A DNA stretch of 64,000 bases from a virus (taxonomy: Duplodnaviria; Heunggongvirae; Uroviricota; Caudoviricetes): IMG/VR virus record IMGVR_UViG_3300046507_000426; one strand, written 5' to 3'. Both the position numbers and the translations under genes were made by a program. Positions 1 through 64,000 of the stretch are shown one piece after another. The notes below the pieces were generated by a model. It did not search any database. It saw only the letters and a program-made list of their open reading frames with translations, and had not been told where the DNA came from. How positions within the stretch are numbered: the first letter of the stretch is position 1; every line of letters begins with the position of its first letter.

Positions 1-1
1 T

Positions 2-1636
2 AGATCCCTGCATGAAAAACTTTCAGATCACATCAGTGTTGGAGATTTTGGAGCGAAGGGGAATGGCACCGCTGATGATACAAATGCTTTCAAAGCAGCA
101 GTTGCTTATGTACAAAACATAGTCACTACACAAAACTCTGGATATCCTACTCCTTCAATCATGATCCCGTCGGGTATTTACAAGCTCACGGACACGATCA
201 ACATCTTTCCTTGGACACGTTTCATGTCAGAAGGAAGCGTGACCTTGGACTTCTCAGGTCTTGTTGATACTTCAAAGAACGGTATCGTTTGCAGAAATGA
301 ACAGACTACGATTCCTCTTGGTAACATGAAGTTTGGTACGAAGAGTTCGTTCCTGAATGGAACACGTGGAACTATCTGTATTCAAGGTCCGGGCAAAGCT
401 ACATCGACGGGTTGGGGCATCGTAGTAGGCAACACTACAACCTCGTCTAGTCCTATCCGTGACACTGGCGGAGAAGGCGTTATCGTTACTGGCTGGAGAG
501 GTGCGTTAAAGTATGATCCGATCAATACCTACCTGATCACATGGAAGGATTGCCGCTTCGAACAGAATCAAAATGAAAGCGTTTACGTAAGCTTGGCTTC
601 CGGCTCGGTTATGAACAGTGGTGAGCGTATGACGTTCATCAACTGTACATTCGCAGCGGCTTCTAATGCTCTGTACCACAACTGCGACGGCTTTAACTAC
701 GAATTCATCGGGTGCTCGTTTGACTATCACACAGTCCCGTTCCTGTTCGGTCCTCAAGGTCGCTACACAAGCCTTAAAGTTACTAACGCTCACATCGAAG
801 CCTTTGACGGTGCAGTTGTCGACGCTTCCGGTTCAGGCCAATATGTGGAAGTAATCTTTAGCGCTGTGGAAATCTTGCCTACGGCATACGTTAACACGTC
901 AACCGTAGTATGCTCACCAAGCCGTACGTTGTTCAAAGGTAATTCTGCCAATACAATGCGTCTCGCTATTAATGGCATGAATCTTCTTTACACGATTCGT
1001 CCTTACTTGGCTGATACGCCTATCATTGATGACAACGTTCAACTCGTAGGGCTTAATGGCGTTATGTTCCGTTCATGGTACGGGGTTCTTTCACGCTCGA
1101 AGTCACTTGGTCGAGACTACGGCTTCACAGCGAATACCTTAGGTACAAGCGCTGACGCACTTACATATTGGGTTAGAGATACTGGGACTGGCGTTATCGT
1201 AAGCGTTGATGTGCGTGACATTCAGACCTCTACACTAGGTCAATCATTACACTTACATGGCACAGATGCAAGCCTGTCAACCATTACGTTCCACACGGTT
1301 GATACGTTTGTGTGTACTCCGGGACAGATCTTCTATCCTAACTGCGACGTGTACGCTGATGGAACTACAGGTAACCTTGGCGTTCGTGTGTTTGTACGTT
1401 TCTATGACTACTCAGGCGCTCTCGTTACACCTACGTCAGACTTTGGAACTACATATCTACTTTCTGACTTATACGCTGACGCATCGGTTCCTACCTTCTC
1501 TTCAGGCAGAACAAGAGCTGTGGCTATCAATGGCGGTATTGTGATTGCCCCGCCTTTCGCAGCTACATGCAGAGTCTACTTGACGGTTTCTCAATTCTTG
1601 GGCGACGTTTATATCAAGAACGTACGAGCTACCTAA
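2..1636 (+). CDS. Tail fibre / tailspike protein with pectate-lyase-like right-handed beta-helix domain (5' partial, continues upstream of window)
   Basis: Frame of the 161 ORF stays open back to position 2; N-terminal part reads ...GDFGAKGNGTADDTNAFKAAVAYV..., the classic pectate_lyase_3/tailspike motif; Gly/Thr/Asn-rich beta-helix-like body; only plus-strand gene in the left arm. Confidence 0.7.
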   Translation, partial: RSLHEKLSDHISVGDFGAKGNGTADDTNAFKAAVAYVQNIVTTQNSGYPTPSIMIPSGIYKLTDTINIFPWTRFMSEGSVTLDFSGLVDTSKNGIVCRNEQTTIPLGNMKFGTKSSFLNGTRGTICIQGPGKATSTGWGIVVGNTTTSSSPIRDTGGEGVIVTGWRGALKYDPINTYLITWKDCRFEQNQNESVYVSLASGSVMNSGERMTFINCTFAAASNALYHNCDGFNYEFIGCSFDYHTVPFLFGPQGRYTSLKVTNAHIEAFDGAVVDASGSGQYVEVIFSAVEILPTAYVNTSTVVCSPSRTLFKGNSANTMRLAINGMNLLYTIRPYLADTPIIDDNVQLVGLNGVMFRSWYGVLSRSKSLGRDYGFTANTLGTSADALTYWVRDTGTGVIVSVDVRDIQTSTLGQSLHLHGTDASLSTITFHTVDTFVCTPGQIFYPNCDVYADGTTGNLGVRVFVRFYDYSGALVTPTSDFGTTYLLSDLYADASVPTFSSGRTRAVAINGGIVIAPPFAATCRVYLTVSQFLGDVYIKNVRAT

Positions 1637-1649
1637 CTTCAACAAGCTA

Positions 1650-1680
1650 AAAAAAGCCAGGCGATAAACCTGGCTTTTTC
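1650..1680. terminator. Bidirectional rho-independent terminator between convergent genes
   Basis: aaaaaaGCCAGGcgataaaCCTGGCttttt; A-tract, GC hairpin, T-tract, between plus-strand tail fibre and minus-strand gene. Confidence 0.65.
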
Positions 1681-1684
1681 ATTA

Positions 1685-2239
1685 CTACCCTTTGTCTCTG
1701 ATACGATCAATCTTCGGCTTTAACTCGGAGCCAAGCCTCACAATTTCAGCAATGTCTGAAGCTATACTGAAGAAGGGATTTGCTTGCTTTTGTAATTCAA
1801 CAAGCTGCGCCTGAGCAGTGCTTTGGACGTCGACCTCGACCGGCTTTGTAACCTGCTGCACCGATGTAGAGTTTTGGACAACTCTAGGTTGAGGCTGTAC
1901 CGTCTGTCTAGATGGCTCAATTCGGTAGGATACAGGCGGCACTGCTTTAGGAGACTCAGCTTTAACCGGTGCTTTATCCTCATTCTCTCCTTGTTCAAGG
2001 TCATCCAGAATCTGTCTTGCCTTGTTGGCAGTTGTCGTTTCAAAAGTAAGCTCCCCATCAAACTCAGGATTGCTGAGAGTAACCTTCACCCTATCTTCGT
2101 AATACTGAAACAGAACATCAAACTCGATTTTCAGAGTTGTAGTCTCTGCGTCCTCATCCAGCACTTCATCTTTCTTCCTGTACTTATCAGGATCATCAAC
2201 ATTATCATGCCAATGACGATTGTTGTACAACATCTTCAA
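1685..2239 (-). CDS. Hypothetical protein (184 aa), acidic
   Basis: Long minus-strand ORF with no overlaps, stop TAG; no recognisable motif. Confidence 0.45.
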   Translation of the reverse strand: MKMLYNNRHWHDNVDDPDKYRKKDEVLDEDAETTTLKIEFDVLFQYYEDRVKVTLSNPEFDGELTFETTTANKARQILDDLEQGENEDKAPVKAESPKAVPPVSYRIEPSRQTVQPQPRVVQNSTSVQQVTKPVEVDVQSTAQAQLVELQKQANPFFSIASDIAEIVRLGSELKPKIDRIRDKG

Positions 2240-2287
2240 AACTCCAAAAAGCCCGACTAAGCGGGCTCATTACTAATTACTCAAGAA

Positions 2288-3031
2288 TTACACAACATCG
2301 TCGAAATCTCGGATTTCCCAGGCAGTTCGATATACTTCAGCGTAACGTGCTTCCAGGCCAGCTGTGAGTTCTTGCCTAAAAGTTTCAGACTTCGGATTAA
2401 GCGTGGCTGCATATTGAGCCAGCCACACGTTATCTTCGACACCCTCCCAGGTCTTGATATAGAACTCAGGCGTGCTAACATCCTGTGCTCCATAGATACC
2501 TTTCTTATACCCGTTTTTCCACCGAAGTTGATTCAGGCAAACTTTGCCGATGAACAGGGTATAAAACTGGGGAATGGTCAAACCAAGTTTCCAGATGTTT
2601 GCAATGAAGATATCAAGCACATCCGCAAAGTAAACAGGGTCACGTCCTTCCAGATCATACTTAAGAACAGCTTGAGTGAATGCTTTCAAGCCACGCTTGA
2701 CCCGATCCACATTCATCGCTCCTTCTACAAAGTCATACTCCTTTTCATCCTGGATTGCATAGTTAATCTGCTTGATGAAGTCTTCTTCGTAGCCATTAGC
2801 CATGATTTCACTAAACATGAAGTGGCCTACATCAACCCATTCAAGCTTGACCTGATCCCAGTCAATCACACGATCAGTAGCACGCCACCATTCCCAGTTC
2901 AAATGGTTGAAAGCCTCAGTAGCTTCGGTGAACATTGCATCACAATAGTTCCAGCCTTTCTCTTTCCATTCAGGACTGAGTTTGAGGTTGAGTTCGTTTT
3001 GTACTTCGAGGAATTTAGCTGCGATAGTCAT
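2288..3031 (-). CDS. Putative all-alpha NTP pyrophosphohydrolase (dimeric dUTPase/dCTPase-like, dUTPase_2 family)
   Basis: 247 aa; motif EATEAFNHLNWEWWR resembles the WKWW-type motif I recall for the T4 gp56 dCTPase / dimeric dUTPase family; assignment from memory, unverified. Confidence 0.35.
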   Translation of the reverse strand: MTIAAKFLEVQNELNLKLSPEWKEKGWNYCDAMFTEATEAFNHLNWEWWRATDRVIDWDQVKLEWVDVGHFMFSEIMANGYEEDFIKQINYAIQDEKEYDFVEGAMNVDRVKRGLKAFTQAVLKYDLEGRDPVYFADVLDIFIANIWKLGLTIPQFYTLFIGKVCLNQLRWKNGYKKGIYGAQDVSTPEFYIKTWEGVEDNVWLAQYAATLNPKSETFRQELTAGLEARYAEVYRTAWEIRDFDDVV

Positions 3032-3034
3032 TGT

Positions 3035-3667
3035 TTATTTACCGTCTTCAGAAATGTATTGAATTGATTCTTGGGGCATGCCTTCATCCCACACTACTTT
3101 TTTTACGTTGGTAAGAGTTGTTTCTGACAAGCTCTGGTTTTGCGGCAATCCGGCAGTAGGATAAGTTACGCAAGTTTTACCAACACAGGTTGTAGTAAAG
3201 CTAAGGTCAGGCTGTTTTATACCACCGATCAGAGGTCCAGTCGTATCGTAGACTACGCCTGGCTGATACGGAGGATAAAACGGTTGCGGATAAACCGGAT
3301 ACTGCGGTTGTACAGAGATTTTGCCGATTTCCGTCTGGATTTGACTTAGCTCTGAATCGATGTTACTGAGGAGCTGAAGCACGAAATTCTTTGTAGTAGC
3401 GTCGGTTACGATGCTGAGCAACGTTTTATACTCTGCAATCTTTTTCTTTAGCTCAGTAAGGCGTTGTTGAGCAGTAAGAGAAGGCGCAGAAGGAAACAAC
3501 GTAGAAGCTACGTTTACGTTTTGAAGAACATCGTTTATAGCGTTGGCGTTAGCTCCGATGCTCATTTTCGTTTTGTCTGCTTGACTCGTTATTACTCCGG
3601 GGAATTTCCCTTTCACAGTGCCGTCTTCTCCGATGCTTAGTCTTCGTTCATTCATTGTATTATCCAT
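3035..3667 (-). CDS. Hypothetical protein with coiled-coil segment and Pro/Tyr/Gln-rich stretch
   Basis: 210 aa ORF; PQYPVYPQPFYPPYQPGVVY low-complexity region. Confidence 0.45.
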   Translation of the reverse strand: MDNTMNERRLSIGEDGTVKGKFPGVITSQADKTKMSIGANANAINDVLQNVNVASTLFPSAPSLTAQQRLTELKKKIAEYKTLLSIVTDATTKNFVLQLLSNIDSELSQIQTEIGKISVQPQYPVYPQPFYPPYQPGVVYDTTGPLIGGIKQPDLSFTTTCVGKTCVTYPTAGLPQNQSLSETTLTNVKKVVWDEGMPQESIQYISEDGK

Positions 3668-3950
3668 ATTTCTTTTTCAGTTCTTCGTATTTCAAACGCT
3701 CTTGGTTTTCTCGAAACGCAGTTTGAGCCTGTTCGGAAGAAAGTCGAAACTGATATTCTTGATCCGTTTCTTCTCGTGTTTGATACAACCTGACATCGGC
3801 ATAATAATCCCCGATGCTGATATCTATTACCAGATTAGATCCGTATTTGGATCCAAGCTCTGAAAGATTTTTAATAACATCTTCCAGCTTGCCTTCCAAA
3901 TCATAGATACTAAGTTCTTCAAGTTTCGCTTGTACAATTTTCTTAGTCAT
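3660..3950 (-). CDS. Hypothetical protein (96 aa)
   Basis: ORF; 8-nt overlap with the downstream gene 3035..3667 and 4-nt start/stop overlap with the upstream gene 3947..4555, typical operon packing. Confidence 0.45.
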   Translation of the reverse strand: MTKKIVQAKLEELSIYDLEGKLEDVIKNLSELGSKYGSNLVIDISIGDYYADVRLYQTREETDQEYQFRLSSEQAQTAFRENQERLKYEELKKKYG

Positions 3951-4555
3951 CGCGTCACACTCTCACATTCACCGAGCAAACCTGCATAAGCTGCGAGGTC
4001 CACAAAGTCATCACGGTTATACTTACCATTTCGACTACGCACAATCTTCAATACAATCAAGAACATCCACGCATCAGCTTCGCTAAGATCATGCCCAGTA
4101 ATAGCATTGAACACCTTGGCAATCTGTGCTGCAGTCCGCTCACCGTCCTCCGCATCACGCAAAGCTGCACGTTGCTTCATAGCAGTAGATGCTTCTTCGA
4201 GGAAACCATGTGCTGATTCACGCTTAGGCTTGGGCTCACGATTCAATTCCCTTAAAAACGCCTGAGTTGCAATGTCAGGAACTTCAGAAGCAGGATATCC
4301 AAGCGGAGCATTGACGCCAGGAATAGGCGAAGGTATACCCTCGAACTTGAAAGAATCACTGCGAGGCTCACAGTCATTCACATTAATTTGATCATTACGA
4401 ATATTCAACTTCGTTTCCATTCTAGTCACTGCCTCTTCAATCTGTTTTTGTTGTTCTGGAGTAAGTACTGCTTCTGCATGGTCGATCTTATTCATACCCG
4501 GCAATCCGTTAGGGAACAGAAGCTTTGCCAATTGTTCTGCTGATAAGCTACTCAT
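3947..4555 (-). CDS. Hypothetical protein (202 aa)
   Basis: ORF with 4-nt start/stop overlap to downstream gene. Confidence 0.45.
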   Translation of the reverse strand: MSSLSAEQLAKLLFPNGLPGMNKIDHAEAVLTPEQQKQIEEAVTRMETKLNIRNDQINVNDCEPRSDSFKFEGIPSPIPGVNAPLGYPASEVPDIATQAFLRELNREPKPKRESAHGFLEEASTAMKQRAALRDAEDGERTAAQIAKVFNAITGHDLSEADAWMFLIVLKIVRSRNGKYNRDDFVDLAAYAGLLGECESVTR

Positions 4556-4620
4556 TTAAGTCCGCTACTAAAAAGATAAAAAGAGATTGTACTACATAGT
4601 CAATCTCTTGCAAACAACGA

Positions 4621-5484
4621 TCACTCGCCTTCGAGAATCGCTTTGATACCACTTATCGTTGTACGACAACCGGCTGAGTTAGGATGGCCACCACCACCGT
4701 ACTTCTTGGCAATTGCACTGACATCAACGCCTGAGCCCTGTTTTGAGCGTAGTGACAGAATCACTGTGTTGTCATTGAGTACAAACCAACATACACCGAC
4801 GTCAACGTTCAGCGTTTCATCAGAGTACATCGCATGGCCCATCTCTGACACAAGCTGACCCGTGTTCAGAAAACCACACTTGTAACCTTCCCAGTTTACA
4901 ACCTTGACATTACGTGGCACTTGAGCTTCGACCGCTGCCTGATCACGTTCAAGAAGGATTTCACCAGTATCCACAAGGTCTTGTAGAACATTCTCATTAG
5001 ACGCGTATTTGTTCCAAAGAGGCATGTTGCCTTTTAATGTTCCAAGGCCAGCATGAATAAGTTTGCTGTCATTCCCGAACTTGAACTTCCAAAGATCTCG
5101 ATCTTGAACATATTGCAATAGCATCGGAACCGAATCATCGGGATGAAAGTAGTTCCATGCAATTACAGCCCCGCTCCGTTCCATGTCAAACACGACTTCG
5201 ACCTTGGGATGATTACAGCCCTCCAGAGCCTCTCGTGCGGTCTGATGATGGTCGAGTACCACAACCTTGCCACAAGCCTCTCCAAGGGCCTCTAATTCAG
5301 TCCTAGAGGTACTGTAGTCCAGAAAGAATACTTCAGTTTCTGATCCACGTTCAAAATCAGGCAAAGGCTTACCGTACTGACAGGCTAAATAAATAGCCTT
5401 ATCCCCGAACTTTTTCCATGCTGCATATTTGCTGCCGGTACCATCCATGCAGTCTTTGTGATAGAGAATTACTGTGTTTGTCAT
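4621..5484 (-). CDS. DHH/DHHA1 family phosphoesterase (NrnA-like nanoRNase / pAp phosphatase-like)
   Basis: 287 aa; N-terminal DHH-like region (LYHKDCMDG...), C-terminal DHHA1 GGGH motif (KKYGGGGHPNSAG). Confidence 0.6.
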   Translation of the reverse strand: MTNTVILYHKDCMDGTGSKYAAWKKFGDKAIYLACQYGKPLPDFERGSETEVFFLDYSTSRTELEALGEACGKVVVLDHHQTAREALEGCNHPKVEVVFDMERSGAVIAWNYFHPDDSVPMLLQYVQDRDLWKFKFGNDSKLIHAGLGTLKGNMPLWNKYASNENVLQDLVDTGEILLERDQAAVEAQVPRNVKVVNWEGYKCGFLNTGQLVSEMGHAMYSDETLNVDVGVCWFVLNDNTVILSLRSKQGSGVDVSAIAKKYGGGGHPNSAGCRTTISGIKAILEGE

Positions 5485-6263
5485 ATCGAAACATGGTCCG
5501 AGTCTGAGGCGATAACTTCGCCGTTATAGGAAACTTCAATTTCTACTTCAACTTCGCCGTCACTGTGATCGATAGAAATGCGAATGTCGAGATTTCGCAA
5601 GGCTTCAGCCAGGATGTTTTTAACCATGTCAGCAGTTACCGGAGGGTTATGCTGATCCATTTGAATCGTTGTTTGATTCGGGCTTACTTGCCAGGTACCT
5701 CCAAGCCCCGGCGTCATCGTGACGTAAGGTGTATTGTTTATTGACATATGATCCGTTACCCATTGAGTAGCCGAAGTCTGGTTTAGGACATACTCATTTT
5801 GAAGTCGCTCTGCCTCTTGTCTTAGGGCTGGAACATCTCCCGGATCCCAGTTGAACTGGTAAGTACCGGTGTTAGCCATTCCTGAGTTAAATGTAATTGG
5901 AGGATCTTCTCTGCCTTGAGCCCTTCGTCTTTGTGCTTCCTGCTCTCTTAGGCGATCTGCCTGTCTTTGGTTCCACTGTGCCATATCTCTTTCTAACTCT
6001 CTTATGTATTCTCTAGCTATTCCTGAGATAGCCCCTTGATTCAAGTAGAACGTATCAAGAGACACCTGAACTACTCTATGGGACCTTTCCCCATAAGGAG
6101 GCTGAACTACGATTTCTATCTCTTCCGCAAACACTGAGGCATGAGAAGGCCTGCGGATTACCGAGCTGAGAGTCCAGCCGTATTGAACACACAGTTCATA
6201 AGATCTAGCCTGTACCTCTGCTAGTAGTTGATCAATTGCAATATTTGGGTTTGATATAGCCAT
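5481..6263 (-). CDS. Hypothetical protein (start moved to internal ATG)
   Basis: Track ORF begins at a TTG at 6326; first ATG (MAISNPN...) is at 6263, which puts the TTGGTATAAG promoter (6289-6298) upstream instead of inside the ORF. Confidence 0.45.
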   Translation of the reverse strand: MAISNPNIAIDQLLAEVQARSYELCVQYGWTLSSVIRRPSHASVFAEEIEIVVQPPYGERSHRVVQVSLDTFYLNQGAISGIAREYIRELERDMAQWNQRQADRLREQEAQRRRAQGREDPPITFNSGMANTGTYQFNWDPGDVPALRQEAERLQNEYVLNQTSATQWVTDHMSINNTPYVTMTPGLGGTWQVSPNQTTIQMDQHNPPVTADMVKNILAEALRNLDIRISIDHSDGEVEVEIEVSYNGEVIASDSDHVSI

Positions 6264-6288
6264 AAACGGCCTCTGTCTGTACGTCAGC

Positions 6289-6298
6289 CTTATACCAA
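6289..6298 (-). promoter_or_regulatory. Extended -10 promoter motif TTGGTATAAG (minus strand)
   Basis: One of 17 or more intergenic copies of plus-strand CTTATACCA(A), each upstream of a minus-strand gene. Confidence 0.5.
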
Positions 6299-6307
6299 CA
6301 ATGCCAG

Positions 6308-6626
6308 AAAAACTGGACAAACACAAAAACCCGCAAAGCCTTACCCAGCTTGGCTTTCAGAGCTTCGTGTCCAATTTGTCCAAAAAATAAAATGAAACTG
6401 GACAACCGCAAACCTATGTCCAGCTTGGGTTTCAGAGGATTTGTCCAATTGTCCAGAAAAAATTTTCAACCATACCTCACTTTCTAATTGAGTCACACAT
6501 CTTTTTACAAAACCCACAATACCTCTCTTATATATAAATATATTTTTTAAAAAGTTCAAATATTATATATATATAAGACCCCCGGATTCCTAGACACTGA
6601 GGGTAAACCCTATGTTTTTATTTTCT
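6308..6626. repeat. Copy A of 316+ bp near-identical direct repeat (copy B at 63685-64000) containing TGGACAA/TTGTCCA iterons and an AT-rich core
   Basis: Direct alignment of 6308-6626 with 63685-64000 gives about 96% identity; contains ttgtccaatttgtcc, tttgtccaattgtccag, and tatatataaatatattttttaaaaagttcaaatattatatatatataag. Confidence 0.85.
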
Positions 6627-6664
6627 AGTAAATTTATTGTGAAAAAGGAAGTGAGGTATGGTTG
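6467..6664. repeat. 14-bp perfect inverted repeat (CAACCATACCTCAC ... GTGAGGTATGGTTG) flanking a ~170 bp AT-rich core
   Basis: 6467-6480 caaccatacctcac and 6651-6664 gtgaggtatggttg are exact reverse complements; the AT-rich tract lies between them. Confidence 0.7.
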
Positions 6665-6830
6665 AGAAAAAAAACTGGACAATTGGACAAATCGTCTAGA
6701 ACTCAAGCCCGATAAGGCTTTGCGGCTGTCCAATAGTGCAAAGTGAAATTGGACAAATTGGACACGTAGCCAGCAAACCCAATACCAGTAAGGCTTTCAG
6801 AGATTTGGGATTTGTCCAGTTTTTTCAAAG
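6660..6830. repeat. Continuation of iteron array (paired TGGACAA repeats) downstream of repeat copy A
   Basis: actggacaattggacaaatcg, ggctgtccaatag, aaattggacaaattggacacg, atttgtccag; 12 or more copies of the 7-mer in about 550 bp. Confidence 0.6.
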
Positions 6831-6831
6831 C

Positions 6832-6863
6832 TAAAAAAAGCCGAGTCGAAACCCGGCCTTTTG
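6832..6863 (-). terminator. Rho-independent terminator (bidirectional-type)
   Basis: aaaaaaaGCCGAGtcgaaacCCGGCcttttg; a near-identical element recurs at 18571-18602. Confidence 0.5.
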
Positions 6864-6864
6864 A

Positions 6865-7104
6865 CTAGCGAACCATGACCTTCATGAGCAACGCTTCCAT
6901 TTCCTTCCTGGAAGAGTCTTGAAGTTCAAGTTGCTTTGAGAAGTTCTTTTGCAAACTTTCGGATGCTGCCTCGACAGACTTCTCAAGGTCTTTCATGCCA
7001 AGCTCAAGCAGCTCTAACTGCTGAGTCACCGTAAGAGCCTTCAGATACTCTTGAAACTCTTCTCTGCTCAATTTCTTGAGCGATTCGTAATCTTCTTCTC
7101 TCAC
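6865..7104 (-). CDS. Hypothetical coiled-coil protein (79 aa)
   Basis: ORF, charged/helical composition, stop TAG. Confidence 0.4.
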   Translation of the reverse strand: MREEDYESLKKLSREEFQEYLKALTVTQQLELLELGMKDLEKSVEAASESLQKNFSKQLELQDSSRKEMEALLMKVMVR

Positions 7105-7116
7105 GTTGACTCCTTG

Positions 7117-8739
7117 TTAGATACGTCCAGCTATAAATTCAGACATGAAACGCGGCGTCTGCGTATCGAAGCCCACAACATCAAGCATGTTCGGATCCTT
7201 GGGATCTGCGATGCTGAAGTCATTGACTGCCATACCGACTACGATCAGCTTTGCATCAGGCTTGTTCATGCCTTGGCGATACTTTTGCATGGCTTGGAAC
7301 GGATGCTGTCTACCAGCATACGTCTCGTTGTCCGTATAGATACAGAACGCATCCACGTTCCAACGGTGTGCAAGCGCATGTTCAGCAGGCAAAGCACAGT
7401 TCGTAGAACCGAAGTTCCAGTCATGCGCCTTGGTGGTAGCCGATTCAAGCGTATCGTGCTTCGTGATGTTCAGCGGCTTGAACGTCTTAGCGAAGCCCAA
7501 CACTTCAGTCCAAGGTTCCGTACGAGCCGAAACCATAGCCATCAGTGCAGCACCTTCACAACACGTCAACTGCGGAACACCCGGAATAGCCGAACCCATT
7601 GAACCTGACACGTCAAGCGCCAGAACAATATTCTTACCAGACGGTTCCACCGCGTCGAACGAAAGGTAGAACGCCGCTTCAAGCGTATCCTTGACGGTAT
7701 TATCCGGGGTCCAAACCAGCGAACCCTTATCGCCCTTGCCTTGAGAGTAGATCTTCTTAGCAACGATAATCGACATCGGATGCAGACGTTCCTTACGAAG
7801 CTGTTCCACATCCAGAAGCTTGGTCGTGACCAGCTTACTCGTTTCCGAGAAAGGCTTGATCAGTCCAACAGCCGTCAGCTTGTTCAGGTTACGAACCAAT
7901 GCATTCAGGCCCATATGCGGAACGAGTGCTTCCCAAATCTTCGGGTCATTCTTTTGCTCATTAGGGATCATTTCATGCGTCAGCTTGTGATCCTGAATCA
8001 GGTTGACAAGTGCGCTGCCGCTAGCAGTCTTGGCTTCTTCAACTGCAATCAGAAGCTCAGGAACCTGGTCACCCAGAGCAAGTGCTTCCGGACCCTTCAC
8101 GATGTACTTGTAAAGGTTTTGACGAACCGTGTCTTCACCAGGCTTCACATGCGACAGACGCATAACGTCCTTGTGCGACCAACCATCACGTTGCTTGTAC
8201 TTCACAACCTGATAGGCGAGATTCGTCACAGTCTTGTCCGCATACCACTTCTGTGCAACGTTCTTAAGCGAACGACCCCAACCTCTAAGTCCATTCGCAA
8301 ATGCAACGAAGTGCAGGAAGTGCGTGCCAGTACGAGCCACGAGGTTCACTTTGTCCTTGGCATACAGTTTCGTAGCCACGTCACCGTGAGTGAAGACCAA
8401 CGCCATAGCAAGCAACGCGTAGTCATTGTTCTTGGCACGACCAGCCTGGCTGATCTCAACGATACGGTCGACCACAACCTTACCATTCGTTTGGATCAAC
8501 TTGACGATATCGTCGACCTTGGCCTTGGTGATATCTTTCTCGGACTGATAGAACGTACCACCGCTCGTACCGATGATCAGGAAACGATCGAGCTTCTGCA
8601 GAGGCGTTACCTCAAACACAAAGCCGCCAGCGTTGTTCTTTACTTGAGCGACAGAAGCATTACCAGCCGGTTTGGTCTGAACCGTAGTCTTTGCTTGAGT
8701 GCGGGTGTTGGTATTGTTAGAGAGGGAATTGAAAGACAT
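7117..8739 (-). CDS. rsr: Ro60/Rsr orthologue (TROVE domain plus C-terminal vWA/MIDAS domain)
   Basis: 540 aa; the N-terminal region matches the TROVE domain as I remember it; C-terminal NIVLALDVSGSMGS (DxSGS MIDAS motif) is vWA-like; domain order and size match Ro60/Rsr. Confidence 0.75.
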   Translation of the reverse strand: MSFNSLSNNTNTRTQAKTTVQTKPAGNASVAQVKNNAGGFVFEVTPLQKLDRFLIIGTSGGTFYQSEKDITKAKVDDIVKLIQTNGKVVVDRIVEISQAGRAKNNDYALLAMALVFTHGDVATKLYAKDKVNLVARTGTHFLHFVAFANGLRGWGRSLKNVAQKWYADKTVTNLAYQVVKYKQRDGWSHKDVMRLSHVKPGEDTVRQNLYKYIVKGPEALALGDQVPELLIAVEEAKTASGSALVNLIQDHKLTHEMIPNEQKNDPKIWEALVPHMGLNALVRNLNKLTAVGLIKPFSETSKLVTTKLLDVEQLRKERLHPMSIIVAKKIYSQGKGDKGSLVWTPDNTVKDTLEAAFYLSFDAVEPSGKNIVLALDVSGSMGSAIPGVPQLTCCEGAALMAMVSARTEPWTEVLGFAKTFKPLNITKHDTLESATTKAHDWNFGSTNCALPAEHALAHRWNVDAFCIYTDNETYAGRQHPFQAMQKYRQGMNKPDAKLIVVGMAVNDFSIADPKDPNMLDVVGFDTQTPRFMSEFIAGRI

Positions 8740-8759
8740 GTTAAGGCTCCTTGAGGAAC

Positions 8760-9165
8760 AAAGTTTAACTGACTAAAAAAAGAAGGTCTGAAAGCCGAAG
8801 CTAACAGACCTTTGGACTTACCTCATGTGGTGTTAAGAAGAACCATGCTGCAGCTCTTCCCCGGGGTACGACGGGTACCCCCAGCTCGTGCTCCTGGAGC
8901 ACATCCCAGTCAGCGAAGCTGAACCGATATCTGACAGAGTTACTCTATCATCGTTTCATTGAAACAAAATACGTAAGTCTTGGTGTTGCGGGGTTATGAC
9001 CTAACCTCATTGCCCGTTCTGGGGCAGATCTCCTCATCGCCTCCGGGTAGTGCAGCGTAGGTCGTGTAGTGCGAAGCACGTAACGAACGTAGCGGAACGG
9101 ACCGGTGGCAGATTTAACCAGGAAGTTGCTCCCTGACTACCAACATACTACTTGGTTACATACGA
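8760..9165 (-). ncRNA. Structured non-coding region immediately upstream of rsr; candidate Y-RNA-like RNA(s)
   Basis: About 400 bp without ORFs; hairpins GGGGTAC-gacgg-GTACCCC (8869-8890) and GTGCTCC-tgg-AGCAC; a GGTCCG element on the minus strand near 9085; Y RNA genes usually sit next to rsr. Confidence 0.3.
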
Positions 9166-9169
9166 AAGG

Positions 9170-9616
9170 TCATTTTTTACTGCGTCTGTATCTTTTTACA
9201 CAATCTTTACATTGACTGTCTATCCCACTATGTCGGGTTCTGTTTTTCCAAAATTCAGAAATTGGTTTAAACGTTTTACACGAGAAACATTCTTGTTTAC
9301 CATCTACTATATTTTTTCGAGTACTCTCGTAGAATTCTTTTCTAGGTTTATTACATTTGAGATGTGAAAATGCAATGTTGTCTATATCCCAGAATAATTC
9401 AGAACCTACATCTAACCAATCTTTTTTATGCTCAATGCTAAGTTCATTTTCTGTTTCAATATCTTTTGAGCATTTAAAACATATATTTTCTCGGTGTCTG
9501 ACTAATAGAGAAAACATTACTTTTTTTTTGAGCTTATTTGTGGCGGTACCAAACGGCATACCTAACTGTTGTGATTTTTTAGAATTTGAATTAGTTGACA
9601 TGCTAAATACTAGCAA
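9170..9616 (-). CDS. HNH homing endonuclease
   Basis: 148 aa; Cys-rich with SIEHKKDWLD...NIAFSHLKCNKP HNH-type motifs; embedded in the non-coding RNA region. Confidence 0.6.
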   Translation of the reverse strand: MLVFSMSTNSNSKKSQQLGMPFGTATNKLKKKVMFSLLVRHRENICFKCSKDIETENELSIEHKKDWLDVGSELFWDIDNIAFSHLKCNKPRKEFYESTRKNIVDGKQECFSCKTFKPISEFWKNRTRHSGIDSQCKDCVKRYRRSKK

Positions 9617-9729
9617 TGTATAAAACTGAAGTGAGCAAATGAAATTGATCTGGAGGAAATCTTAAAAGGATAATCCAAATCTGAACGGCTCACAAACTTG
9701 AAGCTGAACAAAGAGTGTACTGCGCGTTT

Positions 9730-10430
9730 TACGCGTTATACCAGTTTAACTACAGCACAACCAAGAACACAGAATGCTCTTAATTGTGCCGTCAGGATTC
9801 GAACCTGAAATACGTCCTGATAATGGAGATAACACAATACTAGCGGTTCAGCATAAACGGAAGACGAACAAGAGGTGCAAGGGAGATGGTCTTTCGACCT
9901 AACAGTTTTCACCAATTGAAGTTTGTAGATAACCCTACGCTTTCGGTTCGTCGTGAAACTTGATACGAGCAAGGATTGTCAAGGAGATGCAGGCTTCACC
10001 CGCGATAGCTTTAGCTCAAGCAGAGTACAACGGTGTTAGACCTAGGTACTATTCCGTTTCCGGAAACTGCGTAGTACGCTTTATTCTAACTTTGGCTTAG
10101 TAGATAACCTTGAACATTCGGCTCGTGAAACTGATATGGGCAAAGGGTTGAAATGGAATTGGAGGCGGCTGTCTTTACCAATTTGACTAAACCCAACTTA
10201 ATGGGTTACAGGACTCGAACCTGTATATCGCTGCTTGGGGTTAACCCATTTCTACGGCCCATGAACTTTAATTCCAAAACAGTCAATACGACTGCTTCAG
10301 GATTAAAGCGGGAAGTGAACAAAAAGCATAACTAGGAGGTTCTTAGCAATAGATAACCTAGTTAAATACGGCTCACTAAATCTATTATACCACTAAAACG
10401 AAATTTATTGAAAGAGCAAGTTTATGAACT
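9730..10430 (-). ncRNA. Cluster of 2-3 paralogous non-coding RNA units with tRNA-like modules (acceptor-like stem plus canonical T-arm, D-arm-like hairpin); candidate Y-RNA-like (Yrl) RNAs
   Basis: Minus-strand T-arms TCAGG-TTCGAAT-CCTGA (plus 9794-9810) closed by ATTGTG/CACAAT, and ACAGG-TTCGAGT-CCTGT (plus 10219-10235) closed by ATGGGTT/AACCCAT, the latter followed by a D-arm-like GTC-AAATTGGTAAA-GAC; conserved box TAGATAACC...(T)TCGG(C/T)TCG/AC...GAAAC at three sites (about 9926, 10101, 10351); no ORFs over about 1.3 kb (9620-10930). Confidence 0.4.
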
Positions 10431-11039
10431 TGGATAAAATGCGAAGTGTTAGTCCGCGAGGCGGTAACCCAAATTCGTCGGCTCTATTAGTTTGAACTCA
10501 TTCTGCTACGAAGACGAAGCTTAAGTACATCCGGATACCCATCTGGGGAGGTGAACCTGGTCTCATCGACGACTCAGAATTTGCCTTTACCCAGCCACAA
10601 GCTGGGTAATGGTTTTGCTTTTCGCTGTGTGTGCGAGAAGCGTAGAGCACTGTTACAGATACTCTCTGTCCCGTTGTTTTCAACCAATAGATGGCCTTCC
10701 ACAATGACAGTTTAATACTTCAAACTTCTGCTTTGGCAGAGCTACGAAAACTCTGCTTTACTGCTAGTGTACCATGACGTACTCATGTTTACTACTATTC
10801 ACATCTCTGGTACCTGGACGGGGGGCCGCCACCGGTGACATCCTCATCTCGGCGAAGACATCTCGTGTCTCCGCTCCAGCTGTAAGCTGGGCGGGAGACA
10901 ACTTGAAGCTTGTTGCAAACTTCTAGTAACGTTGTCGTTACAAAATACTAAGTCATGTAAGCAATTCTGCAAGGTAACCCTGGTTGCTCATTCAGGGCAG
11001 GAGAACGGACCTTACTTCCGCATGCAACTTGTTCTTGTG

Positions 11040-11243
11040 TTACGTCAGAAGGGCTTGACGATCACGATCTGTGAGGTAACACCGAGGAAACTGTATTTCA
11101 GTGATCTCAGGGCTGTCCTTTGTAACCATGTACTTGCCTTGAGAATCTTCGATCAAGGCAAAACCTTCTTCGTACTCTGCAACGCTAATAACTTCGTTCA
11201 TCATGATCGCCTCTGTTGTTCCGAGATTTAACAGAAGGGACAC
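11040..11243 (-). CDS. Hypothetical small protein (67 aa)
   Basis: ORF on the dominant strand; weak. Confidence 0.3.
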   Translation of the reverse strand: MSLLLNLGTTEAIMMNEVISVAEYEEGFALIEDSQGKYMVTKDSPEITEIQFPRCYLTDRDRQALLT

Positions 11244-11286
11244 AGCGTTCAGAGGCTATGCCCCAAGTATACTACACAGCGATTAT

Positions 11287-11550
11287 TTACTCAACTTCGA
11301 GTTCACGTTGCAGAAGATCATCCGGCGTGACATTTGCCACATTAGCAATCTTCACGATTGTAGCAATGTTCGGACGATAGTTACCAGCGAGAGCACCGAG
11401 ACGTGCATATTGTTCAATACGCTTGAGCGTCGACACCGACAGCTTGGTTGCTGCGGCCATGTCAGCAAAACTGATGTTGCTTTCTTGACGAAGAGTGGTT
11501 GCGTTGCGAACGAAAGTACGGGCTGCTGCTTGAAGAGAAATAGTAGACAT
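11287..11550 (-). CDS. XRE-family helix-turn-helix transcriptional regulator
   Basis: 87 aa; ISFADMAAATKLSVSTLKRIE is a typical Cro/CI-type HTH. Confidence 0.6.
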   Translation of the reverse strand: MSTISLQAAARTFVRNATTLRQESNISFADMAAATKLSVSTLKRIEQYARLGALAGNYRPNIATIVKIANVANVTPDDLLQRELEVE

Positions 11551-11629
11551 CTTTGTAGAACCTAAACAAAAGCCGCTAATAGTAGAATGAGAGAGAAGTC
11601 AACGCGGCTATGACTTCCCTCACAATTTG

Positions 11630-11639
11630 CTTATACCAC
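11630..11639 (-). promoter_or_regulatory. TTGGTATAAG-type extended -10 promoter (variant GTGGTATAAG)
   Basis: Plus cttataccac upstream of minus-strand regulator gene. Confidence 0.45.
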
Positions 11640-11659
11640 AAACTACGTAAAAATTGAAA

Positions 11660-11968
11660 CTAGGTCCAGACTGGATCCTTCTGGTCGAACACATGAAAGA
11701 CTAATTCTCCATTTTCCATCTGGAAAGTAGATACATAGCTTCCAACTTCGCTGAAGTCAATTTTATGCCCTGTACCGAAAATGAAAATCTTTCGTTTTAC
11801 CGAAGGGTTATTTACGTTACAGAGCGCCCACAAACAAAGTTGTCCATTCTGCATTTGCGCATCCAGAAGTTGGGCATGCGCAGGGATATCAATTTCCTGT
11901 TCGTCAGTTATTTCCAATGGAAATTTCCAAACAGTGTAACCGTATTGCTTTTTAATTTCTTCACTCAT
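11660..11968 (-). CDS. Hypothetical protein (102 aa)
   Basis: ORF. Confidence 0.4.
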   Translation of the reverse strand: MSEEIKKQYGYTVWKFPLEITDEQEIDIPAHAQLLDAQMQNGQLCLWALCNVNNPSVKRKIFIFGTGHKIDFSEVGSYVSTFQMENGELVFHVFDQKDPVWT

Positions 11969-12267
11969 TCCGGCCTTCTATTCCATTTTTCGTATTTAAT
12001 TGCTACTGTATTCATTCCACAATTTTTGTCCAGGCATTTTACAAATCCATATCTAAATACCGTATTGTTTTGAACATACATATTAATAAGGTGGCCTTTA
12101 CCGCCGCAGAAGGGACAATCCTTTACAGGCTTCTGACTTTCTTTCTTAAGCCACTCTTCAGGAGATCTATTCTTGAAACGTTCAACGGCTTCATTGAAAA
12201 TCTCCTTCATATCCCTCAGTCTTTCACCGCTCTCAGTGGCACTTTCCAAAGGCTTAAGTTCAGTCAT
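11965..12267 (-). CDS. Zn-ribbon protein (Lar-like restriction-alleviation fold possible)
   Basis: 100 aa; CPFCGGKGH...C..NC Cys cluster. Confidence 0.35.
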   Translation of the reverse strand: MTELKPLESATESGERLRDMKEIFNEAVERFKNRSPEEWLKKESQKPVKDCPFCGGKGHLINMYVQNNTVFRYGFVKCLDKNCGMNTVAIKYEKWNRRPE

Positions 12268-12488
12268 AACAATGTAATCCTTCCCGTTACTGTTTTAGGG
12301 AACATCACTGCGCTTGACACAGGTAGAGGTACAGTGTCTCTTGATCGAATAACTTGACCATTGACACGTAATGCGCCTTGGTCAAGCAATCGTCTGAGTT
12401 CACTGTTTGAACATGGCCCCGGTTTACGCTCAGTGCTACGAAACTGACAAACCTCATTGAGATTCATAATGTATTCAAGGCCAGTCAT
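12264..12488 (-). CDS. S4-domain RNA-binding protein (Hsp15/RqcP-like)
   Basis: 74 aa; SELRRLLDQGALRVNGQVIRSRDTV matches the S4 domain alpha-L RNA-binding motif. Confidence 0.5.
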   Translation of the reverse strand: MTGLEYIMNLNEVCQFRSTERKPGPCSNSELRRLLDQGALRVNGQVIRSRDTVPLPVSSAVMFPKTVTGRITLL

Positions 12489-12489
12489 G

Positions 12490-12777
12490 TTAACTCTTTT
12501 TAAAGAACTTATCTGCGTAACTATCTGGAAGAGGCCGCGCTATACCTAGAGATTCATAGGTAGCATCATCCGGGACAGATAGCGTGGTGTAATGAAAACC
12601 ATCTCCATCGCAACCAATACCGTTTTCACTATCCATCAAATGCTTGCTATAGGCTTTTGCAAGTTTAGCAATAAGGAGGTAATTGAAAGTAAACTTAGGA
12701 TAGTAACTTCCATCGCCCCCATCATCAACAAGAACGTACAGGCTTTTAGACATGTTGTGCAAGATACTCGTCTGCAA
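12490..12777 (-). CDS. Hypothetical protein (95 aa)
   Basis: ORF. Confidence 0.4.
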   Translation of the reverse strand: MQTSILHNMSKSLYVLVDDGGDGSYYPKFTFNYLLIAKLAKAYSKHLMDSENGIGCDGDGFHYTTLSVPDDATYESLGIARPLPDSYADKFFKKS

Positions 12778-13174
12778 GTCTCTTCAACGTTTTACCGTCG
12801 TACTTACCTGCAAAGTTAAGTTTGAATACGGCCATAATGGCACCGAGCTTATCAATTCCCATATTCTCAATGAGAGTCTTGATTTCCAGCTCAGACAACT
12901 GCGTCGGCATAAACTTCTGCAGCATGTCACGTTCAAGAACCAGCGCGGCTTTCTTGAAGTCGTCCGTTTCCAGCTTGAGCATTTCTGCAAGACCTTCAAG
13001 GCCTTTCTTGATCACGGACAGGACTTCTTCGTCAGTCGGATCACGATTCTCTTTCTTCGTAGCGAGCTGCTTCGCTTCGCCGAGAATGGTGCCAAGCTTA
13101 GTCGAAGTGAAGGTGTCTTTAGCCTTCATTGCTTCGATACGTACTTCTTGCAGATGTTTATACAATGTAGTCAT
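12746..13174 (-). CDS. GatB/YqeY-domain protein
   Basis: 142 aa; the helical, Lys/Glu-rich composition and length fit the GatB_YqeY family. Confidence 0.55.
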   Translation of the reverse strand: MTTLYKHLQEVRIEAMKAKDTFTSTKLGTILGEAKQLATKKENRDPTDEEVLSVIKKGLEGLAEMLKLETDDFKKAALVLERDMLQKFMPTQLSELEIKTLIENMGIDKLGAIMAVFKLNFAGKYDGKTLKRLADEYLAQHV

Positions 13175-13175
13175 T

Positions 13176-13457
13176 TCAAAACCCGTAGCCCTTGAACTCT
13201 TTCTTCAGACGAAAAAATACAACGAAGATACCTTTGACGTCAACGCCGGTTTCTCCTTTGTTCCAGAGTTCATTTTTAATTACATGGAACGTTTGACCTT
13301 CGTACTCAGCAGTCATAAACGGAACGACATAGGGGTGTACCCCCATAGAGAGTTTCACCACGTCCACATCAGGACGGAAGATGTAGTACTCATATTGGTC
13401 GTCACTACCCAGATTCAGAGTAGGTTCAATTTTTTCGAAGCTATCACCATCATGCAT
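13176..13457 (-). CDS. Hypothetical protein (93 aa)
   Basis: ORF. Confidence 0.4.
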   Translation of the reverse strand: MHDGDSFEKIEPTLNLGSDDQYEYYIFRPDVDVVKLSMGVHPYVVPFMTAEYEGQTFHVIKNELWNKGETGVDVKGIFVVFFRLKKEFKGYGF

Positions 13458-13594
13458 TTTTAGATTCCTTTTTAAATGCGTTGTTTTGAAAGGCTTTCAT
13501 TCTATCTTTGTGAGCCTGTTTTTTCAAGCGTTTACTTACGCCACCCATACGTTCGAAGTCACTGCGGACTTGGGAAATGGTTTTAGCTATTGCT

Positions 13595-13852
13595 TCACTT
13601 ACGTTGTTTCTTTCTATTTTGTTCATCTACCCGTTCTCTAATTGATGCACCTATCCAAATTGGAAATTGCAACGTAAACCCAAGTATAAAATATGCTATG
13701 ACTAAAGGCCAGACTACTGAAGCTAATGCGCATACTCCAATGTCTGTTTCGTCCACATATCCTTCATAATCGTATCCGAAAAATCCCAATATAAGCACGA
13801 AGAATACAAATCCTATTACAGAGTACGTAATCCAGAAGACCATTTTTATCAC
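13595..13852 (-). CDS. Small membrane protein (2 TM)
   Basis: Hydrophobic helices VFWITYSVIGFVFFVLILGFF and ALASVVWPLVIAYFILGF. Confidence 0.35.
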   Translation of the reverse strand: MIKMVFWITYSVIGFVFFVLILGFFGYDYEGYVDETDIGVCALASVVWPLVIAYFILGFTLQFPIWIGASIRERVDEQNRKKQRK

Positions 13853-13892
13853 CTAAAGAAAAAGGGCCTATGAAAGCGCCCTTTGAACTACG

Positions 13893-14126
13893 TTAAAGTC
13901 CTAGCAAAGCTAGAAGTGCTGTGCCTGGAATTACCAACGGCCAGAAGACAGTAGCAGTTAGACACTGACCTATTTCCGTCAACTCAATTTCTCTCCAGGT
14001 TATTTCCCTATGGAATGACTCAGAGATTCCAGACCCAACCATAACGCCGCTTACGAATATGAAACCAACGACGTATATGATTAGAAGGATATGGCCCCAG
14101 CTCATTTCAGATCGTACCAAGCCCAC
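13893..14126 (-). CDS. Small membrane protein (2 TM), holin-like topology
   Basis: ILLIIYVVGFIFVSGVMVG and ATVFWPLVIPGTALLALLGL. Confidence 0.3.
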   Translation of the reverse strand: MGLVRSEMSWGHILLIIYVVGFIFVSGVMVGSGISESFHREITWREIELTEIGQCLTATVFWPLVIPGTALLALLGL

Positions 14127-15028
14127 TTGCCCTGATCCTTGGCATCAACCGATTGCCATGCTGGGCTCGTATTTGTGGTCTCTTGCAAGTCGTCGATGTT
14201 CTTCAGGAAGCATGCACGCAGCGCAGTCAAAGCCGACACGAAGCGTGCAGACTTGTATTCACGAGTCACGAACAACGACCGGATCGAAACCGTCGGCACA
14301 CCCGCCGCGTTCAGGTTACGATACGACAGACGCGCAGGTTGATATACCGCCTTCAGCTTGTCCTGGATCGCAGGTTGAATAGGCAAGAGCCTGTATGTGC
14401 TAGGCAACGCTGCAACTTCTGCCATCGGTTCACCGCCAACGATAACCACACCGTCGACCTGACCCGCGCTCAAAGCTTCGAGCGCAGCCTTGTTCGAAGG
14501 AAACTCCGTCACATTGTAACCAATACCCGACTGGGCTTTGATCACTTTCGCAGTGAGAACCGAACCACCGGCAGCGCCGACGCTACGACCATTCAGATCC
14601 GAAATCGTGTTGAAGTGAATGGTCTTGGCACCGAAGCCTAGAACACCACCTTCCTTCACGCCTTCAGCACGTGCGATCAGGTGAACCTGTTCCGAGTGAA
14701 GCGAGAACAGAGTCTTGACCTTGCTGAGATCTTCGGTCTTGCTACGCAGGATCAGCACGTCGGTCTGAACGAATGCGCCATTGACCTGATTGGCCACCAT
14801 CTTGTCGACGTTTTCGTTCGACCCCGACGACGGTACTTCCTTGATGTCAATACCGCTTCCGGTATCGACACCGCAACGCGCATTCAACTCCCTGAACATC
14901 GCGTGATACGTACCTGCAGGCCCGCCAGTTGCTACGGCGAGAGATTGAGCGTGAGCAGCGTGACACACGAGAAATGTGAGCAACGCTGTGAGAATGATCA
15001 AAGGGATACGGGGAACGCGGGACCAAAT
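14102..15028 (-). CDS. Secreted periplasmic substrate-binding-like protein (TAXI/PhnD-type solute-binding fold)
   Basis: Signal peptide MIWSRVPRIPLIILTALLTFLVCHAAHA from internal ATG; mature region resembles phosphonate/TRAP-TAXI solute-binding proteins; assignment from memory. Confidence 0.4.
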   Translation of the reverse strand: MWSRVPRIPLIILTALLTFLVCHAAHAQSLAVATGGPAGTYHAMFRELNARCGVDTGSGIDIKEVPSSGSNENVDKMVANQVNGAFVQTDVLILRSKTEDLSKVKTLFSLHSEQVHLIARAEGVKEGGVLGFGAKTIHFNTISDLNGRSVGAAGGSVLTAKVIKAQSGIGYNVTEFPSNKAALEALSAGQVDGVVIVGGEPMAEVAALPSTYRLLPIQPAIQDKLKAVYQPARLSYRNLNAAGVPTVSIRSLFVTREYKSARFVSALTALRACFLKNIDDLQETTNTSPAWQSVDAKDQGKWAWYDLK

Positions 15029-15834
15029 CATGACTTCTCCTGGGTATTGGAAAGAAAGAGGATGCAGAAAACTTCGGTGTAGCCGAACACACAAACTACG
15101 GCAAGCAGAATTGCCGCTGCGTCAAGCAGCAGATTTGTAATGTCCACTTAGTTCACCTTCAGGTCTTTGAGATTGTTATCGTCCGAGGACGGGGCCGCAG
15201 CCGGAGCCGAGGGCTGGGATACGCCTGTGGAGTCATCAGAGCCCACAGAAGCGGTCGACGTGGTGTGGTCAAAGGCGAAGTAGCCACCCACGCACACCAG
15301 GACCACCAAGAGGCTGGCAATCAGTCTATACACAGTTAGTGTACTCCGAAGAAAGTTCAAGTTTAATTACAGGCTCGTGAAGCCGAGAGCCGTGCATCGG
15401 ATCAATCCAGCAGTACTGCGGAGCAATATCGTGTTCACCATGCCAGATACGCCCTGACTGATGTTCCAATCTTTGACCACAATGACTACAGTAAACATCG
15501 ATAACAGGCACGTTTACCCTCGGTTGAGATGAGACAGTAGAATATCCGCTGAGGTTTCATCCTGAATCGTAACGAGGTAATCACCGTCAGGATCCAGAAT
15601 ATCCCAAGTACCAGTGCCGTCAGGTTGTTTCGTGTACATTAAAAACTCCAGGTATGGATTTCTTTACCGCACTGACCGCAGTTGAACCCATCGTAGCCTT
15701 CACTACAGCCACTCATATCTTTTCCACGATACAGCTCCCGGACTTCGTCGGGCAGATACTCGTTGATGGCTCCGCAGTGAGAGCACGTAACGCGCTTAGC
15801 TACGGAAGTGTCTTGGCCAACTACTTTAGGCATG

Positions 15835-16617
15835 TCAACCTACCTTTGCGACGACCGGACTATGTGCGTCGACAGTATCGAAGTTTGCGACCGGAGTAGG
15901 GTTATTGGAAATTGCCGTTCCCGGCGTAACCGAGAAGTTGACTTCTTCCAGCAGTGACGTTTCCAGTTGAGCCATTGCACTATTCATGCGGCGGCTTACT
16001 TCATCGATGGCAGTCTTCGACTTCAACTCTTCCATCAACTTGTCGGAGTCCATCTGCGCCATCTTGTTAAGAGCTGCCATTTCCACGGCCATCTCATTCA
16101 CAGCACGACACTTCTCGATTTCCAACAGATAAGCTTCCAACGCCCCCTTGGCGACTTTGTAGTCACTGGTCCACTTGGCCAACACTTTTTGAGCGTTGGT
16201 AACGGCCTGGTCGAACATTGCCGCATCGTTGGGCCATTGCTTCTTGAAGCCAACGACCTTGTCTGCGAAGTTTTTGACACTCGCAGAGAGATCGCCGATT
16301 CGCTGAAGGGCTTCCTTCAATCGGTCAGCCCGGTCATTTGCAACATTGACCATCGTCTCGATGGGGTTCGTCTTGGCTTCCTGGACGATCTCTTTGACCT
16401 TCCAGTTCGCAAGTTTCATCGAAATGACGGGCGCACCGTTAACAATCGCCAGACTCACGAGTCCAGCAATAGCGATGCCAATTAGTCCTTTGACTAAAAG
16501 CATGATAGCAGGTGCGAGGAATGCAATCGCTATAGCTCCGATTGCGATCTTAATGATCCCAGCGAACTTCTTGCGTTTCAAATCAGTGTCATTCATGGTC
16601 TCTCCTTGTGTAGGCAT
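15835..16617 (-). CDS. Membrane-anchored coiled-coil protein (260 aa)
   Basis: N-terminal TM helices (IKIAIGAIAIAFLAPAIMLLVKGLIGIAIAGLVSLAIV) followed by a long helical region. Confidence 0.45.
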   Translation of the reverse strand: MPTQGETMNDTDLKRKKFAGIIKIAIGAIAIAFLAPAIMLLVKGLIGIAIAGLVSLAIVNGAPVISMKLANWKVKEIVQEAKTNPIETMVNVANDRADRLKEALQRIGDLSASVKNFADKVVGFKKQWPNDAAMFDQAVTNAQKVLAKWTSDYKVAKGALEAYLLEIEKCRAVNEMAVEMAALNKMAQMDSDKLMEELKSKTAIDEVSRRMNSAMAQLETSLLEEVNFSVTPGTAISNNPTPVANFDTVDAHSPVVAKVG

Positions 16618-16641
16618 AAAAGTATTGTTACTACCAATACT

Positions 16642-16651
16642 CTTATACCAA
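16642..16651 (-). promoter_or_regulatory. TTGGTATAAG extended -10 promoter
   Basis: Plus cttataccaa upstream of 15835..16617. Confidence 0.45.
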
Positions 16652-16811
16652 AACAGCTTTCGTTACTTGAACTTCGATACAGCGCCAAGGGTGCAAAGAA
16701 GACTCGTAAAAGCTTCTGCAATCGCAAGTCCGGTATATTCGCTGTGAACTGCAATAACAAACAGGATTATGTTAATCACAGCCAATACTGCAAATAGGCG
16801 GTTAGCGAAAC

Positions 16812-17435
16812 TCATTCCTGTTCTCCATAAACAACTACGCGGATAGCCTCACGCAGTTTAGGCCATTCATTCCACGTAAAACCCAATTCCGGGTTTTGCT
16901 TCTTTAATTGCCCACCCTTGTTATAGGGCTGTGCGTAATGCAGGTGATCCCATACCGGTTTACGTGAACCTTTGATCGCTGGTTTATCATCGATCAGAAG
17001 GTCGCCGATAACCATCGTCTTGTCCTTCGTGATGATCGTGTTCTTGACCCAGAAAGGTCCGAAGTGAAGATTGGTCCACTGGACCTTTTCTGAATGGCAC
17101 ATCAAGTCTTCGTACTCGACTTCTGGCGAAGTACAGAAGAAAGGATTGATGAAGTCCAGGCAGTTTTCCTCAATGTCTTTCAGGGCTTCTTTCGCCCCCT
17201 CCATCACCGGCAGGAACGTGTAGAAACCTTTCTGACGGGCAATTGCCACAACGTCATCACGGTGTTCTTCCGGATACAGTTCTTCGACGTAGAACTTGGT
17301 CACATCTTCAGGTTTGACATATGGACGATCTGGATACTGCGCCTGATATAATGTCAGAAGACCCGGATACCACTTTGCTACAACCCCATCCATGTCGATG
17401 AGTAGGTCAAATTTTTCAATGAGAGCGTCAGCCAT
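16812..17435 (-). CDS. 5'(3')-deoxyribonucleotidase (HAD superfamily, NT5C-like; dmp-like)
   Basis: 207 aa; N-terminal LLIDMDGVVA carries the DxDG(V/T) HAD nucleophile motif; resembles NT5C-type deoxyribonucleotidases. Confidence 0.6.
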   Translation of the reverse strand: MADALIEKFDLLIDMDGVVAKWYPGLLTLYQAQYPDRPYVKPEDVTKFYVEELYPEEHRDDVVAIARQKGFYTFLPVMEGAKEALKDIEENCLDFINPFFCTSPEVEYEDLMCHSEKVQWTNLHFGPFWVKNTIITKDKTMVIGDLLIDDKPAIKGSRKPVWDHLHYAQPYNKGGQLKKQNPELGFTWNEWPKLREAIRVVVYGEQE

Positions 17436-17620
17436 TACGAATTCCAGTTTTTGGTGTGGTCAGCGAAAATGAAAGCATCGGATGTAAGGAAAATACAATC
17501 GATAATAAACCAGGTCCAGTTATGTGTCGAAAGGTCGTAGCCGACAAGCATCGCAAAAATAAGCATCGTTGCCAGGAAGATAAAGCGATTGCTGAAGAAG
17601 GCTTTTAGTTTTTGTTTCAT
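17435..17620 (-). CDS. Small membrane protein
   Basis: 61 aa, hydrophobic. Confidence 0.3.
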   Translation of the reverse strand: MKQKLKAFFSNRFIFLATMLIFAMLVGYDLSTHNWTWFIIDCIFLTSDAFIFADHTKNWNS

Positions 17621-17880
17621 TTCTTAATCCATCTATAGTAAATAATCAGCCAGGCCCACAGAATGTTGGCAGCGGCCATAAAAAGTCCACCTCGGAAGCT
17701 CCAGTACAATCCATGACTTGGAAAGAAGTAAACGTTCCAGAGTCCCCAGGTAAAGAAAAACAGTGTAGCAAGAAGGCTTACTGCACGAGAGTCCTTGGCA
17801 TTATACATCGCCTTGCAGTGCCCGAGGATAAAGAAAGAGCCTGCGAATTCCAGCAAGCCATTGATCATATCGCTATTCAA
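17617..17880 (-). CDS. Small membrane protein
   Basis: 87 aa, several hydrophobic helices. Confidence 0.3.
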   Translation of the reverse strand: MNSDMINGLLEFAGSFFILGHCKAMYNAKDSRAVSLLATLFFFTWGLWNVYFFPSHGLYWSFRGGLFMAAANILWAWLIIYYRWIKK

Positions 17881-17921
17881 ATTTTCTCCAAACTAAAAGA
17901 GAAGCCGAAGCTTCTCTCTTT

Positions 17922-18122
17922 TTACTTCCTATCCTGCCAAGCTTTGAAAGGGGCTTGACAGTGACAGTGCCTGCATTTGACAAAGTCTTTAATAGGGTTG
18001 TTAGTGTCCATGCAGACTTGCACTTGATCTGACTTACAGAGAGGACACGGTAAGGGTGAAATTTTTGGGCGTACTTTCAAATCTATTGCAACATTGATTT
18101 TGTCCCAATTTACTTCAGACAT
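17922..18122 (-). CDS. Small Zn-ribbon protein
   Basis: CPLC...C..CHC motifs. Confidence 0.3.
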   Translation of the reverse strand: MSEVNWDKINVAIDLKVRPKISPLPCPLCKSDQVQVCMDTNNPIKDFVKCRHCHCQAPFKAWQDRK

Positions 18123-18485
18123 TCAAGCCTCGACGATAATGCCGCCCCACGAATGATGATGATACAGTTCGTCAGGCATAATCCGTTTGTTGAAATGATG
18201 CGGCATCCAACCCGATTCGTCTGCCTTACGCCAGAAGAGACGCAAAGCAACGGCCCTCGGAATACCCGCCATACCAGTTTTGTACATCAAACTCCATGTG
18301 GAGAATGTACCGTCGACTATCTGAAATGCAATACGATAATCAACGTTGAACTGTTCGTAAAGTTCAGTTGCTACTTCGTCTTTCCACACGAAGACCCGGT
18401 CCTTTTCCTTCGAGATAGAAAACAAAGCGGCGATTACAACGCCAACTGCTACCCAGAGAATTACCCACAAAGCGATGGTCAACAT
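18123..18485 (-). CDS. Hypothetical membrane-anchored protein (120 aa)
   Basis: N-terminal TM helix. Confidence 0.35.
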   Translation of the reverse strand: MLTIALWVILWVAVGVVIAALFSISKEKDRVFVWKDEVATELYEQFNVDYRIAFQIVDGTFSTWSLMYKTGMAGIPRAVALRLFWRKADESGWMPHHFNKRIMPDELYHHHSWGGIIVEA

Positions 18486-18570
18486 GATTCTTATAAGTCC
18501 TTGACGTTAGTATAGAAAAAGTAAACTACTCTACTCCAAAACTCTTATACCAAAAATACTTCAGAAAAGT

Positions 18571-18602
18571 AAAAAAAGCCGAGTCGTAAAACCCGGCTTC
18601 TA
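18571..18602 (-). terminator. Rho-independent terminator
   Basis: Minus strand reads GAAGCCGGGttttacgaCTCGGCTTttttttt; paralogue of the 6832 terminator. Confidence 0.55.
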
Positions 18603-18748
18603 ATTACCACACTAGAAAAACGTCCACCGTATTCGTACAAAGCGCATCAGGTTCGAATAGACCATAGTTGGTCTTTTCCGCTTTTCTAATCTCCATCTCT
18701 GCAATCAGGTACTGATGGTCACTGCCACCTATCACGATTTCGGCGTCA

Positions 18749-19243
18749 TCACTTACCGTTTCCAGCATCTTTTTCAGATCCTTGACTTTCACCTTTAATC
18801 CCCATCTGGTTTTTCACAGCATCCACAACGCGTTTCTCAACATCCAACTGAGCCTTGGCTACAGCTTCCTTACCGAGAATGGTGTCGAGACTACCCTCAA
18901 GCACGGCTACAGACTTTGAAGCAATCCGTTGACCGGCATCGCTCTGTGCTGCGGCTACCACCGCTCCACCGGCTACGATAAACGCAGCTTCTTCCTTGGT
19001 TGGGGTGAAGGTGTAAAGCAAACTTGCAATCAACCAAGGAATGCCGAAGGTTAGGTACGTACGTTTAAGCCATTTATAAACATGCGCACTTTTCTCACCA
19101 TCCCTCACGTCAATACAAGTGACGATAGAGAGGAAAGTACCTATACCTAAAGCACCCATAAGGACACCCCAAACGGTACCAGCACCATCATGGATATTGA
19201 TGAAGCGGGTCAACCAATATAGTTCCCACATAGCGTGATTCAT
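18749..19243 (-). CDS. Membrane protein (164 aa)
   Basis: Multiple TM helices. Confidence 0.4.
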   Translation of the reverse strand: MNHAMWELYWLTRFINIHDGAGTVWGVLMGALGIGTFLSIVTCIDVRDGEKSAHVYKWLKRTYLTFGIPWLIASLLYTFTPTKEEAAFIVAGGAVVAAAQSDAGQRIASKSVAVLEGSLDTILGKEAVAKAQLDVEKRVVDAVKNQMGIKGESQGSEKDAGNGK

Positions 19244-19494
19244 TATGCCGTCTCCAGTTTCTTGCCAAGTTGGTAAAGGGTATTACGAGTCTGAAGCGAG
19301 GTTTCGTCATCAGCCAGGTTCTTCACAGCGGACGTGTAAATATGCGTACCATCCGGCCAACGCTTGTCGTTGTAGATGTCACCCTCTGCAACTAACACTT
19401 CAGATTGTGAGCCTGGAAAATACGGATAAACTTCCCAGTTCTCAAGGCGGGGGAACGTACCATCACGTGCAGTAGTCAATTCTTTTTTCTCCAA
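19243..19494 (-). CDS. Hypothetical protein (83 aa)
   Basis: ORF. Confidence 0.35.
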   Translation of the reverse strand: MEKKELTTARDGTFPRLENWEVYPYFPGSQSEVLVAEGDIYNDKRWPDGTHIYTSAVKNLADDETSLQTRNTLYQLGKKLETA

Positions 19495-19756
19495 TTAAAA
19501 CGGGGCCGTAGCCCCGTTGTTCAAACTTCGTCAAGATCCACCTGAGTACGTGCCAATTCACGTAGCCAATGAATTCGTCTATTCGAAACGCAGTAGTTAC
19601 AACCGCCGTGATTGCGGCAGGATCTGTCAAACCCTTTGGAACCTACCCAATCTGGATAAGGTCGACGATTGTCTTTGCGGTTCGGATAAAACTTGTTATC
19701 GAAACTCATGAGAAACTCCATAAATAGAATTACTTCATAGTGTTTCTCCTTTGAGG

Positions 19757-21154
19757 TCAGATTGCTGCGTTGCGACGTACATCGCTAAAAGACTGGTCAC
19801 GAATCAAAACACCATTCGCATATACAGGTTCCAACAGATCTACACGACCCATAGCATTTTCACGACGAATCGTGGTCAACACTCCGTCATTATCTTCGAC
19901 TAGTGCAAGATGTCCGCGCTTGCTGGTCTTGCCACCAGCGATCGGATCCTTGTACACGTCCAGCCATTTACCATCGACACAGACAGACGATGCCTTCATT
20001 GCAAACGAAAGCGTGTCACGGTCAAGCTTTTGATGCAACGCTCCGCCCATGCCGAATGCAACGTTCTCGGCGCTGAATCCAGCCAACTTAAGAGCAGCAA
20101 GAATTTTCTCGATGCTTTCAGGGTTTACACCATCACCTTGAATGACGCGGACCTTGTTCAGGACCTTAAAGCCTTTCGAGTTAACACTGTAACCGAACGC
20201 ATCGGCCAGTAGCCCGACCACCGTAGAAACGACAGATACAGGTTCACCAGAATCTGGACGAACCACAAGAGTACCAGGTTGGGCCAGGACAAAGTCACGA
20301 AGCTCTCCGCCCCAGATATTTTTAACAGCGTTAAAGATATCGTAGCTATCACTGACAACAGCGAATAGGCCTTGGCCGAATTTTTCGCACATATTTCTAT
20401 AAGCGTCAGCTTCGTGCGTACGCCCCCAACTAGTAATAGTGGAATGCTCAGCAGCGGGAATAGAATAACCCAATCCATTGTAGTCAGCTCCGTAAAATTG
20501 ATGTGCATATTCCAGGCCCAACATAGTGTCGGTACCCATGAAATTAATCAGGTGAGCTGCTCCCGCGATTGCCGACGTTTCGGTCGAGCTTGCCCCACGT
20601 GCGCCAAAGTCATGAAGCTTGAAGGGCATTTCGTCGAGCGGCTTATCGCACGTATCGACAAGGTACTTGAAGATGATCTCTTTACAGTGCCTCGAAATTG
20701 AAGCCACCGTAGTACCGAACCACGCTGCACGAAGGATCTGGGTTTCGAAGAACGAACCGATCCAAGGCATTTCTTCGTCAGTAGACATGACATCCACTAA
20801 TATATTCGACATCGGTACTTGCAAGCCTTCCGGGACTGCGCGGATCACCATCGGAGCATGACCACCATGCACTTTTACCAGGCGATCAAATTCTTTCTTA
20901 GCGAAGGGCTCCCCGTGAATAGAATTGACCTTCATTGCGTACTCGACATGCTCAGCGGTGATTGCGTTGAGCAAGTAATCCTTGATGTAACCTTGCAGAC
21001 CAAAGAACGTGGAGTTCTTGATTCCGAACCCGCTGTTGTCCTTGCGTGCTTCTACGTAAGAGTAAAGACCGGTAGTGCCTTTCGGGTATTGGAGAAAATG
21101 TGAATGCTTGTAAGAGTCAGCATTCAGGAGGGGATTGATTTTAAAGTTTGACAT
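19757..21154 (-). CDS. nadV: Nicotinamide phosphoribosyltransferase (NadV/NAMPT)
   Basis: 465 aa; N-terminal NPLLNADSYKHSHF matches the NAMPT signature; size typical. Confidence 0.85.
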   Translation of the reverse strand: MSNFKINPLLNADSYKHSHFLQYPKGTTGLYSYVEARKDNSGFGIKNSTFFGLQGYIKDYLLNAITAEHVEYAMKVNSIHGEPFAKKEFDRLVKVHGGHAPMVIRAVPEGLQVPMSNILVDVMSTDEEMPWIGSFFETQILRAAWFGTTVASISRHCKEIIFKYLVDTCDKPLDEMPFKLHDFGARGASSTETSAIAGAAHLINFMGTDTMLGLEYAHQFYGADYNGLGYSIPAAEHSTITSWGRTHEADAYRNMCEKFGQGLFAVVSDSYDIFNAVKNIWGGELRDFVLAQPGTLVVRPDSGEPVSVVSTVVGLLADAFGYSVNSKGFKVLNKVRVIQGDGVNPESIEKILAALKLAGFSAENVAFGMGGALHQKLDRDTLSFAMKASSVCVDGKWLDVYKDPIAGGKTSKRGHLALVEDNDGVLTTIRRENAMGRVDLLEPVYANGVLIRDQSFSDVRRNAAI

Positions 21155-21206
21155 GATTTTTTAACGCCTCGTTAAATTAAAGTTGCCTACTCTTTGTAGG
21201 ACTTGG

Positions 21207-22355
21207 TTAAATACCGACCAGCTTGCGAATAATGGAAAGATGATCTTCGTAGATCTTATCTGCCATCTTCAGGATTTCGTCGTACGTGAAGAACTTGGCA
21301 TCTGCTGCGTCGTCTCCAGCTTTGATCTTGGGGATTCCAGCTTTCTTATCCGCCCGGTCAAGATCAAAGAGAAAAGCATGGGTAAAAGTACGCCCACGCA
21401 GACTGCGATTAGGATGGTCAAAAACAACGCCTTCGCCCATAGAACCAAGCAACAGATTAGGAGGAAGATCAAGGCTAGTTTCTTCTTTGAGTTCACGAAG
21501 CGCCGCATCTTTAAGTCTCTCATTCTGTTCTACGAATCCGCCTGGCAATGCCCATAATCCTTCACCCGGCGCGGCTTTGCGCTTCACAAGGAGAATGTGT
21601 CCAGCCTTCTTCACTACTGCATCTACAGTAACAAACGTAGGTGCATACGGAGCTGCCTTCCAAGCTTCCTTATACTTCTTGACCATCTGATACTCACGAG
21701 ACAGACGGTAGTATTCCGGAGACTTGATGAAGTCTTTCAGAAAGTCGAAAGTGTACGTAGGAACAAGGCTTTTCAACAGATCGATGAATCCTGGCTTTTC
21801 GAAAATGATTTCCCGAATCGACGTAGCGTCAAATCCGAGTTTCACTTCATCTACCGGAACATAGTCATATTGCGGGAACAGATCGAGATAATACGAACTC
21901 TCGTCTTTCTTATTGCCGACAATCGCAACCTTGATAGGTTTACGTTTTTCAACAGGAGTTGAAGCATCGTGCAAAGGGGTGTAGTATGCGATTTTTTCCT
22001 GAACTTGCTTTGCCCAGTCATCGTCGGAATACATATTATCAACCAAAGCTTCGGTATTAAACCGACCTTCGTTGATAGTGCCGATCTCTTCCTGCGTAAG
22101 AGACATAGCAATCATCGTCGCACGTTCATCGTACGTGAAAGGATTCTTGATGGTGCGGGGGGCGTTTGCAGACCCAATCAATACAAGAACACGATCAGCG
22201 ATCAGCATTCCTTTATTGACGAGAATCTGGTGACCAACATGGTAGGGTTCAAAGCGACCCATTACTACTGCAAGATCATATTCTTTGGGTTTACGTTCCG
22301 TAGAAATGATTTCATACTGCTGCACGATTTCGTGCTTAAGGGACATAATTGACAT
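21207..22355 (-). CDS. nadM: Bifunctional NMN adenylyltransferase / Nudix hydrolase (NadM-Nudix)
   Basis: VVMGRFEPYHVGH carries the (H/T)xGH nucleotidyltransferase motif; C-terminal GGFVEQNERLKDAALRELKEETSL is the Nudix box; pairing with nadV as in KVP40-type phages. Confidence 0.8.
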   Translation of the reverse strand: MSIMSLKHEIVQQYEIISTERKPKEYDLAVVMGRFEPYHVGHQILVNKGMLIADRVLVLIGSANAPRTIKNPFTYDERATMIAMSLTQEEIGTINEGRFNTEALVDNMYSDDDWAKQVQEKIAYYTPLHDASTPVEKRKPIKVAIVGNKKDESSYYLDLFPQYDYVPVDEVKLGFDATSIREIIFEKPGFIDLLKSLVPTYTFDFLKDFIKSPEYYRLSREYQMVKKYKEAWKAAPYAPTFVTVDAVVKKAGHILLVKRKAAPGEGLWALPGGFVEQNERLKDAALRELKEETSLDLPPNLLLGSMGEGVVFDHPNRSLRGRTFTHAFLFDLDRADKKAGIPKIKAGDDAADAKFFTYDEILKMADKIYEDHLSIIRKLVGI

Positions 22356-22412
22356 TCGAGCCTCTCGAAGTTAAAGAAAAGCGGCAACTCTCTGTTACCG
22401 CACAAACCTATG

Positions 22413-22892
22413 TTACTCTTTCTTTCCGAATCCGTCAAACAGATTTTTGACATCATCCAAACTGACATGTTTGACTTCAGCAGTCCCTGTCGAATCCTCA
22501 AGACTCTTCAGCGTTACGTCGTTTTCAAGCATGATGTCCGTAAGTTCATACAGTGCCTGTTCCAGAGCGGCAATTGCACTGGTCTTTTTGGATTCGTACT
22601 TTTGCAGTTCGAAGCCTTTCCACATCACTTCGTTAAGTTCCAGTTCACGAGCTTCCATGAACGGTTTGGTTGCCTGGAAACGATTCCACTGCTTGAGGAC
22701 CATCTCTCTGGTTCTCTTAACGTCGACAAGCGTTTCGTTGATACCAGCACGGATATCATTGAGACTCTCTTCGAGGGAAAGATGCGCGGGAGCACCGAGA
22801 TGAACCAGTTTGCCATCTTCCGTACGTTCCAGGACCAATGCCAAAGCTTCGATCTGGATGAGGGTGTAACGACCGTTATCTGCTTGATACAT
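22413..22892 (-). CDS. Hypothetical protein (159 aa)
   Basis: ORF. Confidence 0.4.
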   Translation of the reverse strand: MYQADNGRYTLIQIEALALVLERTEDGKLVHLGAPAHLSLEESLNDIRAGINETLVDVKRTREMVLKQWNRFQATKPFMEARELELNEVMWKGFELQKYESKKTSAIAALEQALYELTDIMLENDVTLKSLEDSTGTAEVKHVSLDDVKNLFDGFGKKE

Positions 22893-22948
22893 TTAAGTCT
22901 CCTAGACTAAAAAGAAAGTGTCAAGGAAGTAATTTCCCCGACACTTTG

Positions 22949-22957
22949 CTTATACCA
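22949..22957 (-). promoter_or_regulatory. TTGGTATAAG-type promoter (variant ATGGTATAAG)
   Basis: Plus cttatacca in intergenic region. Confidence 0.4.
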
Positions 22958-22973
22958 TAATACCTAAATTTGT

Positions 22974-24371
22974 TTAACTCTTCTTGGTGATGTCTTGCTC
23001 ACCACGACGTACAGTCCAGTTATCTTCATCCCTGTCGTAGTACATAGGAATACCAAAGTCTTCCAACACTCTTGCCATTTTCTGGGCAACCGGGCGAAGC
23101 GTAGCATGTACCGTTTTGCTGGAACGCAGCTCAGCCACGTATACAGACTGCCTGATGTCATACTTCAACACGACCGGAACCACGTTACCCATAGGAAGAA
23201 TGTACTGAGCTTGAGCCCGGGCATTAACGTCAGTGCCATCTGGAACAAGCAGAGCGTAGGTTTCTTCGATTGCATTCAGAAGGATATACGCTTCCTTGCG
23301 TAGATCTTCCGTGAGGTTGTCGTAGTACCAGGGATGCACGCCGAATTCATCTGTCACCATAGGCATGCTGCAATAGCCATTACGATGACGTTGAATATCT
23401 CTGAACGATCCGAAGTCCAGAGTCGCCGAAACATAGACATCCTGCTTACTGAACAAAGAATGCTTATGCAGCTTGCTACGTTTTGTTCGATTGACAAAAC
23501 CGTCCGACAACCGCGCCAGGCCATGAGTCTCTTCATCCAGTTCGACCTCGATCAAAAGATCCTCTGAGCGGCACAACTTGCGACCTTTTTCCGGAACCCA
23601 GATTTGGGTGTAGAAATTATCCATCTCGCTTTCGAAGGCGTACTTCTCAGCCCCTTCGATTTCCGGCAAAGCGCCGTCGACGTTAATGCTGTCGATAAAC
23701 CCAGCGTGATCGAATCTGAACGAGTTGGGGTACTTGGTCCACAACATCCGATACGCTTCCACCGCAAGCTCTTTTACTTCTTTCAGCGGATGATGCATCA
23801 TCCAGGTGAGGTGCTCACCAGCGTTGCTAAATCGGAATGTCCAAGCCACATTGGTAGTAGCACCTGTAGGCAGAAAGCCACGGAGAATATCAAAAGCACG
23901 AGCAGCAATAGCTTTCTCGTAGACAGCCTCTTTGTCTCCTTCCTGGATGGGGAATCGTTCACGCAGGGCAACCTTCAAAGGTTCCATTGAAGACGTATAG
24001 AATGCCCGATAATGAGCGTAGAGATCCTCAATGGCCTTGAGTTCCGCTAACGTACGTCCGTTATTATAGAAATGAGCAGTACTGAAATCGATGTATCGAG
24101 AACTGCACTCCTGTCCGACGAAAAGAGGGTTGTCCTCGATTGCCTTTGCAGCCAGCATCGAGATACCCTCGAAGTAAAGGGTATCACCTCCGCAGTCCCC
24201 AATGGACGCGTGGCCATAGCCCAGGTAATACTGAGACATAAACTTCCCCGACCCAGTCTCCTTGATTTTCTCAAGGTGGGTCGTGACACTCTCTGCGCTG
24301 CGGGAGTACAACGCCTGTAGCATTGCGTTGTCTTCCGCATTATCGCAGGTATGAAGGATTATTTTGGTCAT
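22974..24371 (-). CDS. ThyX-like (flavin-dependent thymidylate synthase family) protein, enlarged/double-domain
   Basis: 465 aa; GYGHASIGDCGG...YFEGIS resembles the ThyX GH(F)SVLEH...GIS block, SSRY resembles SQRY, ARAFDILRGFLP resembles the RxxAR..LP block; RHR present only later (IQRHRNGYCS); from memory, non-canonical. Confidence 0.4.
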   Translation of the reverse strand: MTKIILHTCDNAEDNAMLQALYSRSAESVTTHLEKIKETGSGKFMSQYYLGYGHASIGDCGGDTLYFEGISMLAAKAIEDNPLFVGQECSSRYIDFSTAHFYNNGRTLAELKAIEDLYAHYRAFYTSSMEPLKVALRERFPIQEGDKEAVYEKAIAARAFDILRGFLPTGATTNVAWTFRFSNAGEHLTWMMHHPLKEVKELAVEAYRMLWTKYPNSFRFDHAGFIDSINVDGALPEIEGAEKYAFESEMDNFYTQIWVPEKGRKLCRSEDLLIEVELDEETHGLARLSDGFVNRTKRSKLHKHSLFSKQDVYVSATLDFGSFRDIQRHRNGYCSMPMVTDEFGVHPWYYDNLTEDLRKEAYILLNAIEETYALLVPDGTDVNARAQAQYILPMGNVVPVVLKYDIRQSVYVAELRSSKTVHATLRPVAQKMARVLEDFGIPMYYDRDEDNWTVRRGEQDITKKS

Positions 24372-24595
24372 TATGGTATGGCTGGTATTAAGGCACTGGT
24401 ATGCTTGTGCCGGGGTTTGGATTGGGCTATTGGACTACTCGTTACATGCCAAGCATCGCACTCTTCGCAATAATACGCTTTGAACTGGCTCTTTTCTGTC
24501 CCGTCTTTAGGCTTACTGTTTCTTAGTGAACGTGACATTCTAACAGCATTGTTCTTTGCGTCGATCGATGTCTCTTTCTTCAGTTTGCAGCTCAT
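24371..24595 (-). CDS. Small Zn-finger protein (74 aa)
   Basis: CEECDAWH motif. Confidence 0.35.
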   Translation of the reverse strand: MSCKLKKETSIDAKNNAVRMSRSLRNSKPKDGTEKSQFKAYYCEECDAWHVTSSPIAQSKPRHKHTSALIPAIP

Positions 24596-24672
24596 GGTTA
24601 CCTCTTTGACTTGTAAGTAGGAGTGAGAGTCGCCTCTGTTATAGGTATAGTGTCCAACTTATTTCCATTATT

Positions 24673-24681
24673 CTTATACCA
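24673..24681 (-). promoter_or_regulatory. TTGGTATAAG promoter
   Basis: Plus cttatacca. Confidence 0.45.
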
Positions 24682-24768
24682 AATAACATCTTGGACAATC
24701 AAAAAAAAGGTGCTCAGAAATCGAGCACCAAAAGGAGGGAACCACGAACAGCTACAACTCCAGCAAAA

Positions 24769-25014
24769 TCAGTTCAACGTGACCGAACTTCCGAAGGGGC
24801 ATTCTCCCTTAGGGCACGCCCGATATTCTGTGCTACGAACTTCGTGTCCGCATTGACCGCACACAGCGATAATCGGATTGGGATCCCGGAACGGAACACG
24901 TTCTTTCTTGGGAATCAGAGGAACGCCGAGACGATTGGCCTTCTGTGCGAACGTTTCTTCTTTACCCGCAATGCCGAGATCGGCGAACTTCAGCTCTTTA
25001 ACTTGCTTGTTCAT
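24769..25014 (-). CDS. Small Zn-ribbon protein (81 aa)
   Basis: CGQCGH...C..C. Confidence 0.35.
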   Translation of the reverse strand: MNKQVKELKFADLGIAGKEETFAQKANRLGVPLIPKKERVPFRDPNPIIAVCGQCGHEVRSTEYRACPKGECPFGSSVTLN

Positions 25015-25309
25015 TCCAACTCTTCCTTTAACTCGTTGTCAAGCTTACGCTTATACGTTCGTTTGTCTTTACGGTTCTTATGTTCTCCACCGCCCTTAGC
25101 TTTGGAGACAAGAACCTCGTTCAAACCTTCTCGTCGGGGAGGTCTAATTCGTTGTCGCTGAGACGCCATGCAAGAAAGAATCCTTTGCGTAATACGCGGG
25201 GCTCGGCTGTGTTGCACACGAGGCCATCGTCATCATTGTTACTACGAACAGGAAGATCGCTCTGAGTTTCATGATTGGTTTCCAAAAGAATACTCCTAGA
25301 AAAGACTTA

Positions 25310-25385
25310 GGTCCCGCCTGAGGAACTCGAATCCCCAACAGACGGAGTAGAAATCCGTTATTCTATCCAATTGAATTAAGGCGGG
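25310..25385 (-). tRNA. tRNA-Arg (anticodon TCT)
   Basis: Minus strand: acceptor CCCGCCT/AGGCGGG, D-stem ATTC/GAAT, anticodon arm ACGGA-TTTCTAC-TCCGT, T-arm GGGGA-TTCGAGT-TCCTC. Confidence 0.7.
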
Positions 25386-25389
25386 CCTA

Positions 25390-25584
25390 AAACTTCTCTG
25401 GTGGACCTGACGAGATTCTCACTCGCAGATACGACTCCGCGTATGCCAGATTACGTGAGTTCGGCTCACTATGGCTCAGGCCCATTGGGATATTGTTGGA
25501 GCGGGTTGCGAGCAATGATCTCGCCTCGTCGGTTTGGAAAACCGCTGCACATCCATCTATACCAAACCCGCATTGTAAAACTTG
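25390..25584 (-). ncRNA. Promoter-proximal structured leader / possible small RNA upstream of tRNA-Arg
   Basis: TTGGTATAG promoter-like motif (plus ctataccaa, about 25552-25560); hairpins GCGAG-atcattg-CTCGC; box GTTCGGCTCACTATGG shared with the 9.7-10.4 kb ncRNA units. Confidence 0.3.
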
Positions 25585-25995
25585 TTAGCGCATTGCGCCT
25601 GCGGCGAACGACTTGTACGTCGTAGCCATTACGTCGAACTGACCGGTCCAGGTCCATTCGTTCTGAACGTATTGCTTGAACAGCGTGTTGTCCAGAGTGA
25701 TCTTGTCGTCTTCCGACCATTCCAGCATCTGGATCGCTTCTTCGTATTCCTTCTCGTAGCTGCGAGGAGGAACGTTCTGAACCGAAATCTTCGTAAGCTC
25801 ATTGTGCGACGAGCCGTCGAAATTTGCGAGGGCGTTTTCCAGATCCTGCTTCAGCTTGATGCGATAGCCGGTCTTGGCTTCCGCATAATCCTTCAGGTGA
25901 ATTTCGAGATTTTCTTTAAGCTTTGCAATCAGCTTAACTCGGTCGACGCTAACCGAACGTTCACGGGAGGTCATCATATCGTTGTAATCCATCAA
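25585..25995 (-). CDS. Hypothetical protein (136 aa)
   Basis: ORF. Confidence 0.4.
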   Translation of the reverse strand: MMDYNDMMTSRERSVSVDRVKLIAKLKENLEIHLKDYAEAKTGYRIKLKQDLENALANFDGSSHNELTKISVQNVPPRSYEKEYEEAIQMLEWSEDDKITLDNTLFKQYVQNEWTWTGQFDVMATTYKSFAAGAMR

Positions 25996-26231
25996 TCTAC
26001 TGCGTTGTTGTTCCAGGTCCGTGCTTTGCCGGTGTTGATAATCTTTGGCGCTGCTTTCACGACCTCGGGCTCGGGTTTGACGTAAATCTTGAACTGCGCA
26101 CCGGCAGGAATATCTTCCGCCGAATTGAAAGTCACCACTTCATTACCGATTACGACTTGCAGCGGAAACTCGTGTTTCACTACTGGCAGAACGTGTTCGT
26201 CCATGATTACTCCTGTTGTTAATATTGGCAA
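25992..26231 (-). CDS. Hypothetical protein (79 aa)
   Basis: ORF. Confidence 0.35.
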   Translation of the reverse strand: MPILTTGVIMDEHVLPVVKHEFPLQVVIGNEVVTFNSAEDIPAGAQFKIYVKPEPEVVKAAPKIINTGKARTWNNNAVD

Positions 26232-26300
26232 GTCAGTACGGATTCGAACCGCAATCCCGAGAATTTGGAGTTCTGGATTTTACCGTTAAACTACTGACTT
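26226..26300 (-). tRNA. tRNA (anticodon loop CTCCAAA, probably CCA = Trp)
   Basis: Acceptor AAGTCAG/CTGACTT, T-arm TGCGG-TTCGAAT-CCGTA, CCA encoded; anticodon stem imperfect. Confidence 0.55.
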
Positions 26301-26478
26301 ATTATGTGGTAGGGCTACAGGGTACTGACCCCTATTCTACGGATTAAAAGTCCGTTGCTTCACCTTAAAGCTTTAACCCCACAAATGAAAGCTAGTATAC
26401 ATTGCTTTGAGAAGACCCACAAGGAGTCTTTCCAAAACAAGCTAGGCTCCTTGTGAGAGCCCAGCCGTTTACTTACGC

Positions 26479-27258
26479 TTAACGCGTTTGACGCAGCGAC
26501 GGAACTGCCGGTGCAACCGACTTTACCTGACCCGGCTCGTCGTCGAGACCACCCATCATCATGATCATCGGCAGCATGCCTGCCAGGCCACCCGCTTGAC
26601 CTTGAGCACCACCCAGACCGCCCGTCATCATCAGCAGCGGAAGCATGTCCTTCATGTTGCCGCCCTTCAGGCCACCCGACATCATCATCATTGGCAGGAT
26701 GCCTTGCAGATTCAGGCCCGTACCACCTTGACCCGTCTGGCCTTGCATCAGCATCAGCGGCAGAATCTTGTCGAGATTCACGCCGGAATCGTCGCCCATC
26801 ATCAGCAGCGGAAGCAGATTGCTTTGCAGACCCGAAGCGCCGTCTTGACCGAGCAGGCCCGTCAGGCTCTTGACGACCATGTAGCCGTTCGTGCCGAAGA
26901 TTTGCGTCTTGACCGCCGAGTAGTTCGTGATCTGACCATCCTTCTTCAGAATCTGCAACGAAGCCGCGTTCTTCTTCACGACCCAGCCGAGAATGTCGTT
27001 CGCACCGACGATGATGTCGCCGAGTTCGATTTCCGCGTTGGGCGTATTCACAGCGTATGCCGGAATGCTGAAGCCGAACACGTCGAGCGGATTGAGCGAA
27101 ACGTTGTGAACCAGACTCGTACCTTCGCCCGACGATTCCAGCGTGTAGATACCGTCCAGGCCCTGGATACCGAGCTTACCGCTGGACAGGTCCCACACGA
27201 GGGTTTCGACTTTGCGGATCAGCTTCTTGATACCTTGACCGTTGAACAGGTTTTGCAT
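26479..27258 (-). CDS. Protein with C-terminal Met/Gly-rich tandem repeats (LP(L/M)(L/M)MMxGGL)
   Basis: 259 aa; repeats LLPLLMMGDDSG, ILPLMLMQGQTGQGG, ILPMMMMSGGLKGG, MLPLLMMTGGLGG, MLPMIMMMGGLDD. Confidence 0.5.
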   Translation of the reverse strand: MQNLFNGQGIKKLIRKVETLVWDLSSGKLGIQGLDGIYTLESSGEGTSLVHNVSLNPLDVFGFSIPAYAVNTPNAEIELGDIIVGANDILGWVVKKNAASLQILKKDGQITNYSAVKTQIFGTNGYMVVKSLTGLLGQDGASGLQSNLLPLLMMGDDSGVNLDKILPLMLMQGQTGQGGTGLNLQGILPMMMMSGGLKGGNMKDMLPLLMMTGGLGGAQGQAGGLAGMLPMIMMMGGLDDEPGQVKSVAPAVPSLRQTR

Positions 27259-27639
27259 TTTGTTATTCCTTGAAACAGGTTGGTTGATTCTTCGAAAAGG
27301 GAAAAGTTAACAACAGTACTACGGGTGCAGGAGCCTCTTGGATCAAGTCCGTACAATTAGGCCCCTGCCTCAAACCATGTCATCTAGTGATCTAAGTCTG
27401 AGTTCCACACTTTTAGTCAAGTCGAGCTTACCCCAAGTGTAGTGATGGGTGAACCGGCAACGCTACGGCAGTGAACGCCTAATAGATGATTCCTAGTAGT
27501 TACAGGCTTACCGTGTAATCAGACTCCCGCCCGAATACACACGACCGCACCTGTAAGACAGCCATAAGCGTAGCGGAGCCGGCAAACCTTGCAGTTCACA
27601 GACCCCGACCCTGAGTTGCGCAGGGTTCTACCTAGCGGC

Positions 27640-28053
27640 TTACTTCGATTCCGGCTTCTTGTCCCAGCCTTCCGGCAGCTTGGACTCGTCGATTTTCAGC
27701 AGATCCTTGTTTTCGACACTGCGTTCGTACACCATGCCGACAAGAATACCGAGCGGAACGAAGTTGTTCGTTGCCAGGCCGTACGCTTTGGCTTTATTGA
27801 TTTCAGAAATACGACTTTTGGAAGATGCTTCCTGACGACGAGCCGCCTGAATCATTTTGACGCGATCTTCGATGGCACAATTGGCCTCGTTCAGAAGCTT
27901 CATCACTTCCTGTGCAGCCGATTGTGCAGCTTCCTTCTTCTGCTTCGTTTGCAGCTCTTCGAGAGCGTCTTTCAGGTCGATGCTCAGACCGCCGAAGTCT
28001 TCGACTTCCTTGCTGAATTGCGAATCCGCCAAACGAATGATAGCGTTGCTCAT
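27640..28053 (-). CDS. Hypothetical protein (137 aa)
   Basis: ORF. Confidence 0.4.
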   Translation of the reverse strand: MSNAIIRLADSQFSKEVEDFGGLSIDLKDALEELQTKQKKEAAQSAAQEVMKLLNEANCAIEDRVKMIQAARRQEASSKSRISEINKAKAYGLATNNFVPLGILVGMVYERSVENKDLLKIDESKLPEGWDKKPESK

Positions 28054-28075
28054 GTTGCTGGTTTCCTTTTTTTGA

Positions 28076-28600
28076 CTACTTGGTTGTGTTTAACTGCTCA
28101 TGCACTTCTCGATGACAATTTGAACAAAGCAAATCACATTTATCTAATTCTCTCTTCAAAATATCATCTAATTTTCTATACCATTGTTTGGCAATTCCAA
28201 AATCTTTCTCTTTAGGATCTCTGTGGTGAAACTCTAAGGCAGCATGAGATTTATTGTATCCACACAGTTGGCATTTACCGCCTTTATATTCAACTGCCGA
28301 ACTTTTAGTATTTACTCTTATTTCCTTTAAGTGATTTGAAATACAACTTTTACACGAAGTTCTATATCGTTCTGTATTTTTTATTTTTTGAAATTCCGTA
28401 ATAGGAAATTCAAGTTTGCAAGTAGAGCATCTTCTCCAATCAGGTTTCCCTTCAACTTTTAAATATGAAAAAGTCGATGTTTTAAGATCGTGTTTATAAA
28501 GATGGTATCTGATACTAGATTGGCTAACTCCAAAATGGGCCGCGATTTTTCTAGTTGACCATCCTTCTTTAGTCATCTGTTCAAGTTCTTGTTTTGTCAT
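28076..28600 (-). CDS. HNH homing endonuclease (HTH plus Zn-ribbon plus HNH)
   Basis: LEFHHRDPKEKDF...CDLLCSNCHREVH; paralogue of 38183..38728. Confidence 0.7.
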   Translation of the reverse strand: MTKQELEQMTKEGWSTRKIAAHFGVSQSSIRYHLYKHDLKTSTFSYLKVEGKPDWRRCSTCKLEFPITEFQKIKNTERYRTSCKSCISNHLKEIRVNTKSSAVEYKGGKCQLCGYNKSHAALEFHHRDPKEKDFGIAKQWYRKLDDILKRELDKCDLLCSNCHREVHEQLNTTK

Positions 28601-28968
28601 TATTAACTCATTAAGCTTTTTAATTATTTTAGCTTACTGAGTTAGACATTTCAAGCGTTGAGTTCCTCTAAATGCTTCGCTAGTGTTAATTCACCTGTCT
28701 CTCGACCTTTCGATCAAGTACTCACATTTCATTCCGTTATCCAGAATGGAAGGTCCACAGTAGCCCTTCAATAGGAAACCCGTACTGGACTACGGGGGTT
28801 CTGCGTTTTATTTTCGGTGGTCCAAACACCTAGTCGGGTAACGTTCCGACGCGTTTATCCTAAACCCCGGCACGACGTGCAGGATTAGGGGATGCCTTCG
28901 TATCAGAGTAGGCTACTGTAAAACACACCTTCTCGCAAAGTGTGAACTCAACGCAGACGGTTGAGGTG

Positions 28969-29247
28969 TTACTTACCCTTCACGGCAGAAGCGCCGCTAG
29001 CAGGCTTTGCTGCAGAAACATGACCGACCGGCACGATAACCGGGGTCTTGGCTACGGGAGCCTTTGCGACGGGTGCCTCGTGAGCAACCGGAGCAGTGTG
29101 GGCTTCAACAACTGCGGTGTGAACCGAAGGTGCCGAGTGAGCTGAAACGGAAACATGACCAGCAGAAGCGTGGCCACCGGAAACGCCATAAGCCATAGCG
29201 GACGTTGCGATAACCATTGCAGCAGCAGCGAGCATCAGTTTTTTCAT
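28969..29247 (-). CDS. Secreted His/Ala/Val-rich small protein
   Basis: Signal peptide MKKLMLAAAAMVIATSAMA; mature part HASAGHVSVSAHSAPSVHTAVVEAHTAPVAHEAPVAKAPVAK repeats. Confidence 0.45.
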   Translation of the reverse strand: MKKLMLAAAAMVIATSAMAYGVSGGHASAGHVSVSAHSAPSVHTAVVEAHTAPVAHEAPVAKAPVAKTPVIVPVGHVSAAKPASGASAVKGK

Positions 29248-29331
29248 TCTTACTTCTTCTTGTTAAATTTGAAAAGGGAAAAAAGGAAGAACCATAATAA
29301 ACTATAGTGCTTCCTAATTAACTTATACCAA

Positions 29332-29340
29332 GTCGTACGT
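29332..29340 (-). promoter_or_regulatory. TTGGTATAAG promoter
   Basis: Plus cttatacca upstream of 28969..29247. Confidence 0.45.
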
Positions 29341-29359
29341 ACGTAATTGAATTACAGGC

Positions 29360-29728
29360 TTACAAACAGCGGTCAATGACTCGGGCGATCTTCTTGAAGC
29401 TGAGTTGGTCAGTGTCGTTCAACGTAGAAAGCTTAGTTTCTTTCCCACGATACGTGACTTTGACATCGGTCGGTACATCAGCCGAGTCCAAAACAGAAGG
29501 ATTGAGTCCAGCCCATTCAGCTACCGCCAGGGGAAGCAAGCCACTAGCGCCCATATATTCGTCTGGCCAGGGTTCTTTCGCCGCAACTTCAGGATGTTCC
29601 TGAGCATGGATGTTGCATAGAACGCCGAGGCAACAGAAACCTTCGTCGTCACGCAACGCACCCGTAGTCTGTTTGTAATCACCGCCGCGCAGTGCCTTGA
29701 TCCATTTGTTCTTGATACGCTTTTTCAT
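29360..29728 (-). CDS. Paralogue 6 of tandem six-gene family (conserved termini, variable core)
   Basis: MKKRIKNKWIKALRSGDYKQ...FCCLGVLCNIH...LSFKKIARVIDRCL. Confidence 0.55.
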   Translation of the reverse strand: MKKRIKNKWIKALRGGDYKQTTGALRDDEGFCCLGVLCNIHAQEHPEVAAKEPWPDEYMGASGLLPLAVAEWAGLNPSVLDSADVPTDVKVTYRGKETKLSTLNDTDQLSFKKIARVIDRCL

Positions 29729-30081
29729 AGTTGTGCTTCGATGAGATCAGCTAGTTGGTTGAAAGAAAATTGCTTGATGTCGTTAAGAACAGAAATATGA
29801 GTTCTCCATTCTTTTGGATAAGCCAGCGAAGCTGGTTGACGCATGTACGGGTTGTTTTCTTCCAAACCCGCCCACTCTTTTACATGATCAGGTAATTCTC
29901 CCGCGATGCTTTCAAACGATTGCTCGCAGTTTAGTTCCTTGTCATGCAAATCACAGAGAACACCAAGACAGCAAAACTTGGGATCTATACCTTCATAAAC
30001 AGTTTTGAGTCTGGTTAAACCCTGTTTGTATTCACCGCTCCGAAGAGCGGCTACCCATTTGGCTTTGACTTCGTTGTTCAC
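29725..30081 (-). CDS. Paralogue 5 of tandem family
   Basis: MNNEVKAKWVAALRSGEYKQ...FCCLGVLCDLH...FSFNQLADLIEAQL. Confidence 0.55.
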   Translation of the reverse strand: MNNEVKAKWVAALRSGEYKQGLTRLKTVYEGIDPKFCCLGVLCDLHDKELNCEQSFESIAGELPDHVKEWAGLEENNPYMRQPASLAYPKEWRTHISVLNDIKQFSFNQLADLIEAQL

Positions 30082-30434
30082 AGTGCGTATTGAATGATGT
30101 CAGCGATTTGAGAAAATGGCAGACCCGAGTCGTTTAGATCTACAAGCGAAACAGAGTCAGTAGTCGGAGTCTCTACGCCAGTGTATCCGAGGTCACTTCC
30201 AAGCTCAGACCATTCTCTAACTTCAATAGGAGGAACGGAATAACCATTGAGCATATGCTTTTCCGGACCTCTTTCTTCTCTGTCAACCCATTCAACTCCG
30301 GTTTCTTTGCCATACAGGTCACAAAGAACGCCTAGGCAACAGAACCCACTAGGACCATTCAGAAATGCATGGCCTTGTTTATACTCTCCGCTGCGAAGCG
30401 CAGCTACCCACTTGGCTTTGATTTCTTGGTTCAT
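30078..30434 (-). CDS. Paralogue 4 of tandem family
   Basis: MNQEIKAKWVAALRSGEYKQ...FCCLGVLCDLY...LPFSQIADIIQYAL. Confidence 0.55.
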   Translation of the reverse strand: MNQEIKAKWVAALRSGEYKQGHAFLNGPSGFCCLGVLCDLYGKETGVEWVDREERGPEKHMLNGYSVPPIEVREWSELGSDLGYTGVETPTTDSVSLVDLNDSGLPFSQIADIIQYAL

Positions 30435-30790
30435 AGTGCGAATTGAATCACGTCAGCGATTTGGTTAAAAGTGAATCCGGAATCGTTAAGAACTGTGAGT
30501 TCCTCAGTTATTCCATCGCGGTTTTTAATATCATTGAGGTATCCGGTTCTGGAGGGAAAACCGGACCAGTCCTGGACTTGGGTAGGAGGAGTACCGATTC
30601 TGTCCAGAAAGATAAACTCTGGCTTGTTATCCTTTTCAGGAACCCATTCAGTTTCAGTATCCTTGGCGTAAATATCGCAGAGGACTCCGAGACAGCAGAA
30701 TCCCTCGTCATTACGCAAGCAATTTTTGGTTTGAGCATACTCACCGCTGCGAAGCGCAGCTACCCACTTGGCTTTGATTTCTTGGTTCAT
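30431..30790 (-). CDS. Paralogue 3 of tandem family
   Basis: MNQEIKAKWVAALRSGEYAQ...FCCLGVLCDIY...FTFNQIADVIQFAL. Confidence 0.55.
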   Translation of the reverse strand: MNQEIKAKWVAALRSGEYAQTKNCLRNDEGFCCLGVLCDIYAKDTETEWVPEKDNKPEFIFLDRIGTPPTQVQDWSGFPSRTGYLNDIKNRDGITEELTVLNDSGFTFNQIADVIQFAL

Positions 30791-31143
30791 TAGAAGAAGT
30801 ACTCGATAACGTCAGCGATTTGAGAAAAGGTGAATTCACCGGAGTCGTTCAGGCTTACCAAGCCTTCCCCATCCCCTTCTCTGGTAAGCAAACCAGGAAC
30901 GAGAGAAGTTTCTGCGAATTCAGCCCAATTAAGAGTTACTTGAGGGGGATACCCCCCACAGCGTTCAACCTCTTGAATCCCAGAGCCAGCATGTTCCCAT
31001 TGCGGACCTCCTTCCTTTGCGTGAACATCGGAAAGGACTCCGAGGCAACAGAACCCATCGTCTCTTTTCAAGTAGCCGACGCTCTGTTTGTACTCACCGC
31101 TGCGAAGCGCAGCTACCCACTTTGCTTTGATTTCTTGGTTCAT
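30790..31143 (-). CDS. Paralogue 2 of tandem family
   Basis: MNQEIKAKWVAALRSGEYKQ...FCCLGVLSDVH...FTFSQIADVIEYFF. Confidence 0.55.
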   Translation of the reverse strand: MNQEIKAKWVAALRSGEYKQSVGYLKRDDGFCCLGVLSDVHAKEGGPQWEHAGSGIQEVERCGGYPPQVTLNWAEFAETSLVPGLLTREGDGEGLVSLNDSGEFTFSQIADVIEYFF

Positions 31144-31556
31144 AGCGTGAATTGAATAACGTCAGCAATCTGGTTGAAGGTAAGCCCACCGTCGTTGAGT
31201 TCGGCCAAAGAATACCCCAAGTAGCCAGGGGTATCTTCAAAGGACTTTGTAAATCCCTGGTAAATTCCAGTATTGGGATTTTCCTTGTCGAGATCGGCCC
31301 ATTTCATAACACTAGCAGGAGGTACAACTTCTGACCCTTCAAATGTACCAATGGAAGTATACTTTTGCAAAACCCTGCTATCTTCCTCCTTAGCGGTTCT
31401 CGGCACCCATTCACCTTCTCCAGTTTTCTTCATGTAAAGATCACAGAGAACGCCAAGACAACACATGCCGCCGTCACCGTTCAAGACATGTTTGGCTTGT
31501 TTGTATTCGCCGCTACGCAGAGCAGAGATCCATTCCTGTTTGATTTCGTTGTTCAT
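31140..31556 (-). CDS. Paralogue 1 of tandem family (start at internal ATG MNNEIKQEW)
   Basis: MNNEIKQEWISALRSGEYKQ...MCCLGVLCDLY...LTFNQIADVIQFTL; longer variable core. Confidence 0.5.
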   Translation of the reverse strand: MNNEIKQEWISALRSGEYKQAKHVLNGDGGMCCLGVLCDLYMKKTGEGEWVPRTAKEEDSRVLQKYTSIGTFEGSEVVPPASVMKWADLDKENPNTGIYQGFTKSFEDTPGYLGYSLAELNDGGLTFNQIADVIQFTL

Positions 31557-31720
31557 TTCGTTACTCCGAGTTTTGCTGTTAGTAGAACGCAGGTGAATCC
31601 AACTACGACACACATGACGTAGCCTGCGAATTTAAGGGTATTACGGCGACGCATTTTGACCAACCAAAAAAGAGAGATGCAGAATTAAAGGCTACTTCTT
31701 ATACAACTCTCTTATACCAA

Positions 31721-31729
31721 AAATGAAGG
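31721..31729 (-). promoter_or_regulatory. TTGGTATAAG promoter
   Basis: Plus cttataccaa upstream of the paralogue array. Confidence 0.45.
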
Positions 31730-31735
31730 TTTAAA

Positions 31736-32266
31736 TTAGCCTCCAGAAGACCAGCCTTCCCGTTCCATCATGGCCATAGCTTCGCCTTCAAAGGCGTCTT
31801 TTAGCAATGCCGGGTCGGCTTCTCTTAGCGCCAGCATCATTGCCAGATTTGCAATGTCTACGGGATCCCCTTTGGGGACATGGCTGACAAGAAGATTCGC
31901 TAATCGTTTTGTACTGCATTGTTCTGGATCATCCCAACCGCTTCTACCCTTCTCACGAGACTTTGCAAGCTTCGCTTTCATCATGGCTGCGAACTTGTCT
32001 ACTGCGAAATCGTCAGGATGAGGCTCCGATACTTTGGAACCTTCCCACACATAGACTAGCTCTTCGAGTTCTTTCAAGGCCGCGTTTCTGTTCTTGTGTT
32101 GACTGCGTTCTGTAATGCATTCGGTCACAATACCGCTAGGGATGTGCGTGATTCTCACACCATTAGCCATTCCTACTCTTTGACCACCTACGGCACCGCC
32201 ATAACAGTCGATGCGTAGGTCTTTAGGGTTAATCGAAACCAAAGGTGTCTGACGCTCTTCTTTCAT
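31736..32266 (-). CDS. Peptide-chain-release-factor GGQ-domain protein (ArfB/PrfH-like peptidyl-tRNA hydrolase domain) with novel acidic C-terminus
   Basis: 176 aa; [46 protein letters not shown] closely resembles RF1/RF2 domain 3 (SGAGGQHVN..VRITHIPTGIVVQCQ.ERSQHKN); lacks codon-recognition domains. Confidence 0.7.
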
Positions 32267-32334
32267 TCTCTTCTTCTCTTAGCCGTTTAACTTCATCAGC
32301 CAAAGCAATGGCTGCCTTAGCTGACGTGCTGATG

Positions 32335-32538
32335 TTACCGTTCTTCTTGCATTCTTCTGCAAATTTCAAGGCTTCGCTCAAATCCATTTTGAAACTCCTC
32401 GTTAAAAGCTTCTGTATAACGATACGCATCGCAACCGAATGTGCTGTTGTAGTCGTCACCTTTGTGAAGTTCTCCTCCTAAGGCTGTTTTCTTAAGGGGG
32501 ATCTTTGCCCTGCAACCATCACATTGATTCATGCTCAT
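32335..32538 (-). CDS. Small Cys-containing protein (67 aa)
   Basis: CDGC...C motifs; overlaps alternative ORF 32229..32459. Confidence 0.3.
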   Translation of the reverse strand: MSMNQCDGCRAKIPLKKTALGGELHKGDDYNSTFGCDAYRYTEAFNEEFQNGFERSLEICRRMQEER

Positions 32539-32609
32539 ACAAAAAGAAAGGTTTAGAGTTAAGGAACTGGAACCAGCCTAAGCCAGTTCCAGTACGTTTA
32601 CTTCAGTTG

Positions 32610-32816
32610 TTACAGACGGGGATGATCCGGACCCTTCCTGATCTTGAAGGGCATCAGTGCCGTTGCTTTGCCGATGTTTCCATCGTTATCGGCGATTGCC
32701 TTGTTCAGATCGAAGCCTGCTTCCTTGTTCAACTGATCACGAACCTTCTTCAGTTCTTCTTTGACTTCATGCGAGTGTTCGCCGTTCGTGCCACGGATGA
32801 TCCAAACTTTCTTCAT
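32610..32816 (-). CDS. Hypothetical protein (68 aa)
   Basis: ORF. Confidence 0.35.
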   Translation of the reverse strand: MKKVWIIRGTNGEHSHEVKEELKKVRDQLNKEAGFDLNKAIADNDGNIGKATALMPFKIRKGPDHPRL

Positions 32817-32942
32817 TTACAACTCCGGTTTGATATTTGTTTAACGATGAGCCACGAAGCGCCTTCGCCCAGACTCCATCCAAGCACGGTACCGCCGATG
32901 GCGAATGCCAGGATTAGAGCAATACCGTGCATGGGTTTCATG

Positions 32943-33365
32943 TTACTTACCCCGACCGCCAGCCATCTTGTACGTCAGGGTAATACGTTCGTTGCCCTTG
33001 CCGGTGACGACAGTGCGGTTACGCTTGCCGTTGCACGAATTGTACGGGAAGTTTGCCGCCGTACGCTTGCTGTCGTTCATCCAGCTTGCACGGCTTTGCT
33101 TGTTCTCGTAGTTACGGCGAGCCGCGCCGTTAGCTGCGTCACGAGCAGTCTTGCCGACACGGGGACGGCTGTGCGTTTCCGGAGTGACGAGCATTTCCTT
33201 CCAGAAAATCTTCGTTTCGCCGGTCTTCGGGTTAACTTCGGTGCGCTTGTGACCATCGATGAACGTCTGGATCTCAGCTTTGTTCGCACCGGCCTTGTTG
33301 AAAGGCTTCTTGCCTTGGGTGTTGGTCTTGGTTTGGCGATTGTCTGCCATTTGAATACTCTCCAT
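32943..33365 (-). CDS. Basic Lys/Arg-rich protein (possible nucleic-acid binding)
   Basis: 140 aa, highly basic. Confidence 0.4.
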   Translation of the reverse strand: MESIQMADNRQTKTNTQGKKPFNKAGANKAEIQTFIDGHKRTEVNPKTGETKIFWKEMLVTPETHSRPRVGKTARDAANGAARRNYENKQSRASWMNDSKRTAANFPYNSCNGKRNRTVVTGKGNERITLTYKMAGGRGK

Positions 33366-33653
33366 TTATATGCGAAAACTTCAGCGAGTTTGGGAAGGGA
33401 AAAACAAAGTACTACAATTGCTGCGACACTACTCGACGTTGCTTTCGGTAGTGTACCAGTACTGGTGCTGCTGACTGATTGTCCAGAATCACTCTGCTGC
33501 GATGTTCTGCACAGGTTTTCGGAATTTGTTCCTCATCGATCGAAACGACTGGATTCGTATCAATGCGGAAAAGGTCACGGATGACTTTAGGAAGAAACAC
33601 GGTTTCACCTGAAGAAGAACGGAACAACTAAATTATAGGTGTTCCGTAATGTA

Positions 33654-33662
33654 CTTATACCA
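33654..33662 (-). promoter_or_regulatory. TTGGTATAAG promoter
   Basis: Plus cttatacca. Confidence 0.45.
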
Positions 33663-33863
33663 AGTCGTTAAGAGAAACTTGAAACTACTTACTGCGAGGA
33701 AACGGCCACGGTTCAGGATCAGGCTTCTTACTTTCGTCAGAACCCACGACCATATCCTTGAGTTCCTTAAGACCTTCATTTACGTCTTCTCTGCCCGCAT
33801 CATCGAGACCAATGTATCGTTCAACACATTTTGCAGCTACGAAAGCAAGTAAGCCTAACATGA

Positions 33864-34709
33864 TCAGTTACCCATTTTCGGAAGCTGGATAAGAGCCGAA
33901 CTGCCACTGCCGAGTTGATACGTCGGAAGTTGACCGTTCCACTTTTCGATCCACATTTGTTGCAGAATCTCCGGGTTCTTGGCCAGTGCCTGACCACGAA
34001 TAGCCGTAGCTTGTGCTTCGTTTGCAGCGATCTTCAGGTCGGCATCCGAATTGGCAATACGCTTTGCAGCATCTGCCTGGGTTTTCTGCAGCTGGTTCTG
34101 CGACGTGATAGCGTCCATCTTTGCCTGTTGCTGAGCATTGATGGAATCCTGAATCGCAGGAGGCCAACGGAATGCGCCTACGTTCGAGAGCAGTTCAACC
34201 GACAACCCGCTAGGTGCTGCACGCTTGGCGAGTTCAGCGTTAACAGCAACCATGAAGGCCGGAATGTCATTGCTGATCTGCTCGAAGGTAAGCTTACCCG
34301 CGATTTCGTTAAGACTGTCACGGATAAGGTTACGCAAAGGACCGTCGGTAATACCGTTCAGATCCTTGTGGTACTTCTGGAACACAAGCGGAGCACTGTC
34401 TGCAGCGATGTGATACGCAACACCGAAGTCAGCATTGATGGCAACGCCACCCTTTGCCTGGAACGTGATCGACTCGTCGGCCGGATGACCTTCTTCCGGA
34501 GCCTTGCTGTACACGTAGTTTTCCGTGAACGTCGGATACTCGTACACAGTCGTGTTCCAGCCGGTGAAGTACGAACCCGGGCCGAGAACCTTGTTCTGGA
34601 CGCCACGGTCACTGCCGTAGTTATCCACCTGAACACCGACGAAGCCTGCGCCAACCTTGGTACAGGCACCGAGCATGAATACAACGACGATAAGAAGAAG
34701 TTTCTTCAT
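33864..34709 (-). CDS. SPFH/band-7 (prohibitin/HflKC-like) lipoprotein
   Basis: Start at internal ATG gives MKKLLLIVVVFMLGAC lipobox; the body (about 280 aa, Gln/Ala-rich helical C-terminal region) resembles band-7/SPFH proteins. Confidence 0.6.
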   Translation of the reverse strand: MKKLLLIVVVFMLGACTKVGAGFVGVQVDNYGSDRGVQNKVLGPGSYFTGWNTTVYEYPTFTENYVYSKAPEEGHPADESITFQAKGGVAINADFGVAYHIAADSAPLVFQKYHKDLNGITDGPLRNLIRDSLNEIAGKLTFEQISNDIPAFMVAVNAELAKRAAPSGLSVELLSNVGAFRWPPAIQDSINAQQQAKMDAITSQNQLQKTQADAAKRIANSDADLKIAANEAQATAIRGQALAKNPEILQQMWIEKWNGQLPTYQLGSGSSALIQLPKMGN

Positions 34710-34906
34710 TGTGTTTTTTGTTTCTTTGGTTTGAGGAAGAAATACCAACCGCCAAAGGCGATTAGCGGGATGGTCAACCACAGCAGCGGCACGAAGTAAA
34801 TCAGGTCGCCTCCATTATTAACCAACTGCTGTGTTACGGGCAACAGCAGGAACAACAGATAGAGCGTTGCCAAAATCCCGTAGGCAACTGCTGCGATTTT
34901 CTTCAT
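34706..34906 (-). CDS. Small 2-TM membrane protein (possible NfeD-like partner of SPFH protein)
   Basis: 66 aa; two hydrophobic helices; 4-nt overlap with SPFH gene. Confidence 0.4.
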   Translation of the reverse strand: MKKIAAVAYGILATLYLLFLLLPVTQQLVNNGGDLIYFVPLLWLTIPLIAFGGWYFFLKPKKQKTQ

Positions 34907-34912
34907 GGTTTG

Positions 34913-35395
34913 TTATTTGAAAAATGCCAGCGTCTTTGCTGCTGCAATGACACGCGTTTCGCCAACTGCAGCGACTGCTGCCTTTGCAGCTTCGACTGTC
35001 TTGAAACGAGCGTAGATAGTCGACGGAATTGCGTCCGTACATTTGCTGGACTGGTACTTGATTGTACCATTGCGCTGCGGAATTACAACCACCGAAGTTT
35101 CATGAGGTTCCGGAACCATCATGCCAGGCTGTATACGCATTTCCAGAATGGTCTGGATTGCATTCGCAAAGTCCATTGCCTGGGTTTTGTTACCAAACAG
35201 AGGACGACGCGAAAACGCAGGAGCGCCAGTGTTTGCGGAGGTTTTGAACGAACCGTCGAAGTCTTGATAGATCCGATGATACGTATCCCCCGCCGCTGCC
35301 TTCTTAAAGCCAGGAGCCCGAGCTTCAGCGGCGATCTGCAGTTTCACAGCAGCGAGTTCAGCTTCCAGTTGCTTTAGTCTTTCAATCGGATCCAT
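34913..35395 (-). CDS. Hypothetical protein (160 aa)
   Basis: ORF. Confidence 0.4.
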   Translation of the reverse strand: MDPIERLKQLEAELAAVKLQIAAEARAPGFKKAAAGDTYHRIYQDFDGSFKTSANTGAPAFSRRPLFGNKTQAMDFANAIQTILEMRIQPGMMVPEPHETSVVVIPQRNGTIKYQSSKCTDAIPSTIYARFKTVEAAKAAVAAVGETRVIAAAKTLAFFK

Positions 35396-35775
35396 TATTT
35401 GTACGCCTCGATCAGGTTATCGATACGTTGAAGGAAGAGCTTTTTGTGAGAGAGATACCCTCCCCACGCTTCATTGTGGAAAACCGGGCCGAACAGATCA
35501 CCAGCTTCGTTTTCTGAAACACCCAGAAATTCAGCCAGGGCTTCGAAGTTGTCTTTGGACCTATAGGTAATTTTCCACAGTCCGTGCTCGTCTTCGACGA
35601 GATACAGGCCTTTACCAACGAACACGTCGGTTGTGATCCAGGCCGCAGGGCACATCACAGAGTCTGTGTATGTAGCCCCATTCGTCGTAACAAACTTGTC
35701 CAAGTCGATGTTCTTGCCCGGAATGTTCTTGACCAGACGGCGAATAGCCTTCAACTTTTTCAGTACTTTACTCAT
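35395..35775 (-). CDS. Hypothetical protein (126 aa)
   Basis: ORF. Confidence 0.4.
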   Translation of the reverse strand: MSKVLKKLKAIRRLVKNIPGKNIDLDKFVTTNGATYTDSVMCPAAWITTDVFVGKGLYLVEDEHGLWKITYRSKDNFEALAEFLGVSENEAGDLFGPVFHNEAWGGYLSHKKLFLQRIDNLIEAYK

Positions 35776-35824
35776 TGTATTCTCCCGAGAGAAAGCCGGG
35801 ACTAAGCCCGGCCTTCGTTACAGA

Positions 35825-37888
35825 TTACTTAACGTCTTTGAACTCGACGTCAGCAACGACGTGAGCATCCTTGTGCATGCCCAGCAACGTCATGTCGTTT
35901 TTGCCACCACGTTCGAACACCGCCTTCTGGAATTCCAGACCCTTGTTGAGGATCAGTTGGAAGTCCTTGATGTCCGTCGGACGCTTGCCTTTCAGTGCCA
36001 GAGCCGAAGCGTTGCGAGTAGCCGTCTTGATCTGACGACCATTGATCTCGTAGGTTTCGGCAAGGTAAAGAATTTCCGTCGCGGTGAGTTGCACCGAATT
36101 CATATTGAGGTTGTTCTCCCAAATTTGAACACGGTCACCAGTAGTCAGCGCAGGGAAGTTAATCGCCATGCTGATACGGGAGTAGAACGCCTTGTCGATG
36201 TTGCTTGCACGGTTCGACGTCAGGAACAGAACGCCTTGATAGTATTCCAGCAGACGCAGGAAAACACCGACCATAGCATTCCGTTGGATATTGCTATCCG
36301 TACGGGCTTCCATGAAGATGTCGCATTCGTCAAGCAGGAGCACTGCATTCCACGTCGCGGCGATATCCAGAACCTGACGCAGATTGTCTTCCAGCTCGCT
36401 GGCACTCGTCCCGAGTTCGCCAACGCCAACCATGTACAGCGGACGCTTCAGATGCTCTGCCGTAACTTCAGCAGTAAGCGTCTTGCCAGTACCCGGTTCA
36501 CCGGCCAGCAGGAAAATCGTGCCACCACCCTTGCCATCGATGATGTCGACCTTCTTGCCTTCCAGCTGGGTTTCCACCAGCGACACGATCATTTCCTTCT
36601 GATCTTCGTCCATCACCAGCTTGCCGTAAGCATCCGTACGGAACTGAATCGGAGTGATGTTGTCGACCAGCATTTCACCCCAGACCTTCGACAGGAACGA
36701 GAAGCCATAAACATACGGCGAGAACGTCAGATACACGTCATCGCTCAGCTTCACCGTTTCAGCCTTGGCCGTGTAGCCGTACGAGTCACGATCCTGAGTT
36801 CCGCCAAAGAACTTGCGGTAGTTCGGATCCATGATACGCATTGCCTGGAAGTCGATCATGACACGACCCGTCGAACGGAAAGCCGTGTTGCTCCAGTAGC
36901 CGCGACGAACCAGATCGCCCTTGTACTGCATGTACGACGACGAAGCCGTAACTTCGACACCGCGCTTGCCACGAGCGAGGAGACGGGCTTTGAGTTCAGC
37001 ATCCGATTCCAACGGCGTGATGCCCAGTTCCTTCAGGCTCTTCTTGCCGTCGTAACCACCGAAGTAGTACTGATGCGTGAATTGCTGAATTTCCTGACCG
37101 TTACGTGCGTACATATGCCCAGCTGCAGCGATGTACGGGCCGCTCATGCTCATCTGCTGACTTGCAGCGTGAGTCGTAACACAAACCAGGGCGAAGTCGT
37201 CTTCGACAACCAGCTTGATGCCAGGCTGAGCCAGGAGAACGGCGAGTTCGTCATACGTGAACTCGTTGTTGACCGACAGATTGCTGATATTGCCGAGAGT
37301 GTTTGCGTAGAACGCATTCACTTCTTCGAGGATACGGGTCATCTGCGAACGAACACGTTCGATGAAGTCCTGATCGTCGTTGTAGTCGTCCAGGTTGTTC
37401 AGGTACGATTCGATGTTCGAACGGTTCTTGAAGATTTCCAGACCGCCAACCATACCCGCGCCACGAGCAACGTTGAACTGTGCCGGGTTGTTGATGTAGT
37501 TGAACTCGTTCGTGGACGTGTTCATACGGCTGCCGATGACACGACCATAGTTGTTCATGTCCGCACGAATGTCATACGGAACATAAACCTTGATCTGTCC
37601 AGTACGGCCCGGAATCACTTCTGCAATCGGACGGGAAGCGACAGGCATTTCGTCGCTGCTGATCGAGATCGCCGCGATTTCTGCGATCGGATCCGTCTTG
37701 CCAAGACCGGCGTTTTCGAGAGCAGCCTTGACCACTTCTGCGATCATTGCAGCTTGTGCAGCCGCCGCAGCGACTTCCGGAGCGACAGCGGGTACATCAG
37801 CCTTGGCAACTTCGCCAATAGCAGCGCCTGCATTCGATTCCGCGATTTGTTCTTGAATGTCACTCACGTTGATTTCCTTCGTTTCCAT
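35825..37888 (-). CDS. AAA+ ATPase (start at internal ATG METKEIN)
   Basis: Walker A GEPGTGKT, Walker B LLLDECD, sensor region; about 687 aa with long N-terminal domain. Confidence 0.65.
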   Translation of the reverse strand: METKEINVSDIQEQIAESNAGAAIGEVAKADVPAVAPEVAAAAAQAAMIAEVVKAALENAGLGKTDPIAEIAAISISSDEMPVASRPIAEVIPGRTGQIKVYVPYDIRADMNNYGRVIGSRMNTSTNEFNYINNPAQFNVARGAGMVGGLEIFKNRSNIESYLNNLDDYNDDQDFIERVRSQMTRILEEVNAFYANTLGNISNLSVNNEFTYDELAVLLAQPGIKLVVEDDFALVCVTTHAASQQMSMSGPYIAAAGHMYARNGQEIQQFTHQYYFGGYDGKKSLKELGITPLESDAELKARLLARGKRGVEVTASSSYMQYKGDLVRRGYWSNTAFRSTGRVMIDFQAMRIMDPNYRKFFGGTQDRDSYGYTAKAETVKLSDDVYLTFSPYVYGFSFLSKVWGEMLVDNITPIQFRTDAYGKLVMDEDQKEMIVSLVETQLEGKKVDIIDGKGGGTIFLLAGEPGTGKTLTAEVTAEHLKRPLYMVGVGELGTSASELEDNLRQVLDIAATWNAVLLLDECDIFMEARTDSNIQRNAMVGVFLRLLEYYQGVLFLTSNRASNIDKAFYSRISMAINFPALTTGDRVQIWENNLNMNSVQLTATEILYLAETYEINGRQIKTATRNASALALKGKRPTDIKDFQLILNKGLEFQKAVFERGGKNDMTLLGMHKDAHVVADVEFKDVK

Positions 37889-37920
37889 ATCGATTAGGCT
37901 ACAAAAAGTGCTGCAAAGAA

Positions 37921-37946
37921 AAACCCCTCTAGACTTCAGAGGGGTG
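37921..37946 (-). terminator. Rho-independent terminator after tRNA pair
   Basis: Minus strand CCACCCCTCtgaagtctaGAGGGGttt. Confidence 0.5.
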
Positions 37947-37972
37947 GTTATAAAGCTTCTCAATAAACTTCT

Positions 37973-38056
37973 TGGGCGCGGTGGGATTCCAACCCACGAT
38001 GGGATTTCTCCGACGGCTTATGAGGCCGTTACCTGCCAGCGCACGGTGTCACGCCC
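37973..38056 (-). tRNA. tRNA with anticodon CAT and extended variable region (Met/Ile2-type anticodon, atypical structure)
   Basis: Acceptor GGGCGTG/CGCGCCC, anticodon arm ACGGC-CTCATAA-GCCGT, T-arm GTGGG-TTGGAAT-CCCAC (non-canonical T-loop), 15-nt variable region. Confidence 0.45.
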
Positions 38057-38072
38057 AAGAAGTTTACTAAGC

Positions 38073-38142
38073 TAACAAAAGGGGGATACGAGCCCCCAGC
38101 CTCACAAGAGTATGTGCGCTCTACCAATTGAGCTATTTTGTT
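38073..38142 (-). ncRNA. tRNA-like RNA with canonical acceptor, D- and T-arms but a 6-nt anticodon loop
   Basis: Acceptor AACAAAA/TTTTGTT, D-arm GCTC-AATTGGTA-GAGC, T-arm GGGGG-CTCGTAT-CCCCC, anticodon region CACA-TACTCT-TGTG. Confidence 0.35.
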
Positions 38143-38170
38143 TATAAAAGAAATGTTCTTTCACAATTCT

Positions 38171-38179
38171 CTTATACCA
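38171..38179 (-). promoter_or_regulatory. TTGGTATAAG promoter upstream of tRNA pair
   Basis: Plus cttataccaa. Confidence 0.45.
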
Positions 38180-38182
38180 AAC

Positions 38183-38728
38183 TCAATCTAGTTTAATGAG
38201 TCCTGCATGAACCTCACGGTGACAATTGGAACACAGTAAAGCACATTTATCTAATTCTGTAAATAAATCTTTGTCATTTAAAGTAGCGTCTCGTCCGTAT
38301 CTAGAAATAAGAAAGTCTTTTTCTTTAGGATCTAAATGATGAAATTCTAAAGCGCCTTCATATTTGTCGTATCCGCAACACTGGCATTTATTACCTTTAT
38401 AATCTAAGGCCTGTTTTTTAATACTATTTTTAGCTGCATAGTTTTGTTGCTTTACACACGCTTTGCAATAAGAGCCGGGTTTTTCTTTACCAGATATAAC
38501 AACTTTTCTAAATTCAAAAACAGATTTTTCTAATTTGCAAGAGCGGCAAATTTTAGTTTTTAATTGTTCATACGAAACGTATGAATCGTACTTTTGGGCA
38601 AGCTGGGTTTTAATACCCAGTTTTTTCATGTAGTACTTTACTTTATGAATTGAACAGCCAAGATGTTCACTCATTTCTTTGGCTGTCAATCCCATATCTA
38701 TCAAGGGTTGAAGTATGTCAGAGTTCAT
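38183..38728 (-). CDS. HNH homing endonuclease (HTH plus Zn-ribbon plus HNH)
   Basis: LEFHHLDPKEKDF...CALLCSNCHREVH; paralogue of 28076..28600. Confidence 0.7.
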   Translation of the reverse strand: MNSDILQPLIDMGLTAKEMSEHLGCSIHKVKYYMKKLGIKTQLAQKYDSYVSYEQLKTKICRSCKLEKSVFEFRKVVISGKEKPGSYCKACVKQQNYAAKNSIKKQALDYKGNKCQCCGYDKYEGALEFHHLDPKEKDFLISRYGRDATLNDKDLFTELDKCALLCSNCHREVHAGLIKLD

Positions 38729-38774
38729 ATTTCTATTTTACTCTAAACATACATCTAAAGAAAAGTTGTAAAGA

Positions 38775-39002
38775 TTAATTTATCAACGCCTCACCATCCT
38801 TGATCGTCAACGTACCTTTAACAACGAGACACGCCTTGGTACTAGAGTGGTCGGGCCTCTCCTTGGTCGAGAAGCCAATGCCACTTCCGATTGTAATATG
38901 ATTAACATTGTATGTCTGACCTTTAGATTGGCAGACCCACGGCGGTATTGAGGTATCAGTGTTATGCGCCTTATTGTAGAAGATAAGAATCCTATCGTTC
39001 AT
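38775..39002 (-). CDS. Hypothetical protein (75 aa)
   Basis: ORF. Confidence 0.35.
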   Translation of the reverse strand: MNDRILIFYNKAHNTDTSIPPWVCQSKGQTYNVNHITIGSGIGFSTKERPDHSSTKACLVVKGTLTIKDGEALIN

Positions 39003-39326
39003 TTAGGGTCTCCACAAAGGCAAATTACTAAAGAGCTTACGATCTTCCTGATTAATAGACACGGTCGTGATCGACGTCCAACCCATGTCATCGTCAGGCT
39101 CGTGGAACGTGCTGTGAACGATGCCTGCAGCCTTAAGTTTTTTGTGAAGCTCAAGCAAGGCTTCTTCGTTTGGCACCTGCAAGAGGACCAGCGAAGGGAT
39201 TTCACAATCTAATGCCGCACCGTTTTTCGGATCGGCTTGGCCAGCGTGAAATGCGGAATGCGCAGTCTGAACGATCTGATCTGCGAGGGGAATATCTTTG
39301 CGAATGATTGAATAAATGTAAGACAT
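39003..39326 (-). CDS. Putative PTH2-family peptidyl-tRNA hydrolase (divergent)
   Basis: 107 aa; IIRKDIPLADQIVQTAHSAFHAG resembles the PTH2 vvRtDL...aAQ.aHAa block. Confidence 0.4.
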   Translation of the reverse strand: MSYIYSIIRKDIPLADQIVQTAHSAFHAGQADPKNGAALDCEIPSLVLLQVPNEEALLELHKKLKAAGIVHSTFHEPDDDMGWTSITTVSINQEDRKLFSNLPLWRP

Positions 39327-39440
39327 GATTAATTTCCTTAAGTAAAAGTGTAGGTACTACGGTGCTTTTAGGTAAGGTTGTCTTACGGAGGCTTCGTAAC
39401 CTAGAGCTTATCGAGCTTCATGGTAATTCCTTTAAATGTT

Positions 39441-39516
39441 TGGTAGGAACATCGGGGCTCGAACCCGAGACCTTCAGATTTAGAATCCGCTGCTCTGCCA
39501 ACTGAGCTATATTCCC
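39441..39516 (-). tRNA. tRNA with anticodon CTA (putative amber suppressor)
   Basis: Acceptor GGGAATA/TGTTCCT, D-arm GCTC-AGTTGGCA-GAGC, A26, anticodon arm GCGGA-TTCTAAA-TCTGA (U33, anticodon C34-U35-A36, A37), T-arm TCGGG-TTCGAGC-CCCGA, A73-CCA. Confidence 0.5.
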
Positions 39517-39792
39517 AATACTGCTAGTTTAATAAAACACAGTTAGCGTGTCAAGATCCAGATAAACGCTACGAACGCAAATGCGCATCCTACTGTTGCG
39601 AAAGCTTCAGGCCAGCTCATCGATCGTATGCTCCAAAACCAGTTGGGTGCTTCGCCTTTTCACAAGTAACAGTAGCTTCACCTCTGTCCCCGAATTGTAT
39701 TTCTTTAACAGAGAGGCTCATTCCTTGTGTATTCACGTAATTCTTAATAGCCTGTTTTACTTCTTCTGTTGTAAGTTGAACTTTGACTTCCA

Positions 39793-40410
39793 TTACTCAA
39801 CTCCGTCATGAAGGGGGTCAATCTGATCTACTGCCTGTTTATATGAAGCACGATCGGCATATCTCCAAACTGGATGCAGGGCTTCAGTGCCTCGGGGAAC
39901 CAGTTCATATACATCGTACCCAACTGGATTAACCGAGCCCCGTGCAAGGGCTATAGCCACGTCCAAAGAGGTAACCGGTAGGTGTGGTTCTCGGACTGGA
40001 CCACCGTAGTATACTCGTGAGGTTTTAACCAGGACGTATTCTTTTGGAAATTGGATTTCCGGCTCGACAATTTTACGCTGAAATACAAGGGAGCCTACAA
40101 GCGCATGCACTGCGCCTTTGCCATCAAATTCATAGCCCCAAAATTCACCTCTGTTGTCGCCTTCAAGCGAAGCGAAACAGATCCTGCCTTCAACCTTGTT
40201 CTTCGTCAGTACTTCCAGTAACTTTTCGTCTGTTAAAAAGTCCATGTGTTCGGAGTGATCGGGGTTGAAGTAAAGCTTACCCTTGTAAGTTACTTCAAAT
40301 CCGTTGCTCCAGAATTCTCCCTTATAGCTTTGGGCCTTAACTAACTCTTCCGCAATCTTTGCAGAAACTTCGACAGTATTCTCAAGCAGGGCGATGCTCC
40401 AGCTCATGAT
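39793..40410 (-). CDS. Hypothetical protein
   Basis: ORF, start at internal ATG MSWSIAL. Confidence 0.4.
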   Translation of the reverse strand: MMSWSIALLENTVEVSAKIAEELVKAQSYKGEFWSNGFEVTYKGKLYFNPDHSEHMDFLTDEKLLEVLTKNKVEGRICFASLEGDNRGEFWGYEFDGKGAVHALVGSLVFQRKIVEPEIQFPKEYVLVKTSRVYYGGPVREPHLPVTSLDVAIALARGSVNPVGYDVYELVPRGTEALHPVWRYADRASYKQAVDQIDPLHDGVE

Positions 40411-40448
40411 TTCTCCAAATAAAAAGCCCAGCCTAAGCTGGGCGTTGT

Positions 40449-40850
40449 TCAGTCCCACGGCAAGAGATTCTTGCGGGGAATTTGTACTTCGTAATCAGGG
40501 TTCTTGCGGTACTTGTCGAGTTCCAACTTGGCATCCATACGGTACTGGACCTGGGTGTGCCCTCGGACAAATTTGCAAGTGTCCTTTCCGTAGAGACGAC
40601 GCCAGGCGTAGCCGTGATCCCCGAACCAGAAAGCCATTTGCTGACCGAAAGCTTTGTTAGTTCCGTAGCGGAACCACTGCCCGTTAACCTTTGCGTAACC
40701 CTTGTACCAACCGGGGATTTTTCCACGGTAGAAGTTCTTGGGATCGGTCAGACGTTCAGCGTCTTCTGCATCCGGGCCTTTGAGAGGCTCAGTCGCATCG
40801 ATAACGTATTTAGGAACGTAACCCTTTTGACGGCGATAAGTGCGTGACAT
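40449..40850 (-). CDS. Hypothetical protein (133 aa), Trp/Tyr-rich
   Basis: ORF. Confidence 0.4.
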   Translation of the reverse strand: MSRTYRRQKGYVPKYVIDATEPLKGPDAEDAERLTDPKNFYRGKIPGWYKGYAKVNGQWFRYGTNKAFGQQMAFWFGDHGYAWRRLYGKDTCKFVRGHTQVQYRMDAKLELDKYRKNPDYEVQIPRKNLLPWD

Positions 40851-40907
40851 AGTAGTTTCCTCTATATGGTCTACTATGCCAATTGTGAAAGTATGCGTCG
40901 TTAAACA

Positions 40908-41123
40908 TTAAACCAATGCTCCGTAAAGAATTTCAGGAATATCCGCCAGCGGAGTATCGGCCTGAAACTTCTCAAGTTTGTAATCGTCGAATTGAACGTT
41001 GAGTTGATCTTCTACAGCCATTACGATTTCTACGACGTCAAGACTATCGATGAAACCACTATTGGCTTTGTATTCAGGATAAACACGATCCACAACAAGC
41101 TTGATTTGATATAGGGTTGTCAT
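40908..41123 (-). CDS. Acyl-carrier-protein-like small acidic protein
   Basis: DSLDVVEIVMAVEDQL resembles the ACP DSL phosphopantetheine-attachment motif; start trimmed to avoid tRNA-Pro. Confidence 0.35.
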   Translation of the reverse strand: MTTLYQIKLVVDRVYPEYKANSGFIDSLDVVEIVMAVEDQLNVQFDDYKLEKFQADTPLADIPEILYGALV

Positions 41124-41134
41124 AGTGAAAAGAG

Positions 41135-41212
41135 TGGTCCGAGTGGCAGGATTCAAACCTGCGATTTTCTGCTCCCAAAGCAGACGACTTAATCTGGCTA
41201 GCCTACACTCGG
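41135..41212 (-). tRNA. tRNA-Pro (TGG)
   Basis: Acceptor CCGAGTG/CACTCGG, anticodon arm TCTGC-TTTGGGA-GCAGA, T-loop TTTGAAT, CCA encoded. Confidence 0.7.
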
Positions 41213-41222
41213 GCTGTTGAGG

Positions 41223-41465
41223 TTACCCTTCAAACTCGTAAGTTTTAAGAGCTTCTAATTGTGAACGTTCCTGAAGAGTTAAACACTCGCTCTTAAACCA
41301 CTTGTGTCTACGAGGATTTCCACACCCGGAGCAGGAACACATCTGCGGATGTTGTACTACTGCACCGAGTTGCCTGGGTGTCAACGGTTCTTTACGCCAA
41401 CCGTATGCTTTGCGTGTTTCTTTTAACCTTTCGACGTGGTGTCTGCGTTCTGATCGATCAAACAT
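41223..41465 (-). CDS. Small basic Zn-binding protein (80 aa)
   Basis: CSCSGCGNPRRH motif. Confidence 0.4.
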   Translation of the reverse strand: MFDRSERRHHVERLKETRKAYGWRKEPLTPRQLGAVVQHPQMCSCSGCGNPRRHKWFKSECLTLQERSQLEALKTYEFEG

Positions 41466-41601
41466 TCTCTGTTCCTTCTTTCACATTCGTCTGTATGTAA
41501 AATCCAGCAACTACACTTGTACAACCTGTCTCCAACCATTTCTTTAAGCTGCGCTCTACACCAGGCTGCTTCTTCTTCTAGGTGGTTCATATTGCTTTGT
41601 T

Positions 41602-41679
41602 TGGTCCCTGCTCCTGGCGACGATCCAGGCACCTCTCGATTATCGGTCGAGTGCTCTACCAGACATGAGCTAAGCAGGG
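41602..41679 (-). tRNA. tRNA-Ile (GAT)
   Basis: Acceptor CCCTGCT/AGCAGGG, anticodon arm CTCGA-CCGATAA-TCGAG, T-arm CCTGG-ATCGTCG-CCAGG (unusual T-loop). Confidence 0.6.
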
Positions 41680-41684
41680 TATTA

Positions 41685-41906
41685 CTAAGATTTAGGCAAT
41701 TCTTCAATTGCTGCTGTAAACTTTTCAATAAACTGCGGATTGTGTTTGCTAACTTCTAGCAAAAGCATGTGTACACACTCTTTCCAACTCGCATTGTCTT
41801 TCTCTAACTTCTCGATAAGGTCAGCGGCTTCGTGAGCCATCGGCCAACCGTTCTCTTTTTTATAACTACGAAATACTCGGACAATTTCTTTACTATCTGT
41901 TGCCAT
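41685..41906 (-). CDS. Hypothetical protein (about 74 aa)
   Basis: ORF trimmed to internal ATG (MATDSKEIV) to avoid tRNA-Val. Confidence 0.35.
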   Translation of the reverse strand: MATDSKEIVRVFRSYKKENGWPMAHEAADLIEKLEKDNASWKECVHMLLLEVSKHNPQFIEKFTAAIEELPKS

Positions 41907-41923
41907 GATTACCTCGTTTTGTT

Positions 41924-41999
41924 TGGTAGGAACTGACGGGATCGAACCGCCGACATTCTGAATGTAAATCAGACGCTCTACCATCTGAGCTAAGTTCCC
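41924..41999 (-). tRNA. tRNA-Val (TAC)
   Basis: Acceptor GGGAACT, D-arm GCTC-AGATGGTA-GAGC, anticodon arm TCTGA-TTTACAT-TCAGA, T-loop TTCGATC. Confidence 0.7.
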
Positions 42000-42005
42000 G
42001 TTGTT

Positions 42006-42081
42006 GGTTGCGGAGGGGGGATTTGAACCCACCGACCTTCAGGTTATGAGCCTGCTGAGCTACCGGGCTGCTCTACTCCGC
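42006..42081 (-). tRNA. tRNA-Met (CAT)
   Basis: Acceptor GCGGAGT, anticodon loop CTCATAA, T-arm GTGGG-TTCAAAT-CCCCC. Confidence 0.65.
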
Positions 42082-42092
42082 TACTGTTAACC

Positions 42093-42168
42093 TGGTCCCC
42101 GAGAAAGGACTCGAACCTCTGACGCGCAAGTCTTCAGCCTGCCGCTCTACCAACTGAGCTACTCGGGG
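42093..42168 (-). tRNA. tRNA-Phe (GAA)
   Basis: Acceptor CCCCGAG/CTCGGGG, D-arm GCTC-AGTTGGTA-GAGC, anticodon arm GCAGG-CTGAAGA-CTTGC, T-loop TTCGAGT. Confidence 0.7.
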
Positions 42169-42175
42169 GAATTAC

Positions 42176-42250
42176 TGGTGCCCGCACCAAGAATCGAACT
42201 CGGAATCTTCGCATTACAAGTGCGCTGCAGTACCATTATGCTATACGGGC
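42176..42250 (-). tRNA. tRNA-Thr (TGT)
   Basis: Acceptor GCCCGTA/TGCGGGC, anticodon loop CTTGTAA, T-arm CCGAG-TTCGATT-CTTGG. Confidence 0.65.
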
Positions 42251-42255
42251 GTGTG

Positions 42256-42580
42256 GACAAAAGTTTAGCGACATTGTCCAGGTCGTAACGGCCATACCCC
42301 CCCGCAGATCTAATCCCTGAACGGAATGTCTGTTTAACTTCTGGCAGTGAGCTTTAACGCTCAGCGTCTAGAATTGGGATGCCGAGAATTTACGTCACTC
42401 GGGCCTGACGTTTCCCATGTACGAGGGAGCGATCCGTATGGGGTACTGCGCAACCTAACGGAGGAGGTTCTTTGTAGTAGCCCTGGTGCGCTAAACACTG
42501 GTCTCGGCTTTACGCTGTTCCAAGCGTGGCTACCTAATTCTGGCTGCTTTCTTTATCAGGTAGCAGCAGACCTGTAGTAA
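42256..42580 (-). ncRNA. About 325-nt structured non-coding region between tRNA-Thr and tRNA-Cys (unassigned RNA candidate)
   Basis: No credible ORF; multiple hairpins (GAGCGTTAAAGCTC, CGCTTGGAACAGCG, CCGAGaatttacgtcaCTCGG, G7 run); does not fold as tRNA. Confidence 0.3.
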
Positions 42581-42581
42581 C

Positions 42582-42655
42582 TGGAGTCGAGGAATGGATT
42601 TTAACCACTCTGGGGAAGGTTGCAGCTTCCAGCCTAGTCACTCGGCCACCCCGAC
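42582..42655 (-). tRNA. tRNA-Cys (GCA)
   Basis: Acceptor GTCGGGG/CCTCGAC, D-stem GCC/GGC, anticodon arm GGAAG-CTGCAAC-CTTCC, T-arm AGTGG-TTAAAAT-CCATT (non-canonical T-loop), CCA encoded. Confidence 0.55.
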
Positions 42656-42664
42656 ACTGAAACT

Positions 42665-42883
42665 TTAAGCCTTCTTAACTTCTGCTTCTACGGCTTGAAC
42701 AACCGGTGCAGCTGCTGTCTCAACCGCCTGGACAATCGGTGCTGCAGTGGTTTCTGTTGCCTTGATGTCTGCTTCGACAGTCGGAGCTACTGCAGCTTCT
42801 ACTACCTTTGCCTTACCGAAGAATTCTTCCACTTTTTCTACTGCGGCTTTAATTTCGGTTTCAATTGTTTGTACGATGCTCAT
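42665..42883 (-). CDS. Small Ala/Val/Glu-rich repeat protein (72 aa)
   Basis: Repeats AAPIVQAVETAAAPVVQAVEAE. Confidence 0.35.
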   Translation of the reverse strand: MSIVQTIETEIKAAVEKVEEFFGKAKVVEAAVAPTVEADIKATETTAAPIVQAVETAAAPVVQAVEAEVKKA

Positions 42884-42892
42884 TTTAAATCC

Positions 42893-43303
42893 TTAAAGTA
42901 GCGGTAACCCACCGGTCACCGTATCTATCTTATCTTCAAAATCCGGACCTACTGCGATGCAAGTATTAGTAGGTATTCCGTGAAATTCTGTAAGACCAGA
43001 ATCTGTAATCAATGAAGTTATGATACCAGCTTCTTTTGCCTTTGCATAGAGTGCGAGTAGTTCTTCTTCGGAATTTACATATACACACACTTTTTTGAAG
43101 TTGCCCAGGAGCCAGTCATGCATACGGTTGTCGACTTTCAGTCGAAACTCTGCAGTGACTTCTCCGTTGATCCGGTCGTTTTCTTTAATGTAATGACCTT
43201 GATTCAAAATCGCTGCTAGACTTGCATGGGCACCTTGTGCCACAGCTTTTCCGGTGCGCATTTTGAGGTCTTTTCTAATTACAATAATTTGCTTGTGACT
43301 CAT
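42893..43303 (-). CDS. PTH2-family peptidyl-tRNA hydrolase
   Basis: 136 aa; IVIRKDLKMRTGKAVAQGAHASLAA matches the PTH2 signature strongly. Confidence 0.7.
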   Translation of the reverse strand: MSHKQIIVIRKDLKMRTGKAVAQGAHASLAAILNQGHYIKENDRINGEVTAEFRLKVDNRMHDWLLGNFKKVCVYVNSEEELLALYAKAKEAGIITSLITDSGLTEFHGIPTNTCIAVGPDFEDKIDTVTGGLPLL

Positions 43304-43319
43304 CTTGAGTCCTTTAAAC

Positions 43320-43403
43320 GGTGAGGTTGGTAGAATTCGAATCTACTCACCCGAGGGAACGATTTTACAGACCGCTGCAACTCTCCAACTTTGCCGCAAC
43401 CCC
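43320..43403 (-). tRNA. tRNA-Tyr (GTA), type II
   Basis: Acceptor GGGGTTG/CAACCTC, D-arm GCAA-AGTTGGAGAG-TTGC, anticodon arm GCGGT-CTGTAAA-ATCGT, long variable arm TCCCTCGGGTGA, T-arm GTAGA-TTCGAAT-TCTAC. Confidence 0.65.
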
Positions 43404-43457
43404 ATTTGTTTACATAGAGGTTCAAATCAATTATAATACTATAAAAGGATTTGAACT

Positions 43458-43997
43458 ATGTCTAATAAAAATCTCAAAGAACAAATTATAACACTTAAAC
43501 AACGAGGACTATCTTATAAAGATATCCAAAAACAACTCAACTGTTCCAAGGGAACGATATCGTATCACTTGGGAGAAGGTCAGAAAGAAAAAACGTATAA
43601 CAGAACAATTGAACTTCGTAAGCAAAATACTCTTCTTCAAAAGAAAGATCATTTTCTAGGAGCTAGAACTAAGAAAAATTTCCAAGAAAGAACAAGAGCG
43701 TTTCAGTGCATCGACAATGGTTCTAAAACCTCTGATAAAATCCAATCTAATTTTACCTGGCAAGAACTTTTAGAAAAGTTTAATGGTACTTGTTACTTAA
43801 CAGGAAGACCTGTAGACATTACTAAATCTGCAGAATATCAATTAGATCATATCGTTCCTAGATCTAAAGGAGGCCCCGACACCTTAGACAATTGCGAATT
43901 TGCGTGTAAGGATGCAAATTTTGCAAAGAGTAACCTATCCCTGGATGAATTTAAACAACTCTGTCTAGACGTTGTAAATCACTTCGGCCTTAAATAA
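43458..43997 (+). CDS. HNH homing endonuclease (plus strand, inside tRNA cluster)
   Basis: 179 aa; DHIVPRSKGGPDTLDNCEFACKDANFAKSN HNH motif; N-terminal HTH. Confidence 0.7.
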   Translation: MSNKNLKEQIITLKQRGLSYKDIQKQLNCSKGTISYHLGEGQKEKTYNRTIELRKQNTLLQKKDHFLGARTKKNFQERTRAFQCIDNGSKTSDKIQSNFTWQELLEKFNGTCYLTGRPVDITKSAEYQLDHIVPRSKGGPDTLDNCEFACKDANFAKSNLSLDEFKQLCLDVVNHFGLK

Positions 43998-44087
43998 TGG
44001 CGGTAACTGTAGAATTCGAATCTACGGACCCCGTGAAGGGTCGGTCGGTTAGCAACCGACTTCCTTAAGCCACTCAGCCAAGTTACC
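43998..44087 (-). tRNA. tRNA-Ser (GCT), type II
   Basis: Acceptor GGTAACT/AGTTACC, anticodon arm GTCGG-TTGCTAA-CCGAC, long variable arm, T-arm GTAGA-TTCGAAT-TCTAC, CCA encoded. Confidence 0.7.
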
Positions 44088-44095
44088 TATGTCAA

Positions 44096-44170
44096 TGGAG
44101 TCGCATGCGGTACTCGAAACCGCGTTAACAGGATGAAAACCTGTGGTCCTAACCTCTAGACGAATGCGAC
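44096..44170 (-). tRNA. tRNA-Glu (TTC)
   Basis: Acceptor GTCGCAT/ATGCGAC, anticodon arm ACAGG-TTTTCAT-CCTGT, T-arm GCGGT-TTCGAGT-ACCGC. Confidence 0.7.
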
Positions 44171-44180
44171 AAAATATCAG

Positions 44181-44274
44181 TGCGGAAGATTACGGGGTCG
44201 AACCGTAAAGGCTATTTCTAGCTCGCTTGTTTTCAAGACAAGTTCCGTCGCCAGCTATCGGATTGATCTTCCGC
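44181..44274 (-). tRNA. Type II tRNA with anticodon TGA (Ser-type) and an apparent 9-bp acceptor stem
   Basis: GCGGAAGAT pairs perfectly with ATCTTCCGC; anticodon arm CTTGT-CTTGAAA-ACAAG; long variable arm; T-arm TACGG-TTCGACC-CCGTA; no encoded CCA. Confidence 0.5.
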
Positions 44275-44287
44275 AATGATATCTAAT

Positions 44288-44361
44288 TGGTAGGGCCATC
44301 AAGGCTCAAACCTGAAATAACGGAATCAAAATCCGTGGTGTTATCAATTACACTATAGCCC
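44288..44361 (-). tRNA. tRNA-Gln (TTG)
   Basis: Anticodon arm ACGGA-TTTTGAT-TCCGT; acceptor GGGCTAT/ATGGCCC; T-loop TTTGAGC. Confidence 0.6.
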
Positions 44362-44370
44362 AACTAAATT

Positions 44371-44455
44371 TGGTCCCTTCGGTCAGACTCGAACTGACAA
44401 GCCCTAAGGCGCTGCGTTCTAAGCGCAGTGCGTTTACCGATTTCACCACGAAGGG
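44371..44455 (-). tRNA. tRNA-Leu (TAG), type II
   Basis: Acceptor CCCTTCG/CGAAGGG, anticodon arm CTGCG-CTTAGAA-CGCAG, long variable arm, T-loop TTCGAGT, CCA encoded. Confidence 0.7.
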
Positions 44456-44456
44456 G

Positions 44457-44534
44457 TGGTGGAAGATACCGGGGTCCAACCGGTCACCTCTGCATTGCAA
44501 GTGCAGCGCTCTCGCTACCATGAGCTAATCCCCC
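44457..44534 (-). tRNA. tRNA-Ala (TGC)
   Basis: Anticodon arm CTGCA-CTTGCAA-TGCAG; acceptor GGGGGAT/ATCTTCC with two G-U pairs; T-arm ACCGG-TTGGACC-CCGGT. Confidence 0.6.
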
Positions 44535-44551
44535 GAATCCTATCGATGCTA

Positions 44552-44626
44552 TGCTCCGAAACCTGGACTTGAACCAGGGACCCACGCATTAACAGTGCGT
44601 TGCTCTACCAACTGAGCTATTCCGGA
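44552..44626 (-). tRNA. tRNA-Asn (GTT)
   Basis: Acceptor TCCGGAA/TTTCGGA, D-arm GCTC-AGTTGGTA-GAGC, anticodon arm ACGCA-CTGTTAA-TGCGT, T-arm CCTGG-TTCAAGT-CCAGG. Confidence 0.7.
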
Positions 44627-44688
44627 ACAAAGCACCGACAGGTAAAAATGATTTTAATACGGAAACACTATATGTGTCAACAATTTTA

Positions 44689-44949
44689 TCACATAGGCTT
44701 ACACGGCCTATGCAACGCTCCCATAATGACCTCCAGATCTTCAGGCCGGGCATCTAGGTTAAAGCCCTCGGAGCGGCCATACACATAGAGTTTCCCGTGT
44801 TCGTCAGCACCGAGATACCCTGCTCCAGTAACATGTCTACTTCCAAGCTCCCCGCCTACCATATCAGCTGCATCGCTATGGTAGATACTCGCGGGAAATA
44901 CTACAGCAGAGTGTTCATTGATGATAATGTATTTCATGGTATCTGGCAT
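44689..44949 (-). CDS. Hypothetical protein (86 aa)
   Basis: ORF. Confidence 0.35.
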   Translation of the reverse strand: MPDTMKYIIINEHSAVVFPASIYHSDAADMVGGELGSRHVTGAGYLGADEHGKLYVYGRSEGFNLDARPEDLEVIMGALHRPCKPM

Positions 44950-44961
44950 TTTAACCCCGAA

Positions 44962-45330
44962 TCATTTGAAAGTCACATAGGGTGGACTATACGAAGCGTA
45001 CTTCCCATTATGTGTAAGTCCATTTTTAGTGATCTTGTGATCGAACCTGTCTTTGAGCGTTTCACTATACCGTTCTCTAGCCTCTTTAAGAGTAGCCGGT
45101 TTGCGTCCACCAATACTAATTTTCCTGTCTGAACGATAGTGCCAAAGAGCGAGGATACCCCACTCTTTGACGTTCGTTCTTTTAGGAGCTTTAAATCTCT
45201 GCCCTACATTGACTGTAGCTTTTCTGCAATGCGGACAGAAATGAGTACCGGCAAAACAAACCCTACAATCGAAGCAAGCGTATTTTTGCCCGTTGGCGTA
45301 ACTTGATCTTCGTTTGTAGAGGAACATCAA
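44962..45330 (-). CDS. Zn-finger protein (122 aa)
   Basis: CFDCRVCFAGTHFCPHC motif. Confidence 0.4.
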   Translation of the reverse strand: MMFLYKRRSSYANGQKYACFDCRVCFAGTHFCPHCRKATVNVGQRFKAPKRTNVKEWGILALWHYRSDRKISIGGRKPATLKEARERYSETLKDRFDHKITKNGLTHNGKYASYSPPYVTFK

Positions 45331-45581
45331 TGCACCGTCTTGCCAAACGAAGTGTCAACCTCGAAGGTTTGACCTTCACCTTCGACCTTCTGGTTATCAA
45401 TGTTATTTAGAAGCTTCTCATAAGCCTCCGGATCTTCTGCTGCAAGTTGGTCCAGATCAACAGGTTCTGCTTCACTAAAGAAAGAGCCGTCAGCAATCGC
45501 AGCTTTAATCTCTGCAATAATCTCTTCTTTCTCTTCTTCCGTAATGCCGTCAAAGGCACCTTCTGCAATTACGACTTTCAT
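45327..45581 (-). CDS. Small acidic protein (84 aa)
   Basis: ORF. Confidence 0.35.
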   Translation of the reverse strand: MKVVIAEGAFDGITEEEKEEIIAEIKAAIADGSFFSEAEPVDLDQLAAEDPEAYEKLLNNIDNQKVEGEGQTFEVDTSFGKTVH

Positions 45582-45985
45582 ACTGCATCCTTGTTAAAAA
45601 GTACGTCGGTATTGAGGAGACTCAGTTTTGCAAAGTAAATCAGCTCATGATACCACTCATCTACTGGGGTATTATCGTGGATCATTTGAAGACTGTCCAA
45701 GAAAAACACTTCATCGTCGATTACATTTTCCTCAAACAATTCCTGTAGCCGTGCGTCACATGCAATTACACTGCTTGAGGTTTGTTCTTCGATTGACGGA
45801 TCGTACAACTCGTCAGGGATCAAACAGCCAACTGCGCACATAAGGCCGTTATTACCACGATACATGCACTTCGTCATCTGCTTACCCGTATGCGGATTTT
45901 CTCCGTCAGGGGCAACGCTTTTCTCATACTGCTTCAACAGATGCAACGAAACCTTGTTAAACACGTCTTGTTTGCTAAGTGCCAT
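45578..45985 (-). CDS. Hypothetical protein (135 aa)
   Basis: ORF. Confidence 0.4.
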   Translation of the reverse strand: MALSKQDVFNKVSLHLLKQYEKSVAPDGENPHTGKQMTKCMYRGNNGLMCAVGCLIPDELYDPSIEEQTSSSVIACDARLQELFEENVIDDEVFFLDSLQMIHDNTPVDEWYHELIYFAKLSLLNTDVLFNKDAV

Positions 45986-46011
45986 TTTGCAACCTAAAGA
46001 AGAAATGGAAA

Positions 46012-46096
46012 TGGTCCGACTGACCAGACTCGAACTGGTACGCCAAAAGGCGACGGATTTTAAGTCCGTTGCGGCTACCGATTACGCCACAGTCGG
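46012..46096 (-). tRNA. tRNA-Leu (TAA), type II
   Basis: Acceptor CCGACTG/CAGTCGG, anticodon arm ACGGA-CTTAAAA-TCCGT, long variable arm CGCCTTTTGGCG, T-loop TTCGAGT, CCA encoded. Confidence 0.7.
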
Positions 46097-46138
46097 GTAT
46101 GGGTTAAAGAGCAAGGAGAAATTTTTCTCCGTACTTCT

Positions 46139-46147
46139 CTTATACCA
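46139..46147 (-). promoter_or_regulatory. TTGGTATAAG promoter upstream of tRNA-Leu
   Basis: Plus cttataccaa. Confidence 0.45.
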
Positions 46148-46152
46148 AAGAA

Positions 46153-46554
46153 TCAGCTTTTTACGATTCCGATATTTCGAACGCCGTCAAACACCAGAAT
46201 ATGTTTAAACAACATTTCGATCGTTACCCCAGCCATCAGGGGATAGGGGCGTCCAAGCTCAAGAATGGCTGCGAGTCTCTCTGGACTCATTACGATCAAA
46301 TCCCTGCCCGGATTGAACTTTGTAGTCATCAGTTCGTAATCCAGTTCAGCCTGAGTCTTTTTGGGTTTCTCTTCCTCGATCTTACCAAGACTACCCTCGT
46401 TGATAATCTGCTCAAGAGGACGATTGAATCGGTCCATCTCATGATCAACGATGATCTGTTGCATAGCCCAAAGTGCTTCGGTGTCTTTATTTGAAGCCTG
46501 GGACGAACGGAAGAGCTGCGATACAAATCGCATCAGATTCGTGATTAGTTTCAT
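46153..46554 (-). CDS. Hypothetical protein (133 aa)
   Basis: ORF. Confidence 0.4.
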   Translation of the reverse strand: MKLITNLMRFVSQLFRSSQASNKDTEALWAMQQIIVDHEMDRFNRPLEQIINEGSLGKIEEEKPKKTQAELDYELMTTKFNPGRDLIVMSPERLAAILELGRPYPLMAGVTIEMLFKHILVFDGVRNIGIVKS

Positions 46555-47017
46555 GCTTTGCGTTATCAGTTAAGCAGTTAGCAGCGGCCACGCTGAATTT
46601 CTTGTCTAGCTTGTCACTTGGATTCGTAAATTTCTTCCACTTGAACAAAGCTTTAACAAGGCCTGTTTTCCACTCAATAGCACGGACCATTTTAGTCCCG
46701 GCACTATTGTAGTAGTTCAATCCAACCATCAAGGCCCCGATCATCATAAGGATGTTCTCAGCCTCAGCGGTGTTCACATTCTGGTACGAAACGTAACGTT
46801 CCATTCCCGTATAAATCGTTGCCTTTTCATGATCGGGGATATGCTTCTCTATAATCCTGCACGTTTCTTTAAGAGCCGGAATTATACCTCCAAGCTCTGC
46901 AGGATTCAAGACGCAGGAATGAACGAGACTTACTTTCTCAGAGCCTACTTCTCTACTGACAATGGCAAGACCTATATTTTTCCAGCCTGGGTCAATGCCG
47001 ATTCCATATTCGGTCAT
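46487..47017 (-). CDS. RuvC-like Holliday junction resolvase
   Basis: MTEYGIGIDPGWKNIGLAIV; the GIDPG motif is characteristic of the RuvC family; 176 aa. Confidence 0.6.
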   Translation of the reverse strand: MTEYGIGIDPGWKNIGLAIVSREVGSEKVSLVHSCVLNPAELGGIIPALKETCRIIEKHIPDHEKATIYTGMERYVSYQNVNTAEAENILMMIGALMVGLNYYNSAGTKMVRAIEWKTGLVKALFKWKKFTNPSDKLDKKFSVAAANCLTDNAKHETNHESDAICIAALPFVPGFK

Positions 47018-47301
47018 ACTTTAAACGGAAACTGTCCAGCAATCTGAATACGATTTACGTGCTTCTTTGCTTCTTGCTCCATCGCATAGCTGATGAAGTT
47101 CACAATAGCATTCGGACCATAAAGAGCATGCATCGTTTCAATAGCCAGATTCTGGTAGAGATCGTTAGCCTCTTTCATCCTGCCTGCCGCAGTTTCTTCA
47201 GCGGCTTGTGCGGCAATACCCTTTACCAAACTCCAATCGGGATCTGCCAGCTGAACTAGCATCGGACCTTCTACTTCAACGTTTGTATTCTCAGCCTTCA
47301 T
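47014..47301 (-). CDS. Hypothetical protein (95 aa)
   Basis: ORF. Confidence 0.35.
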   Translation of the reverse strand: MKAENTNVEVEGPMLVQLADPDWSLVKGIAAQAAEETAAGRMKEANDLYQNLAIETMHALYGPNAIVNFISYAMEQEAKKHVNRIQIAGQFPFKV

Positions 47302-47533
47302 CTTTCATAATCTCATTCATTACCCGGATAACATCCGAGGCGATTCTCTCAATAATACCCTTACCATACAAAGCTTCAATCGCATAGCACACTAAAGCTG
47401 ACTGCATGTTCTCCAGATCCTTTGCAGTCGTTTTCGTAAACGCTGCTTCTCCGGAAACAAGGCTCATGTACTCACGAGCCACTTCCCGAAGTTCTGTAAG
47501 ATCCGGATTTTCAATCTGTTCCGGAGTTTTCAT
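47291..47533 (-). CDS. Hypothetical protein (80 aa)
   Basis: ORF. Confidence 0.35.
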   Translation of the reverse strand: MKTPEQIENPDLTELREVAREYMSLVSGEAAFTKTTAKDLENMQSALVCYAIEALYGKGIIERIASDVIRVMNEIMKDEG

Positions 47534-48643
47534 TTATAGTTCGATATCGTCGAACGAATTCTCATTCAACGTGTTAACAATGCCTTTGACGTAAGAAGTC
47601 TTTTCGGTCTCTTGCGGTGCAGGTTGCATTTCACCTTCATTCAGCCATTTGCTCATCCACGGAAGCGGACGGGTTTTCGGTGCAGGATTAGGGTACTGCA
47701 TATGAACAGCACGCATACGCTTATCGGCCAGGTGATCGATTTCAAGATCCAACATGTGTTGGTTCAATCCGATCAGCGAACCTTCCTGGAAAAGGAACTT
47801 GTTAAAAGTCTTTTCTTCAGATACTACTTCCATAAAGATGTGCATGGACTCTTCCAGGCATTCTTTACGAATTACAAAGAACTCTTCGTCGTCTTCTGGC
47901 AACGTTCTAAGTAAAGCCGTAGTGAACGCTACATGCAATAGTTCATCGTTTGCAATCAACTTTATAAGACTGGAGTTACCAATCATACGACCAGTTTGAC
48001 CAAACGAGAAACTACACGCAAATGAAACAAAGAATCGAATGCCTTCCAAAGCATTGATCGACTGTAGTGCCAACCAGAGCTTCTTCTTCAACTGGTGAAG
48101 CGTCGTCATATTAAGACGATACTTTGCAGTTTCCATAAGTAGATCATCGTAGTAACGACTGATGCTTTCGCCAGCCTTTACGATAAGATCCATATGCTTA
48201 ATGCTTTCCGTTACTTCCGTCGGATCATTATACACGTTCTTAAGAATATGTTCATACGTCATATTATGAACTTCTTCGAAATACGTGATGATATTGATAC
48301 AACGCTTAATCATAGGATCCGAAGCCAGAGGCAGCAAAGCTTCTGCAAGGCCTAGACTTTGAATCGTGTCCAGCATCATCTGACGTTTAAGATTAGACGT
48401 AAAGATGAATTGATCGTTAGTGCTGAGAACATCATAAAAATCGATCTTGTCTCGGGTCAGAATAACTTCTGTTCGTTCCCATTTAGACTCGTCCATCTTC
48501 TGAGCCTGTTTTTCAAAGATCGGATACTTCACAATGTCAGAACGGGAAATATCCACCGTCCCCGATTCATCGAGAAATAGCTTGGTGTCAAGCGGAGATT
48601 TATCTCGAATCTTAAATACGTGTAGCGGTGTTGCTTGGGTCAT
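47534..48643 (-). CDS. nrdB: Ribonucleotide reductase class Ia beta subunit (NrdB)
   Basis: 369 aa; SFACSFSFGQ...ELLHVAFTTAL ferritin-like diiron/tyrosyl-radical region; directly downstream of nrdA. Confidence 0.8.
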   Translation of the reverse strand: MTQATPLHVFKIRDKSPLDTKLFLDESGTVDISRSDIVKYPIFEKQAQKMDESKWERTEVILTRDKIDFYDVLSTNDQFIFTSNLKRQMMLDTIQSLGLAEALLPLASDPMIKRCINIITYFEEVHNMTYEHILKNVYNDPTEVTESIKHMDLIVKAGESISRYYDDLLMETAKYRLNMTTLHQLKKKLWLALQSINALEGIRFFVSFACSFSFGQTGRMIGNSSLIKLIANDELLHVAFTTALLRTLPEDDEEFFVIRKECLEESMHIFMEVVSEEKTFNKFLFQEGSLIGLNQHMLDLEIDHLADKRMRAVHMQYPNPAPKTRPLPWMSKWLNEGEMQPAPQETEKTSYVKGIVNTLNENSFDDIEL

Positions 48644-48661
48644 TGCTCAACTTCTAGTGGT

Positions 48662-48688
48662 AAAAAAAGCCGGGGTTCCCCCCGGCTC
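48662..48688 (-). terminator. Rho-independent terminator
   Basis: Minus strand GAGCCGGGGGGaaCCCCGGCttttttt. Confidence 0.6.
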
Positions 48689-48691
48689 TCG

Positions 48692-48907
48692 TTAATCTTC
48701 TACTCGGTCTTCGTCTGTGACTTTAACTTCGTCAGTTCCGAAGAGATCAAAGAACGCCAACGTATACGCCGACGCCTTCTCATATCCCTTGTCGCGGTAA
48801 TAGTCTCCGAATTCATGAAGAACTTCACCATCCATTTCGACAGTCACTTTCGTGTACATGTCGCTGCACTCCTTATCGAAGTGTCTAACCAGAACTAGAT
48901 TGTACAT
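48692..48907 (-). CDS. Hypothetical protein (71 aa)
   Basis: ORF. Confidence 0.35.
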   Translation of the reverse strand: MYNLVLVRHFDKECSDMYTKVTVEMDGEVLHEFGDYYRDKGYEKASAYTLAFFDLFGTDEVKVTDEDRVED

Positions 48908-48915
48908 CTTTCACC

Positions 48916-51210
48916 TCAAATGTGGCAAGCGCCACCTTCACAACCTGCTGCGCTTGTATCTTCTACGAAGCCCAGAATGTCCGATTCGCCTGGCTTTTTA
49001 GTATTTTGGTAATAACCGTTTTTATGGCCCAGACTGTAAGCGTACATAATGTCTTTACCAAGAGTTTCTGTATCAAGCTTTTCATCTTTAAAGAACTTCG
49101 GGTTATACGAAAAATTAATGGACATACCTTGGTCCATGTGCTTTTGAAGTACTGCTGTCACTTCCAGATAACCACGGGGGCTTTTCGATTCCCACAGCCA
49201 ATCGTAAGCATACATCAATTCATCAACTTCGGGTACTGCAATCGGAGGTGCTGCATCTTTCGACGGCTTGACAATCACCGGACCCATAGCTTTTTCAAAG
49301 CCATTGGTTTCGTTTGACAGCTGCGAACTCGTTTCGCTAGGCATCCCTGCCATCAGCGTGCTGTTACGAATACCATACTTCAACAGGTCTGCTCTAAGCT
49401 CGTCCCACGGCATCCTGGTCTTGTGCGGCAGGATTTTATCCAGCCCAGCTGCACGAGTCATATGTGGGAACCAACCATCCGAATACTTCGTTTCTTTCCA
49501 CAGCGGACAAGGGCCTTTTTCCTTTGCCAAATCAACAGAAGCTTTGATCAGGTAATACGACCAGGCTTCAGCAAACTCATCGATAAGACCAAGCGAGATA
49601 CGGTCATACGGCAGACCCTTCTTCGCCAGGAAGTGAGCGAAGCCGATGATACCGATGCCTATAGGTCTACGAGCCATTGTAGACTGCCTTGCTGCCTCTA
49701 CTGGATAGTCCTGGTAGTCGAGTACTGCATCTGCAATTCGGACGGCCATACGGCACGGTTCTTCAAAATCCGAAGGCTTGTTAATCTTGCCCCAGTTAAT
49801 AGCACCAAGGGTACAGATACTAATTTCTGACGGGAATCCTGCTTTAATATCGTCAAGCGGAGTCGTAGGCAGAGTGATCTCTACGCACAAATTCGTCATG
49901 TAGATAGGTACCTTGAACGATGAACGTTCATTGACCGTATCTACGTTACTGAAATACATACGACCTGTGTTACTACGTTGTGTAACAAAGTCGTTGAATA
50001 GCTTTTGTGCTGACATCGTACGACGACGGATGCTAAGGTCAGCCTCATACTTCTCATACAGATATTCAAACTTCGCCTGATCGCTGAAGAAAGCTTCATA
50101 GAGGCCAGGTGTTTCATAAGGACTGAACAGCGAGATATCCTTATTGTCTTTAACACGTTTATAAATAAACCTGTTGAACTGAACACAATAATCTGCTTGA
50201 CGATTCGTCTGCTCTACCGGAAGGGTCGAGTCTTTAAGCAAAATCAGTTCTGGAGCTTCGTAGTGCCAGATCGGAAAGTTGAACGTTACTGCACCATCTC
50301 GCATACCGCCTTGCGAACAGCTTTTCGTGCCCGCAGTCAGATCCTTGATAAATCCAATCACTCCGGTGTGAATCGCTTCTCCCCCTTTAATCGGCGCGCC
50401 AAGTCCACGATTACGACCGACGTTTACACCAAGACCTGCCTTGTTCGAAACATACTTCAGAATTGCATGATGTGAAGCACCGATACTATCAATCGTGTCA
50501 TCGACGTCAATCAGAACGCACGACGAGAACTGCTTCAGAATCGTACGAACGCCCGACATAATTGGGCTTGGTTGACTGATATCAAACAAGCTCAGATTGT
50601 CATACGCTTTCTTGATTTCCTGCATACGGTTCTTTTCATTGCGGAACAGAACTGCAGGGACAAGAATAAACGGAATCTGAAAACTTTCGTAAATCTGTTT
50701 CGTTACACGGTTCTTGCTCAGATATTTGATACGCATCTGCTCTGCACCAGCCAAACGGAAAAGTTCGTCACGACTGTGATTAATCATCGCATCAAGCTGT
50801 TCCCATTCTTCTGCCGTATACATTGCAGGAATGTCGGGATCATAGCGCCCAATGGCTACGTTCTTGCTCACGATGTCAAACAGTTTCGGGGATTTGAATT
50901 CTCCGTATGCTTCCTTCCGTACGATGTAAGAAAGAGCTTTACCGCCAACCTTGTCATAGTGATACTTGCCTGCTGACATAAGGCTTTTACAGGCTGAAAC
51001 AAATTGTTCGTTAATCTCTTTGGTAGGAATTCCATCATATAGATGCTGAGAAATTTCCATTTCCAACTCTGAGGGAGATACGCCCTCTACGCCTTCACAT
51101 GCAAATTCTGCAAACTTGTGCAGCTTGTCTAGGTTCTGGGCTTCTTTACTACCATCATTCTTGGTTACAAACTTCATATGCTTTACTTCAATTTCGGTGT
51201 TATCTAGGTT
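48916..51210 (-). CDS. nrdA: Ribonucleotide reductase class Ia alpha subunit (NrdA) with ATP-cone
   Basis: ATP-cone VTKNDGSKEAQNLDKLHKF resembles V(I/T)KRDGS.E.FD..KI; long catalytic body with C-terminal Cys pair; start set to internal ATG because the GTG-initiated extension to 51396 would run through a terminator hairpin. Confidence 0.8.
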   Translation of the reverse strand, partial: NLDNTEIEVKHMKFVTKNDGSKEAQNLDKLHKFAEFACEGVEGVSPSELEMEISQHLYDGIPTKEINEQFVSACKSLMSAGKYHYDKVGGKALSYIVRKEAYGEFKSPKLFDIVSKNVAIGRYDPDIPAMYTAEEWEQLDAMINHSRDELFRLAGAEQMRIKYLSKNRVTKQIYESFQIPFILVPAVLFRNEKNRMQEIKKAYDNLSLFDISQPSPIMSGVRTILKQFSSCVLIDVDDTIDSIGASHHAILKYVSNKAGLGVNVGRNRGLGAPIKGGEAIHTGVIGFIKDLTAGTKSCSQGGMRDGAVTFNFPIWHYEAPELILLKDSTLPVEQTNRQADYCVQFNRFIYKRVKDNKDISLFSPYETPGLYEAFFSDQAKFEYLYEKYEADLSIRRRTMSAQKLFNDFVTQRSNTGRMYFSNVDTVNERSSFKVPIYMTNLCVEITLPTTPLDDIKAGFPSEISICTLGAINWGKINKPSDFEEPCRMAVRIADAVLDYQDYPVEAARQSTMARRPIGIGIIGFAHFLAKKGLPYDRISLGLIDEFAEAWSYYLIKASVDLAKEKGPCPLWKETKYSDGWFPHMTRAAGLDKILPHKTRMPWDELRADLLKYGIRNSTLMAGMPSETSSQLSNETNGFEKAMGPVIVKPSKDAAPPIAVPEVDELMYAYDWLWESKSPRGYLEVTAVLQKHMDQGMSINFSYNPKFFKDEKLDTETLGKDIMYAYSLGHKNGYYQNTKKPGESDILGFVEDTSAAGCEGGACHI

Positions 51211-51372
51211 CATTATTGTATCATTGCTGAAGTGGGCCGTAATTTCAGACCCTGAATTCTTGGAGGGAATTCTTAGTATAACGGTTTCTGGGAAACTGTT
51301 AGCAATGATATCGTCGGTATTTTTTACGTTAGCAGAAAGCGTCGCTGCTATATATGCTTTCTTTATCCGACT

Positions 51373-51398
51373 AAAAAAAGAAGGTGCGCTTGGCACCC
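51373..51398 (-). terminator. Rho-independent terminator
   Basis: Minus strand AGGGTGCcaagcGCACCttcttttttt. Confidence 0.55.
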
Positions 51399-51405
51399 TC
51401 TTCTC

Positions 51406-51756
51406 TTACTGTACGGCCTTAATCAGCTCATTTGACAGGCGATCCGCGAGTGCCTTGTCTTGTGCTTCAGTCGGATCATCCTGATTGACAGGTTCACCGG
51501 TTGTGATGTACAGCCAACGACCATTCTTGAGGGTTCCGATCTGCGAAGCCTCTGTAATTTCCGGACATACTTCCCAACCGGGTTCGAGTCTGGAATGAAA
51601 CCGACAGTCAGTCTCTCCATAACTCGAACATGCACAATACTTCGTGCGAATTGCTACCGGATAAACGATAGCTTCACCAGCAGCATTAGCCGCAGTGAGT
51701 TGTTCAATGAGATCCAGTTCAGTTTGACGGATCTCTCCCAAATTACGTTCAGACAC
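51406..51756 (-). CDS. Hypothetical Cys-containing protein (116 aa)
   Basis: ORF. Confidence 0.4.
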   Translation of the reverse strand: MSERNLGEIRQTELDLIEQLTAANAAGEAIVYPVAIRTKYCACSSYGETDCRFHSRLEPGWEVCPEITEASQIGTLKNGRWLYITTGEPVNQDDPTEAQDKALADRLSNELIKAVQ

Positions 51757-52069
51757 TAATTTCTCCTTGATTTGTTACGTTGGTCACTTCGCAACACGTA
51801 GGGGTATTCCGGGCGAGCTTTTAGTTCAAGAGCCCGAATTATACACCAGGGAGTTGCTCCCTGGCTTTCGGTTTAACAATCTAAAACGAACAGATACTTG
51901 CGAAGCTAGCCGAAAACATCTCGGCCTGGTTACGGAATAACCTCGTTGGGCGTGGCCCGGAACCCAGCGTAAAGTTCTGTTTCAGAACTTGGAGCTGGGA
52001 GAGTATATGGGTAAAGTTACTCTACCCTCTCACTTACGACGTAAATGAAGCATACGTTATTCCAATTCA

Positions 52070-52078
52070 CTTATACCA
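52070..52078 (-). promoter_or_regulatory. TTGGTATAAG-type promoter (variant GTGGTATAAG)
   Basis: Plus cttatacca(c). Confidence 0.4.
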
Positions 52079-52098
52079 CTAAAGCCTTGTTTCTTTAA

Positions 52099-54522
52099 TT
52101 ACAAACGCGGATCCAGCGTCTTTTCTTCATTCAGTTGCGAGATCATTTTCACAACCAGTTCAGTCAGAGCAGGGCCATTGTCTGCTGTCAGCATTGCCAG
52201 TGCAAGATCGTGTTCCTTGATAGAAACCTTCAGCTTACCGCCGACACGTTTTTGACGACACAGGGCTTCATAACGGTTCTTGTAATCATAGCCATACACA
52301 AGAGTCAGGTAATTTTCATTCCGAACCTTCATATACGGTGCAACATCTGCCGTACCGTCAAGAGGCTTGATTACAAGGCCTTCCATCTTTTCATCAACGG
52401 TTTTACAGTTGAAGAAAGTCTTTGCATTTTCCAAAACCTCTTTATCGTTTTCAAGGTCGATGATTACGATGTCGTCCTGGTTAACCAAGTCAAAGGAATC
52501 TGCAATCTGGAATTTGTCACCAAACACCTTACCGTCAACCTTCAGAATAGAGAACGCACTGTATTCCGGACGGCTTTCCTGAGCATAAATATCAAGGGTT
52601 TCGCCGAATATCTTCAGATCAACCTGACGAGCTTCGACGTCGATTTTTGCCTTGAATCCCAACTTGGCAAATTCCTCATCGTTAGCCAATGCATCCAGTT
52701 CGTAATGTACCAAACCTTCATACGCACGGAACTGTTCGTCAACCAGACTTTTACCAAGGGTCGTCCACGGCAGAAGTTCACCGTCAAGAATCAGTTCTTC
52801 TTGCCAGAAGTCAATACTTTCCCCTTCGTACTTAGCAAGCAATTCCTGAATCATAACGGTGAGGTCTTCTGTCATGCGAATCTTAAAGCCATTACGAGAA
52901 ACCAGGAAACACTCTTCCGGTTTACCGCGATACAGATATGCCTGACAACGTGAACCCATGTACTTCGGTTGAAGCATGACCCGCTTCGTTCCACGACTTT
53001 TGAAATACTCAAGTCCAGCTTCAAGACTTTCGATTTCAGTGTTAGTCGACGGAGCAGGGGCCATCGTTCCTGAAATGTACTGAACTCGGTTTGCGATAGT
53101 ACGCTTCAGAAATCTCATATCTTCCGGCGACAGTTTGTAGTCGTAGATATTGAACGACTTCTGCGGAGGTGCTATCGGAGTCGTCAAGAAGTTCTGAAGA
53201 CCCTTGTGAACTGTTACCTTTTCAGCTGCCTGAACCGAATCAAACCAGTAACGATTTCCTTTATAACAGAAAGCAGTAAGCTTGCCGCCATAAACAGCCC
53301 CAGTATCGAGAAACACCTTGTTACGATGTTCCAGTTTGGCTGCATTGTGAGCAACGTGCCCAAACACATGCAAAGGAAAATTCCCAACAGCTTCCTTGAA
53401 AATAAACTCATAAGCCTTCCGGTAGTCTTCTTTTCGATCACCGTACAGATTGCGCTGAGCCTTAAGTGCTGCAGAATTCATCTTACCCAAATACTTCTGC
53501 TCGCACGGAGCATGGGTTACGTAAACTGTACGGACTTGGTTGCCGTGAATCTTCAAGAACGGAACAGAACAGCGATCGAACAAGTCCACAAGCTCTGCTG
53601 CCAACGTTTCGTCTTTCAACAGAACGTCAAGCGAACTCATGTACTTCGATTCCATCTCCAGATCAGGATTTTTGATTTCACCCTTGATACGCTTCACCGC
53701 ATACGACTCGTGATTGCCGTGGAGAATAATGCCACCGTCGGTGTGAAACTTCCTGGCGAAGGCAATTGCTTTGGCAGTATCATTGCCTTTGTCAATGTAA
53801 TCACCGACAAGAACATTGATGCTATTTGCACCGACCTTAGCTACAAGCTGTTCAGCAGCTTCCGTGTGTTCATGTACATCTCCGATGATATTCACCTGCA
53901 TGTCTCGACCAAGATAGAGCTGAGTAGCTGCGTATTTGCCCAAATCTTCGATTTCAACTTCCAGATCTATCCACTTTTTGGCGTCTCGTTCACGGATACG
54001 AATACAATCATCGTGATCTTTACGACCGAGATTCGGAAGGACGCTTTGTTTGAATCGCTTGGCGCTCGATTCTACAACCCGTTTTTCTTCCTCATTCGAT
54101 TCCGACCAGTACTGATAGTTCGGATATTCAAACGTAATCAATTCAGTACGATATTCGTTTTCTTCAGCGAGTTTACGAATTTCCTTTCGAAACGTATCAT
54201 TCATACCAGTAGTATCAACGATTACGAATTCACTGTTGATCGGGAACGCAATCGCCGCTTTAAACTTCGCCATCATCACGTTGAAAGCTGCTTCCGAAGC
54301 TTCCATCATGACCGGGGCGTAACGATGGAGACTCAAATCATCCAAGACGTTCATTCGTTCAGCATCAGAATTCAAGTTTACAACCTTCGAACCTGCAGCA
54401 AGTCCTGCTTTCATCAACTGAAAGTTCAACGCAAGTTCGAACTGTTTCGAGAATGTGGTTTTACCGCACATCGAAGGGCCAACCAAAATGAAGACTGTGT
54501 GGAGTTTAGTTTGAATTTTCAT
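52099..54522 (-). CDS. pnkp: Bacterial-type polynucleotide kinase-phosphatase with C-terminal ligase domain (Pnkp)
   Basis: 807 aa; N-terminal P-loop GPSMCGKTT (kinase); central metallophosphoesterase motifs IIGDVHEH...GDYIDKGND...LHGNHESY; C-terminal nucleotidyltransferase/ligase KVDG motif (SILKVDGKV). Confidence 0.75.
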   Translation of the reverse strand: MKIQTKLHTVFILVGPSMCGKTTFSKQFELALNFQLMKAGLAAGSKVVNLNSDAERMNVLDDLSLHRYAPVMMEASEAAFNVMMAKFKAAIAFPINSEFVIVDTTGMNDTFRKEIRKLAEENEYRTELITFEYPNYQYWSESNEEEKRVVESSAKRFKQSVLPNLGRKDHDDCIRIRERDAKKWIDLEVEIEDLGKYAATQLYLGRDMQVNIIGDVHEHTEAAEQLVAKVGANSINVLVGDYIDKGNDTAKAIAFARKFHTDGGIILHGNHESYAVKRIKGEIKNPDLEMESKYMSSLDVLLKDETLAAELVDLFDRCSVPFLKIHGNQVRTVYVTHAPCEQKYLGKMNSAALKAQRNLYGDRKEDYRKAYEFIFKEAVGNFPLHVFGHVAHNAAKLEHRNKVFLDTGAVYGGKLTAFCYKGNRYWFDSVQAAEKVTVHKGLQNFLTTPIAPPQKSFNIYDYKLSPEDMRFLKRTIANRVQYISGTMAPAPSTNTEIESLEAGLEYFKSRGTKRVMLQPKYMGSRCQAYLYRGKPEECFLVSRNGFKIRMTEDLTVMIQELLAKYEGESIDFWQEELILDGELLPWTTLGKSLVDEQFRAYEGLVHYELDALANDEEFAKLGFKAKIDVEARQVDLKIFGETLDIYAQESRPEYSAFSILKVDGKVFGDKFQIADSFDLVNQDDIVIIDLENDKEVLENAKTFFNCKTVDEKMEGLVIKPLDGTADVAPYMKVRNENYLTLVYGYDYKNRYEALCRQKRVGGKLKVSIKEHDLALAMLTADNGPALTELVVKMISQLNEEKTLDPRL

Positions 54523-54531
54523 TGTTGATCC

Positions 54532-55833
54532 TTACTTGTTTTTCGTTACGACAAGCATCGTCGAAGTATGAACGCCATTTACTGCATCGCCGATACCTTG
54601 GCCGATGGTCGAAATTGCATGGGACTTAGAGATTTTCCAGAGCCAATCGTAGAAGTCCTGTTCATTCATTTCCCACTTGTGATCATCGTGACGGAACTGA
54701 TCTTCTGTCATCAGATAATTCACATTGAAAGCCTTGTTCGGAACCGTGATAACCAACTTGTTAAAGTCAGTCTTCAGAACGGCATCAACAAGCTGTTTTG
54801 CATCTTTAAGAGGAATGTGCTCCAGAACTTCTGTGATGAGCACGTCTGCTCCGCTAAAGAGCAAGGAACACTCATCAATCGATTCGGGAGTTGCAGCATC
54901 TCGGAGAATAACGTTTTCGACTTCTCGTCCCTTGAGTTTTTCAAGCATGTTCTCGCGGAGTTCGTCATCCGCTTCAAACGCAAGGACTTGTTCATATTTC
55001 GAACTGAGCGGGAGCGTGTAATTGAGTTCACCGCACCCAATGTCAATGAGTGTCGCTCCTCCTCCCAGATGGGGGAAGATAGCTTCTTTACGCTGAGCAA
55101 GGGTGTCACCGTGCCAGAGGTCGATCGTGTCCGTATCAAGCAGCGATTTGTTCTTAAGAAATGTGTCACGATTTGAGAATACATTCCGTTTGAAGAGGTA
55201 ACGAATGAAGTACGGTGCATTGATACGATTTATCGCAGCAATATACTTCTCGACGATATCGCCCTTGAGATTGACGTAAATGCTTTTTGTCGAAACGCAG
55301 AACATCAGGAAAATTACCATTGCCGCATTGAGCATTTCGTGAACTGTAGGCCCCGAGATAGTGACCTTGTACGCACAGCCTGCGATATGTTCGGCTACAA
55401 AGCTGTACCCATTGTCCAACCCGAAGGAACCATTGAAGTGTTGATTCAGATGATTCAACATGCTGGCGCTGCGAATTTCGACCGTAGTTTCCAGGTACGC
55501 ACTCCAAGATTCCGAAGTGTCTTCTTCCTGATGTGTTTTAAACGCTGTTGCCAAACAGTTCGTAATCAGCGAAATCGGCAAGTAGGGAGACGCATAGCGG
55601 GTACGGTCAAGATATTCAAACTCTTGGCCAATGCCCTCCGCAAAAGAACAGTTCTGAGGACTGTCTTTAAACCAAAGCCGAAAGCTTTGATCATCGGCTC
55701 CGAACCATCCATACGCCATACCTTGACGGATCGATTTCTTGTAGGGCTCTGCACTTTCACGAATCGTTGCAGGGTTCTTGGAAATGATCCAGGAAAACTT
55801 GGGGTTCGAAGACCCGATAGTAAGTACGGCCAT
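54532..55833 (-). CDS. hen1: Hen1-like RNA 3'-terminal 2'-O-methyltransferase (bacterial Hen1, Pnkp partner)
   Basis: 433 aa; C-terminal Rossmann SAM-MTase motif I LIDIGCGELN plus acidic motifs; N-terminal domain of Hen1 size; immediately upstream of and co-directional with pnkp, 10-nt spacing. Confidence 0.65.
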   Translation of the reverse strand: MAVLTIGSSNPKFSWIISKNPATIRESAEPYKKSIRQGMAYGWFGADDQSFRLWFKDSPQNCSFAEGIGQEFEYLDRTRYASPYLPISLITNCLATAFKTHQEEDTSESWSAYLETTVEIRSASMLNHLNQHFNGSFGLDNGYSFVAEHIAGCAYKVTISGPTVHEMLNAAMVIFLMFCVSTKSIYVNLKGDIVEKYIAAINRINAPYFIRYLFKRNVFSNRDTFLKNKSLLDTDTIDLWHGDTLAQRKEAIFPHLGGGATLIDIGCGELNYTLPLSSKYEQVLAFEADDELRENMLEKLKGREVENVILRDAATPESIDECSLLFSGADVLITEVLEHIPLKDAKQLVDAVLKTDFNKLVITVPNKAFNVNYLMTEDQFRHDDHKWEMNEQDFYDWLWKISKSHAISTIGQGIGDAVNGVHTSTMLVVTKNK

Positions 55834-55901
55834 TATTTCACCTTTTGGTTGAGGAGCTAAAAGAGATAAAGATAGGATAGCGTTCCTACCACAATACTTT
55901 T

Positions 55902-55910
55902 CTTATACCA
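55902..55910 (-). promoter_or_regulatory. TTGGTATAAG promoter upstream of hen1-pnkp
   Basis: Plus cttatacca about 60 nt upstream of the hen1 ATG. Confidence 0.5.
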
Positions 55911-56090
55911 AGATTCAGAGATATTGATTAAGCGGACCAGCTGGGTCACGCATACGGGTAAACGTTGCCGAAGGTCCTTTGAACGAATCTTCAACATAGC
56001 CACAAGTTTTGCATTCAAACCAGATAGGCGTGTTTACAATCTTGGACTTTTTGTCCTCGCCGCATTCAGGGCAGTGTTCAAGAGCTTCAG

Positions 56091-56348
56091 TCATTTAAAT
56101 CCCGTTATGTAAGGTGAAGGAATGCCTTTTTCATAGTAGTCACGTGCTGCACCGGAGTAGTACTCGATCTTACCACACAGAGAACATTTCAGACGATGCA
56201 GGTCAAGATCATTCAGGGCACTTTCCGTACGGTTGTATTCCCACTCTCCGCACTCTTCTCCGGTCCAGCTATCTTCCCAGGTTACATACCGATCCGGTAG
56301 TCTGATTATGTGATCGCAAGTCATTTCAAAACTCCTGCAATAATCCAC
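56091..56348 (-). CDS. Small Zn-finger protein (85 aa)
   Basis: C..H...C..C motifs. Confidence 0.35.
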   Translation of the reverse strand: MDYCRSFEMTCDHIIRLPDRYVTWEDSWTGEECGEWEYNRTESALNDLDLHRLKCSLCGKIEYYSGAARDYYEKGIPSPYITGFK

Positions 56349-56527
56349 GAAATCATGGACAGAATAGAAGCAGGTACGAATGCGAACAGATTAGTAAGTC
56401 CAGAAAGAAAACCATGACCGTCATCGAAAGGCCAGAATAAAGCCCAGCTGAAACTAAGAATAGTTATCAACGTAGGAATCATCCACCATTGAAAATGAAT
56501 AGTGATAGTCATAACTGCTTTTCCCAT
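56321..56527 (-). CDS. Small membrane protein (68 aa)
   Basis: Two hydrophobic helices. Confidence 0.3.
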   Translation of the reverse strand: MGKAVMTITIHFQWWMIPTLITILSFSWALFWPFDDGHGFLSGLTNLFAFVPASILSMISWIIAGVLK

Positions 56528-57516
56528 TCTTCAAATACACGTTTAACATGAGCTTCGACTTGTTCTGAAGTCATCGACTCAATTCTCTTCAGAAACGCTT
56601 CCCGGTCGTTGCCTCGGTAGTCCGCCATAAATCCGCCAAGCTCTTTACCTTGTAACCCTGTCCAGAGGCCGACGAATTCACCGTTGAACTTCTTCTTGAC
56701 TTTTTCGACTCTGAAGTAATCAAACGTGGCGTGGATAAATTCCATTGCGACGTCTGGACGTTCTTTTGCGGCGATAAGAAATCCATGATCCCTCGGCATA
56801 CGTTCGGACGGAAGATTCTTGTCTTTCATCCATTCCAGAAAATCCATATACGTCTTGCGTTTCTTATCCCGTACACGGCCAACAGCGTTTCGATTCTCTA
56901 GTTGGTAATTCCACGTAGTGAAGAATTTGCTTTTACAGGTGAAAACAAAAATGTCTTCGAGGTTACGAAAACCAGCGTTGTACTCAAACATGCTGTAGCC
57001 CAGAAGATGAAGAGCCACAGCGAAGTCTTTCGTAATGCAAATTTCTTTGACAAGTTGAGTATCTACAATGTATTTATACCACAGACCATCGTGGCCGAAC
57101 TTAAGTCCAACGCCATGAGCAGTCTGGCCGATAAGATTGCCTAAATCGTTATAGGCAAAGTACTTCAAAGCGAAGTCGAAATCTTCGTCAGGCACGGTGA
57201 TGAAGTCGATTTGAAAAATAGCCCGTTTCATCAACAGGGCTGTGATTTCCAAACCGAACGATAAGACGTTACCGTTCTGATGATATTCAGGAGAAACTAA
57301 AGCCTTCTCCACAAACTCCCGAAGCTTATCCATCGGGATGCCTGAAATCAGAATGTCCAAATCTCCAAAGCTTTCCTTTTCTTCATATGCAGGAATAACT
57401 GCAACCTTAGCATCGGGAAAAGCCTGTTTCAAAACATCAGAAGTCCCAGCAGCTACGTGTTCATAGTACTTTTTTTCTAATCTGACTGTTTGAAGTTTGA
57501 GTGCATTACCGCCCAT
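56509..57516 (-). CDS. Putative Pol-beta-superfamily nucleotidyltransferase
   Basis: 335 aa; N-terminal MGGNALKL... with the acidic motif ESFGDLDILISG resembles the NTase active-site hG(G/S)...DhD pattern; helical C-terminal domain; function speculative. Confidence 0.3.
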   Translation of the reverse strand: MGGNALKLQTVRLEKKYYEHVAAGTSDVLKQAFPDAKVAVIPAYEEKESFGDLDILISGIPMDKLREFVEKALVSPEYHQNGNVLSFGLEITALLMKRAIFQIDFITVPDEDFDFALKYFAYNDLGNLIGQTAHGVGLKFGHDGLWYKYIVDTQLVKEICITKDFAVALHLLGYSMFEYNAGFRNLEDIFVFTCKSKFFTTWNYQLENRNAVGRVRDKKRKTYMDFLEWMKDKNLPSERMPRDHGFLIAAKERPDVAMEFIHATFDYFRVEKVKKKFNGEFVGLWTGLQGKELGGFMADYRGNDREAFLKRIESMTSEQVEAHVKRVFEEWEKQL

Positions 57517-57523
57517 GACTACC

Positions 57524-57757
57524 TCACTTGATAACTTTTAAAAGTAACAATACGATTCCGTACATAACGGCGATACCTGCGATAATAGGCAAAGCCACCA
57601 CCCATGCTACTGAAATTATCAATGCAATTGCGATTGGGAAAATCAGAGCTTCTCTATCTTCAAACATAGGCCATTTCAACTTGTGAATCTTTACAATTCC
57701 GGCAGTCAATCCTAGCCAAATGAAAAAAGCTATGGTGAAATATAGGGGTTCATTCAC
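57524..57757 (-). CDS. Small membrane protein (77 aa)
   Basis: Hydrophobic. Confidence 0.3.
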   Translation of the reverse strand: MNEPLYFTIAFFIWLGLTAGIVKIHKLKWPMFEDREALIFPIAIALIISVAWVVALPIIAGIAVMYGIVLLLLKVIK

Positions 57758-57758
57758 T

Positions 57759-58502
57759 TTAATTCTCCGCTAGAGTTTTCTTCGCTTTCTCAAGCACGTC
57801 AATTACTTTGTCAATGTCAAACTTATCTTCAGTCCGAACTCCAGATTCCATGTCGATCCAGAAGAACCCTTCTGTTTCGTCACGATGCATCTGAAGCAAA
57901 TTGAACAAAGTCTGTTCTACGTTTTCCGGATTGATTCCGCCTGCGTAGCCAACCGCCAACCTACTCGCAAACGGTTCAGGTGCGTCTGGCCAACCGCCAG
58001 TTTCAAGATAAGAAGTACCGCGTCCACCAGAAGCATCAAGCAGGATTTTGATATCGTTAGGAACTTCATCTTCGAACATCCCATTTAGTAACACGTCTGT
58101 CGACGAGTTGTATTGTAGAATAACGTCACAGCTCTCACCTCGCTCTTTAGCGAATGTGAAAATTTGGCTCTTGTTTTCTTCAGTAAGCTTATTGAACTGA
58201 ATTGCATTAAAGCCCATCGTTACTTCGTTTTCAAAGTAATCGTATGAGGCTAAAAATGTGTCTACTGATTTGCCGCACAGGTGTGCAGAAATCGAATAGA
58301 AATTACCACGGTGATACGTTGCTCCATAAAACTGCTCTCTCCATTGAGCAGTCGGATAACGCGGTTGGCCTTCTCGTGATTTTGAAAACAGAATACCCCA
58401 TTCTACAGATAGGACATCAGAATACTCTCGACCGATTTCATCGAGAATTTCTGGATTAACTTCATCGTCTGCACCGGTAATTGTTACGCCAACCTCAATC
58501 AT
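57759..58502 (-). CDS. TIM-barrel protein resembling phosphoribosylanthranilate isomerase (TrpF-like)
   Basis: ILLDASGGRGTSYLETGGW...LAVGYAGGINPENV...IDMESGVRT resembles TrpF blocks; from memory. Confidence 0.3.
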   Translation of the reverse strand: MIEVGVTITGADDEVNPEILDEIGREYSDVLSVEWGILFSKSREGQPRYPTAQWREQFYGATYHRGNFYSISAHLCGKSVDTFLASYDYFENEVTMGFNAIQFNKLTEENKSQIFTFAKERGESCDVILQYNSSTDVLLNGMFEDEVPNDIKILLDASGGRGTSYLETGGWPDAPEPFASRLAVGYAGGINPENVEQTLFNLLQMHRDETEGFFWIDMESGVRTEDKFDIDKVIDVLEKAKKTLAEN

Positions 58503-58505
58503 TTC

Positions 58506-59009
58506 TTATTCCTTTTCTGGGATTGATGATACTGCTAGTTGATCTACCGCTTCGTTCCAGGTATTGCCTGAATGACCCTTTACCCACTTCCACTTCAAAT
58601 TACTAAACTGATTAACTGTGGAGTCAAGTCGTTCCCACAAGTCTCTATTTTTAACTGGCTTTTTATTTGAACCAATCCAGCCTTTTGCTTTCCAACCTTT
58701 GATCCACTCAGTAATGCCTTGTAAAACGTATTTCGAATCAGTTACTACTGTGATGTCTAAATCCGGTTTATGATTTAGATTGTATAGACCGCTTATTACT
58801 GCCATAAGCTCCATACGATTATTAGTAGTATCTTCTTCTCCCCCACTACCCCGTGCTGTTTCTGAATACAACTTAAGAGTCTTTGAAGGATTTAACGGAT
58901 CCATAATAGCAGGTGCAATACCTTCAACTACTCTGATCCAACCCCACCCGCCAGGTCCAGGATTACCTGAACAAGCCCCATCCGTATAAATAGTTACTTG
59001 TTCAGTCAT
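58506..59009 (-). CDS. rnhA: Ribonuclease HI
   Basis: 167 aa; VTIYTDGACSGNPGPGGWG followed by a typical RNase H fold. Confidence 0.8.
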   Translation of the reverse strand: MTEQVTIYTDGACSGNPGPGGWGWIRVVEGIAPAIMDPLNPSKTLKLYSETARGSGGEEDTTNNRMELMAVISGLYNLNHKPDLDITVVTDSKYVLQGITEWIKGWKAKGWIGSNKKPVKNRDLWERLDSTVNQFSNLKWKWVKGHSGNTWNEAVDQLAVSSIPEKE

Positions 59010-59010
59010 A

Positions 59011-60714
59011 TTACGCTCTCATCTTCATCAACATATCATTCACAGCTTGCTGCGTAATGCCAGGCTTCACTTCTTTTACCTGACCCCAGTTAAAACCAAT
59101 TTCACCTTCCACGCCAATCGGAAGGTCCAGCCAATCGAAATGCTCTACGGGCCATTCGTTCATGTAATAGAACGCTGTCTCGATCACTTCTGCTGCACGT
59201 TCAATCGGTACTTCGAATTCTACCGAATCATACACGGTACAGATACTCTTACAACGTGGATCGATCTTTTGAATCGCCTGGTCCAAATGTGCAAACGTTA
59301 CAAGACCAAGCGTAGACGTTGCACTTTGAATACGAACGTTTTGTGCATTGCGCAGCGATGCGTTATATGCTGCGGTACGCTTGAACGCAGGCTGAGCAAC
59401 ATACTCGTGCTTGTACTGACCAAACGGAGTCCATACTTTCTGGTTCAACAGTGCCATCTGATGCGATTCTTCAATGTAGTCTTTAACGCCGGGATAAGCG
59501 TTGAAGTACATATTGACCAGTCGCTCTGCCTCACTCTTTTCTAACTGCAACTGCATTGCAATACCATTCACTGACGAGCCATATAAAATTGAAAAAGTTA
59601 AAACTTTTGCAACTTGTCGCATACGCTTGTACTCTTTCTTCAGAGGATGCGAATCATCTTCCAGGATATGGATATAGTCTTCGTACGGCACACCCATCAT
59701 CGCACTTGCCGAAAATGAATGGAAATCCAAACCTTCAGCAATTGCACGAAGCATATTCTTGTCTTTACAGATAGCTCCTAAGATTTTTACTTCTGCTGAC
59801 GAGAAATCAAAAGCGATGAACACATTACCGTTAGCAACAGTGTAGCACTCTCGGACATTATAACCATGCTTTGGACGGGGAAGCTGAGTTAAATTGGGTG
59901 AATCTGCGGTTATTCTAAAACTGCTAGTGCCAAACATGTTGTAACTAGGATGAATACGTCCATCCGTACGAACGAAATCTTCTACATACGTTTTAATAAA
60001 AGTATTATGGACGCTATTGATATCTTTTCGTTTAGCCATATCAGCTAAAAACTGTTTTTCAGGATCCGGGGCTGTATATTGATTAGCTAACGGATTCAAT
60101 CCAGCCAACGTCAAAAGCGCAGCACCATCAGTTGCGTCATCGCCAGACTTAGTCTTGAACGGTGCTTCAAGTCCTAGTTCACCATAAAGATACTGAGACA
60201 CTTCAACGCCAGAGTCTAGATTGATTCGCTTACCAATTGCACTGAAAATCTTCTCATCAAACTCTGCTACTTCCTGGACCATCTGCTGCGAGATTGCCCG
60301 GTTCCTAGCTATATCATAAAGCATCCCATTAATTTCGAGATTAATAATGAACTCATGACAAAGCATTTCCGTCTCTAGAACGGACTTGATAATACCAGGT
60401 GCTGTTATTTTCTTAGGTTGCCCATTTTTCTGAGGCATCAATAACTCTTGTGGCTTTACTAAAGCAGGCCACAATGCAGTAAGAACTTCTGAAGTTACTA
60501 TATTATCAATTCCTGCATACAACATCAAATCAGAATAGTTAAAGTCTTCATATGTACGGTAGATTTTCTTCTCTTCAGAAATCTCAACTACCGTCGGTTC
60601 TTTCTTCTTTCGAGCCTTTTTACTAGCCGGGGCTTCTACAGCTTTTTCGACAACCTTGTCTCCTAGTACTTCTGCGATAGGTTTTTTGGATTTAGGTACA
60701 ATACGTTTAATCAT
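59011..60714 (-). CDS. Family A DNA polymerase, polymerase domain (C-terminal part of split PolA)
   Basis: 567 aa; motif A-like FDFSSAEVKI, motif B RMRQVAKVLTFSILYGSS, motif C VYDSVEFEV. Confidence 0.75.
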   Translation of the reverse strand: MIKRIVPKSKKPIAEVLGDKVVEKAVEAPASKKARKKKEPTVVEISEEKKIYRTYEDFNYSDLMLYAGIDNIVTSEVLTALWPALVKPQELLMPQKNGQPKKITAPGIIKSVLETEMLCHEFIINLEINGMLYDIARNRAISQQMVQEVAEFDEKIFSAIGKRINLDSGVEVSQYLYGELGLEAPFKTKSGDDATDGAALLTLAGLNPLANQYTAPDPEKQFLADMAKRKDINSVHNTFIKTYVEDFVRTDGRIHPSYNMFGTSSFRITADSPNLTQLPRPKHGYNVRECYTVANGNVFIAFDFSSAEVKILGAICKDKNMLRAIAEGLDFHSFSASAMMGVPYEDYIHILEDDSHPLKKEYKRMRQVAKVLTFSILYGSSVNGIAMQLQLEKSEAERLVNMYFNAYPGVKDYIEESHQMALLNQKVWTPFGQYKHEYVAQPAFKRTAAYNASLRNAQNVRIQSATSTLGLVTFAHLDQAIQKIDPRCKSICTVYDSVEFEVPIERAAEVIETAFYYMNEWPVEHFDWLDLPIGVEGEIGFNWGQVKEVKPGITQQAVNDMLMKMRA

Positions 60715-61345
60715 ATTTCTTACGATAATTAATTGTGGATAAGGCTTTTTCTAAAGGCCAGTTATTTTTCAAACGAGTATGTAGAGTTGTAACTGAAATG
60801 CCTAATTTTTCAGCCCACTGTAATTGTGTCATGGTTTCGTTTTTGAAAGTGATAATTTTCGTAGAACGTCTGTTATTACTTTGTTCTTTATTATCGGACC
60901 ATTTACAATTAGCTTTACAATAATTCCCATTTACATCTATACGATCTATGGAAAGTCCCTCTGGCCTTTCTCCCATATCTTTTAGAAATGCTTCAAATGA
61001 TTTCCACCGTTCATCTACGGATATACCCCTTCCACCGTAGTTTGGATAATTATCTTGAGCCTCATCCGTACAGCGAGCCCACATACTTATCCAAGTTTTA
61101 TACGTCTTGGTTTTACTTAGTCCATGCGTCTGACTTCTGATAACAGTTAATTCTTTAGCCAAACAGCCACAAGAGTTACTATCTCCACCTCTAAGTGAAG
61201 CTCCTGATATAGATTTAATATTTCCACAACTGCATTTACAAATCCAAAAAGGCCGTTTAGAAACTCGTTCGACGTCTATACCTGTAACGGTTAACCTACC
61301 AAAGACTTTACTTGTTAAGTCGATGTATCTACTTTTCATCTTCAA
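60707..61345 (-). CDS. Free-standing homing endonuclease (HNH-type) splitting the DNA polymerase gene
   Basis: 212 aa; Cys-rich N-terminus, W...RC...YPNYGGRGISVDERW block common in phage homing endonucleases; sits exactly between the exo-domain and pol-domain ORFs. Confidence 0.45.
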   Translation of the reverse strand: MKMKSRYIDLTSKVFGRLTVTGIDVERVSKRPFWICKCSCGNIKSISGASLRGGDSNSCGCLAKELTVIRSQTHGLSKTKTYKTWISMWARCTDEAQDNYPNYGGRGISVDERWKSFEAFLKDMGERPEGLSIDRIDVNGNYCKANCKWSDNKEQSNNRRSTKIITFKNETMTQLQWAEKLGISVTTLHTRLKNNWPLEKALSTINYRKKYD

Positions 61346-62582
61346 CCTCGACTTCTCCTAATTCTTCCAAATCTTTTGTTTTGGTAAGTTTCGGAAGTAA
61401 GTCTTCATAGCCACCAAGCCCAGTCCAAGGCACAATATCCCATACAGCAGTCTTGAGCGAGTAAGTGTTTTGCGCTCCCGAATCTAGGCTATGTAGAAGA
61501 AGAAGAGTATCAAACGCAACATTCTTAACTCGGACTTTCGTTGTAAACCAAATATATAGTATGTCGAACTTCGCATTGTGCAAAACTTTAGGTCTGTCAC
61601 CTTCTAAAAATGGCTTCACCAATTCCCACGCTTCATCTCCGCTATAGAATGTATTTTCTCTATGCCACAGCGGTACAACTAAAGCTTTAACCAACTTATC
61701 AGCCGGATCTCTATATCCGAACTGAATACACAACAACTTTGCGTCAGGCGCTAGTCCATCGAACCCCGTAGTCTCAGTATCTACACTGACAATCGAATTC
61801 TCAGGAAGAGCCCAGAGGATGTCCATGTACTCTTTTACGTCCTCAATAGACTCTGCAACACGAATTCTGTTCTGCTTGTAAAACTCAATTGCTTCCAGTA
61901 GCGGAGCTGGCTTTAGATCACCCCTAGCCATCGCTGCTGCCTTCTTGAAGTCACGGAGGATCACTCCATATAACTCCTGTCCCCAGAAGGCTCCTGAAGC
62001 GTTTTGACGAATCATTGTCAATGCTCTGGGATGAATCGTAATCACGACATTGTCAACGTACTCACCCCTATTACCCGTATTACTGTGTTTCTTGTAACCC
62101 AACGCTTTAGTCACTGCAGTTGCCAGACTAATGATCACCTTAGGTTTACAGGATTCAATCTCCTGCCAAAGGTAAGGTCTACACTTCATCAGCGTTGTTG
62201 CTGTCGGAGCTTTACCATTTGGAAAATCTGCTTCTGTCGGAGGACACTTCAACAGATCTACCATGCGATATGTCAGGTTCCCGAACCCAGCTGCCTTACA
62301 CAGATGGAAGATGATGTCCTGCATCAGCTTTTCTTGCTGACCTTCAAACTTGTCCCACTTACCGTCCGGTGCTGCATGATCCTGGATGATAAGAATGTCT
62401 ACTTCTTTCTTGGCTAAAAAGACAGATTCGTATTGCTTGCACTTCAGCTTACAGACCTTCTCACAATACGTCGGGCTGATCTTACTGAAATCCTCTTTAA
62501 CATGAATAACTGCCTCTACTGTACTTGTAATCTTTGGTTTTGCATACAAGTCGTTTAGCGCCATGTCGGCGAGTTTTACCAC
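61329..62582 (-). CDS. N-terminal part of split family A DNA polymerase: UDG-like domain plus 3'-5' exonuclease domain
   Basis: 417 aa; Exo I SVDTETTG, Exo II/III HNAKFD; N-terminal about 250 aa with HP motif (VVITIHPRAL) reminiscent of family 4/5 UDG-like domains. Confidence 0.65.
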   Translation of the reverse strand: MVKLADMALNDLYAKPKITSTVEAVIHVKEDFSKISPTYCEKVCKLKCKQYESVFLAKKEVDILIIQDHAAPDGKWDKFEGQQEKLMQDIIFHLCKAAGFGNLTYRMVDLLKCPPTEADFPNGKAPTATTLMKCRPYLWQEIESCKPKVIISLATAVTKALGYKKHSNTGNRGEYVDNVVITIHPRALTMIRQNASGAFWGQELYGVILRDFKKAAAMARGDLKPAPLLEAIEFYKQNRIRVAESIEDVKEYMDILWALPENSIVSVDTETTGFDGLAPDAKLLCIQFGYRDPADKLVKALVVPLWHRENTFYSGDEAWELVKPFLEGDRPKVLHNAKFDILYIWFTTKVRVKNVAFDTLLLLHSLDSGAQNTYSLKTAVWDIVPWTGLGGYEDLLPKLTKTKDLEELGEVEVEDEK

Positions 62583-62638
62583 TGTGTTACCTCACTAAAA
62601 ACAATATTGTACCACCAAGCTATTTGCCCGGCAGTACG

Positions 62639-62647
62639 CTTATACCG
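62639..62647 (-). promoter_or_regulatory. TTGGTATAAG-type promoter (variant CGGTATAAG)
   Basis: Plus cttataccg. Confidence 0.35.
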
Positions 62648-62664
62648 CAATTGTTGCTACTAAT

Positions 62665-63504
62665 TTAGGCAACGTTGGCTTGATCGTGGAAGAGCCTGAA
62701 ACTACCATCGCTTACCGTCAACGACGTAAGCTTCGGAATGTTCGTGAGCCTCACGATCGCACTACGTTCTACTTCCCTGCTACCGCGATGCTTCTCCGGG
62801 ATACGATTCCAGGTTCCGTCATCGATCAGCATGATCTTCTTAACTTTACGGGTGAACGTGCCTTGACGGAACGACTCTGGGTACTCTGCAAAGTTGATGC
62901 CTTTCTCACGTAACATTTCAATTTTCTCAGCAGTGTTCTTCTTGTGAAGTTCACCATGAAAAAAGACACTGTGTGCAGCCATGCTTACGCTATTCTTTCT
63001 GGCGTCCCACTGCCTCCAGATAAAATAATCGTATGCCAGGTCCCAACGAGGATACTGATATACCCGAGCATCGAAGACTGGGCGTTCAGCAAACTTGTTT
63101 GGTAGAAAGCCCTGCAGGTACGAGTTAAAAATAACCGAACACTTTGCTGCATACACACTCAACCACTTCTGAACGCTACCATCAAACTCAAGAGGTTTCT
63201 CAGTATCGAGATTGAACCAGAAGAGGCTGATCTCATCGCTTTGATGATATGCGAGATCAGGATTCAAATCTCGAATCAGATCGTCGACCGTGCATTGGAA
63301 TGTCTGTGCCAGATCCTTGTCGTAAGGCTTGCTAAGGTTCTTTGTGAACGTGTGAAAAGCGTTGCCGTCGAAACGGATGACCGTGGGAAGACCAGGCATC
63401 AGTTTTTCACTGAAGTAGTTCTTCTCATATTTCTTATGCATGTCACCTAGCGCCTTGAAGTCTAGGTGACGGATTTGTTCGATAGTTTGTACGTTGTCGT
63501 TCAT
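62665..63504 (-). CDS. Thg1-like protein (tRNA-His guanylyltransferase family 3'-5' polymerase; tRNA 5'-end repair)
   Basis: 279 aa; VIRFDGNAFHTFTK (Thg1 VVRIDGRAFHNFTK), QSDEIS (QSDEYS), FDARVYQYP (FDGRVVLYP), YFIWRQWDARKNS (YLSWRQVDCHINN). Confidence 0.7.
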   Translation of the reverse strand: MNDNVQTIEQIRHLDFKALGDMHKKYEKNYFSEKLMPGLPTVIRFDGNAFHTFTKNLSKPYDKDLAQTFQCTVDDLIRDLNPDLAYHQSDEISLFWFNLDTEKPLEFDGSVQKWLSVYAAKCSVIFNSYLQGFLPNKFAERPVFDARVYQYPRWDLAYDYFIWRQWDARKNSVSMAAHSVFFHGELHKKNTAEKIEMLREKGINFAEYPESFRQGTFTRKVKKIMLIDDGTWNRIPEKHRGSREVERSAIVRLTNIPKLTSLTVSDGSFRLFHDQANVA

Positions 63505-63513
63505 TTCAATTGA

Positions 63514-63552
63514 CCAAAAAAAACCGGATGAAGATTGGGGATCAGCTTCCGG
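63514..63552 (-). terminator. Rho-independent terminator immediately upstream of the Thg1-like gene start
   Basis: Minus strand CCGGAAGCTGATCCCCAATCTTCATCCGGtttttttt. Confidence 0.6.
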
Positions 63553-63650
63553 TAAAAGACCAACTTGTCAAGGCCCTACGAAATCGTAAGCCCAATTCAA
63601 GGTAAGGGGAACTCTGCTGAAGGCGAAATCAACAGTTCTCTCCATACTTT
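63553..63650 (-). ncRNA. Short promoter-to-terminator transcription unit (about 100 nt): candidate small RNA or 25-codon micro-ORF
   Basis: TTGGTATAAG promoter at 63652-63660 and terminator at 63514-63552 bracket about 100 nt; contains ATG...TGA ORF MERTVDFAFSRVPLTLNWAYDFVGP. Confidence 0.3.
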
Positions 63651-63651
63651 A

Positions 63652-63660
63652 CTTATACCA
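63652..63660 (-). promoter_or_regulatory. TTGGTATAAG promoter
   Basis: Plus cttatacca. Confidence 0.45.
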
Positions 63661-63684
63661 AAAGAGGACCTGAATGATGACTTT

Positions 63685-64000
63685 AAAAAAACTGGACAAA
63701 CCCAAAAACCCGCAAAGCCTTACCCAGCTTGGCTTTCAGAGCTTCGTGTCCAATTTGTCCAAAAAATAAAATGAAACTGGACAGCCGCAAAGCCTTATCC
63801 AGCTTGGGTTTCAGAGGATTTGTCCAATTGTCCAGAAAAAATTTTCAACCATACCTCACTTTCTAATTGAGTAACACATCTTTTTACAAAACCCACAATA
63901 CCTCTCTTATATATAAATATATTTTTTAAAAAGTTCAAATATTATATATATATAAGACCCCCGGATTCTTAGACTCTAGGTGTAAACCCTATGTTTTTAT
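63685..64000. repeat. Copy B of the 316+ bp direct repeat (iterons plus AT-rich core), truncated by window end
   Basis: About 96% identical to 6308-6626 by direct alignment. Confidence 0.85.

Follow-up and report, generated by a model that had tools for sequence, protein, structure and literature searches.

Positions 6308 to 6863 of the 64,000-nt stretch of tailed-phage DNA analyzed here (IMG/VR record IMGVR_UViG_3300046507_000426; hereafter, the window) lie between an operon that starts with the gene at 5481 to 6263 (minus strand) and the upstream Ro60 operon (7117 to 8739 and 6865 to 7104). This region holds a noncoding imperfect palindrome of ~540 bp (copy A), in which an AT-rich center is placed between mirrored arrays of short boxes. 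Its order is two box-bearing modules, a 14-bp repeat, the AT core, the 14-bp repeat again, and two mirrored modules. The outer left module (6308 to 6388) has a TGGACA box at 6314 (plus strand), a conserved interior of the form AAAGCC-N11-GGCTTT at 6331 to 6362, and a tandem pair of TGTCCA boxes at 6368 and 6377 (both minus), while the inner left module (6389 to 6466) has a box at 6399 (plus), an interior at 6406 to 6437, and a core-side tandem pair at 6442 and 6450 (both minus). To the right of the core, the inner module (6665 to 6745) carries a core-side tandem pair at 6676 and 6684 (both plus), an inverted interior at 6695 to 6725, and a box at 6727 (minus), and the outer module (6746 to 6830) carries a tandem pair at 6750 and 6759 (both plus), an interior at 6771 to 6802, and a box at 6813 (minus). 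The outer modules mirror each other with 76% complementarity (arms 6308 to 6383 and 6749 to 6824), and the inner ones with 78% over 87 nt (arms 6399 to 6485 and 6646 to 6732). Tandem boxes are 8 to 10 bp apart, and single boxes stand 43 to 63 bp outward of the core-adjoining tandem pairs, which face each other in mirror orientation; the box array of this lineage is TGGACAATTGGACAA. The original prediction had described repeated boxes and modules here and overlooked the large palindrome that they form.

Other parts of that description were largely borne out. A perfect 14-bp inverted repeat (CAACCATACCTCAC at 6467 to 6480 and GTGAGGTATGGTTG at 6651 to 6664, both read from the sequence) brackets the core at 6481 to 6650, which contains the invariant motifs TAGGGTT and GGGGGT and a 54-nt AT block at 6525 to 6578. 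This block, which corresponds to the AT tract noted earlier, is itself an imperfect palindrome centered on TTTTTTAAAAA; its G+C content is 9%, compared with 26% for the core as well as for its interior (6486 to 6645) and 46% for the window. The 32-nt module CCGCAAAGCCTTACCCAGCTTGGCTTTCAGAG is present in the three direct copies reported earlier and in a fourth, inverted copy at 6695 to 6725 that had been missed. The count of at least 12 TGGACAA/TTGTCCA 7-mers was too high, since only 9 exact matches fall within 6308 to 6863; the hexamer core TGGACA/TGTCCA occurs 13 times in the ~520 bp of the element, compared with 28 times in the remaining 63 kb of the window (both copies excluded), an enrichment of ~50-fold. 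Over the whole window, the 7-mer was observed 24 times, compared with 9.65 ± 2.9 times in shuffled sequences, and none of 100 shuffles reached at least 24. A cluster of repeated short boxes with an adjoining AT-rich region, as expected of an iteron origin, can thus be recognized in the sequence. Isolated box pairs also occur elsewhere in the window, at 24651/24692 and 42254/42275; ~0.5 such pairs would be expected by chance, so that little weight was placed on them.

Both borders of the element carry transcription signals. On the left, a promoter-like extended −10 site read from the sequence, TTGGTATAAG (6289 to 6298, minus strand), would serve the operon starting with the gene at 5481 to 6263; it adjoins the element and probably lies outside its core function. 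On the right, the intrinsic terminator of the Ro60 operon (6835 to 6862, minus strand), a 12-pair stem followed by a T run, is kept in related contigs and shields the element from read-through.

A second copy (copy B, 63687 to 64000) lies 57,379 bp away in direct orientation and is cut by the window end after the outer and inner left modules, the 14-bp repeat (63846 to 63859), and the start of the core, with the AT block at ~63904 to 63957. The duplication had been given as 6308 to 6626 and 63685 to 64000 at ~96% identity, which agrees with 96% for an ungapped alignment of 6308 to 6607 with 63687 to 63986; a gapped alignment extending to the window end gives 94.5% over 326 columns. The promoter-like site TTGGTATAAG was also found beside this copy, as predicted (63652 to 63661, minus strand), where it would serve a Thg1-like gene (62665 to 63504, minus strand). 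The repeat indeed runs on beyond the window, as had been suspected: related contigs show a complete B copy of ~550 to 650 bp between primase/HU and Thg1/PolA, followed by different genes. Two direct copies 57,379 bp apart, the second reaching the window end, might be taken for the direct terminal repeat of a linear genome or for an assembly concatemer. The former had been named in the original prediction as the scenario that would overturn it. Such an origin of the repeat was rejected as vanishingly improbable, however, as the likeness begins abruptly at 6308 and 63687, the left flanks of the copies are unrelated (47% alike over 108 nt), only ~0.5 kb is repeated with no other duplication across the 57 kb, both copies are internal, and relatives hold not only the complete B copy with different genes beyond it but also a third, inverted copy.

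Copies in related metagenomic phages

Related metagenomic phages carry the element at both of these sites and at a third one. Counting copies in relatives, a check proposed with the original prediction, gave three in each of contigs 000371 and 000237, with A and B direct and C inverted. Positions are conserved across contigs: copy A follows Ro60, copy B precedes Thg1, and copy C lies between divergent operons. Taking contig 000371 as a complete, circularly permuted genome, the gaps between copies are 46, 59, and 76 kb (P = 0.055). Scans of related contigs found neither empty sites nor extra copies. In the search for a fourth copy, a three-phased-box scan gave mostly unrelated sequences among the matches listed, and a core-pattern scan recovered the known copies and one partial copy (the A copy of contig 000526, L142, cut by the contig end). 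Scans of metagenomes for further copies yielded nothing new, their one match (L152) being a chance occurrence inside a gene.

Across 14 copies (9 contigs), no variation was found in the boxes, in the 14-bp repeat (including its CCATACCTCAC part), or in 52 nt of the AT block, while the module interiors diverge. Several B copies have exchanged their interiors for a perfect IHF consensus (AATCAAAGACTTA and similar sequences), which occupies the same four sites in mirrored orientation; this consensus occurs only once in the whole 64-kb window, whose own copies have the AAAGCC-N11-GGCTTT motif instead. Some arms drop the hairpin partner yet retain the boxes (relative L017). Judging from these alignments, the constraint acts on the DNA sequence rather than on structure or coding. 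Copies within a genome can also resemble each other beyond their orthologs, as 237_B resembles 237_C and 371_A resembles 371_C.

Homologous elements in cultured phages

Homologous elements with different box sequences are present in two cultured lineages, those of Salmonella phage Arash (five copies) and Vibrio phage D69 (three copies). A DNA similarity search of phages with the element gave no match, and these homologs were detected only through synteny and repeat analysis. The boxes are TGTAACC in Arash (array GGTTACAAAGGTTACA) and TGTAGCAA, TGTTGCAA, and TGTAAC in D69. Common to the lineages are the core-adjoining tandem box pair, an AAASCC...GGSTTT interior, and the core motif AAAAAGT(C/T). 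That the boxes changed while the architecture was kept points to selection, and the same architecture with different boxes is the pattern expected of a coevolving protein-site pair. One copy lies between the primase and PolA genes in all three lineages, across which PolA is only 44 to 48% identical. A tblastn comparison of the open reading frames (ORFs) flanking copies A and B with Arash and D69 showed only HU to be shared. An HU/IHF-family gene is found in all three lineages, and in Arash it lies directly beside one copy, where it is misannotated on the wrong strand.

The copies are spaced at near-equal intervals. In Arash they lie at 26.6, 66.4, 100.2, 138.5, and 173.3 kb, with gaps of 39.8, 33.8, 38.3, 34.8, and 34.2 kb (P = 1.9e-5), and in D69 at 67.5, 125.2, and 185.4 kb, with gaps of 57.7, 60.2, and 68.8 kb (P = 0.005). 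Such spacing (P ~2e-5 and 0.005, respectively) shows selection on the location of the copies along the genome, whatever their function, and selection of this kind is unusual for a phage. A literature search for regularly spaced phage repeats found nothing, and the repeats are not mentioned in the paper on Arash. The five Arash cores are essentially identical, with differing flanks, and all five copies are co-oriented regardless of the direction of neighboring genes; copies differ in orientation in D69 and in the window lineage. The contexts of the copies include codirectional, divergent (copy C), and convergent genes, the last exemplified by the 138.5-kb copy of Arash between gp213 and gp214c, with terminators at the borders. 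The element is thus independent of flanking transcription. Its host group consists of little-studied phages of ~180 kb with 3 to 5 copies per genome.

Candidate functions of the element

Copy A lies downstream of a Ro60/TROVE gene (Pfam E value of 1e-57), ~250 nt away, which raises the question of whether the element is a cluster of small RNA genes. Each 75- to 85-nt module would then encode a hairpin RNA, such as a Y-RNA-like Ro60 partner, that is transcribed outward from the core and terminates in a U run. The size and location of the modules recall the YrlA/YrlB Y RNAs, several modules end in T runs, and their outward-oriented sequences give hairpin folds with z-scores from −1.4 to −2.8. 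On either strand, however, folds are only 1 to 3 SD below shuffled sequences, and there is no sign of covariation. The stems are often broken (of 8 distinct instances of AAASCC-N11-GGSTTT, just 2 can pair at the S positions), and compensatory changes were found in none of 41 predicted pairs of the core (covariation term, +1.74), a comparison of limited power since the core is largely invariant. Unlike Y RNAs, the element has no tRNA-like domain and no GNCGAA motif, and Rfam gave no Y_RNA or YrlA match in 6200 to 6950, even at an E value of 10. Y RNAs are expected upstream of Ro60 on the strand of that gene (PMC4201824), and precisely there, at ~9650 to 10420, are YrlA-like candidates that carry tRNA-like modules and GNCGAA-type motifs (weak YrlA matches at 9735 to 9810 and 10171 to 10225, minus strand). 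Copies B and C and the copies of Arash and D69 that were examined sit between other genes, away from Ro60, and the interiors are replaceable by IHF sites. We therefore consider small RNAs a very improbable explanation, and neither a structured RNA nor a Y RNA that partners the neighboring Ro60 was retained as a candidate. A small terminator hairpin in the core (AGGGTTCACCCT) was also rejected, being broken in the C copies, as was a small peptide following the conserved GAGGTATGG (MVEKKNWTIGQIV and MVENFFWTIGQIL in the arms of the window), whose length and frame vary in relatives (MVFRKK in L001). The element is not coding sequence.

The conserved boxes and core, the lack of hairpin covariation, the IHF-swappable interiors, and the retention of the architecture with other boxes together argue for a DNA-level element that would be bound by protein. 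The original prediction had offered a replication origin or a protein-binding operator array; what these two share is supported, and between them an origin appears to be favored over a plain operator by the 3 to 5 regularly spaced copies, the copy between primase and polymerase genes, and the Arash copy between convergent genes. Its suggestion that a helix-turn-helix protein (11287 to 11550) or host DnaA binds the boxes found no support, and Pfam and PHROGs scans of neighboring ORFs for a box-binding protein gave nothing useful. GC skew, which had been proposed as a check for an origin, has no turning point at any of the copies, being monotonic in the window and flat in Arash; it is uninformative here and, in phages, a weak test.

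An operator role is the likeliest of the alternatives, although we still consider it unlikely. The element could be a hub of transcriptional control, with one or two strong promoters in the invariant AT block (for example, TTGAAC-16/17-TATATA toward the TATAAGAG side), box arrays as operators of a phage repressor or activator, bound protein and IHF/HU bends looping the DNA and also controlling the adjacent TGGTATAAG promoter, and hairpin-plus-T-run modules as terminators or insulators. Every copy in the window lineage adjoins a TGGTATAAG promoter with the outermost box 5 to 30 nt upstream, which fits an operator and counts against an origin; there are ~17 such sites on the minus strand before genes, the adjacent one lying outside the palindrome. 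The isolated box pair at 24651/24692 flanks another promoter, the modules are bordered by A runs and T runs as in bidirectional terminators, and the motifs TATATAAG and TATATTAC are essentially confined to the elements in Arash. The AT block points the same way. An unwinding element normally requires AT-richness alone, so that 52 invariant nucleotides, going beyond AT-richness, suggest additional specific recognition, possibly of a promoter, and suit it better than melting. Against this, a consensus scan found no sigma-70-type site, although the tool demands T at −10 position 6 and the phage uses TATAAG; the TTGAAC-16/17-TATATA arrangement is conserved in the window lineage and not in Arash, and the position and direction of the putative −35 differ between the two. 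C copies have their core in reverse orientation with respect to the promoter beside them. In Arash, the TGGTATAA promoter adjoins only 1 of 5 copies, and the copy between convergent genes has nothing to drive. Nor would regular genome-wide spacing be predicted from a promoter or operator.

Regular spacing could instead serve another genome-wide process, and it counts less firmly toward origins in the window lineage, where it is weaker (P = 0.055) than in Arash and D69. A box-bound phage protein might link the copies physically or serve to load condensation or partition machinery, much as P1 parS has ParB boxes around an IHF bend, to give equal loops for compaction, segregation, packaging, or ejection. 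The spacing in three lineages, the IHF-consensus bends between facing boxes, the HU homolog of all lineages (encoded directly beside one copy in Arash), and the co-orientation of the five Arash copies whatever the direction of neighboring genes would all agree with such an architectural site. We consider it quite unlikely, because copies are not co-oriented in D69 or the window lineage and no ParA, ParB, or SMC match was found among ~45 proteins scanned with Pfam and PHROGs, a set that covers part of the genes of the window. To our knowledge, moreover, a large, strongly AT-rich palindromic center is not among the features of centromere-like sites, and we know of no precedent for an architectural site in lytic tailed phages. 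Less probable still is a selfish or neutral, MITE-like palindromic repeat, or a hot spot of gene conversion or recombination without a dedicated function. The arms do resemble terminal inverted repeats, the cores of any one genome are nearly identical (most clearly in Arash), and nonorthologous copies can outmatch orthologous ones. Yet the positions of the copies are fixed across contigs, and that of the primase-polymerase copy also across lineages; the absence of empty sites or extra copies from our scans, the regular spacing, and the change of boxes within a kept architecture are likewise not what a mobile element would lead us to expect.

Possible replication origins and known systems

Weighing these points, we favor the reading of the elements as a set of homologous phage replication origins, each acting in cis as a DNA site where a nucleoprotein complex would assemble, and we assign it a probability of roughly 0.45, somewhat short of even. 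A phage-encoded, lineage-specific initiator would bind the TGGACA boxes, and the ~35-bp interiors between facing boxes would be bent by a protein of the IHF/HU type, which could be host IHF or the phage HU homolog. Bending would bring the facing boxes together, with each arm wrapped, and the strain might be passed to the 160-bp AT-rich center with its 54-nt block of 9% G+C, which would open and admit the phage primase-helicase and polymerase. In a profile search against the PDB, only the DnaG-type part of the primase-helicase was matched, with nothing downstream; the protein is conserved to its C terminus. With three sites per genome (3 to 5 in related lineages) at roughly equal distances, replication could begin at several places simultaneously. 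With a little more reserve, we extend this reading to a clade of ~180-kb tailed phages (the window phage, Arash, and Vibrio phages D69, D181, and D148), which may replicate from 3 to 5 homologous, regularly spaced origins, each combining initiator boxes, swappable IHF/HU bend modules, and an invariant AT center, with copies homogenized by gene conversion.

Parts of this design are familiar. Lambda ori and P4 ori/crr are iteron origins, and those of P4 have short octamer iterons, direct and inverted, at two separate loci bound by its primase-helicase. In P1 parS, oriC, pSC101, and R6K gamma, boxes for a specific protein stand on both sides of an IHF bend, and one complex touches both. Some copies of the present element resemble P1 parS in having IHF-consensus sites exactly between facing boxes; unlike them, parS is a single site of ~80 bp beside parAB with no AT-rich center, and no par genes were found among the proteins scanned here. 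Like copy B, the HSV oriL has replication genes on either side. The HSV origins oriS and oriL are palindromic and homologous, and the DNA between their boxes is bent by the bound protein (PMC12543377). They share with the present element several redundant copies (three in 152 kb in HSV) and arm boxes around an AT-rich center. HSV is, however, a eukaryotic virus without sequence relation to these phages, its palindrome is ~45 to 144 bp with 2 to 3 boxes rather than 13 to 20 boxes and bend modules, regular spacing is undescribed for its origins, and UL9 binds there, whereas we infer the function here. SPP1 has two homologous origins, oriL and oriR, with repeats bound by one phage initiator and an AT-rich unwinding element (PMC6316719), and here too one origin lies within the replication module. 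Its direct repeats are on one side of the unwinding element instead of in a mirror-symmetric array, the AT center of the window element differs in being sequence invariant, and the two SPP1 copies are 13 kb apart, not evenly spaced, with a known initiator, gp38. Archaeal ORB-DUE-ORB origins place an AT-rich unwinding element between repeated, often inverted boxes, with several origins in some species (PMC5333045). Those multiple origins are usually not homologous to one another, and the initiator Orc1/Cdc6 is encoded beside the archaeal origin, whereas no such gene was seen here.

If these elements are origins, the phages would be the first group known with several homologous, evenly spaced origins, a layout otherwise linked to archaeal and eukaryotic chromosomes and to herpesviruses, and their genomes would have an evenly partitioned, multireplicon design undescribed for any phage. 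It would also imply an initiator whose DNA specificity shifted between lineages while the architecture of its site stayed fixed. Because cultures exist of Arash (host, Salmonella Typhimurium ATCC 14028) and of the Vibrio phages, the question is directly testable. In the current annotation of Arash and D69, the elements appear as small hypothetical genes.

A large imperfect palindrome with paired boxes

The repeated element at 6308-6830 (copy A) is, as a whole, a single large imperfect palindrome, a feature absent from the original prediction. From the left, an outer module (6308-6388) and an inner module (6389-6466) lead to one arm of a 14-bp inverted repeat (6467-6480), and beyond the AT core (6481-6650) the second arm (6651-6664) is followed by the right-hand inner (6665-6745) and outer (6746-6830) modules. 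Every module carries a tandem pair of boxes (TGGACA/TGTCCA, the hexamer core of TGGACAA/TTGTCCA) on its core-proximal side and a single facing box 43 to 63 bp apart, and the conserved interior between the facing boxes is CCGCAAAGCCTTACCCAGCTTGGCTTTCAGAG or a variant. The upstream operon ends in an intrinsic terminator (6835-6862) that forms the right border, and the left border is an extended -10 site on the minus strand, TTGGTATAAG (6289-6298), one of ~17 minus-strand sites preceding genes. These promoter-like sites have the consensus tTGGTATAAGag (e.g., at 16647, 18549, 24678, 31716, 38176, 46144, and 55907), and the same motif occurs 24 times in Salmonella phage Arash, as TGGTATAA, on one strand only.

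The predicted duplication was confirmed, with 96% ungapped identity between 6308-6607 and 63687-63986, as were the perfect inverted repeat and the AT tract, which at 6525-6578 has 9% G+C compared with 46% for the window. A gapped alignment of copy A with copy B (63687-64000) gave 94.5% identity over 326 columns, reaching the window end. Over the 108 nt preceding the copies on the left, identity is only 47%, which gives the repeat a sharp left border. A terminal repeat is excluded. The 7-mer occurs 24 times in the window, compared with 9.65 ± 2.9 in shuffles; its predicted clustering stands, but the count of at least 12 was slightly high, with 9 exact 7-mers in 6308-6863. The hexamer core occurs 13 times in that interval and 28 times in the remaining 63 kb, and copy B, cut short by the window end, contributes 6. 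Two isolated inverted TGGACA pairs lie outside the elements (~0.5 such pairs expected by chance): one (24651-24697) brackets the ThyX operon's TGGTATAAG promoter, and the other (42254-42280) is a 7-bp hairpin directly after tRNA-Thr.

The minus-strand gene directly upstream of copy A (7117-8739) encodes an orthologue of Ro60/TROVE (Pfam E value, 1e-57). Because Y RNAs, encoded nearby, are partners of Ro60 proteins (PMC4201824), we tested the modules as Y RNAs. This reading was rejected: Rfam gave no match to Y_RNA or YrlA in 6200-6950, even at an E value of 10, and YrlA-like candidates lie upstream of Ro60. The latter are weak matches on the Ro60 strand (9735-9810, 23 bits; 10171-10225, 19 bits). 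They have the typical tRNA-like T-arm/D-arm module and lie inside a set of four repeats, each with GAGCCG(A/T).. and then GGTTATC. The likely partners of Ro60 are the putative Y RNAs of this cluster (9650-10420, minus strand) and not the element. Between the Ro60 start and an HNH-endonuclease ORF (9170-9616), ~400 nt (8780-9170, minus strand) are G+C rich and apparently structured, without a convincing ORF; an Rfam scan of this stretch matched no family.

A structured-RNA reading of the element was also rejected. Module folds were only 1 to 3 standard deviations better than shuffles on either strand, none of 41 predicted core pairs showed compensatory change in an alignment of eight distinct cores, and the variable S position of AAASCC-N11-GGSTTT was paired in two of eight distinct instances. 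In the third (C) copies of related contigs, the small hairpin AGGGTTCACCCT is disrupted, and in one B-copy arm (L017) the boxes that would close the hairpins are gone but the remaining boxes are retained. Short peptides from the conserved GAGGTATGG were rejected because the ORFs are not conserved among relatives. The failed RNA and coding tests indicate that the constraint acts on double-stranded DNA sequence.

Copies and spacing in three phage lineages

Ro60 was found at 74 to 76% identity in six viral contigs, with the element directly downstream in all six. Where a contig has the Thg1-like gene, a second, complete copy precedes it, and this copy in turn follows genes for a DnaG-type primase-helicase and an HU-family protein as well as unknown ORFs. 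A pattern scan for both 14-bp arms recovered a third copy, C, which lies between divergent operons in the orientation opposite to that of A and B. The original prediction had raised the question of one or two copies in relatives; there are more, with three each in contigs 000371 (181 kb; ~67.6, 113.9, and 172.8 kb) and 000237 (8.6, 67.4, and 115.8 kb). The boxes, CCATACCTCACTT, GTGAGGTATGG, TAGGGTT, GGGGGT, and a 52-nt AT block are invariant in 14 copies, among which the module interiors diverge. Additional outer arrays occur in some copies, with three to five boxes in exact 10-bp phase (e.g., TGGACActttTGGACAaaacTGGACA). Copy B of 000237 resembles its copy C, and copy A of 000371 resembles its copy C; within-genome likeness can thus exceed that of orthologues, which indicates probable gene conversion among copies of one genome.

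By PolA, the closest cultured phages are Arash (48%) and Vibrio phages D69, D181, and D148 (44%). A DNA search of the phage collection with the window element gave no match. Arash and D69 have an element of the same layout between primase and polymerase genes: a terminator, boxes, an AAASCC...GGSTTT interior, a tandem box pair, an AT core (TATATA runs and an AAAAAGT(C/T) motif), and mirrored boxes. The boxes are TGTAACC/GGTTACA in Arash and TGTAGCAA, TGTTGCAA, and TGTAAC in D69. In genomes assembled from fetched pieces, Arash (180.8 kb) has five co-oriented copies at 26.6, 66.4, 100.2, 138.5, and 173.3 kb (gaps of 39.8, 33.8, 38.3, 34.8, and 34.2 kb), and D69 (186.7 kb) has three at 67.5, 125.2, and 185.4 kb, the middle one inverted (gaps of 57.7, 60.2, and 68.8 kb). 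If the copies were placed at random on a circle, a smallest gap as large as the one observed would arise with a probability of 1.9e-5 in Arash, 0.005 in D69, and 0.055 in contig 000371. Elements are annotated as small hypothetical proteins (Arash gp115c and gp171c; D69 VPHD69_0230-0232 and 0322-0323).

Several contigs have B copies in which another sequence takes the place of the interiors, at all four of their positions and with mirrored orientation. The replacements (AATCAAAGACTTA, AATCAAACACTTA, AATCAAGAGCTTA, and others) match perfectly the IHF consensus WATCAANNNNTTR, which occurs once in the whole 64-kb window. Replacement at these positions points to the space between facing boxes as a place of DNA bending, where a bending protein would act; the window's AAAGCC-N11-GGCTTT interiors presumably form an alternative bend site. 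An HU/IHF-family protein is encoded in phage of the window's lineage, and all three lineages have an HU homologue, which in Arash (66,702-66,977, plus strand) is unannotated and adjoins the 66.4-kb copy. Within the Arash locus OQ632216.1, 66,382-66,977 (L026), that gene has its own promoter and ribosome-binding site; the record instead annotates gp116c, which overlaps the repeat element and runs on the other strand.

Candidate origins and alternative explanations

The data define a cis-acting site for a putative nucleoprotein complex. In this reading, the boxes would be recognized by a lineage-specific protein, the DNA between facing boxes would be bent by bending proteins, and the AT-rich centre would lie between the arms, so that binding could lead to unwinding and initiation. 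A set of homologous replication origins is the best explanation, at a probability of roughly 45%, given the layout of known origins, the conserved copy between primase and polymerase genes, and the regular spacing. Matching layouts are found in SPP1 oriL/oriR, with repeats and an unwinding element in two copies served by one initiator (PMC6316719); in archaeal ORB-DUE-ORB origins (PMC5333045); and in the three palindromic origins of HSV, with a binding protein that bends the DNA between its sites (PMC12543377). The origin proposed originally gains from these points, but neither a PDB profile search of the primase-helicase nor a comparison of ORFs flanking copies with Arash and D69 identified an initiator. 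GC skew of the window and Arash was uninformative on origins, and an invariant AT block suggests that it is specifically recognized and not only melted; all three points count against an origin.

A promoter/operator hub is a doubtful alternative. TGGTATAAG promoters abut copies in the window's lineage, and TTGAAC-16/17-TATATA is conserved there, but the inverted C copies, the copy spacing, and Arash weaken this explanation; one Arash copy lies between the convergent genes gp213 and gp214c, suggesting that the element acts on its own and not only via a neighbouring promoter. Anchors for genome architecture or partition are less probable still, a selfish or recombinogenic repeat is improbable, and small RNA genes are hardly probable at all. 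Replication origins of the iteron-plus-AT type are already known; three things appear undescribed: large mirror-symmetric sites that form a family and have interchangeable modules of the IHF type, three to five homologous copies kept almost evenly spaced around a phage genome, and a conserved architecture carrying lineage-specific boxes. Since Arash and the Vibrio phages are cultured, the origin claim is directly testable.

Gene content of the window

A Thg1-like gene lies directly downstream of copy B, with polymerase genes after it. The window, which is phage DNA, encodes PolA and a separate UDG/exonuclease, ribonucleotide reductase, Pnkp, Hen1, the Thg1-like enzyme, and NAD salvage enzymes. 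ARAGORN found 20 tRNA genes and missed 2 found by Rfam (38073-38142 and 26310-26380); the tRNA at 39441-39516 (minus strand; anticodon CTA), labelled "Pyl" by ARAGORN, is probably an amber suppressor. In addition to these >20 tRNA genes, the phage has a set of genes for RNA repair and surveillance that is unusually complete (4621-5484, 7117-8739, 52099-55833, and 62665-63504), comprising Ro60, Pnkp kinase-phosphatase-ligase with Hen1, Thg1-like tRNA-His guanylyltransferase, and a DHH phosphoesterase. Both the window (6865-7104, minus strand) and contig 000526 (L003) have a 79-amino-acid ORF between Ro60 and the element; it is absent in the remaining related contigs, where Ro60 directly precedes the element. 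Five or six tandem paralogous ORFs of ~118 amino acids each occupy 29360-31613 (minus strand) with a period of 353 to 356 nt. Segments at 28099-28310 and 38206-38423, 10.1 kb apart, are 71 to 85% identical over 53 and 112 nt and may be paralogous genes or regulatory regions.

What the first reader, a model, noticed from the sequence alone, without database searches (positions are those of the whole stretch)
7117..10930. Ro60/Rsr orthologue flanked by about 1.7 kb of ORF-free sequence carrying repeated tRNA-like modules: candidate Y-RNA-like (Yrl) RNAs
The 540-aa protein has the TROVE plus vWA (DxSGS) architecture of Ro60/Rsr. In bacteria and phages, rsr is characteristically next to Y RNA genes, and YrlA-type Y RNAs contain a tRNA-mimicking domain. 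Directly upstream on the same strand there are no protein genes apart from one HNH endonuclease. Two units carry canonical T-arms (GGTTCGAATCC, GGTTCGAGTCC) closed by 6-7 bp acceptor-like stems but lack a normal anticodon arm. A D-arm-like hairpin (GTC-AAATTGGTAAA-GAC) follows one T-arm, giving a permuted tRNA-like layout. A conserved box TAGATAACC...TTCGGCTCGTGAAAC occurs three times, and a related box GTTCGGCTCAC occurs upstream of tRNA-Arg at about 25455.
Basis: partly seen in the sequence, partly recalled or inferred. Interest (0 to 1): 0.8.

Follow-up and report, generated by a model that had tools for sequence, protein, structure and literature searches.

The report
Phage Ro60 gene with Y-RNA array
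An uncultivated, probably soil-borne phage carries a Ro60/Rsr RNA-binding protein gene preceded by seven small structured RNA genes in a row, two of them tRNA mimics; they match the Y RNAs known to partner this protein, so the locus is well supported but is an already described kind.

Summary
ORF 7117-8739(-) is a Ro60/Rsr orthologue (TROVE plus Ro60-vWA domains, DVSGS motif).

The upstream ORF-free DNA runs to 11039, about 1.85 kb without the HNH gene.

It is the 5' strand of a two-helix stem shared by seven tandem units, U1-U7 (10486-9631, minus strand):
- Layout: H1, CCG, H2, UUAUC, a variable body, H2', YUUU, H1'.
- Both helices covary strongly, in this clade and in 74 divergent Rsr-encoding viral contigs. 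There the units lie almost only on the rsr strand.
- U3 and U6 carry a T arm, an acceptor-like hairpin and a D arm in YrlA order, with a covarying 15:48 pair.
- The other five units have different bodies.

A conserved TGGTATAAT promoter sits 8 nt before U2, and a terminator sits just before rsr. The HNH gene occupies the place of a third tRNA-like unit present in relatives.

Rfam YrlA scores are below threshold (23 and 19 bits), but so are those of the published phage examples.

Phage rsr plus Y RNAs has been described since 2014, so this is a new member of a known kind. Two further structured regions, A and D1/D2, remain unexplained.

The parts
7117..8739 (-). rsr: Ro60/Rsr orthologue, 540 aa, with a TROVE ring and a Ro60-type vWA domain carrying a DVSGS MIDAS motif
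   Evidence: Pfam vWA_Ro60 1.2e-57 and TROVE 1.3e-36. PDB 2nvo 2e-111, 9nen 3e-100, 1yvp 4e-98. PHROG 850 1e-83.
8775..8812 (-). Intrinsic-terminator-like hairpin plus U7 run, 35 nt before the rsr start codon. The AAGGAG ribosome-binding site lies between them.
   Evidence: Inverted repeat I13. Predicted as a terminal hairpin in the fold of 8775-9171. The sequence is conserved in all relatives.
8815..9171 (-). Region D: two paralogous structured modules, D1 (9171-8980) and D2 (8979-8815). Each is closed by a helix (GACYUU.../...GAGGUNAGGUC) and contains a covarying hairpin and a conserved uAGAG-UAA-CUCUa hairpin. Function unknown.
   Evidence: RNAalifold. The D1 HMM hits D2 and the reverse, at E 1e-3 to 2e-6. 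Fold z-score -2.9. Not coding. Not found outside this clade.
9170..9616 (-). Free-standing HNH endonuclease ORF. It sits where relatives carry a third YrlA-type unit, and in three of the four distinct relatives also a T-arm-only unit.
   Evidence: phrog_23251 3.5e-18. Pfam HNH 5e-4, below cut-off. Synteny with L001 and L003.
9631..9693 (-). U7: short Y-like unit of 63 nt. H1 GUGAGC/GCUCAC, H2 GAUUUGGA/UCCAGAUC, pyrimidine-rich loop beginning UUAUCC.
   Evidence: HMM E 6.6e-5. The MFE fold reproduces H1 and H2, z -2.96. Covariation.
9704..9851 (-). U6: YrlA-type unit of 148 nt. H1 CUGAAC/GUUCAG, H2 GUAUUGUG/CGCAGUAC, T arm 9808-9792, 18-bp acceptor-like hairpin, UA linker, D arm 9750-9735.
   Evidence: Rfam YrlA 23.3 bits, E 0.023. 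HMM E 1.8e-4. Anatomy and A15:U48 pair. Fold z -4.65.
9864..9951 (-). U5: 88-nt unit, H1 ACGAAC/GUUCGU. It looks like a partial duplicate of U4 and is the weakest unit.
   Evidence: HMM E 3.6e-4. Duplication seen in blastn. Fold not better than shuffles, z -0.76.
9965..10126 (-). U4: 162-nt unit with the full GCCGAAUG (GNCGAANG) motif and a three-hairpin body that is not tRNA-like.
   Evidence: HMM E 5.9e-5. The RNAalifold consensus recovers H1, H2 and the inner hairpins, with compensatory changes.
10136..10262 (-). U3: YrlA-type unit of 127 nt. H1 AUGGGC/GCCCAU, H2 GAAAUGGG/UCCAUUUC, T arm 10224-10208, AACCC/GGGUU hairpin, D arm 10187-10171.
   Evidence: Rfam YrlA 18.6 bits, E 0.55. The MFE fold shows H1, H2 and the T, AS and D elements. 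HMM E 7.5e-3. Ortholog covariation.
10266..10308 (-). Conserved 19-bp hairpin between U2 and U3. The outer stem is conserved and the inner stem varies between phages. Possible processing site (inference).
   Evidence: Inverted repeat I2. Sequence comparison with L001 and L003.
10315..10376 (-). U2: short Y-like unit of 62 nt. H1 GUGAGC/GUUCAC, H2 UAACUAGG/CCUAGUUA. It starts about 8 nt after the -10 box.
   Evidence: HMM E 2.9e-4. MFE fold z -3.13.
10384..10413 (-). Sigma-70-like promoter TTTCAA-N15-TGGTATAAT (18-nt spacer counting the TGG of the extended -10). It is conserved in all five distinct loci.
   Evidence: It is one of only three TGnTATAAT sites in the 64-kb window. The generic scan did not call it because the -35 matches only 3 of 6.
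10412..10486 (-). U1: 75-nt unit upstream of the promoter. H1 is 5 bp (AGAGC/GCUCU), H2 GAAUUUGGG/UCCAAGUUC.
   Evidence: HMM E 7.6e-3. MFE fold. Orthologs in all relatives.
10499..11039 (-). Region A: 541-nt conserved structured non-coding region with long-range helices. Function unknown.
   Evidence: Fold -185 kcal/mol against -153 +/- 7 for shuffles, z -4.6. RNAalifold gives 114 pairs, 41 with compensatory changes. The HMM finds it only in this clade. No Rfam hit.

Best explanation
This is a phage rsr (Ro60) locus with a tandem array of seven Y-RNA genes, on the minus strand.

Unit architecture. Every unit has the same stem module:
- a 5-7 bp terminal helix, H1;
- the bulge 'CG' plus a few nucleotides on the 5' side, facing a pyrimidine-rich YUUU stretch on the 3' side;
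- a 6-10 bp helix, H2;
- an unpaired UUAUC.
This is the layout of the Ro60-binding stem of known Y RNAs: GGUC|CGA in vertebrates and GNCGAA in bacterial YrlA. The distal part differs between units. It is a tRNA mimic in U3 and U6, a small pyrimidine-rich loop in U2 and U7, a three-hairpin domain in U4, and other bodies in U1 and U5.

Inferred mechanism (not shown):
- The conserved TGGTATAAT promoter starts a precursor at the first base of U2.
- The precursor is cut in the roughly 10-nt spacers, and perhaps at the long hairpin.
- Most transcripts stop at the terminator before rsr. Read-through supplies rsr mRNA.
- Phage Rsr binds the common stem, and the variable modules tether it to different partners, as Y RNAs tether Ro60 to PNPase. 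For the mimics the partners would be tRNA-binding proteins.
- The effect would be to redirect RNA decay or repair in the infected cell.

Shown here: the gene, the unit anatomy, the covariation, and the strand-specific co-occurrence with rsr. Inferred: transcription, processing, Rsr binding and the effectors.
For: Protein identity.

Seven units, and only here: an HMM trained on relatives alone finds seven hits and nothing else in the window.

Stem covariation in this clade (33 distinct units): 98.2% of cells paired against 71.8% in shuffles. There are 111 double changes against 31, and the score is 0.806 against 0.269, with 0 of 500 shuffles as high. Slid controls give 26-43% paired.

Stem covariation in 79 distinct units from 74 divergent Rsr-encoding viral contigs: 94.6% against 64.8% paired, 322 against 101 double changes, 0 of 500 shuffles as high.

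H2 length: mean 7.35 bp against 4.53 with a shuffled 3' window.

Association with rsr: 43 of 80 Rsr loci carry at least one unit on the rsr strand, against 1 of 80 on the opposite strand. Of 86 units, 64 lie upstream of rsr, at a median of 317 nt.

Link to the published Rsr-binding motif: in the broad set 43 of 86 units read CCGAA and 28 of 86 match the full GNCGAAN0-1G (motif from PMC4201824). The published YrlA phage ET08 has three units with the same box.

tRNA mimicry: T, AS and D order, UA linker, R15:Y48 covariation. YrlA is the best Rfam family.

Single-sequence folds recover H1 and H2.

Promoter and terminator are conserved.
Against: There are no expression, processing or binding data.

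Rfam YrlA hits in the window are partial and far below the gathering score: 23 and 19 bits against 69.

Only one of the seven units (U4) has the full GNCGAANG motif. The others keep only G(N)CCG.

The metazoan Y_RNA model gives no hit.

U5 does not fold better than shuffles.

H1 and H2 partners were chosen for complementarity, so the paired percentages are inflated. The HMM test, the strand bias, the slid controls and the shuffled-window null address this only in part.

Rsr loci such as Atu_ph07 and Beuffert show no such units nearby, so the link is not obligatory.

The terminator would limit rsr expression if read-through is poor.
Confidence: 0.8

Rival explanations
1. The tRNA-like units are stand-alone tRNA decoys or sponges. 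They would divert host tRNA-targeting nucleases or modification enzymes and work without Rsr. On this reading the neighbourhood with rsr reflects only the clustering of RNA genes in tRNA-rich phages.
For: The phage carries more than 20 tRNA genes. In jumbo-phage contigs the units are interspersed with tRNA genes. The T and D loops keep the tRNA tertiary nucleotides. Some Rsr phages lack such units near rsr.
Against: The non-tRNA-like units share exactly the same stem module. That module carries the published Rsr-binding motif in half of the broad set. Units sit on the rsr strand in 43 of 80 Rsr loci, at a median of 317 nt upstream. Rsr itself is rare in phages: 377 of 50,697 records.
Confidence: 0.08
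2. The array is a cis-acting 5' leader of the rsr mRNA. Repeated structured elements plus an attenuator terminator would tune rsr expression, and no trans-acting RNPs would be released.
For: There is no room for a promoter between the terminator at 8775 and the start codon at 8739, so rsr must be read through from upstream. The terminator is conserved.
Against: Units are discrete and are closed by their own terminal helices with short spacers. Their number, order and content vary between relatives: 7 in the window against 8-9. In other phages they also lie downstream of rsr, 21 of 86. In M. smegmatis, YrlA and YrlB are processed from such an upstream precursor (PMC4201824).
Confidence: 0.07
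3. The box is a DNA-level signal, such as a repeated phage promoter, an operator or a recombination site, and the T arms are decayed tRNA genes.
For: The box precedes the HNH ORF as well as the RNAs.
Against: Each half of the box pairs with a cognate downstream sequence, with compensatory changes in 10 of 12 pairs. A DNA-binding site would not require that. The hexamers match sigma-70 poorly, and a separate conserved TGGTATAAT promoter exists. The HMM finds no copy elsewhere in 64 kb of gene-dense phage DNA. The order T, AS, D is permuted relative to tRNA and is conserved. ARAGORN and the Rfam tRNA model call nothing here.
Confidence: 0.03

Closest known systems
YrlA / YrlB Y RNAs of bacteria and actinophages (Rfam RF02553; Chen et al. 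2014, PMC4201824), for example Mycobacteriophage ET08 and M. smegmatis
   Same: They are encoded within a few hundred nt of rsr on the same strand. They have a 5'/3' terminal stem with a G-N-C-G(-A-A) element near the 5' end. The tRNA-like domain has T, acceptor-like and D arms in that order, with a covarying 15:48 pair. Short hairpin Y RNAs with a pyrimidine-rich loop accompany them (YrlB type). They are made from an upstream polycistronic precursor. ET08 itself shows three tandem units with the same AGGCCG-N9-10-CGGTTAYC box.
   Different: There are seven units, and 8-9 in close relatives, against the one or two described per locus. Only one unit keeps the full GNCGAANG motif. At least four kinds of distal module occur. 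Scores are 19-23 bits against a gathering score of 69, although ET08 itself reaches only 37.
Thermus phage phiLo phiRo60 with Yrl1 and Yrl2 (PMC12135203, 2025)
   Same: A phage-encoded Ro60 has Y-RNA-like genes directly upstream. In that system the CGAA-containing bulged stem binds the protein, and a complex with host PNPase was shown in vitro.
   Different: The proteins are only distantly related: 9kop matches at E 1e-7, against 1e-111 for D. radiodurans Rsr. phiLo has two units, not seven, and the passages read report no tRNA-like module for it.
Metazoan Y RNAs (human Y1 and Y4; Rfam RF00019)
   Same: The layout and spacing of the 5' half are the same: lower stem ending ..GGUC, then CGA, a 9-10-nt upper-stem strand ending in GG, then GUUAUC opening the loop. 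Human Y1 reads GGCUGGUCCGAAGGUAGUGAGUUAUC and Y4 reads GGCUGGUCCGAUGGUAGUGGGUUAUC; both strings were verified in the literature. On the 3' side a pyrimidine-rich stretch is followed by UUUG and the lower-stem strand. The window's Rsr is almost as close to vertebrate Ro60 as to bacterial Rsr.
   Different: The RF00019 model gives no hit. The resemblance covers about 14 nt plus the architecture, and was noticed after the fact. Metazoan Y RNAs are separate Pol III genes, not an array, and have no tRNA-like domain.
D. radiodurans rsr locus (Yrn1, Yrn2 and RNAs a, b, d)
   Same: Several small RNAs are encoded upstream of rsr and are co-transcribed, in that case together with a tRNA. Some carry T-arm-like hairpins. 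Y RNA tethers Rsr to PNPase.
   Different: That is a chromosomal, stress-induced locus. Its units do not share one repeated stem module in tandem.

Membership tests
Ro60/Rsr protein family | TROVE (HEAT-repeat ring) domain | tested here: met
   Pfam TROVE 1.3e-36, above its cut-off.
Ro60/Rsr protein family | C-terminal Ro60-type vWA domain with a MIDAS DxSGS motif | tested here: met
   Pfam vWA_Ro60 1.2e-57, residues 371-536. DVSGS is present in the translation.
Ro60/Rsr protein family | Full-length similarity to structurally characterised Ro60/Rsr | tested here: met
   2nvo 2.3e-111 over residues 30-539, 9nen 2.5e-100, 1yvp 3.6e-98.
YrlA (Rfam RF02553) | Score at or above the Rfam gathering threshold (69 bits) | tested here: not met
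   23.3 and 18.6 bits, partial matches to model positions 29-81. Relatives score 30-45 bits full length. The published phage example ET08 scores only 37.4 and Cashline 42.2, so the threshold excludes known phage members too.
YrlA (Rfam RF02553) | Encoded within about 4 kb of rsr on the same strand | tested here: met
   U3 and U6 lie 1.0-1.5 kb upstream of rsr on the minus strand. The strand bias is 43 of 80 loci against 1 of 80 across viral Rsr loci.
YrlA (Rfam RF02553) | tRNA-like domain: T arm, then acceptor-like hairpin, then UA, then D arm with GG | tested here: met
   Anatomy table. cmscan alignments. Compensatory changes in the T and AS stems.
YrlA (Rfam RF02553) | Levitt pair 15:48 kept as G:C or A:U by compensatory change | tested here: met
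   A15:U48 in W_U6 and L003_b, against G15:C48 in the orthologous L007_d. All 10 correctly parsed units form R15:Y48. U3 itself was checked only by eye.
YrlA (Rfam RF02553) | Terminal stem formed by the 5' and 3' ends | tested here: met
   H1 and H2 covariation.
YrlA (Rfam RF02553) | GNCGAAN0-1G motif near the 5' end (putative Rsr contact) | tested here: inconclusive
   The full motif occurs only in U4 (GCCGAAUG). U5 reads ACCGAAAG and the others keep GCCG or ACCG followed by U/A/C. In the wider phage family 28 of 86 units have the full motif and 43 of 86 have CCGAA at the same position.
YrlA (Rfam RF02553) | Bound by Rsr; carries Psi55 and dihydrouridine | not testable with these tools
   Needs co-immunoprecipitation and modification mapping.
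Canonical (metazoan-type) Y RNA, RF00019 | Match to the covariance model | tested here: not met
   No hit at E <= 10, even in a 921-nt search.
Canonical (metazoan-type) Y RNA, RF00019 | Lower stem, bulge with CCGA, upper stem, loop; about 60-130 nt | tested here: met
   Units are 62-162 nt with H1, a CG bulge, H2 and a loop. The 5'-half layout equals that of human Y1 and Y4.
tRNA genes | Cloverleaf with an anticodon arm, called by ARAGORN or Rfam tRNA | tested here: not met
   Neither tool calls a tRNA between 8740 and 11039. The arm order is permuted.

The most novel reading that the evidence does not exclude
Many phages may encode not one or two Y RNAs but modular 'toolkits': tandem arrays of 3-10 units. 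These would share one Ro60-binding stem, whose GGUUAUC/CCG layout is the same as in human Y1 and Y4, and would differ in their effector modules. Each unit would then send phage Rsr to a different partner.

In this clade the array is also co-transcribed with two new classes of structured RNA: the 541-nt region A and the paired roughly 180-nt D modules. These could be further Rsr ligands or substrates.

I found no description of such arrays in the literature I could read.
Probability: 0.3. Interest if true: 0.6.

Novelty: new member of a known kind. Interest (0 to 1): 0.42.

Why it matters
Ro60 and Y RNAs are conserved from bacteria to humans, where Ro60 is a lupus and Sjogren autoantigen. What the variable 'effector' half of a Y RNA does is still largely unknown.

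This locus puts seven Y-like RNAs side by side, with one common protein-binding stem and at least four different distal modules. That makes it a natural experiment on modularity. It could be expressed as a 2.3-kb cassette together with its own Rsr, to find which partners each module recruits.

The analysis also gives a simple sequence-and-structure signature: H1, CCG, 9-10 nt, GGUUAYC ... YUUG, H1'. This signature finds Y-like units that the Rfam YrlA model misses, including non-tRNA-like ones, in at least 43 of 80 Rsr-encoding viral contigs.

None of this changes the category. Phage rsr with adjacent Y RNAs has been known since 2014.

Tried and rejected
- Box as a sigma-70 or phage promoter. 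Rejected, because both halves pair with cognate downstream strands and covary. A separate conserved promoter exists.
- HNH ORF inside a group I intron, or a HEARO-type RNA. No Rfam hit. Synteny shows a simple replacement of a unit.
- Regions A and D as GOLLD, ROOL, tmRNA, a ribozyme or a riboswitch. No Rfam match at E <= 10.
- Regions A and D as small protein genes. The ORFs are not conserved, and region D has at least 3 stops in each frame.
- D-module motif search in IMG/VR. It gave 66 matches, at or below my rough chance expectation. Only the known relatives have two copies, and the HMM finds no family member elsewhere.
- First box search in IMG/VR. Mostly chance single matches, but it happened to recover divergent Rsr loci.
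- A metagenome scan added only one new relative, L007.
- MAFFT alignments could not register H2, and RNAalifold saw only H1. I therefore anchored H2 at the UUAUC motif and counted pairs on fixed-length extracts. This selection inflates the pairing percentages; controls are.
- An automated D-arm parser mis-assigned three 'a'-type units, including U3. Those D arms were read by eye from alignment A1.
- The 25455 'related box' is not a member.
- I did not run protein-database homology searches, structure prediction or a custom covariance model. The question did not need them.

Full report
**The protein**

ORF 7117-8739 (minus strand, 540 aa) is a Ro60/Rsr orthologue. It matches Pfam vWA_Ro60 (1.2e-57) and TROVE (1.3e-36) and PHROG 850 (1e-83). 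It aligns over its full length to D. radiodurans Rsr 2nvo (2e-111) and to human and Xenopus Ro60 (3e-100 and 4e-98). The Thermus phage phiRo60 is far more distant (1e-7). The MIDAS motif reads DVSGS.

**The genome context**

The window is phage-like:
- It has more than 20 tRNA genes.
- It encodes dUTPase, ThyX, NAMPT, NadM-Nudix, a YqeY-like protein and a DHH phosphoesterase.
- It has no close DNA relative among 50,697 deposited phages.
- The best deposited Rsr homologues are actinophage proteins at 43% identity or less.

Nine related loci were found in IMG/VR and one soil metagenome, with Rsr 74-77% identical. They collapse to four distinct sequences: L001, L003, L004 and L007.

**The ORF-free region**

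On the rsr strand, no conserved ORF lies between the stop of a 67-aa gene (11040) and the rsr start (8739), except an HNH endonuclease (9170-9616; phrog_23251, 3.5e-18). Relatives lack the HNH gene and show the same ORF-poor 2.2-2.3 kb. Their occasional ORFs there are not conserved at protein level.

**What the box is**

Reading the relatives' sequences showed that it is not a free-standing element. The 6 nt ending in the first C of CCG are complementary to 6 nt that follow a YUUU stretch 50-160 nt downstream. The complement changes together with them:
- GTGAGC/GCTCAC
- ATGGGC/GCCCAT in the window, against ATGGAC/GTCCAT in L001
- ACGAGC/GCTCGT
- CTGAAC/GTTCAG
- ACGGGC/GCCCGT

The 'spacer' of the box up to GG likewise pairs with a stretch just before the YUUU, for example TAACTAGG/CCTAGTTA, GATTTGGA/TCCAGATC and GTATTGTG/CGCAGTAC.

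Each unit is therefore: H1, CG(+2-7 nt), H2, UUAUC, body, H2', 6-11 pyrimidine-rich nt, H1'.

**How many units, and is it more than chance**

A profile HMM built only from the relatives' 5' modules finds exactly seven hits in the 64-kb window on both strands. Their E-values run from 6e-5 to 8e-3, all between 10486 and 9665 on the minus strand. The next hit has E=4.7.

The seven units are:

| Unit | Coordinates | Length |
|---|---|---|
| U1 | 10486-10412 | 75 nt |
| U2 | 10376-10315 | 62 nt |
| U3 | 10262-10136 | 127 nt |
| U4 | 10126-9965 | 162 nt |
| U5 | 9951-9864 | 88 nt |
| U6 | 9851-9704 | 148 nt |
| U7 | 9693-9631 | 63 nt |

From U3 to U7, spacers of 9-13 nt separate the units.

Pair counts on fixed-length extracts of 33 distinct units from the five phages give the following:
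- 98.2% of cells paired, against 71.8% in shuffles
- 111 double-sided changes, against 31
- covariation score 0.806 against 0.269, with 0 of 500 shuffles as high
- 26-43% paired when the partners are slid

Partners were picked for complementarity, so these percentages are inflated. As a control, anchored H2 length averages 7.35 bp against 4.53 bp when the 3' window is shuffled. H2 of at least 8 bp occurs in 65% of units against 4%.

Minimum-free-energy folds of U1, U2, U3 and U7 recover H1 and H2 on their own. The fold of U6 recovers H1, the T arm and the acceptor-like hairpin, but not H2. U5 does not fold better than shuffles.

**The tRNA-like units**

U3 and U6, with their orthologues, have:
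- a 5-bp T stem with a UUCGARU loop;
- a hairpin of 7-18 bp;
- a UA linker;
- a 3-4-bp D arm with GG in the loop.

That is the permuted order T, acceptor-like, D that defines YrlA. The T and acceptor-like stems show compensatory changes. The tertiary 15:48 pair switches between A:U and G:C, for example in W_U6 against L007_d.

There the hairpin after the T arm covaries instead (AACCC/GGGTT against CTCCGC/GCGGGG).

Rfam has no hit at gathering score. Even so, YrlA is the best family for both modules: 23.3 bits (E 0.023) and 18.6 bits (E 0.55) in a 921-nt search. It gives full-length hits of 30-45 bits in the relatives.

For calibration, the published YrlA phage ET08 scores 37 bits, Gordonia phage Cashline 42 and Streptomyces phage Beuffert 34. 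All are below the threshold of 69.

**Link to Rsr**

A second scan returned 80 Rsr-encoding viral contigs out of 370 detected, mostly 41-48% identical.
- Units defined by the box plus a perfect H1 partner occur on the rsr strand in 43 of 80 loci, and on the opposite strand in 1 of 80.
- Of 86 units in the 74 loci outside this clade, 64 lie upstream of rsr, at a median of 317 nt.
- The 79 distinct stems among them covary: 94.6% against 64.8% paired, 322 against 101 double changes, 0 of 500 shuffles as high.
- In this wider set 43 of 86 units read CCGAA, and 28 of 86 carry the full GNCGAAN0-1G at the H1 junction. The gap to GGTTAYC is 9-10 nt in 81 of 86.

GNCGAAN0-1G is the motif that Chen et al. 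proposed as the Rsr contact, by analogy with the GGUCCGA bound by Xenopus Ro60 (PMC4201824).

ET08 itself has three tandem units with AGGCCG-N9-10-CGGTTAYC, and Cashline has two. The window's clade has a degenerate version: only U4 keeps GCCGAAUG.

Arrays are common in this set. Seventeen of the 80 loci have at least 3 units, and L223 has 10.

**Resemblance to vertebrate Y RNAs**

Human Y1 and Y4 begin GGCUGGUC-CG-A(A/U)GGUAGUG(A/G)-GUUAUC; both strings were verified in the literature. That is the same order and spacing as the phage module, xxGAGC-CG-N9-10(..GG)-GUUAUC. The 3' side is similar too: a pyrimidine-rich stretch, then UUUG, then the lower-stem strand.

This was noticed after the fact, and the RF00019 model gives no hit. 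I treat it as a lead, not a test.

**Expression signals (sequence evidence only)**

- TTTCAA-N15-TGGTATAAT is conserved in all five distinct loci. Its last T lies 8 nt before the first base of U2's H1.
- A conserved hairpin plus U7 run ends 35 nt before the rsr start, and only a ribosome-binding site lies between them.
- U1 and region A lie upstream of that promoter.
- A conserved 19-bp hairpin separates U2 and U3.

The simplest reading is one precursor that starts at U2 and is cut in the spacers. Most transcripts would end at the terminator, and read-through would provide rsr mRNA. This parallels M. smegmatis, where YrlA and YrlB are processed from a precursor upstream of rsr (PMC4201824).

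**The HNH gene**

In L001, L003, L004 and L007, the unit homologous to U7 is followed by a third YrlA-type unit. In L003, L004 and L007 a T-arm-only unit follows that. The sequence GACCTTTCGTAT comes next. In the window the HNH ORF fills that interval, and its stop codon abuts the same GACCTTTCGTAT. A mobile endonuclease gene has replaced part of the array.

**What the rest of the ORF-free DNA is**

Region D (9171-8815) consists of two paralogous modules of about 165-190 nt. HMMs built from one detect the other at E 1e-3 to 2e-6. Each module is closed by an invariant helix and contains a covarying hairpin and a conserved uAGAG-UAA-CUCUa hairpin. The fold z-score is -2.9.

Region A (11039-10499) folds at -185 kcal/mol against -153 +/- 7 for shuffles (z -4.6). 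It shows long-range helices with some compensatory changes.

Neither region matches any Rfam family, and neither is found outside this phage clade. With only four or five distinct sequences the structures are provisional, and their function is unexplained.

**Verdict**

The corrections are these:
- There are seven units, not two or three.
- The box is the common Ro60-binding-type stem.
- Only two units are tRNA-like.
- The tRNA-Arg 'box' is unrelated.
- About 930 nt is other structured RNA.

Phage rsr with Y RNAs was reported in 2014 for 22 phages and studied structurally in 2025 (PMC12135203). This is therefore a new member of a known kind.

The less expected aspects are the size and modular diversity of the array, its frequency in uncultivated phages, the vertebrate-like GGUUAUC layout, and regions A and D. 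These deserve follow-up but rest on computation alone.

Noticed in passing
window 10499-11039 (-): A 541-nt conserved, strongly structured non-coding region lies upstream of the Y-like array (z -4.6). It has long-range helices, no Rfam match, and is found only in this phage clade. It is a candidate new large RNA.
   Followed up: partly
window 8815-9171 (-): Two paralogous structured modules of about 165-190 nt (D1, D2) lie between the HNH gene and the rsr terminator. Each has an invariant closing helix and a uAGAG-UAA-CUCUa hairpin. A looser third copy seems embedded in region A, around 10950-10770. Function unknown.
   Followed up: partly
window 6327-6830: An ORF-free region of about 500 nt lies downstream of rsr and the 79-aa ORF. 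It has two long imperfect inverted repeats (87-nt and 76-nt arms, 76-78% complementary) around an AT-rich (TA)n centre at 6526-6578, and many TTGTCCA(A/G)TT / TGGACAA repeats. It looks like an origin or a divergent regulatory region with iterons.
   Followed up: no
window 39441-39516 (-): A tRNA with anticodon CTA, which ARAGORN labels 'Pyl', scores 60 bits with Rfam tRNA. It is an amber-suppressor-type tRNA in a phage, which could point to TAG read-through or recoding.
   Followed up: no
window 38073-38142 (-) and 26310-26380 (-): Two further tRNA hits from Rfam (49.5 and 45.6 bits) are not called by ARAGORN.
   Followed up: no
window 25448-25466 (-): AGTGAGCCGAACTCAC forms a small hairpin (GTGAG-CCGAA-CTCAC) between tRNA-Gly and tRNA-Arg. 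It shares the GTGAGCCG octamer with U2 and U7 and contains GCCGAA, but it lacks the rest of the module. It is either chance or a minimal relic.
   Followed up: partly
L223 (IMGVR_UViG_3300027852_000034), L074, L047, L250/L255: Unrelated viral contigs, some from 277-405-kb jumbo phages, carry 5-10 units with the same H1-CCG-N9-10-GGTTATC...YTTG-H1' signature. The units sit near rsr or are interspersed with tRNA genes. The Rfam YrlA model sees only some of them, and below threshold.
   Followed up: partly
window 19757-22355 (-) and 4621-5484 (-): NAD salvage genes (NAMPT and a NadM-Nudix fusion) lie here, and a DHH/DHHA1 phosphoesterase lies close to rsr. The latter might act on RNA-decay products (nanoRNA or pAp). 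It is conserved near rsr in the relatives.
   Followed up: no
window 9864-9951 vs 9965-10126 (-): U5 looks like a truncated duplicate of U4. Both align to the same stretch of L001. The window also lacks the short unit 's2' that relatives have between the first tRNA-like unit and the large unit. The array is evolving by duplication, loss and replacement.
   Followed up: partly
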